Of a DNA stretch of 64,000 nucleotides, positions 1-64,000 are shown in pieces. The notes beneath the pieces were generated by a model, which had not been told where the DNA came from, did not search any database, and saw only the letters and a list, made by a program, of their open reading frames with translations. The stretch lies in the NCBI GenBank assembly GCA_963833425.1, contig CAWHXP010000009.1, positions 64,001-128,000 on the forward strand, read 5' to 3'. Both the position numbers and the translations under genes were made by a program. Each line of letters starts with the position of its first letter. The first letter of the stretch is position 1. The stretch is from an uncultured Methanosarcinaceae archaeon. Its GTDB lineage: Archaea > Halobacteriota > Methanosarcinia > Methanosarcinales > Methanosarcinaceae.

Positions 1-255
1 TGCACACACATTAATGGAAAGAAGATTCAAAATCTGGTTATTTTCTATAATCACTCTGTTGCTAATTTCCACTTTAAAGGTGTATGTTTTATGATATGAT
101 GAAGACTTTCACTTAAGGGGAGTTTGACTTTTGTTCATCATCCATATATTTTCATGCTTATTCTGAGATTTTTGCAACGGAATCAGCGCCCACTACAACA
201 GGCAGCCCTTTAAGGAATCACTTAAATACAAATACTAACCAGTAGATATTTACAC

Positions 256-442
256 AAGATAATGAGAAATACTGAAAATGGATCAATTATTTTATATCAC
301 GATTGATACATGGAACCTATGATGCAAATTTTGGTATTGTATAGGCTTTAGACAGAGTAATTCGGAATTGCAGCAAAGGGAATTTAATTTTGGAATAATA
401 GATGACTTATTGACTACTGAAAATTACGTAATTCAGATTTGA
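256..442 (+). pseudogene. Remnant of the C-terminus of a NodB-type polysaccharide deacetylase
   Basis: Fragments read ENGSIILYHD (resembles CE4 motif 5, GxIxLxHD) and ALDRVI/ELQQREFNFGIIDDLL (resembles the typical final helix). They are broken by stops and frameshifts. Confidence 0.4.
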
Positions 443-517
443 AAAAGAGATTTTTTCTTTAAAAATAATAAACCAAAGTGAAATATGATGTCAATTGATT
501 GATATGTAGGAAGAACA

Positions 518-1630
518 ATGACTACTTCTTCTTCTCAAAAATATTTCCACCAAAAAAAAACTCTTATTATCGGCTCAGCTAATTCAACCAGGCTAATTAT
601 TGAACCTACTAGTGAATATATCCAAGGGAACAAATATATATTACCTAGTAAATGCTTTTTTGAACATGCAGGAGGGGGCGGGATTAATTATGCAGCAAGG
701 TTACTTTCTTTAGGGATAAACACCATACCAGTTTTATCCATTGCAAACGATATTTATGGTATTGAAATTAAAAAAGCATTGATTCAAGCCTCAAAAAAGG
801 GACACGTTGATTTTTATCCAGATTTAGTATCATTAATGGATGCAGACGAAAATCGGACCCCAAGTAGTACAATTATTAAAAATGGTATCAACACTAAAAT
901 ATACATTGAATTATCAAAAAAAATCATCGATAATTTTCCGAATCATTATCATAATGTTATTAAAACAATAGCTCAAGACCTAGATTTTATTTTTATTGGT
1001 CATATACCGTCTGATTTTCAGAATAATGGCTTTTTAACAAAGGAAATTATCAATTCCTTTAATGAAAAACATATTCCAATTTATGCAAACTTTGGATTGT
1101 CTCAAATTATTCAGGGATTTGATGCCTGGAAAGATATTTTATCAAAGATTGACTTTTTGCAATTAAATCTTTTTGAATTTAAAAAATTTTTTTACCACCA
1201 AGAGATTCGACACCTTTCACAAGTATTAGATCAATTAAGAAATTACTGCACAATAATTATTACATGTGGGGGATTAGGTGCTTTAGTCCAAGCTAAAAAA
1301 TCCCAAAAAATAATATACGTTCGGCCTTACGAACTTTCAAAAGATGAAATAATTGGTACTGATGGTGCAGGGGACGCATTTGGTGCAGCTTTATTAAGTT
1401 GTTTAATTCAAAAATATCCCAAAACTGGGGAAATACCAAGAACTGCACTACATATAGCAAATATTTGTGCTGCTCATTCATGTACAATGGATTTTTCCTC
1501 TAATATATTTCCGGATTTGAATGAACTAAATAACTTCTCAAATAATCAAGTTTCTCCTTTAATTGAAAATTTTAACATTAGAGATGGTAATCAAATCTTA
1601 AATATAATTGACAGTGAATTTTTTTCATAA
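518..1630 (+). CDS. PfkB/ribokinase-family carbohydrate kinase
   Basis: N-terminal GGGGIN motif and C-terminal GTDGAGDAFGAA signature. Confidence 0.8.
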   Translation: MTTSSSQKYFHQKKTLIIGSANSTRLIIEPTSEYIQGNKYILPSKCFFEHAGGGGINYAARLLSLGINTIPVLSIANDIYGIEIKKALIQASKKGHVDFYPDLVSLMDADENRTPSSTIIKNGINTKIYIELSKKIIDNFPNHYHNVIKTIAQDLDFIFIGHIPSDFQNNGFLTKEIINSFNEKHIPIYANFGLSQIIQGFDAWKDILSKIDFLQLNLFEFKKFFYHQEIRHLSQVLDQLRNYCTIIITCGGLGALVQAKKSQKIIYVRPYELSKDEIIGTDGAGDAFGAALLSCLIQKYPKTGEIPRTALHIANICAAHSCTMDFSSNIFPDLNELNNFSNNQVSPLIENFNIRDGNQILNIIDSEFFS

Positions 1631-2317
1631 AGACCTCGCTGCCGTGAAGTAGAACCCATTCTTTTAGATTTAAATGATCTGTCTGCGAGCGGTTGAAACA
1701 GTTTTCGATCGCAATACCAACTTGATCAATTATTTCATCGAGGATGTACTTCTTACGAAAGTCAAACCCACAGATTTTTTCCTCCTATTTATCGCATTAG
1801 GATATGGACAGAGGATCCATCTCTAAGGTCAATTTCACATCCATGTTCTTCGACGCAGTATGACCTTCAATAGCGACAGCCTAGTTTTAGGAACACGATA
1901 CTGAGCGCAAAAGTTATCCCAGCTCCATTTGTTCATGATCTGGACTCTCAAAAGAATATTTCATATCTGTTGCGCTTGTGGCCTGTGCGGTCTAATAGGA
2001 GTTTTAGGACTAGCTTTACATAAGAAAAGTTGAATAATAAAGCTTATTAATTTGTTAGTATTCACGAATAAACTGGGCAGCGATGAATTTTGGTATTCGT
2101 GCACAGGCATAAGTATATGCCAAGATGGATCCGATATGTGTAAAAAAGCCTCTGACTTATAAAAGATTTATTTAACTTACTGCGTCTAGTCAAAACAGGA
2201 TATTAAGATTGAATAAGCAAAAAATATTTCCATCAACAAATACCGAGCATATAGCAAGTAGTCAATTTATTAGTCACGCAGAAGAAGCCATAAAATATAT
2301 TGAGAGGCTGTAAAAAA

Positions 2318-2896
2318 ATGAAAAACCCATGGATTAAAATTAGATCTAATTTAATATTCGAAGATAAGTGGATTAAAGTATATCATGATGATGTGATTGG
2401 TTCTAACAAGAAAAAGGGGAGTTATAGTTATGTAAAAACTAAATGTGGTGTGGGAATAGTTGCCGTCAATAGTAAAGGAGAATTGTGTTTGGTGGGTCAA
2501 TATCGATATGCACCTGATATATATTCTCTAGAGATTCCGAAGGGTGGCTTCCATTCATTTAATTCTGATGAAAGCTCGTTACAAGCCGCTAAACGGGAAT
2601 TAAAAGAGGAAACTGGAATAAGTGCAGGGAACTGGGTTGAGCTGGGGGCAGTTCATACTCTAACTGGACATTCAAATGATATTGTTTACTTATTTCTTGC
2701 CACAGACCTTTCTTTTGGGATAAGCTTTCCTGATGAAAATGAATGTATAAATGTTTTTTACATAAAGTTCGACAAAATTGACACTGTAATAAGGGAGGGA
2801 TTATTTATTGATGGTAAAAAAGAGATGATAACTGATGCTACTAGTATTTCTGCAATTTATTTTGCAAAAGATTTAATTAAAGTTCAGACAATGTAA
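2318..2896 (+). CDS. Nudix hydrolase (ADP-ribose pyrophosphatase-like)
   Basis: QYRY...LEIPKGG...ESSLQAAKRELKEETG Nudix box. ATG at 2318 preferred over TTG at 2300. Confidence 0.85.
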   Translation: MKNPWIKIRSNLIFEDKWIKVYHDDVIGSNKKKGSYSYVKTKCGVGIVAVNSKGELCLVGQYRYAPDIYSLEIPKGGFHSFNSDESSLQAAKRELKEETGISAGNWVELGAVHTLTGHSNDIVYLFLATDLSFGISFPDENECINVFYIKFDKIDTVIREGLFIDGKKEMITDATSISAIYFAKDLIKVQTM

Positions 2897-2966
2897 AATA
2901 AAAAACATCTAAAGATAAATTTAAAAAGTTAAGCATAAGACCCATAATTTTATCCTTGATTTAATT

Positions 2967-4247
2967 TTATCTTGCAACTTGGCTTTGAGATTGTAACAGT
3001 TTATTTTTGGAGATAAATATTTTTTCAACGTAATTATACCATCTTTTGACATCATTTTCTGTAAAATTCTTATGACGCAAAGCAAAACAAGTTGATCTGT
3101 TCTTGCCGATCTGCACATACTTTGTAAAATCAGGCTCAATTATTTGATAGCCGAATTTCTCAGGATATTTTGCAATCTTAGTTCCTGGGTAGGGGATTAA
3201 AGGATATATTGAGAACTCATCAAAGGGCAAGTCACTTGCTTTTTCGAAGTATTCGACAATTGTTTGGTCTGTATCATATGGTAGTCCAACAATAAAAAAT
3301 GCTCTAATAGTTATGTCTTGTTCCTTAGCATTGCGAAGGTTCTTTTCCTCAAAACCATGCTGGGATGTTTTTCCAAGCATTTTGAGATTATCGGGATTTA
3401 AACTTTCTATTCCAACCGAGACATGCCTGCAACCACTTTTTGCAAGCATGTAACAGTTACTCTCACTTAAATCTTCTATTCTCGCAAAAATTCTGTAACT
3501 TATGTTCAGTTTTTTAATTTCTAATAATAATGTGTGAAGTTGAGGATTACCTGTAAAGTTATCATCGTTAAATCGGAATTTTGAAAATCCTCTTGACTTG
3601 AGATACGCGATTTCTTCGATAATTTTTTCAGTACTTCTATATCTTACACCTTTCATCACAATACTGTTACAGTGAGTACAATTGTATCTACAGCCACGAG
3701 AACTTATTACAGAAACAACCCTTTGATTATCAAGTACTCTACTGTAAGCGTTTAGATCAACAAGGTCCCAGGCAGGCATAGGGTAGCTGTCAATATCTGG
3801 CCTACCTTTTCCATTGACAATTTGGGGGAACTCAGAACCCTTTGAATACAAATTGACTACATTCAAGAAAGCATCTTCCCCTTCTCCAATGATTACACAG
3901 TCACAATTGCTATCCTTTAAGGTAAACTCTGGTAATCCAGACGGATTGGGACCTCCAAGAATGACTAAAGGGCTTCTATTATTAACAGACTTTATATGTT
4001 CTATACAACGTTTAACAAATGGGTAGTTTGTGCAATAGACTGTAAATCCATACGCATCGCCAGAAGGAATTGCTTTAATTTTTTCTTTTATCTCATCTTC
4101 TGTTTTGCAACCGGTCATTTCGTAAATCTCAACTTCAAAACCATTAAGTTTCAATACGGATGCAATATAAAGTAAACCTAACTGTGGCTCTAAATGATCG
4201 TCATAAACACAATTAGAAGGAGGATTTATCAAAACAATTTTAATCAT
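2967..4247 (-). CDS. Cobalamin-binding radical SAM enzyme (class B methyltransferase-like)
   Basis: N-terminal B12-binding domain (PQLGLLYIAS, ILGGPNPS, IGEGE), SRGCRYNCTHC CxxxCxxC motif, and DDNF, GIES, IVGLP, PYPGT motifs. Confidence 0.9.
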   Translation of the reverse strand: MIKIVLINPPSNCVYDDHLEPQLGLLYIASVLKLNGFEVEIYEMTGCKTEDEIKEKIKAIPSGDAYGFTVYCTNYPFVKRCIEHIKSVNNRSPLVILGGPNPSGLPEFTLKDSNCDCVIIGEGEDAFLNVVNLYSKGSEFPQIVNGKGRPDIDSYPMPAWDLVDLNAYSRVLDNQRVVSVISSRGCRYNCTHCNSIVMKGVRYRSTEKIIEEIAYLKSRGFSKFRFNDDNFTGNPQLHTLLLEIKKLNISYRIFARIEDLSESNCYMLAKSGCRHVSVGIESLNPDNLKMLGKTSQHGFEEKNLRNAKEQDITIRAFFIVGLPYDTDQTIVEYFEKASDLPFDEFSIYPLIPYPGTKIAKYPEKFGYQIIEPDFTKYVQIGKNRSTCFALRHKNFTENDVKRWYNYVEKIFISKNKLLQSQSQVAR

Positions 4248-4520
4248 TGCCTATCAGTAGGTACTGAGATATAAGTATTTTACTTATCCGTAAAGAGTGA
4301 TATTTTCGCAAATGCTGGGTAGTCATCAAAAAATGATATACTAGAGGGTAATTATTGCGCTCCCTAATCATGGTGTATAAAATTTTTAATAAGAAATAGC
4401 ACACAAATCAAACGAAGACAAATAATTATTCATAAAGTCCTTTAAGTTCCTTCAATTTCTGTTCACATATTTTAATTATACTTGGATCTCCAATTGCCTC
4501 CCCAATAGCCTGTGATTCCT

Positions 4521-7355
4521 TCAGTAACACAAATGCTTTTTTTTCTCACCCAAATCATAGTATATATTCCCCAAATTTCCAAGCCATTTTCCTACTCTGC
4601 ATTTATCACCTATATCTCTTGCAATTTTCAAAGCTAGTTCGTAATACTCAATTGCTTCTTTCGGCTGGCCCAGATCAAGGTATGCGCTTCCCAGATATCC
4701 TTGCCATTTTCCTACTCTGCGTTTATCACCTATATCTCTTGCAATTTCCAAAGCCAGCTCGTAATACTCAATTGCTTCTTTCGGCTGGCCCAGATTAAGG
4801 TATGCATTTCCCAGATATCCTTGCCAAACTCCTACATTGCGAATATCGTCTATTTCTCTTGCAATTTTCAAAGCCTGCTTGTAAAAGCTAAATGCTTCAT
4901 TTAGCTCTCCCAGATCATAGTTTGCTGTTCCCAGATTTCCAAGCCAAATTCCTTCGTAGCGTTTATCACCTATTTCTTCTGCAATTTTCAAAGCCATATC
5001 GAAATAGTTAATTGCTTTATTCAGCTCGTTCAGATCATAGTATGCTATTCCCAGATTTCCAAGCCAAATTCCTTCATAGCGTTTATCACCTATTACTCTT
5101 GCGATTTCCAAGGCCTGCTCGTGAGACTCAATTGCATTTTTGAATTCACCCTGATAACGGTATGCAGTCCCACAATTTCCAATCCAGATTCCTTTGTGGC
5201 GTCTATAACCTTCTTCTTTCGCAATTTCCAAAGCCAGCTTGTAATAGTAAATTGCCTTTTCAAAATTACCCTGATCACGGTATACATTTCCCAGATTTCC
5301 AAGCTGATGTATTTCTCCTTTTCTATCCCCTTTTTCTTTTGAAATCGTCAAGGCCTGCTGCTGAAACTCAATTGCTCTTTTATAATTGCCCAACCCTCTG
5401 CATACTAATCCTAGATTTCCAAGGTCTACACTTTCTCTAGATCTATCAATTTTTCCTTTTGAAATTGTCAAGGCCTGCTTGAAATAATCAATTGCTTCTT
5501 TTGGCTGGCCCAGATCAAGATATGCATTTCCTAGATATCCTAGCCATTTTTCTTCGTTGTGTCTATCATCTATTTTTCTTAAAATCTCCAATGATTGCTC
5601 GTAATATTTAATTGCTTTTTTAGGATTTCCAAACTTTCCGTATACTAATCCCAAACCCCCAAGGCCGTCACTTTCTCCAAGTCTATCCTCATTTTCTTTT
5701 GCAAATTTCGAGACTTTATTGTAATAATAAATTGCTTTTTTGTAATTTCCCATATTACAATTGAGTAATGCGAGTTTGTTTAGGGTTTCTGTAACAGATG
5801 AGTTTTTGGGTCCTAATTTCTCTTTCAGAAGTTGCAGCATTTCCTCGTATAATGGGTAAATTAATTTCCAGAATGCTGCTTCTTCGAACGGATAAGATGC
5901 ACCATTAAACCAATTGAGTAGATCTTCTGCTTCTAGCGATTGTTTTGCGTGATAAAAAGCTTCTGATAGGGCAGTTTCGTGTTCTGGAATGATTAACTTA
6001 ATATCTATATTTTTGAGTTTATTTCTATAATATTTACATATAGCTTTGTGTATTCTTTTTACTGAATCTGGATCTTCTTTTTCCTGAGTTTTTTGAAGAG
6101 CTTTTTGCATCAACTGGTGCATTTGCCTTTTTTCATCCCCAGCTTTGCTAATAAAAGATAAATTGCACAATTTTTTGTAATTATTTGTGGAATATCCTGT
6201 GTTGCATTTTTTGACCAGATATTCAAAAAGGTCATAGTCCCAGAAACGTGGGATAGAAAGGGCATTTAATGTATCTCTTTCTTGAGAACTTAAAAATCTG
6301 AAGAATCTATCTGTTATTTCTTGAGGAGTACCACCAAAGTCTTCTGGAATTGGCTGTCTTTTTTTGTAGATTTTTATTTTTTCATAAGTTTTAACAGATA
6401 ATTCTAGATAGTAAGGAACGCCTATACTCCCTTTAACTATAGCTTCCTGTATTTTTCTATCTTTGATTCCTTGAGTTTCAAGATATTCGATATGGTATTT
6501 TGGGGGTAGTTTTCTTACCTCATACTGTGTCAGATATTCACTCCACTCTACCCACTCGTTTTTTGTTTCTTCCCAGCAAAGAGCTTCTCTGCCGCAGATA
6601 ACCCACAGTACTCTTTGGGGTAAACTATGAAGAATTAGCTCATTTATTATCCAGTTATCTAGAGAATAGCCATCGCTTCTATAGTTTTCCCGCAGACCTT
6701 CATAAGTATCTATAAATAAAACTGCAGACTTTGAATTACCTTCTAAATAATTGTTAAGATCATATGCCCAAAAGTAGGGAAGCATTTCCTTGATTTCCCA
6801 AGGCTCTTTCTTTGGAAGTTGTTTGAGTTTTTCTTCTACTATCTCTACCCACCTTTTTTTAAGGTAGTCTGGAAAACCTTTCAGTAATCTTGCAACCTTA
6901 GGTATTAGATTAAAGTAGGGTATTTGATTAACAATTTCTAAAAAGCCGTCGAAGACTTCTTCACCTTCAAAAAGTAGATAATTCTCTTTTCTTAGGGGAA
7001 TTTCTGGATTTGCCTTTTTCCAGTAAATGGCATGTGCGATTTCAAAGGCGGGAAAACTTATTTTTGATTTTTTTTGTAACTCATTTTTAAGAGCTACTAA
7101 CATAGCAGTTTTTTCTCTGTAAGTAGGCAGTTGCAGATCAATTGAAGCCCATATCACTTTCTGGCATTGAGATTTGTGATTATATTTTTCTAAGCACTTT
7201 GGAAATTCGTGCCTTAAACTTGTCTTGCCAATACCAGCAATTCCATGATAAACCAAGACATTAAATTCTTTTTGTCCAATGTTATTTACAGCTTTATTGA
7301 AGGTATTAATATAACCTTTTCTATCAACAAATTGATTTTCTTCGGTGTTTGTCAT
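4521..7355 (-). CDS. P-loop NTPase (STAND-like) with C-terminal TPR array; C-terminus apparently frameshifted (native stop probably at 4426)
   Basis: FVDR...GIAGIGKT Walker A and FIDTYE Walker B, followed by about ten 40-aa TPR units (LGNLGxAYxxLGxxxxAIxYYxxALxI). Confidence 0.85.
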   Translation of the reverse strand: MTNTEENQFVDRKGYINTFNKAVNNIGQKEFNVLVYHGIAGIGKTSLRHEFPKCLEKYNHKSQCQKVIWASIDLQLPTYREKTAMLVALKNELQKKSKISFPAFEIAHAIYWKKANPEIPLRKENYLLFEGEEVFDGFLEIVNQIPYFNLIPKVARLLKGFPDYLKKRWVEIVEEKLKQLPKKEPWEIKEMLPYFWAYDLNNYLEGNSKSAVLFIDTYEGLRENYRSDGYSLDNWIINELILHSLPQRVLWVICGREALCWEETKNEWVEWSEYLTQYEVRKLPPKYHIEYLETQGIKDRKIQEAIVKGSIGVPYYLELSVKTYEKIKIYKKRQPIPEDFGGTPQEITDRFFRFLSSQERDTLNALSIPRFWDYDLFEYLVKKCNTGYSTNNYKKLCNLSFISKAGDEKRQMHQLMQKALQKTQEKEDPDSVKRIHKAICKYYRNKLKNIDIKLIIPEHETALSEAFYHAKQSLEAEDLLNWFNGASYPFEEAAFWKLIYPLYEEMLQLLKEKLGPKNSSVTETLNKLALLNCNMGNYKKAIYYYNKVSKFAKENEDRLGESDGLGGLGLVYGKFGNPKKAIKYYEQSLEILRKIDDRHNEEKWLGYLGNAYLDLGQPKEAIDYFKQALTISKGKIDRSRESVDLGNLGLVCRGLGNYKRAIEFQQQALTISKEKGDRKGEIHQLGNLGNVYRDQGNFEKAIYYYKLALEIAKEEGYRRHKGIWIGNCGTAYRYQGEFKNAIESHEQALEIARVIGDKRYEGIWLGNLGIAYYDLNELNKAINYFDMALKIAEEIGDKRYEGIWLGNLGTANYDLGELNEAFSFYKQALKIAREIDDIRNVGVWQGYLGNAYLNLGQPKEAIEYYELALEIARDIGDKRRVGKWQGYLGSAYLDLGQPKEAIEYYELALKIARDIGDKCRVGKWLGNLGNIYYDLGEKKKHLCY
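4560..5600 (-). repeat. 120-bp tandem coding repeats (40-aa TPR units)
   Basis: Near-identical blocks with a 120-bp period, e.g. 4591-4710 versus 4711-4830. Confidence 0.85.
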
Positions 7356-8169
7356 ATAATCACTCTGGAATCCAGTTTATTTACTTAATAGTTGAGCATA
7401 ATCCCATAAAACAAATGATTAAGAAGCAAAACTTATTTTCATTAATTTTTTGTGATCCACTTAATGTCTCCAAGTATTTTTATGCTTGATATAAAAAATT
7501 TTAGCCTTTATATAAATTGGTACTGTTTTATTTTACTTGTTGCAAAGTTAGCACTCGATTTATTCTCTTTTGCTTACATATCCCCGGATCTTATTCACAA
7601 ATGATACGTAGGATATAATAAGAAAATAAACGAATTTGAGAACTCAAAAGTTCTGTGAAGACTCAAAAAAGGAGCATGGCAACATAAATTCTTTTAAAGA
7701 ATATCGTTATTGCCCTGGAATTTAAGTAACTAACCCATTTAAATTTTGCATGGAGAGTCCAATTATCTACATGAAGTTGATAACAATAAAATATTATTTA
7801 TACAGTTTGTGAGATAATCAACCAGATATTTAAAGCTGATTTTTTCAGAACGGTCGTCTCCTTTTCACGGCTATGGTGTCGGATGCCAGCTGCGTTAGAT
7901 GTTTTCTCTCCCCTGTCTTTGTAAATATAGCCCCAGTATCAGCCACTAAGAGGCTCAAGATGAGGTTTTAATTTGAAAGTAATGGTTTTTATGCCACACT
8001 ATTAAATAAATTACAGAATCTTAAATAAATTACAGAACCGTGAAATCAATTAGTAATTCGATATTTATTAAAATATTATTATAATTTATATATTAACTAA
8101 AAAATATTATGTATATTGAAACACTTGAATTATCATTAGCTATTTGAAATATGAGTGTGAGGAAATACA

Positions 8170-9057
8170 GTGGATAGCAAACCTTCAAACAAGGATGACG
8201 TTAGAGAAAAAGAGACATATAAAAAAATTTACACCCCATGGGATTTTTATATTTTATTTGGGATAGCAGGAGTAATACTTTTTGTGATAGGAGCTTTTCG
8301 TTTCTCCACTTCGAATGATAATGCTTATTTCATTTATATTTGCTTAATCTCATTTGCAATTGTTGCCTTTCCGTGGGTTAGCTCGATTCAATTGACCGGT
8401 ATTTTCAAGATAGATAATGCAATAAACAAAGTGAGAAAAGAAACCCATGATCAAGTTGATCAAGCAAGCAAATTATTTGATAACAAATTATTATCACTCA
8501 GAACAGAGTTAGTATCTCAACTTACCAACATCCAATATCAAGCTCTTCAGCAAAAGACTGAACAAGTAGTACATGTTGATCTTGGTGCTTCTGCTCTTGC
8601 GGCCGTTAAAAGTACTGAGGATATGAAGTTAGAGTCCAATGAGGGTAAATCGCAATTGAGCATCCCACCTCCCAATGAGCTCCCAAAGAAATATTCTGAA
8701 TTAAGAATTGGATTTGCTAAAGCGACTTCTGTCGCATTGAATGATCCATATGGATATAGATGTGGATCACTTATTCGCCAGATTCCGGATAATGGGCAAT
8801 TGGCTAAGGAGTTCGAAGCGGCAAAAGCTGAGAAGAATGTCACAGATGAACAGGTTTTATCAATGAAAACCTTGGGTCTTGTAACCGATAAAGGGAGCAA
8901 TTCTACAAAGCCTAACGAAAATAAAATATACGCATCTGAATTGGGGAGAATATACGTGGACTATTGGAAGGGGTTTGCTAAAAATATCGATTGGGCTAAG
9001 CTTGGAGTTGACCTTCTCAGCAATATATCAAATTTATTTTTATATAGGAGTCATTAA
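8170..9057 (+). CDS. Hypothetical membrane protein (two N-terminal TM helices, coiled coil, possible C-terminal winged helix)
   Basis: 295-aa ORF with GAGG upstream of GTG and hydrophobic segments at ~aa 26-45 and 52-72. Confidence 0.7.
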   Translation: MDSKPSNKDDVREKETYKKIYTPWDFYILFGIAGVILFVIGAFRFSTSNDNAYFIYICLISFAIVAFPWVSSIQLTGIFKIDNAINKVRKETHDQVDQASKLFDNKLLSLRTELVSQLTNIQYQALQQKTEQVVHVDLGASALAAVKSTEDMKLESNEGKSQLSIPPPNELPKKYSELRIGFAKATSVALNDPYGYRCGSLIRQIPDNGQLAKEFEAAKAEKNVTDEQVLSMKTLGLVTDKGSNSTKPNENKIYASELGRIYVDYWKGFAKNIDWAKLGVDLLSNISNLFLYRSH

Positions 9058-9468
9058 TCTAATAGCAACATTTAATCTTTTCATTATTCATTTATTTTAG
9101 TAAAACCTGTGTATAATATCCCAAATTTAGATGAAAATGCCCTTATAAATCTCGAAGACACTTATCGTGTTATACAATCAAAATCATGGGGAATTGAATT
9201 GGTTAAAAAAATGACTTAACCTGAGCTCACTAGGAAGACTTTTATCAAGAGTCCCTGAGGAATATGATTATCTTTGTGAAAAAAAATGGCTCACAGCGCC
9301 TGTGAATGGCTCATATTTGATTTGATTTGACGCATATACATCCCGCTTGCATACAGAACAAAAATAACTTAATATTAAATACAAGCTTAGCTAATATTAA
9401 TCATAAAAAATAAAAAACTGTGTTCACAATGGCACGTCCATCATTATATTATAAGGGGTGATTTTAAT

Positions 9469-9615
9469 ATGGCAGAGGAAAACGATCAAAGTGAACAGGA
9501 AGAACTTAATAAGGATTCTCTGGAATCATTGCTTAAAGAAAAGCAAAGAAAACAGGTTCGTTCAGATTATCGGCGTAGTCTGGGCAGCGAAGCTGGTAGA
9601 AGATATAACGAATAA
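9469..9615 (+). CDS. Small 48-aa protein MAEENDQSEQEELNKDSLESLLKEKQRKQVRSDYRRSLGSEAGRRYNE (not in ORF track)
   Basis: GGGGTGA RBS upstream of the ATG, TTATATTATA TATA-like element just upstream, and protein-like composition. Confidence 0.55.
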   Translation: MAEENDQSEQEELNKDSLESLLKEKQRKQVRSDYRRSLGSEAGRRYNE

Positions 9616-10170
9616 GTTAATAAAAAAACATTAAAGTATAAGATTTAATACATTATGCAGAACAGATCGATAAGCTTTCAAAAATAAGTTAGATACCGTT
9701 GGTGTGTTCAACATCAACAGTACTCCTCTACCCAATTCATGATGAACTTTGATTTCCATAATAGTCAATTTTCACAACACTCATACCCATGTACCAAGTT
9801 CTATCATATTGCAATTGAGCATTCTTTGGATGTGCGTTTAATAGATTTACTATTTTTTTGTCTCAATGTCCCTACCTTTTACAATTTCTATATCCTGATA
9901 GACCAACGAATTATTAAATATCGTTGAACTATACTCATACTTAAGCCGATTAGAAATCAAATTCTAATCACTTGGATTTGTAGTTATCTTTTGATCATCT
10001 ATTAAATATATATCGGACTGCAACTAAATATTCATAACTCACTGGAGCTACTTTTGGCAATTAATTGTTACTCGTTCATCAACTCCTACACCCGCTCCAA
10101 TGTCAAAGCAAAAAAGATCCAAACAACGTTAAGAAATAGTATTTACTTAGAACTATCAACAATATTTTTA

Positions 10171-10243
10171 TAGTCCTGAGCGGATTCGAACCGCTGTCCC
10201 GGGCTCCAAAGGCCCGAAGGATTGACCACTACCCTACAGGACT
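10171..10243 (-). tRNA. tRNA-Gln(TTG)
   Basis: Reverse complement AGTCCTGTAGGGTAGTGGTCAATCCTTCGGGCCTTTGGAGCCCGGGACAGCGGTTCGAATCCGCTCAGGACTA folds as a cloverleaf with anticodon arm CGGGC-CT-TTG-GA-GCCCG. Confidence 0.95.
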
Positions 10244-10973
10244 GCATATTAAAGCTTTTACATATAAGATTAATCCTTGTACTTAATTTTTGTGCCATAT
10301 GGAATCTTTAAGACATTATGGCTAATGGTAAATCTCATCTATAGACTATTCCATCTTCGAACCTTTTACTGTGAAAATATATTTTGATGTAAAACTAATT
10401 TTTGTATAATTAATTTAACGTAATTTCGTGACCATTAAATAGCTTATAAGTGACTATAAAATTTCCCCCGGAATGAGAAATCACACACTTCAGCAAATAG
10501 ATAGAAGCTTCCCTATATGATAGTAGCTGAGGCATTTACAATTATTTATGATATCGAACTTGGTAAGCTCTATATGTCTCGTTTTAATCAAAAAAGGGGA
10601 AACCCTTGAAGGAAATAGTTGGTACAAAGTATATCGGAAATTAGGCAAAAGTCAGATGACAATCTACAATGGCTTGAATAGGAAGTTCTTACTACTTATA
10701 TAACTACTTTGTGGGTGACTACATAATTTTTTTCTCGGAACGTTGATTATCTAGATAAAGTGTTGAATCTTGAGCTTTTTTAATATTTTCTGGGATTGTT
10801 AAAATTTACCCCTTACCAAACTCTCAATTAGCTTAAATAAATAAAAAATGTAGAAAAAAAATCAAAATCTTTAAATCTAAATACAGAAATGAAAATAGGT
10901 AAAATTCGCTATAATTTAGATAAAAAATTTTATTCTCTGAATCAAAGTAAAAAACCGAAAAATTTTATATTTA

Positions 10974-11155
10974 TCTCCATAAGAAAAAAGGGTTTAAATT
11001 AAATTACCAATATTTTTGGAATTCGGATTCATGATTTTTTAGATGAACATATCTCAAGATGGGGATTATTTAATGATTATTTAGATCAAAGGTTCTCTCC
11101 AATGGAAACAGACGGGTCATTACCATAACTATTAATACGGTGTACTTCCATTGGA
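10974..11155. promoter_or_regulatory. ORB-like elements in a candidate oriC upstream of cdc6
   Basis: TCCAATGGAAACAGACGGGT (11098-11117) resembles the archaeal ORB (TTCCAGTGGAAAC...GGGG). Its 10-bp core is exactly inverted at 11146-11155, and a weaker copy lies at 10974-10993, all within a 1.9-kb AT-rich intergenic region. Confidence 0.55.
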
Positions 11156-12177
11156 TCTACTGCAATTACAGATTAAAATTGTTAGCTGATATATAAGTTT
11201 CATCTAAAAATTTGATAAAAGAAATCTGCAATATAGGTTTTATCAAGACTTGGTAGCACTTTAAGTGTGTGACTTGTGAGTCATTTTATCAGCGGTTTAA
11301 TGGAGACAAGAACTTAAAATATTAATTTAAAACAATAAATACAATTTATCTTAGCTATCACAATTATGTCAACCATATATATTCTTATCTTATAATATAA
11401 GAACCTTGAGTAATCACCTGTAGCAAATTAACATTTGAAAGTCGTGCAGAAAACACTATTGTATTAATCTGGTAGGATTTTCAGTAAACCCTAAATTTTG
11501 TCATATGTTTATGAATGATAAATACTTGAGATTGTCAAAGGATTTGACTTTCATTGTATAAAAATATTTGAGCTAAAAGCTATGTAAAGAAATACATTCA
11601 ATAGCTCTGAATTCGATGCAGCCTGAAGGAATTTTTACCCGGCTTTAGAGAACAAGTAAAGTTTAAAGATATTTATTTAAAGATTATTTTGTAAGAAATT
11701 TAATTTTCAAAAATTCAGTAAATTTGAAATTAAAATTTGTAGGTTTATCCTGCAGCTACGAGTCTGGAAAATATGATCGGTACCTTTCAAAATAAAGAAT
11801 ATATTAATTTAATATATTCATAGTAGTTGTATCTCGACCTAAACATATGAAGATTACATCTCTCCCATAAACAAGGAGTTTTAAACAAGAATTTCAACTA
11901 TTAAAACTTATGATGGCAATTATTTATTTAAAGTTCAATATAATATAATTTACATCAAACATTCTGCAGATACGCACATATGTATAAATTTGTTTGTATA
12001 TCCATATTATTATTCATTGAAAATTAGATTAATTTTTAAGATACTGTCATATTGAAAAAATGAATGGCATTCTTATGTACATCTGCAGAAAATGGATTCA
12101 TTATGAATATTAAATTTAAATCGACTGTCTTAATTCATTAGGTCACTTATTTCATCAACATTTATAGAGGGTCGTTC

Positions 12178-13422
12178 ATGATAAAAACTCAATCTTTAGA
12201 TGGCTTATTCGAAAAATTACTTGATGGGAAATCAATTTTCAAAAACAAAGAAGTTCTCCGGCCTTCTTACACGCCAGACCTTTTATTACACCGAAATGAA
12301 CAGATTAATAGCCTCGCAACAATATTGGTTTCTGCACTAAGGGGCGAAACACCTTCTAATGTACTGATCTATGGAAAAACAGGTACAGGGAAGACAGCTG
12401 TGACTCGCTATGTGGGAAAGGAGCTGGAGAGGGTAAGTGAAGATAAGTCACTTTTTTGCTCTGTAGTGTATATCAATTGCGAAGTTATTGATACACAGTA
12501 TCGACTTCTTGCAAATCTTGCTAGACAGTTCGAAGAAGAAGTTCCTATGACTGGATGGCCGACTGATCAGGTCTTCACGAAGTTTAAGGAAGCAATTGAT
12601 TCCAGAGAGCAGGTCGTTATCATAATTTTGGATGAAATCGATAAGTTGATCAAAAAAGGCGATGATGTCCTCTATAACCTTTCCAGAATTAATACAGATT
12701 TGCAGAAAGCCAAGGTGAGTATGATTGGGGTTTCAAACGATCTAAAGTTCACTGAGTTTCTGGATCCAAGGGTCAAAAGTTCCCTCGGTGAGGAGGAATT
12801 AATTTTTCCTCCTTATGATGCTGAACAGATTAGTGACATCTTGAAGCAAAGAGCAAAAATGGCTTACAATGATGGAGTACTGGGTGAAATGGTAATTCCA
12901 CTATGTGCTGCTTTTGCAGCCCAGGAGCACGGTGATGCTCGTCGTGCACTTGACCTCCTACGTGTGTCAGGGGAAATTGCAGAAAGAGAAGATCAGCCTA
13001 AGGTTCTTGAAGAGCATGTCAGACGTGCTCAGGAAAAGATTGAAATCGATCGTGTAGTTGAAGTCGTAAGGACTCTTCCCACGCAGTCTAAACTCGTGCT
13101 ATATAGTATTATCTTGCTACGGAATCGAGGCAGAGAAGGTAAAAATATTACAACAGGAGAAATGTATAATGTCTACCGCCAGCTCTGTCATCACATTGAC
13201 GTAGATATCCTTACACAACGCAGAGTTACTGACCTGATGTCTGAACTTGACATGCTGGGAATTGTCAACGCAGTGGTCGTAAGCAAAGGTCGTTACGGTC
13301 GGACAAAAGAGATTTCTCTCAGCGTTCCCATAGAAAACACCCGCAAAGTGCTTCTTGAGGATTACAGGCTCAAGCTCCTGGTAGATTTTAAGGCATCAAT
13401 TTTTAACAAAATGTTTTCTTGA
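12178..13422 (+). CDS. cdc6: Orc1/Cdc6 replication initiator
   Basis: YGKTGTGKT Walker A, LDEID Walker B, GDARRALDLL sensor, and winged helix with SKGRYGRT. Confidence 0.97.
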   Translation: MIKTQSLDGLFEKLLDGKSIFKNKEVLRPSYTPDLLLHRNEQINSLATILVSALRGETPSNVLIYGKTGTGKTAVTRYVGKELERVSEDKSLFCSVVYINCEVIDTQYRLLANLARQFEEEVPMTGWPTDQVFTKFKEAIDSREQVVIIILDEIDKLIKKGDDVLYNLSRINTDLQKAKVSMIGVSNDLKFTEFLDPRVKSSLGEEELIFPPYDAEQISDILKQRAKMAYNDGVLGEMVIPLCAAFAAQEHGDARRALDLLRVSGEIAEREDQPKVLEEHVRRAQEKIEIDRVVEVVRTLPTQSKLVLYSIILLRNRGREGKNITTGEMYNVYRQLCHHIDVDILTQRRVTDLMSELDMLGIVNAVVVSKGRYGRTKEISLSVPIENTRKVLLEDYRLKLLVDFKASIFNKMFS

Positions 13423-15377
13423 GGATTGGAATCTTCAATTATATCGGCTCTGTTGTTTTTTGTCGTTTCCTGTTATTTCATTTATTGTCTTACTTTTCAT
13501 TACCCTATGTGTCCAATTTTGGGTAAGCCCTATTTTTTTAACTCCTGATGGCTCCTGATTTATTAGGTTTTTCCCCAATAGTCTACGAAAAAACTTTGCC
13601 TACATCTCTCAATTTTATTTTTTATAAATTTCTCTAGAAAATTCAAGGTTGTCTAGTTATGAAGAGAACTTGTGCATAGTCGCCACTAAACTAAGTTGTG
13701 GTTTTTTTATTGTATTTTGGAATTTATGCGTCTATTAAGAGACTAGAAAAGCTAAATTACCTCCAACATTAAATTTTATGAATAGCCTAGGAATGCTTTT
13801 ACTGAAAACTGGCATTTTAAAGTTATATCCTTGACTTATTATTCTGTGTCATAATCCATCTTCACTAAATGCATACTATTTTGATAATTTTATTATCCTT
13901 TTTGATTCCAGTTGATGGCCAGAAGCTTGACGGGATGAAAACTTTCTATATAACCTTTATTAAATGACTAATTTCTATTTTAAGTCCTTTCTGTGCTTAA
14001 AAGTAGAATGAATAATGCAAATCATTGTGTCTATGAAATAAGATATCAAATGGTTCTTGATATTTTGTATCATAAAAAATTTCTTCTAAAATAATTACAT
14101 AATCAACTATTTGAAATTTATATGCTTTGAAATTGACAATATATATTGTTTTGAGTCGAATTAAATTTCTACTGATGTTGATCATCCAAGTCTTTTCTTT
14201 TACGCTGAACTAAAATATTCTCTTCCAAGAGTATGCAGATCATGAAAGGTAGCATAGTATAAAAAATATTTAAATAGCGCTCTAGATTAAAAAAATCATG
14301 GAATGGTGAACTGGGTATGATAGATGTTGCATTGAACTACTGATGATAGTACAACTCCCGATGTATTAAAAACGATGTTGAAAATCAGGGAAATCAGGAA
14401 GAAAATGAAGCATATGAGAAATGAAAACATTTTATTTTGATTCTTTCTTTTATATACAGAGCTGTGGCACGAAAATACTCATTTGCTTGCGACGGGGTGA
14501 TACACCAAAACTTTGATTTAGGTGTAAAGATTTGCTCTCGAAACTACTATCTCCATGGGATTAATGGTAAATTTCGGCGATCCAAGAAGATATTAAAAAG
14601 TTTCACAATTTGAATTGCGTGTGTGGCTATTCTTAAGAAATCCAGTACTAATAGAACCTCAAAAAAGAGCTTAAGGTTCATCTTTAATCGAATAAAAATT
14701 GAATATTTTTTATAAGAGCTGTAATAACGATAATTATATATTTTATCCATTAAAAGTACATATGTAAATATTTTGTGATATGCGGTTAATTTTCAGCGTA
14801 AATATCAAATAAATTTGTCTAGACATCTCTTTTGGTTGTGTAGAAATTTGTTTATTTATGAATGCAAATAATTTTTAATTAAGCTTGTAGCCTCGAGTTT
14901 TTAGATTTGAATTTAACCTTATAAAATCAACTTAGAAGAGATATCGTAAATTAAAATTTAAAGTTGCTACCCGCAGGCAACTGCATAAGTTCGATCTACT
15001 TTTATATATATTTTTAATCGATTTCTTCAATGTTAATTTTAGGAGATTGTTGAATGACTTTGAATTTTATCATATCAAGATAACTCTTAGTTCAAAAAAT
15101 CAAGAGATAGAAGGTCTATCTAAATTTTCTCTTCTATTAGTTTATCGCTTTTTATCTTTTCTTTATTCTATGCAGTCTACAATCAGGGTTACATTTTAAA
15201 TTTATGTTCCTATAAAACTTACGCAGTTAAACGTGGAAATCAATAGAATAAACCACTAACAGTCTAACATAAATTTCAAATAGATATGTATAATGTGCCA
15301 TAGTTCGATGCTTCTAGTGGTAAATAATATTTCTGACAAATCTATTACACTGAATTCTCTCAAGTTTTCTTGTGGCT

Positions 15378-15455
15378 TTAGTAACCCCAATGGCTGACAA
15401 AGACTTTGTTTAGATCATTAATATTTTTAAAGTTCCAAGAATCAATCCTATCCAT
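15378..15455 (-). CDS. Diverged array peptide, 25 aa, MDRIDSWNFKNINDLNKVFVSHWGY
   Basis: GAGGGAATTTAA-ATG start context and TAA stop at positions homologous to those of the 28-aa copies. Confidence 0.45.
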   Translation of the reverse strand: MDRIDSWNFKNINDLNKVFVSHWGY

Positions 15456-15549
15456 TTAAATTCCCTCTTTTTTAATGCATCTATTTCTATCTTTTTTTTT
15501 ATACTTCAGCCGTCTACAATCAGGATTACTTTCTGAATTTATGTTTCTG

Positions 15550-15667
15550 TAGGACTTACGCAGTTAAACTTGTGAATCGATAGCATTAAACTTTCAATAA
15601 TCTAAAATATAATTCAAATTACAATGTATATTTGTACTTCAATTTATACTTTAGTGCATAAGTCCTA
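15550..15667. mobile_element. ~118-bp MITE inserted in an array spacer
   Basis: TIRs TAGGACTTACGCA / TGCATAAGTCCTA, flanked by TTTCTG direct repeats (15544-15549, 15668-15673). The empty site ATGTTTCTGGTAAA is seen in a younger unit. Confidence 0.75.
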
Positions 15668-15715
15668 TTTCTGGTAAATCCCCTAAATAGATTTCTCTCA
15701 ATGGCTTTTGTGGGT

Positions 15716-15802
15716 TTAGCAGCACGTGCTCTGAATGACTCTGGCTCTTGTCATATCAAGCTTCGTTTTAAGGCTCTGAAAATTAAAACCTAAATAAGTC
15801 AT
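15716..15802 (-). CDS. Array peptide copy, 28 aa, MTYLGFNFQSLKTKLDMTRARVIQSTCC (TAA stop)
   Basis: AAGGGGG RBS before the ATG; differs from the other copies only at silent sites. Confidence 0.55.
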   Translation of the reverse strand: MTYLGFNFQSLKTKLDMTRARVIQSTCC

Positions 15803-15933
15803 TTAAATTTCCCCCTTCTTGTATTTCCGTTCCTCTGTTCCTTATGTTTCAGAAGTCTACAATCTGTGTTAAGCTTTGAATTTGTTTTTCTTGCACATCT
15901 TTGACGCCGACTTCTCTAGTTGCTTTTGTGTCT

Positions 15934-16020
15934 CTAACAGCACGTACTCTGAATGACTCTGGCTCTTGTCATATCAAGCTTCGTTTTAAGGCTCTGAAAA
16001 TTAAAACCTAAATAAGTCAT
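15934..16020 (-). CDS. Array peptide copy, 28 aa, identical sequence (TAG stop)
   Basis: AAGGGGG RBS and intact ORF. Confidence 0.55.
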   Translation of the reverse strand: MTYLGFNFQSLKTKLDMTRARVIQSTCC

Positions 16021-16150
16021 TTAAATTTCCCCCTTCTTATATTTCCGTTCCTCTTTTCCTTATGTTTCAGAAGTCTACAATCAGTGTTAAGCCTTGAACT
16101 TATGTTTCTGGTAAATTTTGACAACGACTTCTCTAGTTGCTTTTGTGTCT

Positions 16151-16237
16151 CTAACAGCACGTACTCTGAATGACTCTGGCTCTTGTCATATCAAGCTTTG
16201 TTTTAAGGCTCTGAAAATTAAAACCTAAATAAGTCAT
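16151..16237 (-). CDS. Array peptide copy, 28 aa, identical sequence (TAG stop)
   Basis: AAGGGGGACATAA-ATG and intact ORF. Confidence 0.55.
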   Translation of the reverse strand: MTYLGFNFQSLKTKLDMTRARVIQSTCC

Positions 16238-16366
16238 TTATGTCCCCCTTCTTGTATTTCTGTTCCTCTTTTCCTTATGTTTCAGAAGTCTACAATCAGT
16301 GTTAAGCCTTGAACTTATGTTTCGGGTAAATCTTTGACATCGACTTCTCTAGTTGCTTTTGTGTCT

Positions 16367-16453
16367 CTAACAGCACGTACTCTGAATGACTCTGGCTCTT
16401 GTCATATCAAGCTTTGTTTTAAGGCTCTGAAAATTAAAACCTAAATAAGTCAT
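16367..16453 (-). CDS. Array peptide copy, 28 aa, identical sequence (TAG stop)
   Basis: AAGGGGGGAAATAA-ATG and intact ORF; the repeat ends just upstream of this RBS. Confidence 0.55.
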   Translation of the reverse strand: MTYLGFNFQSLKTKLDMTRARVIQSTCC

Positions 16454-17339
16454 TTATTTCCCCCCTTTTTAGGTTGTAGCTTATGTAAATTTTAGATTCT
16501 AATTGCTCAACTGAATTTTGACTATTAGTAATGAGATTAAAACTTGAATCTAAATGCTAGATTGTTTGCTAAACTATTGATTCATGTTTATTGTGAAGGT
16601 AAATCTCCTCCGCACAACATGTTTTTTTGTGCTTATTTATGTTCCTTCCTTATTTATGCCCCTTAAATACTCTTTTTTGTGTACCTTCTGTTGAAATGCA
16701 CTCCTAAAGTCTTCAAGAAATGTTTGCAAATAATGCTTCTTGTAATACCCCCATTGAGTTATATCACTCAGGCATTTTTTTTCTAAAATATTTGGCATTC
16801 TTTCTTTATTTTAACCCATAAAAGTCTAATTTTTGCTTGCCAGTGAGTATATCTAACTATATATATTAAATTATATAAAGTCTATAGAATTAGTTTTTCT
16901 TACAAATAGTAGTTTTTGAGAATTTTATAGAAACTCTTACAATCTAGAATATCTATTTCTGAAGTGTTTCTTTTTTAGTTCCTTAATCAATATTATAATT
17001 CCTATTTATATAATGTTAAAGAATAATGGTTTATTTAGATTGAATATCGGATGATATTACATACTAGCTTTATTTATTATTATCATTTTTGACTAATTTA
17101 AGTGTAGACTTATTAACTGTTTAATAAGTTCAATTTCCTTTTTTTTCTGAGATGATTTTAATTATATTTAACAAAATTTTATAAGTTTTTTTAGTTTATT
17201 TCTTTTTTTGGATTAAATATTTCCCGAAGATTGTTTAATATATCGAAGTGAATATCAGCCGTAGTTATAATATCATAAAAATCTCCTGGATTATTTAGAT
17301 TTTTAAATGACCAATTAAATTAAGGAAGAATTTTGACGC

Positions 17340-17600
17340 ATACTAAGAAAAGTATCGCAGCAAGATAAATGTTTAAAGAATGTCCTGAAGTCAAAAAAGC
17401 TTCGGTGTGGTGAACTTTGGGGTGATGAAGCTATGTTAAAATATCTGTGATCGTGCAACCTTCGATGCCATTAAAATTATTTTGAGAATCAGGTAGGAAA
17501 AGGATCATAGAGATAAATTAAAAATTTAATTGTCAATAAATTACTAATATCCAGTTCAGCAGTGTAAACATGGCCAGTTGCTTGCAGTTGGGGTATGCCA
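17340..17600 (+). pseudogene. tnpA: IS200/IS605 tnpA 3' remnant
   Basis: Broken reading KSIAAR.MFKECPEVKK...GELW...IK...ENQ, typical of a Y1 transposase C-terminus; degenerate end hairpin at ~17570-17600. Confidence 0.6.
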
Positions 17601-17932
17601 CTTAAATTTTGATTTTTACCCTACCTTCCTTTGAGTCTCTTTTCGCGATGCATACAAGGATGCCGTCGATTTTCTCAATATAACCGCAGATTAAAAATCA
17701 ATCTAATTCCATGGATAATAGTGGGCAGATAGGCAAACAAACTTGAACTTATTTTTAGATGGTCTTCTAATTTTCAGAACACGTTTCAGAACCGACAAAA
17801 TTTCAAATTACTTAAACCAAAGAAAGTTTTAAATATATCTAAGAGAAATTCTCAATCTGATATCATTATCAAATTCTTGGTAGTCCAAACTAAGAAGTAT
17901 GACAAGATAACGCAAGTATGCTACATTGTATG

Positions 17933-18022
17933 AGAGGATTTCGATAAATCTCTGATTTTCACGAGTTATTTATATATGATTTTATTCCCATAACGACGTT
18001 TAGGAACTTATCGAAATCTTCT
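17933..18022. mobile_element. 90-bp MITE with IS5-type TIRs
   Basis: AGAGGATTTCGATAA ... TTATCGAAATCTTCT; homologous (inverted) to 58581-58670, with ends resembling the IS at 48747-49869. Confidence 0.75.
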
Positions 18023-18607
18023 ATAATTTCGTTCTTAATTCAAAACTGATGGATCACATAGTAATAAAATTCATTCAGGAAGAACCATCCGATCCCAAAA
18101 ACAATTGACTCGGATATATTTCGCTTTTATAAATAAAAAAACATTTCATGGAACTACTCATAAATGAGCTTCAAATCTCAAATAAAATGACTAATATAAG
18201 CAATATTAAGTAACGCTGAATCAAAAAATATTAGAGCAATTAAGCTCGATAGATTTAATCCAATAGATAAAACTTTGTGATTATTCTATCCTCATTAAAA
18301 CCAAAAACAAGCTAATAAGATGTTTTTCAGGGTAATTTCAGCTGGAGATTTTCATTATTTCTCTATCAATTCGAACTTGGATAAATAATATAAAAAATAA
18401 TATTTAATACTACTTTTCTAAAAACTCGTAAACAATGGAAAGACACCACAAATTATCTAAGTCAGCTGATGAAATACTAAAATCAATATTTTAATCAAAA
18501 ATGAAAAATTGCATGATATTTTGGACAGTATCATTATATATAGTTAGTAATAGTTGCAAGATATTTTAGCTCAATTTGTGTCATGGAGCTCTGGAAGGAT
18601 TTTAAAT

Positions 18608-19654
18608 ATGTTTACTTCAAAGAGAACGAAAACTAATCTCAGACCTTTATTGCGGAAGATAATTCACAAAAAGCATAAGGTAGCATACAAAATTGCAGCT
18701 GTGCTCTTGTTTATCTTATATATCTTGACCTTTGAGTATCTCATGCTTCTTGAGAACCATCCTGAAAATGCAAACATTATCACTGCTATCTATTGGGCTA
18801 CAACTACTATTACAACTGTAGGATATGGCGATGTGGTCTTCACTTCCCAGGGAGGAAGACTTTTTTCCACAATTATGCAGATTGTTGGGGTCATTTTAAT
18901 TTCGAGTTTTCTTATTACTTATGTAATAACTCCTTGGATGGACAATACTGTCAAATTTAGGCTGCCAAGAAAAGTCTCTTCCGAAATGAAAGATCATATA
19001 ATTATCTGCGGATATAATCAGATGGTTGAGACTTTGATCGATGAATTAGCTGAGCAGAACTTACTGTTTGTAATAGTTGATGACGAAGAAGAATTAATAA
19101 GGGAACTTTATTATAAGAGTATTCCCTGCATTTTTGGAGTCCTGAGCGATAAGCAGACACTTATAAATGCTAGTATCGAGAAAGCTGTAATTCTTATTGC
19201 AAACAAGTCTGACGAAAAAAATGCAAATATCGTCCTAACTGCCCGAGAATTTGAGAATCTTTACATCATTGCTATTGTTGAAGATATTTCAAACTCAAAA
19301 TACCTTAAGTATGCAGGCGCAGATACGGTTGTATCTCCCAAATCAATGTTCGGTCAATTTATCGGGAAAAAGGCGATGGACAGACTCGTAAATCGAGTTA
19401 CAGGAGCAACTGAAATTTTTGAAGGAGTACATATAGTTGAGTTCCCTATCTATCTGAAAAGCCCTCTTATAGGCAAGAGAATTAAGGAAGTTTCCAACCA
19501 ACAGCATTTGGCAGGTGCCAAAATTGTGGGAATATGGAAAAGTGGTACTCTTTCATTTGAGCCGGAAGCTGAAGATTTAATCCGAGAAAACTCAGTTTTA
19601 TTGGCTGTAGGAACTCCTGAGGGGCTTTCAAAACTGAAGAAATTGACACATTGA
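18608..19654 (+). CDS. Potassium channel with RCK/TrkA-N and TrkA-C domains (MthK-like)
   Basis: TTVGYGD selectivity filter, two TM helices, HIIICGY Rossmann motif, AGADTVVSP. Confidence 0.92.
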   Translation: MFTSKRTKTNLRPLLRKIIHKKHKVAYKIAAVLLFILYILTFEYLMLLENHPENANIITAIYWATTTITTVGYGDVVFTSQGGRLFSTIMQIVGVILISSFLITYVITPWMDNTVKFRLPRKVSSEMKDHIIICGYNQMVETLIDELAEQNLLFVIVDDEEELIRELYYKSIPCIFGVLSDKQTLINASIEKAVILIANKSDEKNANIVLTAREFENLYIIAIVEDISNSKYLKYAGADTVVSPKSMFGQFIGKKAMDRLVNRVTGATEIFEGVHIVEFPIYLKSPLIGKRIKEVSNQQHLAGAKIVGIWKSGTLSFEPEAEDLIRENSVLLAVGTPEGLSKLKKLTH

Positions 19655-20990
19655 TCCGACAGCATGATTCCACATATGACTTTTGCGCTCGAATGGATGC
19701 ACCAGAACATGAAGCCTCCTATTTTCTCAAGCTCTATACCTTTCGCTTTTCAAGGATCTGAGTAGATAAAGTAACTTCCGAATCATTTCATTTTTTTTAA
19801 TTTTCAAACAAAGGTAACAATTTGGTTTTGCAACTGTCCCTTGTCTCTTCTTCTTTGCAGTTATTAACAATCTTTTCTTTGAGTACCAAACTTTGGTAAT
19901 TCTGGTATATACATAGGAAAACCAAAAAATTTTCTGAAATAAATTCGATAAATACATTGTTTCACAATTTCAAAATCAAAAAGACCGTACCAGCTGTAAA
20001 ACAAGCATTTTAAACAATAATAATTAAATTAGCTTAGATCTGGCTCAGAAAACGATTTTGTTAAAAGTTTCAATAATGAAGATATCATCACCATCAAAAT
20101 TTACTGGGTATGGGTAAATCAAAGAAAAATGGTGTGGCTTAAAAGTCCTAGAAAATTAAGCGATATAATAGAAAATAATAAAATTATTTGGTGTTGGAAA
20201 GTATAAGGCAAGAAAAAAAAAGCATAATGTTGGCGAAACTATTTGTATCAACATACTAATACATGAATTTGGTTCATAATAATATTCAGATTTTTTAAGA
20301 GAAACGATATGTTGGACCTACTCTACGTAAGTTTTATGTTGTAGATCGGAAAATGCGGATGGATTTCAAAATACATAAAGATTGATATCCAATGCTAACA
20401 CCTTTTATGAATCGAGTGGTAAAAAGTTACCGATTTTGAGGAACGTTCTAAGGCAAAAGACGCATTTGAATTTTTTGAACTAATATCAACAAAAGATAAT
20501 TAGGATATCATGGAGATTTGATAGCTCAAAAAAATATTTGGACATTTCAGTCAAAAAGACATAAGAATTGGATATGATATTGCTATTCTTGTTACTTTAT
20601 TCCCTGATCAAAATCAACTTTAATTTTTCTGTAAATATATACAAAATTTGAAATAATTCATTGGATTAATTATGAGATTCAGAGAGTTTTTCGATTTTGT
20701 TTTTTCATCAAGTTTGAGGGTATACTTGTATAATAAAAAATATTTATGAATACGCACCAGAATACATTTATCTGATCAAAGTTACATAGATATCCTAAAA
20801 AGTGTCTTGAAGAAAATGAATGCTAATCCACAAAGCTGATTTGCCTCAAGAAAATATTATGTCTAATATTATGTCTAAATCTGTATGAGAATGTTGGTTT
20901 GAAAAAGTCACCTCTATATGGCTGTTTTAAAAAAGAGAAAATAGATGAGTGCTGATATAACTCACTTAAAAATAGCACTTAGAATAACAC

Positions 20991-21179
20991 TTAATATCTG
21001 CGATTTTCTCTGGGTGTCCTGTGGTTAGGAAGACAATCCCTACAGTAAACCGGTCTTTCGGGGTCAGGTTTAAAAGGCACCTCTGTTTCAGCTTTGCAGT
21101 CCGAACAAGTTGTTTTGTGCATTTCTCTGGGAGCTCCGAAATTATTTCCTCTGAAGTTATTTCTGTCATTAAAAGCCAT
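20991..21179 (-). CDS. CxxC-x17-CxxC small zinc-finger protein
   Basis: REMHKTTCSDC...VPFKPDPERPVYCRDC; AGGTGA RBS. Confidence 0.88.
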   Translation of the reverse strand: MAFNDRNNFRGNNFGAPREMHKTTCSDCKAETEVPFKPDPERPVYCRDCLPNHRTPRENRRY

Positions 21180-21369
21180 CTTTGTTTCACCTTTGGTTTA
21201 TTTTTTGTTACTAGTTTAAAAATAAGATTGTATAGAACTCTTTGTTTAAAAACAAAAATTGGTTTTTTAACAACAGATGATTATACGTCTCTTTATTTTT
21301 AATGAACTTACATAGCAGCTATTGTATATAAATATATCTGTATTCGTATCTGACATGTCGATACAAAAA

Positions 21370-21960
21370 TATAACTACGAATGAACATTTTCTTGGAATA
21401 TTTGATAGGCCAAAGAACGCGGATTCAAACCTAAATTAGTTATCTTTGATACGTCGTATGCAAGAGTAAAAAATCACAACGTCAGTAGGGAAAAACAATG
21501 GTATTTTTTAACATTATTGAAATCAAATTTTTTGGTAAATTTTGATAATATGAATAATATGCTGCTTGAAAAAGTTTGGCTTGAAATAGTTGAATCCCTA
21601 ATGAAGGAATTATGGTTTGCCTGAAAGCTTATAGATTTTGTGAGAGTAATTTGGATAGTTTCAAAAAAACAAATAAATGAAAATATGTCGTAAAATGTAT
21701 TATATATGGATGAATCCAATAGAACAGATTTGGCTAATAAGTCCTGGAAAATTAAAGAGTATCATAGAGAAATAAAATATTATGCCGTGTGGAAAAGGTT
21801 CAAACAAGAAAAATAAATCAATCGAACACATATGATGTTCTCATTGAAAGCTCTTCTAAGTCTGATGTTACAAAAGAATCTGGAACAAAATTTTTTTGGC
21901 TGAAGGTAAAAAAAACTTCAGAGAATGGCAGGAATTGAGATATATAAATCAACAAATATA
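21370..21960 (+). pseudogene. IS701-family transposase remnant
   Basis: Broken reading NEHF...AKERGFKPKLVIFDT.YA...WYFL..LKSN and WKI.EYHR.IK. Confidence 0.55.
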
Positions 21961-23295
21961 CAGTTTAAATATATGATAAATTTTAAGAAATTCGGGGAAA
22001 AACGGTCCACAGACTCGATACTGACAAATCTTAAAATGGAGTGAAATATGATATAATTCTACTGACTTTATCATCCCAAAATAGAAAATCATTTTGGATT
22101 TGAGATAACTGCCTGTTAAACAGCAATTGAAGCTTTGATACTTCTATCCAACAAATGATGAACCGATTTCCAGAAGGAAATATTTAAAAGCTGGGATTTT
22201 TCGATACCTTCTACGATCGCAAAAATTTTCATTAATTTTCCTGACAATTGACTGTAATAAATTAGAAACTCAGAAAATAAATAAAAAGTCTACTAATGAC
22301 AAATTTTTGAATCCTAAAAGGCATTAAAGGGCCCCTTTAATTTATATTCATTTCCACTACGAGGTTTAATATTATAAAGGCTAAAGGAAAAGAATAAGCA
22401 ATTTATTGTCTGAAAATTGATCCAAGTTTTGTTAACAGAGCGAAGAAACTAATTTCCATAACCAATGAACTTTTGAAGTGACTGATTTTACTCAATATAT
22501 TGGAAAAATTCTCAAAGACTGTGATAATTTTCTGGACTTCATAGATTATGTTGAGATCCATCTACTTGAAACACAAACTAAACAGAGAGCAAGTTACAAA
22601 GAAACCAGCCAGCTTGACTTCAAAAATATCATATCATTTTGCAAAACTCTGCACCATATCAATAGTTTTCAGGGTGAATGCGCAAATTTTGCTGAGCTTT
22701 TGAGGGTCACAAAGATACAGAAAATAACAGGATGTTACGAAATTTAGGACCAGTTAGAACAAATCAGAAACTGTACTGAGATATTTAGCCTCCCATCAAA
22801 GTGTTCACTTTAGTACTAACAACACCCACTAACTCAAGCATTCTATATTTTAGGCTCAAGTGTCATGCTGGATAATTGTAAATTTCGTCTCAAAGTTATC
22901 ATTAGGTCGCAGCAAAGAGTTATATACTTGAAATGGAGTTAGAGGATAACTATCCAAGTAAAAAGTTATTCAACGTAATCACTTAGTTTGCCTGCACCAT
23001 AAGGGACGAATTCAAAAAACATATGGAACTTATCCAAGAAAATCTTATTTTTGCTGTATAAGTTTTATGTATTCCGGTTCTGAATTTACCTGGTCCTCAG
23101 GCACATTCTAGCATTCCCGGGGATATTAACCATTTATACGGCGTGTTTACTTATTTTTAGCTGGTCTACTGTACCGTTTTAATAAGTGACCTTTTTCTAT
23201 AAATGAAGTCTGGGTATGCAGTAGAGAGTATAAATAGTAGCAATTCTACAATCTGCAGGATCTGTAGAAAGAAATTGTCATAATAGAGTGAGTAT

Positions 23296-24966
23296 ATGGA
23301 AAAATTGGCGAAATTTAAGGCATTGGGGCTTTCAGACAGCACATTGAAAGCTCTCAAAAAGAAAGGGTTTGAAGAACCAACTCCAATTCAGGAAAAGGTT
23401 ATCCCGCTTTTTTTGAAAGGAAATTGCGATATTATAGGGCAGGCACAGACAGGAACAGGGAAAACAACTGCTTTTGGAGCCCCCATTATCGAAAAAATCC
23501 CTGAAAAATCAGGGAAAATACAGGCTATAATCCTGACGCCAACCCGAGAATTGGCAATTCAAGTTTCAGAGGAACTAAACTCCCTCAAAGGAGATAAAAA
23601 ACTGCATATCATCCCTATATATGGTGGACAATCCATGACCCAACAACTTCGCGCATTGAAAAGTGGAGTGGACATTGTTGTCGGAACACCTGGAAGAGTC
23701 ATTGATCATCTTGAACGAAAGAGCTTAAACCTCAAAGATATTGCATATTTCGTACTGGATGAAGCCGATGAAATGCTAAACATGGGCTTTATTGATGCTA
23801 TAAAGGATATTTTGAATTCGACTGGTCCTGAAAAAAGAATGCTTTTCTTTTCAGCTACAATGCCAAAAGCAATTCTTGGGATCGTCAAAAAATACATGCA
23901 AAACTATGAGCACGTTGCCATTGAGGAGGAACTTGTCACTGACCTGACCGAACAGATCTACTTCGAAGTTCAGGAAAACGATAAACTTGAGGCACTCTGC
24001 AGGATTATTGACATTGAAGATGAATTTTACGGCCTTATATTTTGCAGGACAAAAATTGATACAGGTCAGCTTGCTCAAAATTTAGGAGACAGGGGTTATT
24101 TAGTCGATGCCCTACATGGTGATCTATCACAACAGGAGCGGGAGAAAATCCTGAACAAATTTAGGAAACAGAAGATAAATATCTTGGTCGCAACTGATGT
24201 TGCAGCGAGAGGCATCGATATCATAGAGCTAACCCATGTTATCAACTATTCTTTGCCCCAAGATCCTGATTCCTACGTGCACAGGATAGGAAGGACAGGA
24301 AGGGCAGGTAAGCAGGGAACTGCTATTACATTTGTTACATCCACGGAATACAGGCGGCTAACCTACATTAAAAAGACCTCAAAGTCCGATATGAAGAAAG
24401 GGAGATTGCCTGAAATAAGAGATGTTATTAAAGCTAAACGGGCAAGAGTGAAGGCTGAACTTGAATCTACCATAAAAGCAGAAGAATACATTGATTGCCT
24501 TGAAATGAGTGAAAAACTCCTCGATGAATATCCGGCAGAGAAAATCCTGGCCGCAGTCCTTAAGTACGCTTTCAAGGAAAAGTTCGATGAAAGCATGTAT
24601 GCAGAGATCTCCGGCAGTTCATATGTCGATAGAAAGGGTAAAACCAGGCTATTTATTGCTATGGGGAAAGTCGACGGCATGAATCCGGATAAGTTAAGAG
24701 AGTTCATACAGGAAGAGACAGGAGATAACGAACTGAAAATAAAGGATGCAGAGATTTTTCCAAATTTTTCTTTTGTAACAGTACCTTTTGCTCAGGCTGA
24801 AACGTTACTTGAAATATTCAAAAACAAAAAGAGAGGAAGGAAACCCTTTGTGGAACTTGCCCAGAAATCAAAGGGAAAAGGCTCAAAGAATATGAATAAT
24901 TCTGGCAGCGTGAATAATTCGAATGACACAAGACACACGAAAAATACGAAAAAAAAGGTTTATTAG
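23296..24966 (+). CDS. deaD: DEAD-box RNA helicase with DbpA-type RNA-binding domain (DeaD/CsdA-like)
   Basis: Q motif, AQTGTGKT, PTRELA, DEAD, SAT and HRIGRTGRAG motifs. Confidence 0.93.
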   Translation: MEKLAKFKALGLSDSTLKALKKKGFEEPTPIQEKVIPLFLKGNCDIIGQAQTGTGKTTAFGAPIIEKIPEKSGKIQAIILTPTRELAIQVSEELNSLKGDKKLHIIPIYGGQSMTQQLRALKSGVDIVVGTPGRVIDHLERKSLNLKDIAYFVLDEADEMLNMGFIDAIKDILNSTGPEKRMLFFSATMPKAILGIVKKYMQNYEHVAIEEELVTDLTEQIYFEVQENDKLEALCRIIDIEDEFYGLIFCRTKIDTGQLAQNLGDRGYLVDALHGDLSQQEREKILNKFRKQKINILVATDVAARGIDIIELTHVINYSLPQDPDSYVHRIGRTGRAGKQGTAITFVTSTEYRRLTYIKKTSKSDMKKGRLPEIRDVIKAKRARVKAELESTIKAEEYIDCLEMSEKLLDEYPAEKILAAVLKYAFKEKFDESMYAEISGSSYVDRKGKTRLFIAMGKVDGMNPDKLREFIQEETGDNELKIKDAEIFPNFSFVTVPFAQAETLLEIFKNKKRGRKPFVELAQKSKGKGSKNMNNSGSVNNSNDTRHTKNTKKKVY

Positions 24967-26298
24967 TATTAATTCAATTTATTTGTTCGTTACTAATGAG
25001 GCTGCAAATCCTCATGAACTCAGACAAACTCCGGGAACTTAATTTATCCGGAAATTATTTTTAACCATATTTTCCTAGCTACATTCATCTATTATAAGTA
25101 AGAGGAACCTGTATTTTACAGAAACAGTAGTTCCAAATTTCTTTAATTACTAAATATATTTTTTCAGATCAAGGTGTTATTGAGAAATTTCAGACTATCC
25201 AATAGATTCTTTTCAAAAACTCAGTTAAAATATATCCAATATTATAAATCTTTTTTCAAGGAGTAGGCCCTAAAAATCATTATATTCTGAGACCTAGAGA
25301 TTGAAAAAAGGAAATCATACACTGAGTTCTATGAAATCGTGTTATCCAATTTTTCATCCCACTTCCCCAGTAAAATATAATAAATTCACAATTTTTTTTT
25401 ACTATCAATTTTCTGTCGCATACATAATTTTGTGAAAATGATGGGCAGGAGATTTCCTCGGTATTTACCCAAAAATGGTGGTTATACTCTTTGTTTAGAT
25501 TTGATACATTACTCAAGGATAAGTTCGATTTTAGATATTTTTCCTTAGCAATTAACTTTTGAGCCTTCGAAAATCCCGATTTTTGGCTGGTTGTTTAGAA
25601 TGTATATGTAATCAAATTGTCGAAATCGGAGATTTATCAAAATTCTCTTCAGATTACTAACTGATGGATTAAAAATAGATACTACCAATAGCCTACAGTT
25701 TAATCAGATCCTAGACTAAATTTTCTCATTGAGTCTTTGTAAAGATGGCTAATGATATTTTTTTTCCTCAGGCGGAATAGTTATGCTGATTCTATCGTTA
25801 TTTGTGGGATTGAAATTCTTTCTGATATAGATTTCTAATAGTTTTGTTGCCGGAATAAAGTTTCTCCGAATTATGGAACGAATAATCAGGGAAATATGGT
25901 CCTTAAACATACGGTCCATATCTGTATAGACTTTTAATTTATCTACTTATTTGTTAACTATTATTCATTGGATGTTAGTCGAATTTTTAATCCACTGCCA
26001 TGTTGAGGAATTAGATGGTATTCTTGTATGTATCTTTGAAAAGTTGTGATAAATGATTGAGTAATGTATGCAAGAATTATGGTAATCGAATACGTACAAG
26101 CATTAATCTAGACAAATCTGGAAGAAACAAAATAAATAGTAAAAATTGTCAAGATTATTCGAATTTGAGTGAAACTGAGTTTTATATCTACAAAAATGAA
26201 TTTAATTTGAAATTCTAATTTAAGGAAACTCCTTAAATTGATTCTTTACTTCGCTGAAAAAGTCAAATATTAACTTCATTTCCTAGTGATTTTCAATT

Positions 26299-26610
26299 TC
26301 AAGTTAGAGTAGAGTCCTTCTGGCCTCGCATCTTTTTTATGGCTAAAGCTATATTTTTTGTGATAATTGACTTAGGACCTTTGTTGTCTACAAGAACCCT
26401 CCCGCTCACTTCCCACCAGGACTTTGGATACGCTTTTTCGGGCTCTATTTCAGGATTTAGGCCAAGTTGCCTAGCTGCTTCTTTTATCTCATTGAGCTGT
26501 GGCTCCTTTATCGAATTTTTCCGAGCAATTATTCTTCCCTTGCTCCTCGACTTCATCTGGTCAATGTATATCGGCCAGATTACAATTTTTCCCTTATCTC
26601 GCATCATCAT
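26299..26610 (-). CDS. srp19: Signal recognition particle 19 kDa protein
   Basis: IWPIYID...SRSKGR...EKAYPKSWWEVSGRV signature. Confidence 0.93.
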   Translation of the reverse strand: MMMRDKGKIVIWPIYIDQMKSRSKGRIIARKNSIKEPQLNEIKEAARQLGLNPEIEPEKAYPKSWWEVSGRVLVDNKGPKSIITKNIALAIKKMRGQKDSTLT

Positions 26611-26958
26611 GATATCTTTGTTCTAAAGTGCTTTCATCTAATTTAAAACTGCCCTGGAGATTCCTAAGGGTCAGAACGTCATCTTTATCGTAGACTTTTT
26701 GTATCATTTCCCAATTTGTATACACACCTATTATTTGGCTGATCTTCATTTTAAAACTTGCTTCTCACCATATTTGGGTCTGTTTGTTCTACGCCTTAAT
26801 GAGATTAGTTAGAACGTAGTACTTCTGAGCAGGACAAAGTAAATTTAGTCACAATGGAAACTTGACTATGAAAATATCAATCACTTAATGACTGATGACC
26901 CAAGTTTCAAAACCTGTAATTATTTATCTTCCCAGGACAAATTTTGTATGGTGCTAAT

Positions 26959-27216
26959 ATGATTCCATCTTTTGCAATAGATGAGAAGGTAAGAGCTTAT
27001 ATAAGAAAAAGCGGACAGGATTTCCGGCTTTCCACATCTACCGAGGGCCCGGTACTTCTTACGCTTGATTATGTTTCACCTAAACCTTCAGACCTCAAGA
27101 TATTAATTGGTAATAATGTTCTTTATATTTCAAAAATTCAGGCAAAGTATATAAAGAAAATTGACTGGCCTATGATGGAAAGATTTCTGAATTTTTCCGG
27201 AAATCTCAGCACCTGA
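26959..27216 (+). CDS. Small hypothetical protein
   Basis: 85-aa ORF from ATG 26959 with GGTG upstream; protein-like composition. Confidence 0.65.
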   Translation: MIPSFAIDEKVRAYIRKSGQDFRLSTSTEGPVLLTLDYVSPKPSDLKILIGNNVLYISKIQAKYIKKIDWPMMERFLNFSGNLST

Positions 27217-28181
27217 ATTTTGAGTTTATCTGCCAGTTTCTATTTTTTTCTTTAGTAAATGAGTTTTTTATCTCCCTCTTCCATCATGATTACATTAGTT
27301 CAGATTTGGTGCAGTTTCGAATTTTGTATTGAAAAAATAGAGTCTTTGAAGTGGATGATTTTGGACATTTTAGTATTTTAAACTCATTGTTTACTTTATA
27401 TCCAGCTTCTACACCTCATCTTTTCTGCCTTCATAAGATATTTTTTTCTTGGAAAATTTGTCTATAAAATTAATTTTTTTATTTGTTGCAGATCAGATGC
27501 ATTCTTTTTTGATCCAACATTGACGCAATATAAAAGTTGATCCTCAGCCCCTAAATTTATATTCTAGAGGGGTTAGATTTATCTCTAATTTTCCCTTCTA
27601 GAAAAATTTTAAAGGATTCTCTCGGAGGAAAAAAAATCAAAGGCAAATCTAAACCATGTAAGTTTCATATAATTAAAAATATGTCATCTGAAGGAATTCT
27701 TATTTTTGTTATCCGTCCTTGACTCGTTGGTTGTAGATTTGAGAGAATCGGTTAAAGATGTAGCAGCACGAAATGAAACATCAAAAACTTCTTGGCAGCT
27801 ATAGAGAGTTTTGAAAACCCCTCGGTTTCGCTATATGATCAGAAATGACTTTTTATTTCTTCAGGTAAAGTTATTATATCAACGATGATACATAATTCAG
27901 AAGATATAGACAGTAAACTAGCTGTATAATATCTCAAGATTGGATTGTTTTTCAGTATCGAATCGATTGCTTCACGAACTTAAATATTTTTTGTATACAT
28001 TAAATTGTAGAAATGATTTCGGAACTTCAGATCCGAAAAACTGGATTATCCGCTTTATTTATTAAGAAGAGATGGCATAGGATAAAGACCCATATGTTCC
28101 AGATCCTAAAAAGGCTTCGCCTTGTGGAGAAAGAAATTGCCGAAGGCTGAAAAGATCGCTTAAGCTAAAAGGAGAATTTTT

Positions 28182-29045
28182 GTGGAAATAAAAACTAAAC
28201 TATTTTTTATATTCCTTGCTCTGATGGTGGTCTTGGTATCAGGTTGTATCGAAGAAAAAAAGAAGATTACCCTTGATCAACCCGGCAATATCTCTAGCTA
28301 TGAATTTGAGGTTTTTCAGGATTCTTGGATCAATAAAACACCTGTAAATACCAGCACATACTATATCCTAGAAGATCATAGAAAAGTACAGGTCGTAAAT
28401 ATTGTAATAAATTGTAGTAAATTTGATATTTATCCGCCAGATACCCTAGGTGGCAATTCAGAGGAAAAACCAATTGAAAATTTTGTATTGCTCGTGGATC
28501 CTTCAAAAAAGACCATATTAAATACCGGTACTTTACGAGAAATTTCACACAAAATTGAGAATTCATCTGTCAATTACACTCTGACTCAAGAAATTGGCCA
28601 AAACCTGAAAGTAATACACCTGGAATTCGAAGAACCTTTCACAGGTTTTATTGGTTATACTCATGAGATTCCAGGAACCCAAAGCTTTGGATTCATGAAA
28701 CCTGATTCCGAGTTTATTCGTGTGGTTCTTCCAGCAGGGTATGTTACTGGCAACAGGGTATTCGGGATAGCACTACCGACACCTTACAACGTAACTTTTG
28801 ATGAAAAATCAAGGCAAAATCTCCTTTGGAATTCTTCGAAAATGGGAAAAAAGGAAGTTGCTATTCAGGTAAAATATTATACTAAATCTGCACCTGTATT
28901 TTTCTTAGCCACAATTGTGGTACTATTCATTGGTGTTGGTCTCGTGCTTTCGCATTATTTCAGGATTGAGAAAGAATTTGAGGCTGCTAGAGGGATTTTT
29001 GAACTCGAAAAAGAGTGCGAGGAGAAGCAGCAAAGAAAGAAATGA
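28182..29045 (+). CDS. Lipoprotein-like membrane-anchored protein (DUF5803-like)
   Basis: Signal peptide ending in LVSGC lipobox, C-terminal TM helix, AGGAG RBS. Confidence 0.75.
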   Translation: MEIKTKLFFIFLALMVVLVSGCIEEKKKITLDQPGNISSYEFEVFQDSWINKTPVNTSTYYILEDHRKVQVVNIVINCSKFDIYPPDTLGGNSEEKPIENFVLLVDPSKKTILNTGTLREISHKIENSSVNYTLTQEIGQNLKVIHLEFEEPFTGFIGYTHEIPGTQSFGFMKPDSEFIRVVLPAGYVTGNRVFGIALPTPYNVTFDEKSRQNLLWNSSKMGKKEVAIQVKYYTKSAPVFFLATIVVLFIGVGLVLSHYFRIEKEFEAARGIFELEKECEEKQQRKK

Positions 29046-29719
29046 GCCTTAGAGGGATATTTCCTTTGGATTATACTTTTTCATACTTATTTGTGTTTAG
29101 GAAAAAATCAACTATTTTTCTAAAGTACCTAGAGTATATATCTAAATTGTAGTATATATATATAAAAATATTTATAAGTAATTCATGATCATCATAAGTT
29201 TATCGAAATGCCCATATTTATTTTTCCTTTAATGGAGATAGAGATTTAATCCGGTGCGGACTTTTTTGTTAAAGTCATAATCAACAGCTCGTAGTCCGGT
29301 ATAGGTTTTCTGTATACTCTATTACAGTCACCTCTTGTTTAATGCAAAATTATTGAAATCAAAGACGAAAATGTTCTTGGTGAAAGAATAGATACAATGA
29401 AGCTAGTAGATGGATGAAATGAAAAAAGAAAAGTTCATTTGTATTTTCGATTGAATTTACCTTGAAAGCCATTTAGCTTCTAATGGTTAAGAGTTTTTCA
29501 GAATCTCTTTCATGGTCATAAAATTGGATTGTTCACTCAAAATACGAAATTCGAGTAAACAATTTTGAGTTTTGGATTTGCTTATAATTTATAAATTGGC
29601 ACTCTTTGGGCATTTCATTAGCATAAATGAAAAATTTGCAGATCATGTGGATGTGGGTATAGATGAAAATTTGCAATACTTTCAAGAGGAGCTTTTTCTT
29701 AGTTTTCTTTAATGCAGAT

Positions 29720-30691
29720 TTAAGCTGCTCTAACACCTTTAAGGATTGTAGACATTGAATGCAGCATGATGCCTGTTAGGGCCATAAAACTCCCTGCAGC
29801 AATCAGTAAGATCATGATCATTGCAAGCCAGAAACTGAGACCTCCTCCCATAGAAAAAGTTTGTAGGAAGTGAGCAACCATATAGAGGCCTCCCGCTCCG
29901 AGAGATATACCGGGGATTGTAAAATAGAACAAGGGATTATCGAATTTTATGTCCTTTAAGATCATGAGGAGAACTTCGAGGCCATGATGAATCGGATTTT
30001 TGGTAGAACAGTCAACATCATAAAGGACGTCGATTTCGACTTCTTTTATGCGGAGGCCGGCCTTCCCAGCATCTGCAAGCATTTAGCTTTCTATAGCCAT
30101 GCCCTGCGCGTTGAAGCGAAAAATATCTATCGTAGAGGCCGCAAAGGCACGAAAACCGATTTGAGAATCGGTAATATTGACGCCCGAGCTGATGTTAGTG
30201 AACCTATCAAAAATGGTCTGGCCGACGCGGCGGTAAAAAGGAGTTTTTTTGTCAAGGCCGTTTAAGTAGCGGCTACCATTCACAATGTCAGCATTTCCTT
30301 CAATAATTGGAGCTATTAACTTTGGAATGTCAGCAGGGTTGTGCTGTCCGTCTGAATCCATCGTTACAATTACATCGACACCAAAATTAACTGCGACTGT
30401 AAAACCGGTCTTGAGAGCACCCCCTTTTCCCATGTTAATTTCATGTACGATCACTTCGGCTCCAGCTTCTCTGGCAATGTCAGCTGTACGGTCTGAACTA
30501 CCGTCGTCAACAACGATTACGTTTTCTGCATAGATTCTGGTAAGGAGAACTATGCTTCCGATGGAGACTTCTTCATTATAAGCGGGAAGAACTACTATGA
30601 TATTCTGGGGAGTTATCCCTCGCTCAGGTCGATGTTTTTCTTCTTTACTTATACACCGAATTTTTTTGCCTATCGATAGTTCATTATTCAC
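29720..30691 (-). pseudogene. GT2 glycosyltransferase (dolichol-phosphate mannosyltransferase-like) split by one in-frame TAA
   Basis: LPAYNEE, VDDGSSD, MDSDGQH and DSQIGFRAF motifs. IES-TAA-ML at 30083-30085 occurs where IESEML is expected; the TM tail is in the second ORF. Confidence 0.85.
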
Positions 30692-33117
30692 TTTGAATAA
30701 CCCCCAAGATATATACTAAAATTATTGACGGAAACTGTGAATTCAAGCATTCGTGTAATCAAAATCATAGAATTGATTTGCACGATTTTCTCGGCATAGG
30801 CAATTGCCTCGTCCACCACCTACAAGGTTTACCTACAAGATTGGTGTTTTAAAATCCTCAAATTTGAGTATGTGCAATACCCATAGCAATCAATTATTAC
30901 AAATTATTTGATTTATGCCCTGTTATTATTAAAGAAACCTATTTAAATTTTATTCCTTTATGATTTTATATATGAATATCTAGAAACTAAATAAACATGC
31001 TAGAATATCTTTTCCTTAAGAAAGATAGTTACAGCTAAATAATGGATTAAAAATACATTGCCATTTACTCTCGAGATCAATTAGATAAACTTCTGATTTT
31101 AACAAATTTAATACTTCACTACCTGGCTCAGATACTTATATAATCCTACCCATTTTCTCGAATTTCTTTAGATTATTGTTTAACTAAATTCCACAAAGTA
31201 TTTTGAACCTGTACTTTGAATTAATGTGTGAACAACATCTGTAAATAATTGATGCTAGAACCTTGAAACATAGCGTAGATGTCACTTTATTGAATCAAAA
31301 TTGAATTATTTTTGATAATAGCAGTAGCAAAAGGGTTTATACATTTAGCTCCACTAAAGGAAATTATGCCAAAATTTTGTGATTTGTGGTCAATTCCAGA
31401 TATAAATGCCGAATAAAATTGTTCAGATATAGTGTATTAGTATGGTTACTGAAAAAAATACATCTATTTGTGAGAATCTCAAATTAGCTATTGAATTCTT
31501 GATCCAATTTAACTATTTTTTTAAAGTATTCTCCAAATGAAATTTTGTTCTGAACCTTGATTTACAATTCCGTCAGAAGTACTATTCTATATGCGATCAA
31601 GTTCAGGAATGAGTGAACTTTACTACTTTTTTACTATTCTGACTTAAAATTTTATTATAACCTTTATGAGACCCCGTATCTTATAGCATTTAGCTCTTTT
31701 TATATAATTATTTGAATGAATTGCCTTTAATATTTTGGTTTCTTCGATACATTCCAACCTGAACCATTCTTTCATTATAGCACGCGAGATTGATTTTTTT
31801 CTTCCATTTTTGCATTGATACCTCTTCCTTTTTTTCATATTTTATTGGAAAGTGATTTATTATCTCATTACCACCGTCCTTATTGATTACGGCATTTGAT
31901 GCAAAATGATGACCGATTTTGCTTTAAGATGAAACCATATAATACATTTTGGAAACGAATCATAAACTAGTTGGAAGAGTTCGATTATATCTCAGTATTT
32001 TTTAAAACTTGTATATGTTTAATAAGTTAAAGATAATCAGAAGCAAACCCATTAGTATAAATCTATGAAATCAGGATAAGTTCTAAACATTTGAATGCCT
32101 TATTCGTTTTACATTCATAATGTTGATTATAATCAGCATGCGTATAGTATCTTGAAGCTCTAAGGATAGTGGGATCTTTCTTAGCTTTTTTTCTTGTGAA
32201 ATTTATAGGATTTTTTTCATCAAAAAACATCATTTTTCATTGACTCCTCCATCTTCGAGCTTCTTATTCATAAAATGATGAAGGTTTCAACCTTAAGTAA
32301 GTTTTATCTAAATCTTTTCATAACAAAGATTCCAGAAGAGCTTCTGATTTTGCTAGCGAAGAAAATCGTTTTATCAGACTAAGGTTTTCTGAAACATTTC
32401 ACAACAATGAATTTTTATCATAAAACAAGCACTTTAATTGAAAACTTTTGTTGCACATTGTAGTTTAATAAGGCTGACATAAGTATATCAACTCTTGAGA
32501 TCATCGATTATAAATTAGCTAAGTGATGATTCATTACATTTTTTTACAAAACCAATTCCATAAATTATATGAACTTCGCTTTTATAAGCAGGACTTTATT
32601 TAAGCATTACTTTCTCACCTCAGCCTTCACTAATAATTTTCTTAACATAATATAAGTGATTCCTTCAGTTAACTAAAATGCCTGAAATTTGACTATCTAA
32701 AGACCGGGAAAGAAAATTTTTAAATGCCGCGAGTCTCACAATGATCATTAAGGAGATACAAAGATTTGCTTAGCGAAACCGAAAATATTTATTTAACCAA
32801 AAAACGTGTTAAAAATGAATATAAATTTCGCAAATTTAGATCTAAAATTGTGTAAAATACATTTTCCAAGAGGATTTAAACCGAAGAATCTGATGGAATT
32901 TTCAATGGATCTAAAGGCTTAAAATGTATGAGTGCAGATTGAATTCAGTTTGTGGTAGAAACATCGTCGGAAATATAAAATCAAGATGTTAACAATCAAA
33001 TAATTATATAATTAATATTATTTTATAATATTTATTTTGACAAATATTTTCTCACGAATTTTAAAAAAGCTAAATGTTGCATTATTCAAATAATTATCAT
33101 ATTTTTATGGAGAATAG

Positions 33118-35028
<1,911 letters not shown>

Positions 35029-35038
35029 GGTGTCTAAA

Positions 35039-37795
35039 ATGGCAAAATACGAAGACGGAGTTGGCCCAGAATCTGAAGTGAAAAAATCTTATCAGGCTGC
35101 CCTTATCCAGAATGAGCAGATTGAAGAGTCAGAAAATGAGAAAATGATCTCAAGTCTCTCACAAAAAAATCCTGAAAAGAAATCAAAAGTATCCGTATCC
35201 GATACTGCTCCGGAAGACCCTGAAGAAGACGGTCCAGGAGCTGAAAAGACCGGGATTACTGCTATCCTTATCGACGATGAGATGAAACGCTCCTACATCA
35301 ACTACGCAATGAGTGTGATAGTTGGGAGGGCACTTCCAGATGCCCGTGATGGTTTAAAACCAGTTCATCGCAGAATCCTTTTTGCCATGAAAGAGGCAGG
35401 CATTACCCATGACAAGCCCTACAAGAAATCCGCCCGTGTGGTAGGCGACGTGCTAGGTAAATATCATCCCCATGGAGACACCGCAGTATATGATAGTATC
35501 GTGCGGATGGTTCAACCTTTCTCTCTTCGTTATCCCTTAATCGATGGGCAGGGGAACTTCGGATCTATTGATGGGGATGAGGCTGCAGCCATGCGTTATA
35601 CCGAAGTTCGCATGGACAAAATTGCAGAGGAGATGCTGATAGATATTGAGAAAGAAACTGTGCCCTTCAGGCCTAATTATGACGGATCCATGGAAGAGCC
35701 AGAAGTGCTCCCTTCAAAACTTCCGAACCTCCTAATAAATGGATCAACAGGTATTGCAGTGGGTATGGCAACAAACATGGCCCCTCATAATATAAGAGAG
35801 GTAATTGACGGCACTCTCATGCTTATTGAAAACTCGGAAATAACAATTATGGAACTCATGACCACAATCAAGGGTCCTGACTTTCCTACTGGTGCCCATA
35901 TCCTGGGAACAGCAGGCATAAAGTCTGCGTACATGACTGGAAGGGGCTCAGTGAAGATTCGAGCAGTCGCTGAAATCCAGGAATTAAAGAAAGACAGAGA
36001 GCAGATCATTGTAACAGAGCTTCCATATCAGGTGAATAAAGCTCGGATGATTGAAAACATTGCTCAGCTCGTCAGGGAAAAGACAATAGTTGGAATTTCA
36101 GATCTACGAGACGAGTCAGACAGGGATGGAATTAGGGTTGTTATCGAGATTTCCCGGGGCTCTAACTCAAAGGTTATCTTGAATCAGCTCTACAAGCATA
36201 CTCAGATGGAGACTAGTTTCGGAATAATCAATCTTGCCCTTGTGGATGGAACTAAGACAAAGGAACTGAATCTGAAGGAACTCCTGAAAATCTATCTGGA
36301 CTATAGGTTGGAAATCATCCAGAAGCGGACGCTATATGACCTCAAGAAAAGTGAAGAGAGGGCGCATATCCTGATAGGGCTGGAAATTGCCCTGGACAAC
36401 ATCGACGCAGTAGTTGCCATGATCAAAGGTTCAGCAAACACAGATCTAGCAAAGCAGAGCCTAATGGATAACTTTACCCTTGACGAAATCCAGTCTAAAG
36501 CTATATTGGAAATGCGCCTACAACGCCTTACTGGACTTGAGACACGTAAAATTATTGAAGAGTTGGAAAGTCTCAAGAAACTGGTCATTGAATTCATGAA
36601 GGTCCTTGAAAGCGACGAAATCAAGTATGAAATAATTAAAAACGAGCTTATAGAACTTAAGGAGAAATACGGAGATGTACGCAGGACAAAAATTGTGCCT
36701 GCTGCTGCTGAGGTTACGGATGAAGACATGATACATGAAGAAAATGTAGTAGTCACGATTACGAACGAGGGCTACATAAAACGTATTCCTCTTGATACCT
36801 ACTCGATGCAAAGACGTGGAGGTAGGGGTATAATCGGCATGGAGATGAAGGAAGAAGACTTCGTGGAGAACCTCTTTATCTCCTCAACCCATAACTATAT
36901 CCTTTTCTTCACTAATTTTGGCAAGCTCTATTGGCAGAAAGTATATGAAATCCCTGTAGGTTCTCGCCAGTCCAGAGGTAAAGCCATAGTGAACCTCCTG
37001 GAATTGCAGGAAGGAGAAATGGTCAATGCCATGATCCCAGTAGAAGAGTTCGCTGAGGATAGATACCTTCTTATGGCGACAAGAGCGGGTACGATAAAGA
37101 AGACCCCTCTCTCTGAGTTCAGGAACCCAAGGAAAGCTGGTATAATTGCAGTTACTCTGGACGAGGGCGACGAGCTCGTAAAAGTTCTTCTGACTGACGG
37201 GAATAATGAAGTGGTAATAGTATCAAAGAAAGGTAAAGCCGTCCGCTTCTTCGAAGAACACGTCCGACCTATGGGCAGATCTGCGAGAGGTGTTCGTGGC
37301 ATGACCCTTGATGGTCGGGATGATGAAGTTGTCAGTATGGATCTTGTTGACGAAACGACAACTCTCCTGACGGTAACTGAAAATGGTTTTGGTAAACGTA
37401 CAGAATACTCTCAATATCCAGCTTACCGTCGTGGTGGAAAAGGCGTGATTACAATAGTCACTAACAAAAGGAATGGCTCAGTCTCAAAAGTTAAATCTGT
37501 AGCTGAATACGACGAACTCATTTTCACAAGCGCTGAAGGAATCATAATCCGAATCCCTGCTAAAGATATCTCAGTTCAGGGCAGAAACACCCAGGGAGTA
37601 AGAATTATGAATCTCAAACCCGGTGATAAAGTCGTAGGCGTGGCTAGAATAAAAAATGGAGAAGCTGAAAAGCAGATGAAGCTAACTGAACTTAAAGCTA
37701 GCGAAGCAGAAAGGGAAATAGAGGCATCAGAGGACGAAAGCGATACAGGAATACTTGGATACGTAGAAGAAATTGAAGATCTCGAAGAACCATAG
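35039..37795 (+). CDS. gyrA: DNA gyrase subunit A
   Basis: [15 protein letters not shown] catalytic Tyr, GyrA box QRRGGRG, acidic N- and C-terminal extensions; GAGGTG RBS before ATG 35039. Confidence 0.98.
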
Positions 37796-38025
37796 GAAGA
37801 GGAAAGAGAAGAAGGTGATGTGGAAGAAAGGAGTGCAGAAAAAAATTAATAAGACTGAATACAGAATAGAGTAAATAAAATAATTGTTCGCTCAAAATGC
37901 TGCCGGAATAGATATTTTTTTGTATCAATTTCCGGCATTTTTCTACCTTTCCGGAAGGGAGGCGGAAGGTATACTCATTTATGGGTATATTTTTATAGTA
38001 GGAGTAAGCTATTGATCAAATCTGG

Positions 38026-38156
38026 CAGTGCGCCGATTTTTCTGAAAAATCACAAAGTTCAAGAAATTGCGTTTAGGGAACCACGCCTATTAAAGACCGA
38101 ATCACATACAGTTTCCAAAAATTTGACTTTCAATTTACAGCTAATCTGCGAAACTG
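38026..38156. mobile_element. Candidate ~130-bp MITE
   Basis: Imperfect TIRs CAGTGCGCCGATT / AATCTGCGAAACTG. Confidence 0.4.
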
Positions 38157-38599
38157 TTTCAACATTTTGCCACCGTTCTTCCCGTTTGAGCAATTCCTCG
38201 GATTGTGATTTTCAGTAACCTCCCCCACACTTATTTTTTTTTGCTCGAATATACTCATTTTTGTTCGAGATACATATGTTCAAATCTCAACGATCAATGA
38301 GTATAAAGATATATAGTCCTATTATATATAAAGCAAATAGAATATAGTGTACTTAATAGAAATCGCTTGACATAATTGTTAAAAGATATATATCAAACAG
38401 AATATATGTTTATAAGAATGTTTTCAAAATTGTTAAGTGGCTAAAAATAATAAAATTTTAATTACATTGAAATAATTTTTTTGTTAATAGTGATGATCTT
38501 CCTCAGATTTCCGACAAATTTGCTCATTTTTTGTTTATTGATATACATATATCAAAATATGAAATCTTGATTTCAATTTTTTTTGTGCTTGTTACAATA

Positions 38600-39436
38600 T
38601 TCTCGTGATAATTAAGGAAATTTTTCTGGTATTTATGATAAACTCTAAATTGGGAATTGATGAATTGCTGCTTGAACTTGGGCCACATAAGTTAGATAAT
38701 TCTATTTTAGTAAAGAAAATGCTTATCAATCAGTTTCCGTTTCATTGATATCCTACATTATGTTTATTCTGAGTACTTTGAATCCCTTTTAATTGAAAAA
38801 TTACTTGGTACTGGAATCAATGCTTCTGATCTTACGGATGATTTTTTAGAATGAAAGCTTGCTAGATTAATGAAGCAGACTTTACTCAACTTCCATGAAA
38901 TTTGCCTTGAAAATGTGGTAATTGTCAACATCAAGGCTCGAAGATTTCAATATTACATTATAAATTCAAATATTTTTAGAGATTGTATTAAATATCTATG
39001 GCATTTTCTTCATTAAAATCACCATTGTTCATGCAAAAAACAGTGGAAATTACTTTCGGTGTTTTAAACTTGGAACAATATAAATAAATATGTAATAACC
39101 TATTCTCAAAGATGTATTCCAATGAATATCATACCAAAAAAATAAAGATAAATACCCTGAAAAAACTTAAGGAAAATATAACATTCTCTGATATAATGTT
39201 TACTATATGACTGATAGTGCCAATGTCCTCAAAGAACATCTAATCAATGAGAAAGGCATGTAAAGTATCACTCGTGTTTCTTAAATATTCAATCCTTTAA
39301 TGGATTTGCTGGCATCAGATATTGAGTTCAAACAGGAAAAGGATAAAAGATGTTCTTTAGACATAACTATTGCTGAATATGGTTGTATCGAACAGAAATG
39401 GTAGTCGTTCACTCCACTTAGATGGAGAAAAAAAAT
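38600..39436 (+). pseudogene. IS1634-like transposase remnant
   Basis: Broken reading IDELL.LGPHK...MLIN...EKLLGTGINASDL.DD, YYMTDSA and EQKW. Confidence 0.5.
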
Positions 39437-40431
39437 AGTCTATAGAAATCCTTAATTTGATGCAAATCATATCTATAACTTTTTTGTTTATGTTATATAT
39501 TATTAATTTAATTTTAATCTCCTTTACTTGATAATTGAATTTCCTCGCCCTTAGTGTTTCTCCTAATTTTCTTTTAACTACAGAAAATATTGGCCCCACA
39601 ATATTTCTTTGATTATATTCAATTCTGTCAAAGACCAGGGTCAATTGTTTACGATGTTTTCCTTTTATTTCCTTCCTTTTTCTCTCTTACAGGTATATTG
39701 AATCTGCTTTGATTTCTTCTCTAATTATAGAATGTATTTTTTGAATCGTATCCTTTATCAATTACATAACAATCAGACTTTCTCATCTTATTTGAGTGTC
39801 TTATCAGAGCATTTGAATGTTAAATTTCATGGTCTGTTTTTTGACTAATTTTCCATCCAATATTATCTTTTTACTTGTGTCTACTGATATTGAAGATCTC
39901 AGGAAGCTTCTTCGAAGCTTCCCTATTCTTCTGGAATAATAATAACTCACATACAAACTCGCAAATCCCGTTGCATCGGTCGCTGCGACAGAGAAATTTT
40001 TCCCATATGAGTAAAACAGCTTTAGAATCCTTGACAGAAAAAAGTTAAACAAAGAGGAGGAAAGCCTGTTTATAAACTTTTGAAGGGTGGTGAAATGTGG
40101 AATCTTATCAAAAGCAAATTTTTCTTCTATATCGTTCATAAGGTCAATGAGTTCTACAAAATCTCGATAATCTGTACTAATATACTCTTTCAATAAAACC
40201 AATTCAAGAAGCTGATGCTGGGTATAAATGTGTTTTGAATACTTGCAGGAATAAAGCTTCAGTCTCAAAGACTGAACAGTTTCAAGGCTGGTATCAACAA
40301 ATTTAATGTACTTATTAAACTTCAATATTGAATGTTCCTTCGTTTTTAACAGAAAAATAAGAAGAGTATTCTAACGGAACAATTATAATAATGTAGTGTA
40401 AAAGTTCAATTTAGAGCATTTCTACATAGCC
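39437..40431 (-). mobile_element. IS5-family element with frameshifted transposase (ORFs 39804-40325 and 39357-39644)
   Basis: YSKHIYTQHQL, PHFTTLQKF, DATGF and YNQRNIV..IFSVVKRK motifs; degenerate TIRs ...TAGAAAT / ATTTCTACATAGCC. Confidence 0.8.
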
Positions 40432-40874
40432 ACAAAAAGCTAGAATATTTCTCTATTGAATTTCATTAAGTAATTCAAAAGTAATTAATGGGATATGGTA
40501 TGATGTCTAATCAGTATGTTACTGTTTAATAATACCCTGACTGATTACTGATTTTATTTGATATGCTGCAATCTCAAAAATCTACTTTAACATATCAAAA
40601 ATGTAATGCATTATAGATTGGTTTCGAAAAAATAGCTTCCTTGTAAAGGATAATTGGACCAGGTTTGTATCTCAAAATTATTTTTTATTTCAGATATTAT
40701 TTCTATGTTTGAGCCTTATACGCCAATAAGTTGTTCAGAAAAAAAATCTTTTTGTCGATAAGATATTTTTCAGGCCATATTATAAGCATAAAATTTTTTG
40801 TGAATATGAATAATTTATGTGAGAACATACTCAACTCGTTTACATTAGTGATTAAGTTAACAAAACATATATAG

Positions 40875-40901
40875 TAATACTTACAATGGATTAAAGTATT
40901 A
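40875..40901. promoter_or_regulatory. Palindromic operator candidate upstream of nikR
   Basis: TAATACTT-N11-AAGTATTA perfect inverted repeat just downstream of a TATATA element, 36 bp before the ATG. Confidence 0.5.
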
Positions 40902-40937
40902 ATCCTATAGATAAATCTTAGATCTCTTGGTGGTACG

Positions 40938-41360
40938 ATGGAAACAGAACTTATGAGGATAGGGGTTTCCCTTCCTGATACTCTTCTAAGTAAATTTGAT
41001 GAAATTATCGGAAAAAGAGGGTATTCTTCCCGCTCAGAAGGCATAAGAGACGCCATCAGGAGTTATATTTCCTATTATGAGTGGATGGGGGACATTAAAG
41101 GACATCGTATCGGAACCGTTGCGGTTATTTACGACCATACAAAAAGAGGCCTTTCAAATGCCCTTGCAGATATCCAACACCATTACTCTAACCTGATAAA
41201 GTCCTCAGTGCATATTCATCTCGATCATGACAACTGTTTTGAAGTAATCGTTCTGGAGGGGGACGGCGAAGAAATCAAAGAGCTTTCAGAAGCTATAATG
41301 GCCCTCAAGGGAGTGAAATTCTCAAAACTCACAACTGTACCATCAGATGAAAAAATTTAA
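40938..41360 (+). CDS. nikR: Nickel-responsive transcriptional regulator
   Basis: RIGVSL ribbon, [14 protein letters not shown], and HIHLDHDNC Ni site. Confidence 0.96.
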
Positions 41361-42315
41361 TATCCAATATAATTGGGCGAATAGACGATTCATATATGCT
41401 TGGATGCCTTGTGGGGGCGCTAAAATTAACATTAATTCTACGAACAATTAATTGTAATAGATAAATAAATCAAGAATGTAAAAAAAAGTTTCATAATTTA
41501 GAGTATTGAAAATTTAAGCATATGATATAGGACAAAATTATTTCGTTTTCTCCGATTTAAGACCTAAAAGAATACTTTTTAACATATTAAAGGGGCAATC
41601 TTCAGAATTCAGTGAGATCGTAGCTCTGGGAGTTTGTCCGATTCCAAGTTCACAATATTTTTTGAAATTTAAGATAGTAGGGAGCACATATGCTTGATTC
41701 AAAACCTCCACAAGAAAGATATATCTCGGCTCTGAATTTTATAATTTTGAGAATTGAGCGTATATCCAAATTATTGAACAAGGACCATGAACATTATTAA
41801 TTTTTTTAAACTAAAGATATAATAAGTCACTCTTTCCACCATCGTTGAGTTTTTTTGGATTTTTTGATTCCAAATTCGTTTTTTTAGCTTTAGAGAATCA
41901 TGAGGTTTAAATGAAGTCATATCGCGTATGGGATGAATCCCAATTTCAGTCGGTCACCCCATTGCAACCAAAAGGATACAATAGCTCCACAGCCTAGATG
42001 TAAAGGAGTTATTCAAAATTAAATATTTTCATTTGCTTACACGCTTCTTTGTTCTGTTTTCCATGATTTTCGATATAGTTTTTAATGACTTGGAAGTTAT
42101 ACCATCAACAAGATTTCCAATGAAATTAAAAATATGTTGAAAATCAGGAAGACAGAATGAAAAAGAAATATCCAACAGTTCGTAGATGTACACGCAAGTA
42201 GAAATTTTTTCCTTTTTGCCCATAATTATTCATTGAAAATCAGATTAATTTTCAATTTACCGTCATATTGAGAAAATGGATTGCATTCTTGTGTACATCT
42301 GCAGAAAGTGGGCTC

Positions 42316-42645
42316 TTATTTGGGAGCTACCATTTTGATATGTTCTTTAGGGCCAGTTATTGCTCTTTCATTGGATATTACTATACATTCTTTTGGGCAA
42401 CCGCTGACGCATTCAGTGCACATAATACATCTGAACACATTAAGTTCCCACGTTTTTTCGTCTTTAGTAACTTTTATCGCATCAGGAGGACATTTTTTTT
42501 GACATATCCCACAATAAATACAGTTTTCAGGATTGAAAATAATTCTTCCCTTAAAACTTTCATAAGGCGCCCTTATATCGAAAGGGTAAAGCCTGGTAGG
42601 AGGTTTACGAGAAACATTTGACAGAATAAGGTTTAACATACCCAT
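42316..42645 (-). CDS. echF: Ech hydrogenase subunit F (2x[4Fe-4S])
   Basis: CIYCGICQKKCP and CIMCTECVSGCP; AGGTGA RBS before ATG 42645. Confidence 0.93.
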   Translation of the reverse strand: MGMLNLILSNVSRKPPTRLYPFDIRAPYESFKGRIIFNPENCIYCGICQKKCPPDAIKVTKDEKTWELNVFRCIMCTECVSGCPKECIVISNERAITGPKEHIKMVAPK

Positions 42646-42658
42646 TATATCACCTTCC

Positions 42659-43741
42659 TTATCTTTCAGTGCAACTAATACATGGGTCGACAGTAAGTAC
42701 AACTACAGGAACATCAGCGAGTTTGATGCCTGGCAGCATCTGTAACAGTGCAGGTATATTTGCAAAGGTAGGTGTCCTTATTTTAAGTCTTTCCAAATTT
42801 TTAGTACCATTACCTTTGAGGTAATATACAACTTCACCTCTAGGCTGCTCTGATCTTGAAATAGCTTCAGCTCCTGCAGTAGGAGAACCCTTTACAGGTG
42901 TTGAAATTTCACCTTCAGGTAATTTGGAGATCGCATTCCTTATCAACTTAAAGCATTCGTATAACTCATAAATTCTTACTTTTGTTCTGGCATAGCAATC
43001 TCCATCATTTTCAACAACTGCTTTGAAATTGAGATCATTATAAATACTCCAGCTAGGTGATTCTCTTATGTCACTGTGAACCCCACTTCCTCTCAGTGTA
43101 GGACCAACAGCTCCAACATCATATGCAAGTTGTTTTGATAATACACCTAATCCCATCAGCCTTTTCTTTACGGTGTAATTATCCACGAAAACTTTTTCTA
43201 AATTTTTGACTTGTGGTTCCAAGTCATCAATTGCTTTTAGAATTATATTAATATGTTCTTTAGACAAATCTTTGGTAGTTCCTCCGACTTTACACATTGA
43301 AGTTATCACCCTATTTCCAGTGGTCATCTCCATTATATCCATTACTGCTTCTCGATACTTCCAGCATTCCATGAAGAGACTTTCAAATCCGAAACCATCT
43401 GCGAATAGACCAAGCCAAAGGAGGTGACTCTGAACTCTTGCTAGTTCACTCCATATCACTCTTAAATATTCTGCTCTTTCAGGGATTTCGACATTCATTA
43501 GTTGTTCGACCCCCCGTGCATAAGTTATAGAATGGATGGCGCTACAGATTCCACATATTCTTTCACAAATATAGAGCGTTTGATTATAGTCCTTTGTATC
43601 GACAAATTTCTCAAGCCCTCTGTGCACATAGCCTAGTGAGGGAAGTGCTCCAACAACAACATCATTGTCCAGTTCAAGTTTTAACTGTACTGGTTCGGGT
43701 AAAACTGGATGTTGAGGACCAAAAGGTATTACAGTTGTCAT
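42659..43741 (-). CDS. echE: Ech hydrogenase large [NiFe] subunit E
   Basis: GPQHP, RICGIC and DPCISCTER motifs; no cleavable C-terminal extension. Confidence 0.96.
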   Translation of the reverse strand: MTTVIPFGPQHPVLPEPVQLKLELDNDVVVGALPSLGYVHRGLEKFVDTKDYNQTLYICERICGICSAIHSITYARGVEQLMNVEIPERAEYLRVIWSELARVQSHLLWLGLFADGFGFESLFMECWKYREAVMDIMEMTTGNRVITSMCKVGGTTKDLSKEHINIILKAIDDLEPQVKNLEKVFVDNYTVKKRLMGLGVLSKQLAYDVGAVGPTLRGSGVHSDIRESPSWSIYNDLNFKAVVENDGDCYARTKVRIYELYECFKLIRNAISKLPEGEISTPVKGSPTAGAEAISRSEQPRGEVVYYLKGNGTKNLERLKIRTPTFANIPALLQMLPGIKLADVPVVVLTVDPCISCTER

Positions 43742-43764
43742 AATGATTCTCCTCTAAAATTGCT

Positions 43765-44106
43765 TTAAGCTAATGGAGTTTTTGGACTGTTTGGTGTCAA
43801 ATACAGGTGACCTTTAAAGTCTATTGCAAGGCCTTCAAAAGTTAATCCAAACAGATCCTGGTATTCATTCTCGATCAAAAGTGCGCATAAATAAATACCT
43901 GACATACTCTTTGGTTTCTCGGACGGCTTCACAAAATACCTTAGAGTTTTTAGATCATACCCTTTGTCAAAAACGTATATCAATTCGTGACCATCGTTAG
44001 CTTTCAAGCATATCATTGTCGCATATCGATAACCATCATTTTTTAATTCCTGAACAGTTTTTAGCAGTTCTGAGCTGCTTTTTATTTCTACGTTATTCTC
44101 AAGCAT
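43765..44106 (-). CDS. echD: Ech hydrogenase subunit D
   Basis: NuoC-like ENEYQDLFGLTF; operon position. Confidence 0.92.
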   Translation of the reverse strand: MLENNVEIKSSSELLKTVQELKNDGYRYATMICLKANDGHELIYVFDKGYDLKTLRYFVKPSEKPKSMSGIYLCALLIENEYQDLFGLTFEGLAIDFKGHLYLTPNSPKTPLA

Positions 44107-44569
44107 TTGATGGCACCTCGTTTCCTTTGAGTTTTACATCTTTTCCTTTGATTTTTCCTTGGCTCTTGCTTTCAAGTACTGAAAGTGCTGCAACTACTCC
44201 ATCGAGTATAGCTTCAGGTCTTGGGCAACATCCTGGAACATATGCATCTACCGGTATTACCTGATCCACTCCACCTATTACATTATAGCAGTCATGGAAA
44301 ATTCCGCCGGTAGATGCACAAGCACCGACGGCCAAAACAACTTTGGGATCAGGAATTTGGTTATAGATGTTCTTAAGCACATTCACATTTTTGTAATTTA
44401 TCGAACCCGTAACCACCATTATATCAGCTTGCTTGGGAGTACCAATGTTTAAAACACCAAATCTTTCAGCATCATATAGAGGAGTAAGACAAGCCAATAC
44501 TTCAATATCACAGCCATTACAACTGTTGCAATTCACGTGTATGATCCATGGGGACTTTGCCAATGCCAT
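44099..44569 (-). CDS. echC: Ech hydrogenase small subunit C
   Basis: SCNGCDIE, GACASTGG and PGCCPRP motifs. Confidence 0.95.
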   Translation of the reverse strand: MALAKSPWIIHVNCNSCNGCDIEVLACLTPLYDAERFGVLNIGTPKQADIMVVTGSINYKNVNVLKNIYNQIPDPKVVLAVGACASTGGIFHDCYNVIGGVDQVIPVDAYVPGCCPRPEAILDGVVAALSVLESKSQGKIKGKDVKLKGNEVPSNA

Positions 44570-44582
44570 AAATATCCCTCTT

Positions 44583-45452
44583 TCAAATTAACTTAATCTT
44601 AGCAACGTACAGGTATAGTACATTTACTACTGAAATTATCAATAAAATTGTCCAACTTACTTTGAGCATCCATTGCCAGTATACTCTTGCAGTGATATTG
44701 TCCATTATAATTACAAACAAGAAAGCAATCAACGCTATAAGCAAACCAATTATTATGTTCACTTTCCAGAATAGGAACATAAGTCCCAATAAAAATACGT
44801 ATTCATAGAAATGTCCGATCTCAATTCCAGCTAATCCTGGTCCTGAATATTCTGTAAGCATACCTTTAACCAATTCCTGATGAGCATGGTGAGAGGTTGA
44901 ATAATCAAAGGGTGATTTTTTAAATTTAATATTCATAACAAACATCATTGATATGAATATAAGCGGTATGTAAATCAGGAGAGGATTCGATGCATTGTTA
45001 AGCGCAGATAATTTAAAGGTACCAGTAAGCAAGTATATTGCAAGAGCATACAATATCAAAATTGGCTCATATGACAATATAGCCATAATTTCTCTTGAAC
45101 TTCCGATCCTGGCATATGGAGAACCAGTACTCATTCCCCCTACTATGAGAGCTACCGAAGATACTGTATAAACAAATACTATCATCAAAATATCTGCATC
45201 AAAGACTAACATCAAAAGACTCAAAATTACAAACACTACGTACATGACTACGTAGAGATTTTGAGATTCGTTCACAACCATATTATCTTTTTGGAAAAGT
45301 TTCATTACATCATAATAGGGTTGGAGAAGGGGTGGGCCAACTCTACCTTGCAATCTCGCTGTAAGCTTCCTGTCAATACCTGCAAGTAAACAGCCAAGGA
45401 TTGGAGCACCAATCAAAACAAGAACAATTTTTGCAATATCTAAACTGTTCAT
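44583..45452 (-). CDS. echB: Ech hydrogenase membrane subunit B (NuoH-like)
   Basis: DRKLTARLQGRVGPP, PFD and TEYSG motifs. Confidence 0.95.
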   Translation of the reverse strand: MNSLDIAKIVLVLIGAPILGCLLAGIDRKLTARLQGRVGPPLLQPYYDVMKLFQKDNMVVNESQNLYVVMYVVFVILSLLMLVFDADILMIVFVYTVSSVALIVGGMSTGSPYARIGSSREIMAILSYEPILILYALAIYLLTGTFKLSALNNASNPLLIYIPLIFISMMFVMNIKFKKSPFDYSTSHHAHQELVKGMLTEYSGPGLAGIEIGHFYEYVFLLGLMFLFWKVNIIIGLLIALIAFLFVIIMDNITARVYWQWMLKVSWTILLIISVVNVLYLYVAKIKLI

Positions 45453-47353
45453 AATACCACCACTTCTACCAATGCAATTACAATAAGCAATATGGAGATT
45501 ACATATCCAAGTGTTGTAAGTTTGTTTTCTCCAAAAATATTTTGAAGATAAATGTTAGACACACTGCTTTTATCGTAACTGCCAACTCCATTACGGAACA
45601 TCAGTTTATCCTTTTCAAGATTATTCTCCCCACACATATAATAACCAGCTAGACGGGGAGTGAACATATTTTTAACAGCGAAGTAGATCAAAATGGCCAA
45701 AACGAGCACTATGAATATTACTGCGTAAGCAAATGCTCCTATCTCCGATGTAAATTGCCCACCTTGCCCTGAAACATTAGGGATAATATTGAACAAAGTC
45801 GCAACCTGAGGTTTAATGAAATAGTCATATATTGAAAATACAAGAATACTTGTAACTACAATGCATGACCCAAGTAAAGATAATGGGAAATAGGTTTCCG
45901 GTTTTAAATGATGAACCGCATTTTTATCCATAGAGGATGATAATATTGTTCCAAGCCATTTTACATAATAAACTGTAGTAAGCGCGCTCCCAAGTATGAG
46001 AAATATTGATACAATAGGATTGCTGGAAGCTACCTCCATTGATACCCATTTTGTGAGTAAAACCCCAAAAGGAGGTAATAGCATGGATATCATTCCTAGA
46101 GATGCAAGCATTGTAAGAAAAGGAGCCTTTTTTATCAATCCGGACATATCTTCAATATCTTTGCTTCCAATAGTGTGTTCAATTTCGCCTGCACAAAGGA
46201 ACAACAGGGCTTTTGATATTGCATGGAATAAAATAAGCATAATAGCAGCAGCTACAGCCAGAGGTGTACCTATTCCAGCACTCGCGATAATCAATCCTAA
46301 ATTTGCAATCGTAGAATACGCCAGCACTCTTTTAGCATTTCTTTGAGATAAGGCTAAAGCTGAACACATAACGAAAGAAAAACTTCCGTAAATAGCAATT
46401 GCTGTTCCTAGTGGAGTGTTCGCAAAAGCAGGTACAAGCTTGACAATTAAGAAAACACCTGCATTTACCATCGTGCTCGAATGGAGTAAGGCAGAAACCG
46501 GAGTAGGAGCTACCATGGCGCCTAGGAGCCAGCTCTGAAAAGGCATTTGAGCAGATTTTGCAAAACCTGCAATACATAATAAGACAACAGGAAGAGCTAC
46601 AGCAGCTGCTGTTGAACTATTTCCAACTGCAGAAAGATTGGAGATGTCAAATTTAGTACTGAGCATAATTATAGCTAAAGAAAAAGTAATTCCACCAATC
46701 AAGTTTAAGGCTAGGGCTCTGAAACCATTACTTATGGATTCTTCATCCTGGTTGTATGAGATCAAAACGAATGAACAAAGAGTTGTGATTTCCCAGAAAA
46801 GATACAGCCATCCTAAGGTGTCAACCATGACTAGGCCGTTCATAGCTGCTAAGAAAAAGCTCATCGTAAAGTAAAACGTTTTTTGTCTGTTTAGATGTCT
46901 ATGTTTTTCATAGTGATCCATATATCCTGTTGCAAATAATATAATCGCAGTACCGATTATATTCACGATTAGTATCATGACCTGAGAAAATTGATCAATA
47001 TTAAAAGAAACACTTTCAATTTTTGCAATAGTTATATAGGAATAAGCTGCTATAACTGTTTGAATTGCAATTAGTGCAAGTGTAGGCCAGTTTTTATGCT
47101 TTGCTGATACGTAAAATACAAATAATATTATAAGTACTTCAAGTATAAGGACAATGTTTTCTAATAGCGCAAAACTTGATCCAGCAACTTCAACTTTCCC
47201 AGTTCCATCTAATACTAACATAATCGAAGAAACTGCCCCTACTATGAAAAAAGCCCAGGCTAGAAATTTGTATAACGATTTGCCAAGAGCTAAGAATAAA
47301 AAAGAAAAAAGTATAGGTGCTGTAATTAATAGCATAATGGTGGTCTTCAACAT
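45449..47353 (-). CDS. echA: Ech hydrogenase antiporter-like subunit A (NuoL-like)
   Basis: KSAQMPFQSWL, APTPVSALLHSSTMV and KRVLAYST motifs. Confidence 0.95.
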   Translation of the reverse strand: MLKTTIMLLITAPILFSFLFLALGKSLYKFLAWAFFIVGAVSSIMLVLDGTGKVEVAGSSFALLENIVLILEVLIILFVFYVSAKHKNWPTLALIAIQTVIAAYSYITIAKIESVSFNIDQFSQVMILIVNIIGTAIILFATGYMDHYEKHRHLNRQKTFYFTMSFFLAAMNGLVMVDTLGWLYLFWEITTLCSFVLISYNQDEESISNGFRALALNLIGGITFSLAIIMLSTKFDISNLSAVGNSSTAAAVALPVVLLCIAGFAKSAQMPFQSWLLGAMVAPTPVSALLHSSTMVNAGVFLIVKLVPAFANTPLGTAIAIYGSFSFVMCSALALSQRNAKRVLAYSTIANLGLIIASAGIGTPLAVAAAIMLILFHAISKALLFLCAGEIEHTIGSKDIEDMSGLIKKAPFLTMLASLGMISMLLPPFGVLLTKWVSMEVASSNPIVSIFLILGSALTTVYYVKWLGTILSSSMDKNAVHHLKPETYFPLSLLGSCIVVTSILVFSIYDYFIKPQVATLFNIIPNVSGQGGQFTSEIGAFAYAVIFIVLVLAILIYFAVKNMFTPRLAGYYMCGENNLEKDKLMFRNGVGSYDKSSVSNIYLQNIFGENKLTTLGYVISILLIVIALVEVVVL

Positions 47354-47452
47354 ATGATATGTCCTCCAATCTACTGATTTCTATCTAGTCCATCGAGTTA
47401 TCATTCAATTTATATATATTCCGTCTAATTTATCCTCCGATTTATTACGAGG

Positions 47453-47566
47453 AGGACTTACGCAACTGAAGAAAAAATTACCTACATATAGCACTGTGAA
47501 TAGTTTGACATTTTAGATGTTACAAGACTTTTGAGATCAATTTTTCATTCCAATTGCGTAATTCCT
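47453..47566. mobile_element. 114-bp MITE (same TIR family as 15550-15667)
   Basis: AGGACTTACGCAACTG ... CAATTGCGTAATTCCT. Confidence 0.75.
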
Positions 47567-47608
47567 GAGCATATAAGAATATGGACTTAAATAGCCCACA
47601 AATACTAA

Positions 47609-47701
47609 ATAGAATTTCGATGAGCGCAAATTTTTGGTTGGTTGTTCATAAAGTATAAATACAAGCAATTTGTTGACATCAAAGATCTATCGAAATTCTC
47701 T
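47609..47701. mobile_element. ~90-bp MITE with IS5-type TIRs
   Basis: AGAATTTCGAT ... ATCGAAATTCT perfect 11-bp inverted repeat. Confidence 0.6.
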
Positions 47702-48039
47702 ATCAATTCTTAAATCAAAATTACAAGAAATAATAATACGCAACTAGTATCTATATGATACCTACATGTTACAAATATAACAAAGGCATATTTAAAGATA
47801 GTGATTTTTTTTTTATTTTTATATGAGGCTCCCAAAATAGAGTTTTGATTTAAAAATCCATCCTTTTTTTATCATCACAATCGTCACTCGCTTTGTTTTA
47901 TAAAGATAGATATAAATAATATAAAAATTGCCGCTTTTGTGATGAAGATACGATAGTATAATAAGATAGCCCTTTACAAGAAAGAAATATTATTAAAAAA
48001 TTGGTGATGTTTAAATACCCAATATACCATAATTATCGT

Positions 48040-50350
48040 CAACCAGCACTAGCTGAAGAGCAAGTGGCTTACGGATTCGCTTCTGTATCTTTGAGAACAA
48101 GTTTCCATACCTATCCCCAGCATTCCAAGAGTATCAGAGATTCCAATTGGATTTGGACCAATTAGAGCGAATTGTGATGTTACCTGCAGAATTAATGTCT
48201 CTACCTTGTCTTGCAATCAGGAAATTTCCATTCTATATCTTTCAGCGTTAGCTCAGAGTTATGATATTCACAAACATTACAGATCTTAGATGATAATCCA
48301 AAGTTACCAATCATAAAAATGGTTTTTTGGACCATTCTTAGGAAACTTAATAGTATTGTTATTAAAATTCAAATTGGAGCATTGTGGAATCTGGAATGAC
48401 TGAGTTGGATTCTTCTTTGATTCGAAGTTAGGAAAACCATTCTTTTCTCTAATAAATATAGTGCATGCAGATTCGATCTGTTTAGTCGTACCTTGAAGTG
48501 ATTGGGAATTGATTTATCCTAATCAAGAATTTTGCTTTTTTAGACTCGAAATTAGTTTGTTTAAGTCTAAATCTATAAATTGATTTCTCTGTTCACTCAT
48601 ATGCTTTTACTTCATGATCAAGCGCACTTAATTATAGACAAAACTGTCAACTATTAATATGTTGATTAAGTTGGTTATATTAGTCAAATGTAGGATACAG
48701 CCCAAAAAAGAATGTTTTTATCATACAACATTTGATCAATTTTAACAGAGCATTTCGATAAACTTCGGATTTTATTTCTTAGCAGGAATTTCTCAGATCT
48801 TCCCCTCAATTTCTCTATTTAATCCCTCTTTTTGGCTTTACTATTCTCAATTCTTTGATTTTAAGGATAGCTTCCGCTATCTTCAATATACTTTTTTTAT
48901 TTCCAATGTCCTCAATTGATGGAGATTATAACAAAAAGCCGTACACAACATTTTTAGATTTACTCTTTTAACAGTAGTAACAAAAACTCTTCCTGCCTTG
49001 AAAATTTCTTTCGTTACTGAATAAACTCCTTCTACTGGGACTCTTTTTGAGCTAATTTTCTTATTTCTGAATATATCCTTTATTCCCAGCGTATGTCCTT
49101 TTACTGCTCTTTTCATTAACGTTGTGATTTTGCTCCAAAGTATCCTCTGTCCCTATAAACCACTTCATTTTCCTCTGTCACATCTACATACGAATCATGT
49201 ACTGACTCAGTTGTTGTTTTGAATCTTCTGATCAGCTCATAATCTCTGTCTATTATATTATGACGCTTATATCCAAAGTGAGACTTATCTCCTTCTTTGT
49301 CCATGTTCAGTCTCTGCTTCTTCTCGTTTTTGTCTCATCTCTCTGCTTTTGCATGTCATGGATCTGAATGGATAAAAGTAGCATCCTGGAGCATTCTTTG
49401 CTTTATCTGTAAACCCAGAGCATCAAGTTGGCTTTGCAACTTTTCCCATATTTTCTTTGAAATTCTCGATAATTCTCTCCCCAAATAGCCAGACAATAGT
49501 ACTGTAAGGTATGTATTCCGGAAATACAAGGAATTTCCTAAAAGAAATTCGATCTATACACTGTTTCTCAAGTTCAAAATCAGAGAGCATGTGCCATTGT
49601 TTTAAAAAAAGCATTTTGAACATCACAATGACATCAGTTTCAGGTCTCCCTCCTGAAACAGTTTTGTTGATATACATAGACTCAAGAATAATACGAAACG
49701 TTTTCCAATCATTAAGGAATCAATTTCAGCAAGCTTATATCCAACAGATTCAAGACGTTTATACTCTTCTTTAAGAGCAAAATCAGTAAGAGTTTTCATG
49801 AATATACATAAATATTGACAAATTTAAAGCCAACCATGCTCAAGAGCATGGAGGTTATCGAAATTCTCTACAATTAATATACTGTTTGGTAAATATAGAG
49901 TTTGGACACATTATAGAGTGCGAACACAATAATCATACAAAATTTTTGTTAATTTATCACATTCTCTTTGCGTGCAAGTATCGAAAGAAGATACTAGAAC
50001 TGCTTGATTAAGAAATCAAAAGATAATTCATAACATTGAAAAGTAGGCATATTTTGAAATATTGGAAATTGAGATTGTCAAAGACAAAATCCACCTATTT
50101 GTTAGAGCGAGCCAAAAATCAGCACTCTTACAATCATTTGAAAACATAAGCAAGAGACTAGAATTAGACTATAGAAAAATCAAAAAGAGTGATTGAAAAA
50201 TACTATTGTAAAGAATATACGTTATTAGAAAGGTGGGTATTCCGCACCTTTTATTGGCAATGTTAGCACAGAAGCAGCCAAAAATTACATACGGAACTAG
50301 GGTTGAAGTTGACGCTTGCATCTGCTGGCTGAAGACCCACTGAGTTTAAG
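48040..50350. mobile_element. Decayed IS605-type element (tnpB remnant on minus ~48050-48700, tnpA remnant on plus ~49930-50307) interrupted by IS5
   Basis: Minus-strand RDINSAGN, GFPNF and LNQHI..C.FVYN; plus-strand ACKYRKKIL, EILEIEIVKDKIHLFV and GNVSTEAAKNYIRN; similar end motifs GCTGAAGAGCAAGTGG and GCTGAAGACCCACTGA. Confidence 0.65.
48747..49869 (-). mobile_element. IS5-family element with frameshifted transposase (start codon 49799)
   Basis: TIRs AGAGCATTTCGATAAAC / GGTTATCGAAATTCTCT; GGRP, DRISF, QDATF, FGYK.H and DRGYFG motifs spread across frames. Confidence 0.85.
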
Positions 50351-50926
50351 AGTTGCGTAATAACATGAGTATCTACAAAAGCAATTAATTCAGCGTTAAA
50401 GTGATGGAGTTGTCTTCCTCAAGAACTCTCAAAATTTTCTTTTCAATGATTGCAATTATTCCACCAATCATCTTATAAATGCATTAACTGAAAAGTATTC
50501 GGTCTAAACAATTTTTCAATTCTGGAGTTCCCCCATTTGAAATTCTGTTTTATTTTCGTACATCTATCATTTGCGGAGAATTTAGATAAACCCCTTACTT
50601 TCACGAGTAATTCAATTTACGAGTTATAAGCATATGACAAATATTAGGATTTATCGAAAATCTCAGCAATAAGTCATCATATAATTCTAGTAATTCCTTT
50701 GCTAGAATAAAAATAGAATTTGAATAATTTCTTATGTCCAGAGTAGCAGTGTGAACATACTCAATTATTCGAACTTGGTGGCCCGTCACAAATTTAATCG
50801 ACCATGCCATTTGAAGTTTTTATATTTTTTTATTTAGTGAAAATACAAAAATTCACTAAAAATTAGGATGATTTTTAGAAATACTAAGAAGAAATTTAAA
50901 TATAAGGAACTAAAGACAAAAGAACG

Positions 50927-51123
50927 TGGGGCTGGTGAGATTCGAACTCACGATCGACGGGTCTCTCCGAACAACTAACTCTAACAGTCTTGGTTCTGGT
51001 TAGCAACTATCAGTGCTCCAACGGCTCCTCATTGCCCTGCTCCGTCGAGAAAAACTCAGTAGACCCGTTGTTCATCATTTATCCGCTGGAGCCCATCGCC
51101 ATGCCGGACTAGGCCACAGCCCC
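50927..51123 (-). tRNA. tRNA-Trp(CCA) with 123-nt intron at 37/38
   Basis: Exon 1 is 51123-51086 and exon 2 is 50962-50927. Canonical bulge-helix-bulge: CTCC/GGAG helix with AGC and AGA bulges. Confidence 0.95.
50963..51085 (-). ncRNA. Box C/D guide RNA encoded in the tRNA-Trp intron
   Basis: C box ATGATGA, D' CTGA, C' ATGAGGA, D CTGA. By the N+5 rule, guides ACGGGTCT and CCGTTGGAGC target C39 and C34 of the host tRNA. Confidence 0.9.
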
Positions 51124-51512
51124 TAGACAAGAATAATGAGATATTCGTTCTCTTTTAAATAGATGACGGCAATAAATAAATTTGTCGGAAAATTAATCTT
51201 ATTGCATGACCGTTTTCTCCTTAAAAATATTTCAATAATAGAGCATTCCTTAAGATCGCCTAGCTTATCAATTACACTGCCTAATAATAGTTTTTATGCT
51301 AAAGCATTTTTTTAACACGACAAACAATTTAGATAAATTTCTAAACTATGTCGTTACTTACGAATTTTATATAAGTGATTGAGAAAATCAGAGGTTTATC
51401 TATGATTCTCAATAATTTAGAGTTCTATGAATCCTATATATCATATCGTGATGTCAACCTGGAGTGAGTCGAACAATAGCTTTTAGTAGGTTTCTGCACT
51501 GATTACTTTGTT

Positions 51513-52649
51513 ATGAAAGCTGTATGCATCTGTATGGGGGTACATCTGCCTTACAGTCCGAAGTGGTACTGGCCTGTAGAGGGCTTTTATGGAGTGCCCG
51601 AAATGGACCGTTATTTTGACAGAGAAAATATTTTCTCTAAATTTTTAAAAACAAGTAGACAACTTTTGCACCTTAATAAAGTAATCATGGAATCCGTTGA
51701 AAAAGGAGGGAGATATTCCTTTGATCTATCTGGTCCTTTCCTCGAACAATGCAGATGGGATCCCGAACTTCTAGAGTCCTTCCGCGAACTCGAAGGAAGC
51801 GGAAGTGTGGAATTTACAGGAAGCTGCAGTTACCATTCCTTGAGTGCCCTATACCCTCATCTGTCCTGGTTTAATGATGAAATTGGTATCTACAGGGAGA
51901 TTATTAGAGAACTGTTAGGTGTTACACCCAAAACTTTCGTGAATACCGAACTTTTATACACTGAAAGGATAGAATGCATTCTTGCAGAGGCGGGGTTCGG
52001 ATGCTTAATTGCAGAAGGGTCAAAAAACCTTATAAATGGATATGATCCTGTAAATGTCTTCCAAAATAATCTTCCAACTCTTCTAAGACATATAAACCTT
52101 AGCGAAGACATTGAACTACGTTTTTTGGAAAAAGATTGTGAAGGATGCCATCTTATCCCTAAAAAGTTCGCAGATTGGATCGAAAGCATGGAAGGTGATG
52201 TCTTGACCCTTTATTTTAACTATACAAATCTATGTGCTCATAAAAGTAATGAGGATAAGATAGCCGATTTTATCCGGACATTCCCCCAAGCTCTCGAAAT
52301 CAGGGGCATTGAAATGCTCACACCTTCTGAAGCTGTAAAGATATTCTCATATTCAAAGCTACAAACACTTGGAACGGAACAAACAATCCGTTATGGAATG
52401 CATAATGCAATCGGAAATAATGCCCAGCAGCTTTACATGCATGAACTTGTAAGGATTGGAGAGGAGCTTTCAGAGCTTAAGGGGAGTAAAGCTTACTGTA
52501 ATCTGAGACGGATATTTGGTTATCTTCAGCAGAGCGAAATATTTTTTTCCATGAACTCTGGAAGTACTAGGGAAGGTTATGAAAGGGCTGTGAATTATTT
52601 TTCCATCTTGTCTGATTTCAGGAGAGCTGTCCTGGAGGAACCAAAATGA
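51513..52649 (+). CDS. GH57-family paralogue, probably non-catalytic
   Basis: VHLPY, YHSL and NTELLY retained; the DYETFGEH motif is replaced by NYTNLCAH. Confidence 0.8.
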   Translation: MKAVCICMGVHLPYSPKWYWPVEGFYGVPEMDRYFDRENIFSKFLKTSRQLLHLNKVIMESVEKGGRYSFDLSGPFLEQCRWDPELLESFRELEGSGSVEFTGSCSYHSLSALYPHLSWFNDEIGIYREIIRELLGVTPKTFVNTELLYTERIECILAEAGFGCLIAEGSKNLINGYDPVNVFQNNLPTLLRHINLSEDIELRFLEKDCEGCHLIPKKFADWIESMEGDVLTLYFNYTNLCAHKSNEDKIADFIRTFPQALEIRGIEMLTPSEAVKIFSYSKLQTLGTEQTIRYGMHNAIGNNAQQLYMHELVRIGEELSELKGSKAYCNLRRIFGYLQQSEIFFSMNSGSTREGYERAVNYFSILSDFRRAVLEEPK

Positions 52650-53866
52650 CATCTGTTTGCATGTATTTTCAGGTTCATCAGCCATTTAGATTGCGTAATT
52701 TCTGGCCTGACGAAAGATCTGGCTTTTACCGCTATTTTGACGAGAGAAGCAACAGAGAAATCTTTGAAAGGGTAGCAAGAAAGTGCTATATCCCTGCAAA
52801 CAAAGTCCTTCTGAATTCTATCAATGAGCACGAAGGAAAGTTTAGATTTTCCCTTTCTGTTACTGGTACGCTGCTAAAACAATGCGAATTATGGGGAACA
52901 GAAGTTCTAGAGGGCTTCCGACAAATGGCAGAAACAAAAGCTGTGGAATTTCTGGATGAAACTTATTATCATTCCCTTTCAAGCCTTTTTGAAAAAAAAG
53001 CCGAATTCGTCGAAGAAATAAAGGAACATAGAGAACTTATGTTTGACCTTCTGGGGGTTGAACCGAAGGTATTTCGAAACACTGAACTGCTCTACAATAA
53101 CTCAATCGCAAAAATTATTTCTGATTTGGGTTACAAGGCGATACTTACTGAAGGTGCAGATCACCTACTTGAAGGTGGATCCCCAAATTTGCTTTACAGA
53201 GCAAAAAATATAGGTATCCCAATTATTCTCAGGAACTACAAGTTGAGTGACGATATAGGATACCGTTTTTCAGCAAGATGGTGGGAATGCTATCCTTTGA
53301 CTGCGGAAAAATGGGCTTCTTGGGTTTCAGGAATCAAAGAGGACTGTGTTAACATCTTTATTGATTATGAAACCTTTGGAGAACACCAGTGGAAAGAAAC
53401 CGGGATTTTTACCTTTCTACGAGAACTGCCTGGAGAAATTCTCAAGAAGCACCTGAACTTTAGCACTCCTTTTGAGATTGTCGAGAAATACTCACCTGTA
53501 GCTGAGATAGATGTAGGGGATTTTTCCACTATTTCCTGGGCTGATATAGAACGTGATACCAGTGCGTGGCTTGGAAACGATATGCAACGACGTTGTTTTG
53601 AGGAAATAAAGTTGCTCGAACCTTTTGTAAGAAAAACAGGAGACTCTGAGATCCTACGTATATGGAAACATCTGCTAACTTCGGATCATTATTATTATAT
53701 ATGCACTAAATGGCTCGGAGATGGGGATGTACACTCTTATTTCAGTGTTTATTCAACACCCTTCGATGCAGCAGTCAATTTCATGGCAGTGCTCATGGAT
53801 TTCAAAGCCCAGGTATTCAAGAAACTTAGAGATATAGCTCAATTGGATTTACACATCAAATCATAG
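52646..53866 (+). CDS. GH57 alpha-amylase-like glycoside hydrolase
   Basis: FQVHQP, ETYYHSL, FRNTELLY, LSDDIGYRFS, DYETFGEHQW and SWAD motifs. Confidence 0.9.
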   Translation: MTSVCMYFQVHQPFRLRNFWPDERSGFYRYFDERSNREIFERVARKCYIPANKVLLNSINEHEGKFRFSLSVTGTLLKQCELWGTEVLEGFRQMAETKAVEFLDETYYHSLSSLFEKKAEFVEEIKEHRELMFDLLGVEPKVFRNTELLYNNSIAKIISDLGYKAILTEGADHLLEGGSPNLLYRAKNIGIPIILRNYKLSDDIGYRFSARWWECYPLTAEKWASWVSGIKEDCVNIFIDYETFGEHQWKETGIFTFLRELPGEILKKHLNFSTPFEIVEKYSPVAEIDVGDFSTISWADIERDTSAWLGNDMQRRCFEEIKLLEPFVRKTGDSEILRIWKHLLTSDHYYYICTKWLGDGDVHSYFSVYSTPFDAAVNFMAVLMDFKAQVFKKLRDIAQLDLHIKS

Positions 53867-53878
53867 GAGTTTGAACAA

Positions 53879-54697
53879 ATGGTCAAAGATTTATTCATGT
53901 TTGCAGGCTTCAATGAAAATTCGCAGATTGTATGGTTTAAAATTATTTATTCGAAAAAGCCTGGATCCTTATCCTTAATAACCGATTTTCTTGAAAAAGA
54001 AAATGCATTCATTATGTTTGGTCATCTGGATAATATTACACAAAAAACTGGAGAATATTTGATATATACAGAAATTAGTGAAAATATTAACCCTGAAGAT
54101 CTTGCTCAAAAAATAAAAAGTATTGAAGTTGTATGTGAAGTAGAGTACGGGATTTCAAAATATGGGATGATTTATTCCGTGGATTTTCCTCTTAATGTAA
54201 TAGGAGTCAGGGGAGTCATGGCAAGAGCACTCACAATTGTTGATATAATCAAAACGCTCAATCAAAGTGTACCGCATGCCGAGGGGCTTCTTACAGTTTC
54301 TGGTCTTAAAGGAGGGATTCACGCAGCAAAATACTTCAAGAGCATCATGCCTATTAATGACAGTAATTACGCAAGCGTTCTTGCGGAACTCTACAGAGCT
54401 GTAGGCTGGGGAATCTTGGAAATTGAATGTGATCCGAAAACTTACGAAGGAAAAATCATTGTGAAAGACTCGTTTATAGCCGACGTTTACGGATCAGCCG
54501 ACCAGCCTGTTTGTGCCTTTATGAGCGGCTACTTTGCGGGTTACCTGACAGATTATTTCGGGAAAAATATCAGTGTAAGAGAGGTCAGCTGTAAAGTCAC
54601 CGGAAAGAAGTTTTGTGAACATGTAATTTCTTTGGCGCCATCCAGCGTAAGCCAGGAATACCAGCTAAGGGGGACACACAGTGATCAGACAACCTAA
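53879..54697 (+). CDS. ACT-like plus V4R ligand-binding domain protein
   Basis: KPGSL..ITDFL ACT-like start; GWG...C.FMSGYFAG...EVSC...G.KFCE V4R signature. Confidence 0.8.
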   Translation: MVKDLFMFAGFNENSQIVWFKIIYSKKPGSLSLITDFLEKENAFIMFGHLDNITQKTGEYLIYTEISENINPEDLAQKIKSIEVVCEVEYGISKYGMIYSVDFPLNVIGVRGVMARALTIVDIIKTLNQSVPHAEGLLTVSGLKGGIHAAKYFKSIMPINDSNYASVLAELYRAVGWGILEIECDPKTYEGKIIVKDSFIADVYGSADQPVCAFMSGYFAGYLTDYFGKNISVREVSCKVTGKKFCEHVISLAPSSVSQEYQLRGTHSDQTT

Positions 54698-56702
54698 TGC
54701 CATTCTAGGAAATGATGGACTGCTTGTGACGATGGGAAGGAAAGGAGATATTTTGGGCTTATTCTACCCCCGCCGAGATCATGCTCAGCATGTAGAAGAG
54801 TCCCTTGCCTGCGTCCACACAGGGGAAAAACTTCTCTGGACAAATGATAACGAATGGCACAGCATTCAGAACTATATAGAAGACACAAACATCGTATCCA
54901 CAAAACTTTACCACGACTCTGGAATTCGGATTTCGATTCTTGACCTTGTGCACTCAGAAGTACCTGTTCTCATCCGAAGGTTCAAGGTTCAGTCCCAGAA
55001 AAAAATTTCAGGAAAATTTTTTTACTACTCTAATTTCAACGTAGGGGAAACGTCTAAAAAAAATTCTGGTTTTTGTGATATAGATGCTCGCTTGCTCGTA
55101 CAGTACTGGCAGAACTTTTATATCGGGATCCATTCGTTGCCTGAATTTACTGAATGGCAGATCGGAAAGGCCATGGACACCGTATGGTGGACTAATTCCA
55201 AGTATGATATGGAAGACGGAAAACTCCAGCGAAATAAAGAAGATATCGGAAATATCAATAATGCTGCTGGCTGGAATCTTGAGCTGGAAGCTAACGGAAC
55301 AAATGAATTTGTTATTTTGATAGGGGCCGCATCTTCCCGGAGCCTCCTTTACAAGAGAATGCATGAACTTTCCAAAATGTCGCTGGAATATATTTTCGAA
55401 AAGACTCGTGAATACTGGGTTATGTGGCTTTCTAAAAAAAAGGTGCTAAAAATACCAGGGCTCGATGGACACGAGAACCTGCGCCAGGAAATCTTCAGCG
55501 CATACAACCGATCTCTTCTCATGCTTAACTTACTTCAAGACCATGAACATGGATCCTTTGTGGCTGCTCCTGAGTTTGATTCCAATTTTGAGAAATGTGG
55601 AGGATACGGCTTTTGTTGGAACAGAGATACTGCTGAGATTGTGCTTGCACTCAAACATTCAGGATATCCGGAATATTGTAACATGTTTTTTAAGTGGTCT
55701 ATTCGGACTCAACTCCCGAATGGTTCCTGGTTTCAACGTTATTGGCTTAATGGGGATACAGCTCCTTCCTGGGGCAATTTTGATTACTCGACTCAAATAG
55801 ACGAAACAGGGTCTACGCTATATGCCATGGATGTGTATTACAGAATTCTCGAAGGTCTTAAAAAAGTTGAATTTTTGGACGAAGTATGGGTTTCAGTACT
55901 CAGAGCTGCAGAATATCTAATGAAGAAAACAAAATCTGGGATTCATGAGAGTTGCATGGATCTATGGGAAACTTATTACGGAATTTTCACATACACAAAT
56001 GCTGCAATCTATGCTGGGCTTATTGGCGCTTCCAATATGGCCGAAGAAAACGAAGAATCTGGCATGGCAAAGCGCTGGAAGAAAAGAGCGGAATTCATAA
56101 AGAAGGCTACAATTGATCGTTTATGGCTTCAAGAAGGCTACTTTGCAAAAGGAATCATTAACGAAAAACTGGATAAAACCATTGATGCAAGCATCCTAAG
56201 CGCTTATATCCCCTTTGGGATGCTATCTCCAAAAGACCCTATAGAAAGAGATATGATACTGTTTATGATAGAAAATATCAAGAAAAAACTTTCAGTGCCC
56301 ATTAATAAGAGTTACGGGATCAGAAGGTATGAAAACGACAGTTACATTGACGGAAACCCATGGATAGTAACTACTCTCTGGCTTTCGGAAGCGATGTTTG
56401 CCCTTGCCCTTGATACCCCTTCTGAAAAAGCCATTTTTTTCCCCATGCACGACATCCCCTATGAAAAGGAAAAGAGCAGTATAGAAAGCGTAGAAAATCT
56501 GACAAATGAAGGAATTAAATGCCTTAAATGGGCCCTTGCTGGTGCAACCAGTACAGGACTTCTCCCGGAACAGGTTGATAAGTCGACAGGCAAACCTGCT
56601 TGGGCAATTCCTCTAGGATGGAGTGGATCTCTAATGATTGACAATATCTTACTTCTAGACAAGATATGTGCGAGAAAAGCAGGAAATACAGAGAAAAGCT
56701 AA
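54681..56702 (+). CDS. GH15 glucoamylase
   Basis: GYGFCWNRD, QIDETG, DLWE, RRYEND.Y and LLPEQVD...PLGWS motifs. Confidence 0.92.
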   Translation: MIRQPNAILGNDGLLVTMGRKGDILGLFYPRRDHAQHVEESLACVHTGEKLLWTNDNEWHSIQNYIEDTNIVSTKLYHDSGIRISILDLVHSEVPVLIRRFKVQSQKKISGKFFYYSNFNVGETSKKNSGFCDIDARLLVQYWQNFYIGIHSLPEFTEWQIGKAMDTVWWTNSKYDMEDGKLQRNKEDIGNINNAAGWNLELEANGTNEFVILIGAASSRSLLYKRMHELSKMSLEYIFEKTREYWVMWLSKKKVLKIPGLDGHENLRQEIFSAYNRSLLMLNLLQDHEHGSFVAAPEFDSNFEKCGGYGFCWNRDTAEIVLALKHSGYPEYCNMFFKWSIRTQLPNGSWFQRYWLNGDTAPSWGNFDYSTQIDETGSTLYAMDVYYRILEGLKKVEFLDEVWVSVLRAAEYLMKKTKSGIHESCMDLWETYYGIFTYTNAAIYAGLIGASNMAEENEESGMAKRWKKRAEFIKKATIDRLWLQEGYFAKGIINEKLDKTIDASILSAYIPFGMLSPKDPIERDMILFMIENIKKKLSVPINKSYGIRRYENDSYIDGNPWIVTTLWLSEAMFALALDTPSEKAIFFPMHDIPYEKEKSSIESVENLTNEGIKCLKWALAGATSTGLLPEQVDKSTGKPAWAIPLGWSGSLMIDNILLLDKICARKAGNTEKS

Positions 56703-57083
56703 AGGAAAAACTAATTTGATATCAAGATTTTGGTGGCACAACCTGCTGCAAACAACTGGGTACGTTAATGCCACTGCTATGGACACAAGAAATTATTCAA
56801 ATTCAATTATTGTTCTAGCAAGGAAATTACTAGAATTATATGGCGTTTTATTTAAAATAAAGATATACACGAAGATTGAATCCGGTGTGGAAAAAGAAAA
56901 ATTTAGAAAAGAAAGAAGGTTGAGACTGAAAAAATCTCTGCAGATATATTTATAAAAATACTTAATTTAATAAGTTCAATTGTGAAAAAAGGATGGGGAA
57001 AGTACTTGAGGAACCAGTTAAATAACGTAATGCATTTTAAATTAAAAAATTAAGACTTTTAAAAAGCAATAATTTCAAATAAC

Positions 57084-57176
57084 GCCCCCAAAAATTAGTA
57101 CCATCCAAATTCAATTTCCTTTTGCATGGCTCAATGACCATTTTTGTAAAGACCAGATGAGCAAATTTTGGTGGGC
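57084..57176. mobile_element. Candidate ~93-bp MITE
   Basis: Imperfect TIRs GCCCCCAAAAATT / AATTTTGGTGGGC. Confidence 0.35.
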
Positions 57177-57301
57177 TAAAATTATTCAACTGCCGACTAT
57201 AAACAATGTTTTTTAAATTTATATCCTTTAGTAATCATAAGTATATTTTGCATTAAAATAGATCTCTTCCTGGGATTGTCAGTAAACTGAATAGTTATCC
57301 T

Positions 57302-58480
57302 TCAAATTTTTTTTCCGAAAAATGCCTCCAACCTGTCCATTCCTTCCTTTATATTTTCAATGCTATTAGAATAGGAAAAACGAAGATATCCTTCTGCTCC
57401 ATTTCCGAAGTCGATACCTGGAGTCACTGCAACGCCTACATCATTAAGAATACTACGGCTTAATTCCAGAGAGTCGTTACTATATTTACGAGCATCAGCA
57501 AGGACATAGAAAGCTCCAGTTGGCTCTTTGCGGACATCTAGTCCCATACCAAGGAGCCTCTTGAGCATATATTGACGACGTGTATTGTATACATGTATCA
57601 TATCAGTAACATGTTCCTGGGAACCTTTCAAGGCTGAAATTCCTGCTTCCTGGACAAAGGCATTAGCGCAGATAAAAAAATTCTGATGAATTTTCTGAAT
57701 CACACGAACACATTCAGATGGGCAGATGATGTAACCTAGCCTCCAGCCAGTCATCGCATATAATTTAGAAAAGCCATTGACGACAAAAGTATTGTTAGTA
57801 TATTCTAAGATCGTATGCTCTTCTCCATTATAGATCAAACCCTGGTAAATTTCGTCTGAAATAATAGGAATTCCTCTTTCGTCAGCTATCGCAGCAAGGC
57901 CTTTCAAATTTTCAGGAGACATTACATATCCACCAGGATTTGAAGGACTGTTGATGAGAATAGCCTTTGTTTTTGGACTAAGGTACTGCTTTACTGTTTC
58001 CGGCTCGAGGGCAAAACCATTAGTTTCATTCGTATAGACATAGACAGGAACTCCGCCTAGGTATTTAACAAAATTTGGATAGCAGGAGTAGTATGGGTTT
58101 GACATAATTACTTCGTCCCACTTTTCGAGCAGAGCCATAAAAACCAACAGTAGACCAGGACTTGTCCCTGAAGTTATAATGACCTGATTTGGACTCAGGT
58201 CGATTCCAAATTTTTCGTAGTAAGAATTAACTATTGCCTCTCTGAGAGGAAGAAATCCCTGGCTGTGAGTATACTTCGTAGATCCTCGAACAATAGCATC
58301 ATATGCAGCTTCACATATATGAGGAGCAGTAGGAAAATCGGGCTCACCTACCTCTAGATGTATAATATGTCTTCCCTCAGCTTCCATAACCTGGGCACTT
58401 TCCAGCACTTCCATTACATAGAAGGGGGAAATATCTTCAGATTTTTTAGATAGGAGGTATTCGGAGTTCATCGAGAGCAT
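57302..58480 (-). CDS. Class I/II PLP-dependent (aspartate-type) aminotransferase
   Basis: GEPDF, NSPSNP, SDEIY and GFSKLYAMTGWRLG motifs; start probably ATG 58480 or 58471. Confidence 0.92.
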   Translation of the reverse strand: MLSMNSEYLLSKKSEDISPFYVMEVLESAQVMEAEGRHIIHLEVGEPDFPTAPHICEAAYDAIVRGSTKYTHSQGFLPLREAIVNSYYEKFGIDLSPNQVIITSGTSPGLLLVFMALLEKWDEVIMSNPYYSCYPNFVKYLGGVPVYVYTNETNGFALEPETVKQYLSPKTKAILINSPSNPGGYVMSPENLKGLAAIADERGIPIISDEIYQGLIYNGEEHTILEYTNNTFVVNGFSKLYAMTGWRLGYIICPSECVRVIQKIHQNFFICANAFVQEAGISALKGSQEHVTDMIHVYNTRRQYMLKRLLGMGLDVRKEPTGAFYVLADARKYSNDSLELSRSILNDVGVAVTPGIDFGNGAEGYLRFSYSNSIENIKEGMDRLEAFFGKKI

Positions 58481-58580
58481 AAAAGACCTTCTGAAAAGCA
58501 AACATTTTGAAAGGAGCTGAGGTAGAAGCAAGTAATTTTGCTGGAGCTATACCTGAAAATTTGTATGCTTTCAATATTTA

Positions 58581-58670
58581 AGAGGATTTCGATAAAGACT
58601 AAATTTCATCTTACGCATATAAACCATATATAAAAGACTCACGAAAATCAGAAATGTATCGAAAGTCTCT
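58581..58670. mobile_element. 90-bp MITE, inverted homologue of 17933-18022
   Basis: AGAGGATTTCGATA ... TATCGAAAGTCTCT; internal sequence aligns with the other copy. Confidence 0.75.
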
Positions 58671-58789
58671 TAATATTCGATGGGAAGGAAAGATTTAGAA
58701 TTTGTCAAACAGCACGCCAAATTGTAGGTCTTAACGTCTACTCAAAGTTATGGTTTTAATGCGATAGACTAAAAGATTAATATTAGTTA

Positions 58790-59400
58790 TTTGGTCTGTT
58801 GACAAGACCTTACAGATTAATCAGTTCAAAAATCGAATCCAGACTACTTTTCGAAGTATATTAATTGCTCCACTAATATCAACATTAACTAACTACCTAC
58901 ATAACTTTTGTGCAACCCTCTTTTACTCTTCTTGATCTACCATATTCTTGTTTTTCAATAGGATCTAGTGCAAAGGACTTCACTTGACTTGTATATGCTA
59001 CACCTACAAGTTGATATTTAATAACATGAAATACACCTTAGCTTCCCAATTTATCTTTGAATATACCAAATATAATCTGTACAAAGTCTTGATTATTACG
59101 TCTAATTTGATCGATTCCTTGTTTAATTTCAGTTAATTATCAAATTAGAACATTACCTATATTATTTTCGAGACTGTGTTTAGCCAGATAGTTGACTATA
59201 CAGTAATGAATTTGGTAATTCTACTAAACCGTCCAGTCAACATACTTATTTGTCGGTTAGTTGCTTCTTTAATTCTCTGTAAATCTTTGACTCAGTAACC
59301 TAGCATTTTCTCTATTTATACAATTGGTTGAGAGATTTATATACTTGCCAACAAGATTGAAGTAATCCATAGGTATAGACATTACATCCCATTTCATCGA
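58790..59400 (-). pseudogene. tnpB: tnpB (IS200/IS605 accessory nuclease) remnant
   Basis: Minus-strand fragments AYTSQV, RVK.G and VNVDISGAINILRKV. Confidence 0.55.
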
Positions 59401-60483
59401 ATAGATTTCCGCAAATGTAAATTTTGTGAGTCAGCTTCCGGAGCAAAATAAAAAAATTACATATAATGATGAAAAAAACAGCAAACTAAATCCTCTGGAA
59501 ACGATTGATGTTTCAGAAACAAGAGAATTGAATAAAAAAATAATTCATAAGAAACTAATTCATGCAGTTACTAAAAGATATTCACAGTAGGAAAAGTTCT
59601 TGCTTATACTTTCAACTCAAAATAGTACCCTTTACCAACAATATAACTATTCTGATAATATCCGAAACAAATTTTTCCATAAAACGTCTGATATCTCATT
59701 TTATAAGCATAAATATTCGCATCCATCGTCCAGTTTTAGAGTACAAAGGTAGATTAAAATATAGATTCAGTGGTTGAGATCATTTATCTGAGAAGTTTCC
59801 TTCCAGAAGCAAGCTATGAGGTATTCGACTGAAATAAATTGCAACATCTGCAAGAATGTAGTTAATTCAACAATTTTAAATTATGCGAATCTAGTATTCA
59901 ACCATTTAGAGAGCACTATAAAATCAAGTTAAAGGGCTATTGCTTGGCTAACTAAATTACCTCAATACGCGAACAGATCATTTGTGGATATTCAGCTCGA
60001 TCTTTTTCATTCTAAGGTAAAGTAAAAAAACGTCATTTGCTCTTGATCCAATGAAAATTAGATAATTGCACTTTAGGAGCATGCTCGGTTTTGTCCTAAT
60101 GATATCTCCTTGATGACTAATGTTCGTAGAAGTTACCAAATTCAACCAGGAATTTTAAGAACTACTTCGTGTTCTGAAATAAACTCACAAACGCTTGAAT
60201 AAGCTTCAGACACACTTTTTTCATCCAATTTAGTGTTTTTTAGAATAGAGTTCATATTAACTATTTGTAATAAGAAATCATCGAACTTCTACATAATCTT
60301 TTATGGAATTCAGGCGATAAATTTCTACTATAGTTAGTTTTGAGAGTATCATCTCATCCAGGTAGAGTCTTAAAACGAAATTAACATCGAAAAAAATAAA
60401 AAAAGAAATTAATTTATGGTGATGCATGAGCATCGATTCATTTATTCTGGTTTCACGATATTGTTTGTTAATGATTGCGAGGT

Positions 60484-60918
60484 TTAACGTCCACGTCCGC
60501 CACGTCCGCCACGTCCGCCACGTCCGCCCCAGCCTCGACCGCCCCAGCCGCCGTAGCCGCCGTAGCCGCCCCAGCCGCCGTTGCCCCAGCCCCAGGAGGG
60601 CCAGCCACCGTAGACGCCATAGCCAAGACCGGCATAGCCAAGACCGCATGTACCTAGTCCAAGACCGCAAGCGTCAACGCCAACAACTGGATATCCGACG
60701 CCCCAGCCGCCCCAGCCGCCGTAGCCGCCCCAGCCGCCGTAGCCGCCCCAGCCGCCGTAGCCGCCCCAGCCGCCCCAGCCGCCTCGGCCGCCAAAGTGAC
60801 CGCCACGACCTCCGCCACGACCGCCTCTACTTCCATCAACAGCCACAGCTGCCAACGTTCCTACTACAAGAACTATAAGCAAAATAGCTAGTGCCTTTTT
60901 CATACTAATTTTTAACAT
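60484..60918 (-). CDS. Secreted glycine-rich low-complexity protein (RGG and GGY/GGW repeats)
   Basis: GGAGG RBS, Sec-type signal peptide MKKALAILLIVLVVGTLAAVA, and GC-rich 9/18-bp coding repeats. Confidence 0.8.
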   Translation of the reverse strand: MLKISMKKALAILLIVLVVGTLAAVAVDGSRGGRGGGRGGHFGGRGGWGGWGGYGGWGGYGGWGGYGGWGGWGVGYPVVGVDACGLGLGTCGLGYAGLGYGVYGGWPSWGWGNGGWGGYGGYGGWGGRGWGGRGGRGGRGGRGR

Positions 60919-61137
60919 ATTATTTTTCCTCCGTTATTTTTAATAATTTTTAATACGAATCAAATACATAAATTAATAATATATAAATCTTGTTATTAAA
61001 TACCTCTTATAAGCCAATAACAATGCTTTTTAAAGCATCTATGTGGATAGCATCGAAAACCCAGATAGCATCGAAAACCCAACTACTTTTGGTTGAATTA
61101 AGCAGTGTATCGGGATGCTAGCTTTATTGAGCTTTCA

Positions 61138-61404
61138 TTAATCCATGAATGCTTTTACAGCTTTCATTAATTTGTGGTGGTGATGCATTTTATGGTGGTG
61201 ATGCATTTTGTGGTGGTGATGCATCTTGTGGTGATGATGCCCGAATATTTTAATCTTCTCCTTTTGCAGGATTATAATAGCTGTTTTCTTTTCCTTAACC
61301 ACAACGGGTCCACAACTGTGTGCGCTTGCGGCGGCAGCTGTCACAGAAATTAAAAAACAAACTGCTAGCAGAATTCCAAGTGTCTTTCTCAATTGTTTTA
61401 ACAT
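61138..61404 (-). CDS. Secreted His-rich small protein with four HHHHK repeats
   Basis: GAGGT RBS; signal peptide ending AAASA; 18-bp repeats with synonymous variation. Confidence 0.8.
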   Translation of the reverse strand: MLKQLRKTLGILLAVCFLISVTAAAASAHSCGPVVVKEKKTAIIILQKEKIKIFGHHHHKMHHHHKMHHHHKMHHHHKLMKAVKAFMD

Positions 61405-62199
61405 CTTTTTACCTCATTTCATTAAAACTAAATGTTTTTACCCATATCTTATGTGAGATTAAATTCCGATTTTTTTAGCAATTGTTTAAGGGCCCTTTAC
61501 AGGGTTCCATAGTACCTAAAAGTACATCTTCTTCTTCATAGTACCTAAAAGTACTTCTTACAATTACAAGTGATTCTATTAAATGATTTGAATAAATATT
61601 TACTTGTAACAATTAGGGCAAATTGAATAAACAATTACTTAAAAAAATAGATTTATTTGGGCTATTAATTTTATAATAAAGCTTTCATAGCCCAATTAAG
61701 ACTTTTTTTGCACACTATAAAGCTTTTTATTAAACGAAGAAAAATTTGATAAACATCAATTTTCACAAGTTATATATAAACAGCTACAGAATTTACAGGA
61801 TTTTCAAAATACCTACAGGTGCTTCTGACAATTGCAAGTGATGAAAATAATTATCTTAAATAAAATAGTTAATTCTAAAAGTAGAAAAATTTAAATAAAT
61901 ATCAATTTTAAAAAATAAATTTATTTGAGCTTTTAATTTTATAATAAAGCTTTAATAACTGAATTAATACTTTTTTGAATATTATAGAGTACTTTTATTA
62001 AATTAAAGAGGATTTAAGTTACTTTTAATTTTTTTCTTAGATGGAATTCTGTCTAAATCTTTCTAGGAATATCTAAATTTGACTCTATTTTTCCTTTTAG
62101 GATTTATTATACCTTCATTTCAAAAAATAGCCCAAATTCTCCTTAATAAAGTTTCTTTTATTTTGAATGTAACCAAACGAAAAAGATCATGACAAAGAT

Positions 62200-63141
62200 C
62201 ATGACAAAAACCTGTACACAACAACTTCAGATTCACTCTTTGAATAGTATGAACGATAATTTTTTCTGCTTTTAATATCCTTTTAATTACTGCATGAAAT
62301 TATTTGCTCTGAAGAGTTGTTGAGCTATCTCCTTGTTTCTTAATGTGTCACTCTTTTCCAGAAAATACCCTTTTACTTCTTTTTTCATTGTCTTTTCATT
62401 AACGTTGTGATTTTGCTCCAAAGTACATTAACTCTCTGTAAACCACTTTATTTTTTCCAATAAATTTATCTGAAAATTATGAAGTGATGGAGTTGTTATT
62501 TTGAATCTTTTGATCAACTCGTAATCCTTGTCTGTTATGCTATGAAGTTCATATTCAAAGTGCGACTTGAATCCTTTTTTGTCAGGTTACAGCTATGCTT
62601 CTCCTTTTTTTGCTCCATTTTTTCGATCTCGATCCTTTTGCATTTCAAAGATTTGATTATTCTCCTTATTGCTTTCAAACCAAGGCAATAAAGTTGGCTT
62701 TGCAAATGTTCCCATATTTCTTCTTCTTTGTAGTTATCAATAACTTTTTTTCTAAATGATCAAACTATGGTGCTGCCTAGTATAACTCAAGAAAACCGAT
62801 ACATTTTTTGAAAGAAGTTAGATCGATACACTGTTCTTTAAGTTCAAAGAATGAAAGACCATGACATTGCCCTAAAACAAAAATTTTAAGCATAAAGACT
62901 ACATTAACTTCAGATCTGCTTTGGGACATTGTTTTGTTATAAAATATATGGACTCAAAAATGATACGAAAAAATTTTAAATAAATAATGAATCAATTTCA
63001 GCAATTTCATCTCCAACTAACTAAAGAAGTTTGTATTTTTCTTTAAGAATAAAGTCAGTAAGAGTCTTCATGAGTAAAAATTGATATTAAAAGATTGAAA
63101 TTCTCCAATACTCAAATGCATGGAGTTCATCGAAATTCTCT
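62200..63141 (-). mobile_element. Heavily decayed copy of the IS5 element at 48747-49869
   Basis: Shared start ATGAAGACTCTTACTGAC at 63071, shared TIR ATCGAAATTCTCT and shared internal AACGTTGTGATTTTGCTCCAAAG. Confidence 0.75.
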
Positions 63142-63174
63142 TAAATCACCCTCTATAGCAAACCCATTCAGGGT

Positions 63175-63498
63175 TTAATCTAACCTTTTATAAGGATACC
63201 TCATTTCCCTCCCACAATGCTGGCAGAAAATCACGATATATCCTTCATTCAGTCTGTAGCGAGCATTGTTCCCAGGCACAAGGAAAGTATAGCAATGTTT
63301 GCATATTCTGCTTTTGATTTCCCTTGGGATACTCATCCTGTTCCTCATAGAAATATTCCTGATGAGCTGTACGTAGCGCTCACTACGATCAGGATGCTCT
63401 GCATACTCCATTTTCGCAAGCTCAAAAAGTCGCCACATGCGCTGAGCTGCTATATCTTGAATTAAATTTTTCTGTTGTTTTCTTGACACTCTAGACAT
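63175..63498 (-). CDS. rnp4: Ribonuclease P protein component 4 (Rpp21)
   Basis: IAAQRMWRLF, ICKHC..FLVPG and CQHCG..MRYPY motifs. Confidence 0.93.
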   Translation of the reverse strand: MSRVSRKQQKNLIQDIAAQRMWRLFELAKMEYAEHPDRSERYVQLIRNISMRNRMSIPREIKSRICKHCYTFLVPGNNARYRLNEGYIVIFCQHCGREMRYPYKRLD

Positions 63499-63566
63499 AA
63501 GTAGATTGATCCTGCATTTAGCTCAGTATCACAATTAAACCCCTCAATTTCCCCAAAAACTATAAC

Positions 63567-64000
63567 TCAGGAATCAAGAATAACCACATTAATACCAGAG
63601 TTCTTGCCTTGTACAAAAGTTTTAAACTTTTCAGGATTTCCATTTAGACCCTCTAATCTTCCATAATGCATCGGAATCGCAACCTTTGGAGATATTACTG
63701 CGACTGCACTGGCAGCCTCTCCCTCGTCCATGGTATAAGTTCCCCCTATAGGTAAAAGAGCCACATCTGCCTTGATGCTCTTCATCTCAGGAAAAAAATC
63801 GCAATCTCCTGCGTGGTAAATTCGAGTTCTTCCAAGTTCCACTACATAACCTACTCCAAAACCTCGGGAATGGTAAGGTTTATTGAGATTATAGGCTGGA
63901 ACTACCTCAATCCGGATCCCTTTAATTTCAAGCCCTTCAGCAACGATATCTCCCTCAGCAACTCGCCTTGCATCACCCCTGAATTCCAGAGAACAGCTTT
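63567..64000 (-). CDS. MBL-fold metal-dependent hydrolase (5' end outside window)
   Basis: PAYN...YHPRG.GVGY, YHAGD, LPIGGTYTM and IPMHYG motifs; frame stays open to the window edge. Confidence 0.88.
   Translation of the reverse strand, partial: SCSLEFRGDARRVAEGDIVAEGLEIKGIRIEVVPAYNLNKPYHSRGFGVGYVVELGRTRIYHAGDCDFFPEMKSIKADVALLPIGGTYTMDEGEAASAVAVISPKVAIPMHYGRLEGLNGNPEKFKTFVQGKNSGINVVILDS

What the first reader, a model, noticed from the sequence alone, without database searches (positions are those of the whole stretch)
15378..16470. Hidden tandem array of small-peptide genes downstream of cdc6
Seen in the sequence: the apparently non-coding 216-218-bp repeat has, on the minus strand, an RBS (AAGGGGG) 6-8 nt before an ATG. 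Four copies (16453-16367, 16237-16151, 16020-15934, 15802-15716) encode the identical 28-mer MTYLGFNFQSLKTKLDMTRARVIQSTCC. All four variable sites within the ORFs are silent: ACA/ACG Thr, AGT/AGC Ser, TGT/TGC Cys and TAG/TAA stop. The ~130-bp spacers carry more substitutions plus 1-bp indels. A diverged fifth unit keeps the RBS, ATG, frame and stop position but encodes MDRIDSWNFKNINDLNKVFVSHWGY (15455-15378). A sixth, broken unit (~15040-15120) still reads KSYLDMIKFKVIQ against KTKLDMTRARVIQ. The array starts at the first RBS. Inference: this is an amplified and diversifying peptide-cassette system under purifying selection, such as RiPP-like precursors with an S/T/C-rich C-terminus, signalling peptides, a metal-binding CC peptide or type I toxins. 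No modifying enzyme is adjacent. The ORFs fall below the track's length cutoff.
Basis: partly seen in the sequence, partly recalled or inferred. Interest (0 to 1): 0.88.

Follow-up and report, generated by a model that had tools for sequence, protein, structure and literature searches.

The report
Tandem micro-protein gene array, Methanosarcina
Four identical unannotated 28-codon genes lying head to tail in a peat methanogen are real, expressed protein-coding genes, and they belong to a large, apparently undescribed family of tiny peptide genes that almost all Methanosarcina species carry behind one shared promoter and RNA leader.

Summary
Four 216-218-bp units on the minus strand each carry GGGGG, an ATG and the same 28-codon ORF. 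A diverged fifth unit and a broken sixth follow.

The ORF is protein-coding. In 33 units from 12 sources, 14 of 18 variable ORF columns are third codon positions. pN is 0.017-0.033 and pS is 0.07-0.35. pS matches spacer divergence (0.21-0.26). The other five frames are closed.

Three peat or permafrost metatranscriptomes hold the ORF region at far higher contig depth than cdc6. A DNA run is flat there.

The array is not a stand-alone oddity. About 370 nt upstream lies a TATA promoter plus a structured 5' leader. This element occurs in 55 of 58 other genomes of the genus, at 1-16 copies each. It is almost always followed on the same strand by 1 to about 18 SD-led ORFs of 20-35 codons: 97 sense against 1 antisense. 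These peptides are rich in Phe, Tyr, Trp and Cys.

One member, M. mazei sORF_271 on spRNA39, is listed as translated in a Ribo-seq table. spRNA39 rises late in virus infection.

The cdc6 adjacency is incidental, and the C-terminal CC is not conserved. Function is unknown. The RiPP, metal-binding and type I toxin readings lack support.

The parts
16820..16926 (-). Conserved promoter and first ~30 nt of the transcript (element R1). The TATA box TTTATATA lies at 16872-16879. The inferred transcript start is near 16848-16852.
   Evidence: Model R1 matches G000:C9:80820-80926(-), which is window 16820-16926, at E=1.2e-24. The 17-sequence alignment A3 has 78% column identity. The transcript start is inferred from the TATA distance and was not measured.
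16738..16852 (-). Structured 5' leader. The 5'-terminal arm (ACTCACTGGCA) pairs with TGCC..GAGT about 65 nt downstream (helix P1). The motif TGGGGGTATTA follows.
   Evidence: 43 of 50 distinct leaders fold with nt 3-23 paired to nt 55 or beyond. On A4, 80.1% of cells pair against 25-46% for slid partners. 10 of 16 pairs change on both sides, and 0 of 500 shuffles reach this. In the window's own clade P1 is weak, with 5-9 pairs in the minimum-energy fold.
16538..16612 (-). Decayed 'cistron 0'. It is the remnant of a 26-codon SD-led ORF (MFTFKINMNQLFKTAAAHDLALKFHF in relatives). Here the ATG is lost and there is an in-frame TAG.
   Evidence: The ORF is intact in 8 related loci. It has a nonsense codon (TTG to TAG) in L030. 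The window has the same TAG plus loss of the ATG.
16367..16453 (-). Unit 1 ORF, 28 aa, MTYLGFNFQSLKTKLDMTRARVIQSTCC, stop TAG. SD GGGGGG lies 7 nt upstream.
16151..16237 (-). Unit 2 ORF, identical 28 aa.
15934..16020 (-). Unit 3 ORF, identical 28 aa.
15716..15802 (-). Unit 4 ORF, identical 28 aa, stop TAA. Its spacer diverges downstream.
15378..15455 (-). Unit 5 ORF, 25 aa, MDRIDSWNFKNINDLNKVFVSHWGY. ATG, frame and stop are kept in all 7 orthologues, with an in-frame 6-nt indel, but the protein sequence is only weakly constrained.
   Evidence: The 6-nt insertion allele at 15444 is seen in all 4 runs.
15040..15120 (-). Unit 6, a broken copy with no ATG. It still reads KSYLDMIKFKVIQ, which resembles KKTFEMVKFKIIQ of a related species' peptide.
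15175..16299 (-). Five copies of the spacer motif C(T/A)GATTGTAGAC: 15175-15186, 15512-15523, 15855-15866, 16073-16084 and 16288-16299. Each starts 62-68 nt before the next unit's ATG. There is none before unit 1.
   Evidence: 5 found, 0.29 expected. The role is unknown and no significant spacer fold was found.
14946..14983 (-). Terminator-like hairpin (AGTTGC..GCAACT) followed by a T-rich run. It lies after unit 6.
   Evidence: The sequence is. The same hairpin has a longer stem in G064 and G019. RNA contig depth falls below about 14840 while the DNA run goes on, which is only a weak hint.

Best explanation
**What it is**

The array is a polycistronic set of real small-protein genes. The order on the minus strand is:
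- a TATA promoter and structured leader;
- a decayed first cistron;
- four identical 28-codon cistrons;
- one diverged 25-codon cistron;
- one dead copy;
- a terminator-like hairpin.

Each cistron has its own strong Shine-Dalgarno site.

**Family**

This is the local representative of a Methanosarcina-wide, multi-locus family. One highly conserved promoter, followed by a leader whose 5' end is locked in a long helix, drives 1 to about 18 tandem ORFs of 20-35 codons. The peptides evolve quickly between lineages but are kept by purifying selection within a lineage.

**How it most likely works**

Shown:
- coding constraint on the ORF;
- presence in RNA libraries;
- the shared upstream element;
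- same-strand enrichment of ORFs.

Inferred:
- The design delivers large amounts of peptide, through a strong regulated promoter, a 5'-terminal stem that should protect the mRNA, strong ribosome sites and gene amplification.
- The peptides act as free, abundant effectors, not as enzymes.

My preferred role, at about 0.3, is stress- or virus-responsive peptides that self-associate or bind membranes or proteins. This rests on two points. The M. mazei member spRNA39 rises late in MetSV infection. The family as a whole shows beta-strand-like hydrophobic periodicity.

The confidence given here is for the core claim: real coding genes in a shared promoter and leader family. It is not for the proposed role.
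For: **Coding**
- 33 units from 12 sources keep frame and stop, and 32 of 33 keep ATG.
- Among 28 distinct units, 14 of 18 variable columns in codons 1-25 are third positions. Only 20 of the 54 columns free of the search pattern are third positions; binomial P = 5e-4.
- There are 16 synonymous and 6 non-synonymous codon states. Frame 0 is the only frame without stops.
- pS is 0.07-0.35 and spacer p-distance is 0.21-0.26, while pN is 0.017-0.033. Omega is about 0.09.
- Gene-like decay is seen: nonsense then start loss in cistron 0, and ATA in one copy.

**Expression**
- RNA contig depth over unit 4 is 88-142, 664-1080 and 1997-3845 in X3, X5 and X6. Over cdc6 it is 0, 84.7 and 36-59.
- The DNA run X1 is flat at 3-8.
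- RNA contigs run on from the ORF into the upstream leader and into spacers of a G064-like strain (tables 2, 7, 8).

**Family**
- The element is found in 55 of 58 other genus genomes, at 1-16 copies each.
- Outside the genus it was found only in 1 of 2 genomes of a sister genus. It was in none of 20 other genera sampled in the order.
- 36 of 45 elements have at least one SD+ATG ORF of 20-35 aa within 1 kb downstream. That is 97 ORFs on the sense strand and 1 on the antisense strand.

**Leader helix**.

**Translation of a family member**
- sORF_271 on spRNA39 is marked 'yes' in Ribo-seq curation, with TE about 2.3 (PMC11456600 supplementary files 13 and 3).
- An identical peptide lies behind the element in G013.
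- spRNA39 rises in MetSV infection (PMC9694453, section 3.2.5).
Against: - There is no peptide-level evidence (MS or Ribo-seq) for the window's own peptide.
- The RNA evidence comes from unstranded assembled contigs. Depths are summed over strains, and collapsed repeat copies inflate them 4-5 fold. DNA carry-over is not excluded.
- Homology between the window's peptide and other subfamilies rests on shared context and a 20-32% gapless alignment. BLASTP finds no alignment.
- The window's peptide is atypical for the family. It is 11% aromatic against a family mean of 24%, and it shows no amphipathic periodicity.
- The units were collected with a pattern that fixes 21 of 75 ORF columns. These columns were excluded from the tests, but they still bias which units were found.
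- Units are related by descent and by concerted evolution, so the counts are not independent events.
- The annotated 5' end of spRNA39 lies at the SD, 14 nt before the ATG. Processing or internal starts may therefore exist, and the polycistronic model is not proven.
- The leader helix is weakest in the window's own clade.
- The functional role is inference only.
Confidence: 0.8

Rival explanations
1. RiPP-like precursor peptides. The conserved 25 residues, or the variable C-terminal tail, are modified and perhaps exported by enzymes encoded elsewhere.
For: - The genes are multi-copy tandem small ORFs.
- The family is enriched in Cys (4.2x) and aromatics.
- Many peptides end in C, CC or WC.
- A MacB-type ABC operon lies divergent from one cluster type in 3 genomes.
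- A B12-binding radical SAM gene lies 11 kb away in the window.
Against: - No modifying enzyme lies next to the array or at the eight loci examined. The neighbours there are IleRS, an MptE-like gene, AAA_14/DUF4143, a DEAD helicase and an ABC transporter. These look like synteny.
- Loci are dispersed at 1-16 per genome.
- There is no leader/core split. Residues 1-25 are uniformly conserved and only 2-3 tail residues vary. The CC tail is not kept.
- There are no Pfam or NCBIfam hits.
Confidence: 0.12
2. Type I toxin-antitoxin-like loci, comparable to the tandem ldr/rdl or ibs/sib repeats. On this reading the small toxic peptides are held in check by antisense RNAs and by the structured 5' UTR.
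For: - The loci are tandem, multi-copy, fast-evolving small ORFs with a conserved structured 5' UTR.
- Many family members are hydrophobic, for example GRAVY 1.8 for MIFGLDLGILFAIVFEFDLGLLFGW.
- spRNA39 is induced late in virus infection.
Against: - The window's peptide is not hydrophobic (GRAVY about 0) and carries net charge +2 or +3.
- Intercistronic spacers are as short as about 55 nt, which leaves no room for an antisense gene per unit.
- Only 1 SD-ORF lies antisense.
- spRNA39 is not among the five spRNA/asRNA pairs listed for M. mazei (bioRxiv 10.1101/2025.10.28.685009, section 3.1).
- Strand could not be tested here.
Confidence: 0.12
3. cis-acting translated leader peptides or uORFs. 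On this reading the translation of aromatic-rich codons matters, not the peptide product.
For: Family composition is strongly skewed to Phe, Tyr, Trp, Cys and Met. The ORFs are short, SD-led and lie in long non-coding transcripts.
Against: - No regulated gene follows the arrays. The window's array ends at a hairpin and faces the 3' end of cdc6. Other arrays end before convergent or unrelated genes.
- The amino-acid sequence is conserved along the whole ORF, not just the codon content.
- The window's peptide has only 3 aromatic residues.
Confidence: 0.06
4. A non-coding repeat with an incidental ORF. Candidates are origin-associated iterons or Orc1/Cdc6 binding repeats beside cdc6, or a repeated sRNA.
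For: The array lies in a 5.1-kb gene-poor stretch next to cdc6. A spacer motif is repeated 5 times.
Against: - Variation shows third-position periodicity and pN far below pS, which a DNA or RNA site would not produce.
- cdc6 adjacency is not kept in G013, G061 or G006.
- There is no Rfam match.
- Homologous promoter-leader-ORF loci lie far from cdc6.
Confidence: 0.03

Closest known systems
Methanosarcina mazei Go1 spRNA39 / sORF_271 (27 aa, MGFFSLYYSKVTVIYSKTTLSIFGWFF). It is listed in supplementary tables of PMC11456600. spRNA39 is reported as induced in MetSV infection in PMC9694453.
   Same: It belongs to the same locus type. In G013 the identical peptide lies 222 nt downstream of the same conserved promoter and leader element, on the same strand, with a GGAGG site. 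It is an unannotated small ORF of 27 codons, marked as translated in Ribo-seq curation.
   Different: It is a single cistron of another peptide subfamily (Tyr/Phe-rich). It is not next to cdc6. In the papers I read it appears only as a table row (supplementary tables, and 'find' passages of the main text). Those parts say nothing about a family, a shared promoter or tandem arrays.
Staphylococcus aureus psm-alpha operon (phenol-soluble modulins). Recalled from memory; not examined with any tool.
   Same: It has several tandem ORFs of about 20-25 codons, each with its own ribosome site. They were missed by annotation, are very highly expressed, and the peptides act in bulk.
   Different: It is bacterial, with no sequence relation. 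PSMs are amphipathic alpha-helices. This family shows beta-type periodicity (z=4.4 at 160 degrees against z=1.8 at 100 degrees), and the window's peptide shows neither. No dedicated exporter is linked here.
Escherichia coli long direct repeats (ldr/rdl) and ibs/sib tandem type I toxin-antitoxin loci. Recalled from memory.
   Same: They are tandem repeats of a few hundred bp, each holding a small ORF of 19-35 codons. They are multi-copy in the genome and have structured 5' UTRs.
   Different: In those loci each unit has its own promoter and an antisense RNA, and the toxins are hydrophobic membrane peptides. Here there is one upstream promoter for many cistrons, spacers can be as short as about 55 nt, the window's peptide is polar and basic, and no antisense partner is known.
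Tandem micro-protein gene arrays noted earlier in this scan in Asgard archaea (e1-2536807, e1-2676543).
   Same: They are head-to-tail arrays of unannotated 25-29-codon genes in archaea. They are kept at the protein level and their function is unknown.
   Different: They are on other DNA in another phylum, with no sequence relation. I did not re-test those notes. No shared promoter and leader family was described for them.

Membership tests
Methanosarcina promoter-leader-micro-ORF loci (defined in this report; includes M. mazei spRNA39) | Conserved ~110-nt promoter and initial transcribed element upstream on the same strand | tested here: met
   R1 matches window 16820-16926(-) at E=1.2e-24. 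nhmmer gives E=2.1e-23.
Methanosarcina promoter-leader-micro-ORF loci (defined in this report; includes M. mazei spRNA39) | One or more SD+ATG ORFs of 20-35 codons within about 1 kb downstream, on the sense strand | tested here: met
   Five ORFs lie at +367, +583, +800, +1018 and +1365 from the element. Family-wide there are 97 sense and 1 antisense.
Methanosarcina promoter-leader-micro-ORF loci (defined in this report; includes M. mazei spRNA39) | 5'-terminal closing helix (P1) in the leader | tested here: inconclusive
   The family-wide helix is supported. In the window's leader only 5 such pairs appear in the minimum-energy fold. A 9-bp version with a 2-nt bulge can be drawn by hand.
Methanosarcina promoter-leader-micro-ORF loci (defined in this report; includes M. 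mazei spRNA39) | Peptide rich in aromatic residues and Cys (typical of the family, not strictly defining) | tested here: not met
   The window's peptide is 11% F+W+Y against a family mean of 24%. It does have 2 C-terminal Cys.
RiPP precursor peptides | Co-located modifying enzyme(s) | tested here: not met
   The nearest genes are cdc6 and a TrkA-type K+ channel. Pfam scans of the main flanking genes (27 of the 75 long ORFs) at eight related loci show no known RiPP enzyme.
RiPP precursor peptides | Bipartite leader and core with a conserved recognition part and a variable core | tested here: inconclusive
   Residues 1-25 are nearly invariant and the last 2-3 vary (TCC, TD, CD). Residue 10 is hypervariable (S, C, N, G).
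Type I toxin-antitoxin systems | Small hydrophobic (membrane) toxin | tested here: not met
   GRAVY is -0.02 to -0.21 and net charge is +1 to +3 for the window-type peptides.
Type I toxin-antitoxin systems | Antisense RNA antitoxin overlapping the toxin mRNA | not testable with these tools
   Only unstranded contigs could be laid. spRNA39 is not among the listed spRNA/asRNA pairs of M. mazei.
Archaeal origin repeats (Orc1/Cdc6 binding sites) | Constant association with the origin-linked cdc6 gene | tested here: not met
   The cdc6 orthologue (97-98% identity) is next to the array only in G064. In G013, G061 and G006 the related loci lie elsewhere.
Phenol-soluble-modulin-like peptides | Amphipathic alpha-helix | tested here: not met
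   The window's peptide has z=-0.5 at 100 degrees. Family-wide, z=1.8 at 100 degrees and z=4.4 at 160 degrees.

The most novel reading that the evidence does not exclude
Methanosarcina species run a genus-specific regulon of up to 16 loci and dozens of cistrons. One conserved promoter, together with a so far undescribed structured 5' leader RNA, switches on mass production of fast-evolving, beta-prone, aromatic and Cys-rich 25-mers.

These would be an archaeal counterpart of bacterial bulk peptides such as PSMs, beta-hairpin defence peptides or abortive-infection toxins. They would act in virus defence, competition or cell-surface and aggregate biology.

The leader may itself be a sensing RNA.
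Probability: 0.2. Interest if true: 0.85.

Novelty: new variant of a known kind. Interest (0 to 1): 0.62.

Why it matters
Small proteins of methanogens are an active field, but they are catalogued one at a time. Here a single conserved promoter and leader ties together hundreds of unannotated micro-genes across nearly all Methanosarcina genomes searched.

- None of the seven peptides of 25-28 aa that I looked up is in a 15-billion-protein collection.
- The family offers a search handle (model R1) for finding these genes.
- It offers a likely common regulator site to look for.
- It includes members in genetically tractable strains, where deletion, overexpression, Ribo-seq and MS are routine.
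- The window-type peptide looks abundant in peat and permafrost metatranscriptomes. It may therefore matter for methanogen physiology in the field.
- The case also shows that gene amplification and rapid turnover of micro-genes can be followed within one genus: intact, diverged, nonsense and start-less copies lie side by side.

Tried and rejected
- **Rfam, E up to 1, window 13000-19000.** Only a chance miRNA hit was found, and nothing for the array or leader.
- **RNAalifold on the first leader alignment A2.** It gave no consensus because the 3' arms were misaligned between subgroups. I then used single-sequence folds and a hand-set helix.
- **Spacer structure.** The alifold consensus is only -0.5 kcal/mol and single-fold z-scores are 0 to -1.8, so I make no claim.
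- **Spacer motif outside the clade.** ATTGTAGA lies before an SD+ATG at only 1 of 43 sites in other species, so the motif is clade-specific.
- **The search for homologous proteins.** The query was too short at 28 aa, against a minimum of 40. Structure prediction, the atlas, the representative search and complex prediction need 30 aa or more, so they were not tried.
- **BLASTP of the window's peptide against the G059 peptide.** No alignment was found.
- **Pfam and NCBIfam on 11 family peptides.** No hits.
- **Leader DNA against phage and plasmid collections.** No match.
- **The 53-aa ORF 16637-16798(-).** It is not conserved: a stop in G064 and no ATG in G019.
- **Weak tblastn hits in G065, G074 and G044.** E values are 0.17-0.7 and one hit has three stops. 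I treat them as chance.
- **Amphipathic-helix idea for the window's peptide.** Not supported.
- **Jaeger et al. 2009.** The DOI is not held, so the original mapping of spRNA39 was not seen.
- **Supplement searches.** No other family member was found among the 314 unannotated M. mazei sORFs, and no sRNA was found at the leader position in file 3. File 5 of that paper could not be read.
- **Literature searches.** Searches found no description of the family.
- **Parts of the laid stretch without RNA cover** (13514-14329 in X3 and X5). These are not used as evidence.
- **Earlier scan notes.** There is nothing on this genome or this sequence.
Full report
**1. The observation**

The stretch is as described.
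- Tandem Repeats Finder reports a 218-bp period, 3.5 copies and 94% matches at 15704-16464.
- The ORF list shows four 28-codon ATG ORFs on the minus strand at the stated coordinates.
- All four translate to MTYLGFNFQSLKTKLDMTRARVIQSTCC. Each has GGGGG(G) 6-9 nt upstream.
- The only differences inside the four ORFs are ACA/ACG, AGT/AGC, TGT/TGC and TAG/TAA.
- The fifth unit encodes MDRIDSWNFKNINDLNKVFVSHWGY. The sixth has lost its ATG.
- The 12-nt spacer motif occurs five times, only in the array, where 0.29 copies are expected.
- The repeat is found nowhere else in the 4.07-Mb, 21-contig, 80%-complete genome.

**2. Is the ORF coding?**

Four silent differences among concertedly evolving copies are weak evidence on their own, so I looked for orthologues.
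- A DNA search of 40 relatives found the array only in G019, broken over two contig ends.
- A peptide search of all 58 other genomes of the genus added G064, with five copies. Three further hits at E 0.17-0.7 look like chance.
- A pattern scan of metagenome contigs gave nine more loci with 1-5 units each. The genome collection returned two records titled as Methanosarcina or Methanosarcinaceae MAGs.

This gave 33 units from 12 sources, of which 28 are distinct.
- All 33 keep the frame and a stop after 27 or 28 codons. 32 keep ATG and one has ATA.
- In codons 1-25, 18 columns vary: 14 at third positions, 2 at second and 2 at first. One of the first-position changes is the synonymous TTA/CTA.
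- After excluding the 21 columns fixed by my search pattern, third positions make up 20 of 54 columns. The binomial P is 5e-4.
- There are 16 synonymous and 6 non-synonymous codon states. Four of the six are at two sites: residue 10 (S/C/N/G) and residue 14.
- Each of the other five frames carries 26-85 stop codons summed over the sequences.
- Pairwise against window unit 1, pS is 0.07-0.35. This is the same range as spacer divergence (0.21-0.26). pN is 0.017-0.033, so omega is about 0.09.
- The last 2-3 residues are free (TCC, TD, CD), so the C-terminal CC is not a conserved feature.

Unit 5 keeps ATG, frame and stop in all seven orthologues, including an in-frame 6-nt indel. Its protein sequence changes freely.

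**3. Expression**

Of 20 public runs that hold part of the stretch, 8 are metatranscriptomes from peat, permafrost or soil. I laid three RNA runs from three studies and one DNA run on window 12800-15830. All are assembled contigs and carry no strand information.

| Run | Kind | Depth over unit 4 ORF | Depth over cdc6 |
|---|---|---|---|
| X3 | RNA | 88-142 | 0 |
| X5 | RNA | 664-1080 | 84.7 |
| X6 | RNA | 1997-3845 | 36-59 |
| X1 | DNA | 7-8 | 0-3.4 |

- Over the whole stretch X1 stays between 0 and 8.2.
- Collapsed copies explain perhaps a 4-5-fold rise, not the 13-fold or greater rise seen in X5 and X6.
- Loose ends of RNA contigs continue from the ORF into the sequence upstream of unit 1 and into a spacer of a G064-like strain.
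- A 925-nt RNA contig spans units 6, 5 and part of 4.
- Depth drops below about 14840 while the DNA run continues.

This fits a long transcript ending near the hairpin at 14946-14983. It does not prove a single transcript, and it gives no strand.

**4. What lies upstream**

The 528 nt upstream of unit 1 are 83-84% identical in G019 and G064. A core of this stretch also matches 28 of 58 other genus genomes, often several times.

The alignment shows the following:
- a perfect archaeal TATA box (TTTATATA, window 16872-16879);
- about 45 nt of conserved upstream sequence;
- a conserved start of the transcript (ATACTCACTGGCAA..AAAATTTAG).

A sequence-only covariance model of these 110 positions (R1) finds the element in 55 of 58 other genus genomes.
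- There are 1-16 copies per genome and about 374 matches in all.
- Copies are often clustered 1.2-3 kb apart.
- In a 121-genome sample of the order it appears only in the genus (7 of 9) and in 1 of 2 genomes of a sister genus. It is in none of 20 other genera.
- The window's own genome has one strong copy, which is this locus.

The leader that follows is structured.
- In 43 of 50 distinct leaders the minimum-energy fold pairs nt 3-23 with nt 55 or later.
- For a hand-set 16-pair helix on a 24-sequence alignment, 80.1% of cells pair, against 25-46% for slid partners.
- 10 of 16 pairs change on both sides, and 0 of 500 shuffles reach the observed values.
- The helix was derived from these same sequences, which favours it. 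In the window's own clade it is weak.

There is no Rfam match.

**5. A genus-wide family of micro-ORF arrays**

SD-led ATG ORFs of 20-35 codons lie downstream of the element on the same strand.
- There are 97 in 44.8 kb behind 45 distinct elements, and 36 of the 45 elements have at least one. The antisense strand of the same DNA has 1.
- Arrays range from one cistron to about 18. In G061 two peptide types alternate, with spacers as short as about 55 nt.
- Other examples are six copies of MIFEMFYKNVKI(C/A)YESTVFSMFYCF after three of MLMGFDLSQFFTFSFLNNLNFIFQI in G047, and four MGYFTLYYS.. copies in G048.

The 81 distinct peptides fall into about 34 clusters.
- Against the window genome's long ORFs they are enriched in Cys (4.2x), Phe (3.3x), Met (2.4x), Tyr (2.2x) and Trp (2.2x).
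- They are poor in Pro, His, Glu, Gly, Asp and Ala.
- Their hydrophobic moment peaks at 160 degrees: z=4.4 over cluster representatives. The angle was chosen after a scan. At 100 degrees z=1.8.

The window's peptide aligns without internal gaps to a subfamily in G059 and G061 at 20-32% identity, with the pattern ..F/Y.L..K.(F/L)(D/E/N)M..(A/F)(R/K)(V/I)(I/V)Q. BLASTP sees nothing, so this link rests mainly on the shared upstream element. The dead sixth unit, KSYLDMIKFKVIQ, resembles that subfamily more closely.

In G019 and G064 a further 26-codon cistron (MFTFKINMNQLF..) sits in the leader.
- In a window-like metagenome strain it carries a nonsense codon.
- In the window it has also lost its ATG.

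**6. Context**
- The origin-type cdc6 (97-98% identical across the genus) is next to the array in G064. In G013, G061 and G006 it is far from every related locus.
- At eight related loci the neighbours form two syntenic patterns:
  - after IleRS and an MptE-like gene;
  - between a divergent MacB-type ABC operon and a DEAD-box helicase.
- There is no shared partner and no RiPP-type enzyme.
- The leader matches nothing in the phage or plasmid collections.

**7. What is known**
- None of the seven 25-28-aa peptides I looked up is in the 15-billion-protein collection. A 51-aa Gly/Cys-rich ORF that follows the same element is there as 'hypothetical protein'.
- Pfam and NCBIfam give nothing.
- In the supplementary tables of the M. 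mazei Ribo-seq paper (PMC11456600; I read table rows and 'find' passages, not the whole text), sORF_271 is identical to the peptide behind the element in G013. It is flagged as translated and lies 'on spRNA39'.
- spRNA39 is listed as a 222-nt RNA starting at the SD. Its RNA level is 15-23 rpkm and its translation efficiency about 2.3. It shows no nitrogen response.
- The main text does not mention sORF_271.
- In PMC9694453 (passages read) spRNA39 rises late in MetSV infection.
- A 2025 preprint on spRNA/asRNA pairs lists five pairs, and spRNA39 is not among them (section 3.1 read).
- Three full-text searches found no description of the family, the shared promoter or the arrays.
- I could not see Jaeger et al. 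2009.

**8. Reading**

Shown:
- The window's units are protein-coding genes under purifying selection.
- They are present at high depth in RNA libraries.
- They sit behind a promoter and leader element shared by a genus-wide set of micro-ORF arrays.

Inferred:
- There is one long polycistronic transcript. The M. mazei 5' end at the SD suggests processing or internal starts as well.
- The 5' helix has a stabilising role.
- The design serves bulk production of peptide.

Open:
- What the peptides do is not known. I favour stress- or virus-responsive effector peptides at about 0.3. The RiPP-precursor and type I toxin readings are each at about 0.12, cis-acting uORFs at about 0.06, and a non-coding repeat at about 0.03.

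Earlier notes of this scan describe tandem micro-protein arrays in Asgard archaea on unrelated DNA. They add context only.

Noticed in passing
window 14320-14440 and 14530-14640: Both stretches belong to dispersed repeats, with 69 blastn hits for the two queries together in the window's own genome. They show RNA depth peaks with loose ends on both sides in all four runs. The first overlaps a 44-codon hydrophobic ORF at 14296-14430(-).
   Followed up: partly
L095 (G048) minus strand; also L098, L103, L104: The same promoter and leader element also precedes tandem ORFs of 35-51 codons that are rich in Gly, Cys and Trp (MCCGFNYFGCGRGW...RRRWHRRCC, three identical copies). The 51-aa form is in NCBI as 'hypothetical protein' for two strains.
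   Followed up: partly
window 9057-12178 and 13422-18554: cdc6 (12178-13422, +) is flanked by 3.1 kb and 5.1 kb without ORFs of 100 aa or more. This is a likely replication-origin neighbourhood. Origin repeats were not searched for.
   Followed up: no
G000:C13:197907-197987 (+) and +184 downstream: There is a weak match to the element (E=2.2). It is followed by an SD-led 28-codon Trp/Tyr-rich ORF, MFGWDDYQIINLWGAPARWGYIPWGSYA. This may be a second, diverged locus in the window's genome.
   Followed up: no
window 38285-38356 (-) (G000:C9:102285-102356): There is a weak partial match to the promoter element (E=0.19). No SD-led small ORF was listed downstream.
   Followed up: no
L097, L099, L101 (G047, G048, G061): One cluster type lies divergent from a four-gene operon: an ABC ATPase, a 413-aa CARDB-like protein, a MacB_PCD/FtsX permease and a second ABC ATPase. 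It is convergent with a DEAD/DbpA RNA helicase. This could be an exporter link or plain synteny. The window also has a DEAD/DbpA helicase at 23296-24966.
   Followed up: partly
L050-L058, L068-L080, about 530 nt upstream of the element on the opposite strand: The sequence CTCCAAAATTGTAGACCTTACC recurs at the same offset in about 20 loci of one subgroup. It is unexplained.
   Followed up: no
residue 10 of the window-type peptide (codon at window 16424-16426 in unit 1): One codon carries most of the amino-acid variation (AGC, TGC, TGT, AAC and GGC, giving S, C, N or G) in an otherwise frozen 25-residue stretch. It may be a specificity or modification site.
   Followed up: no
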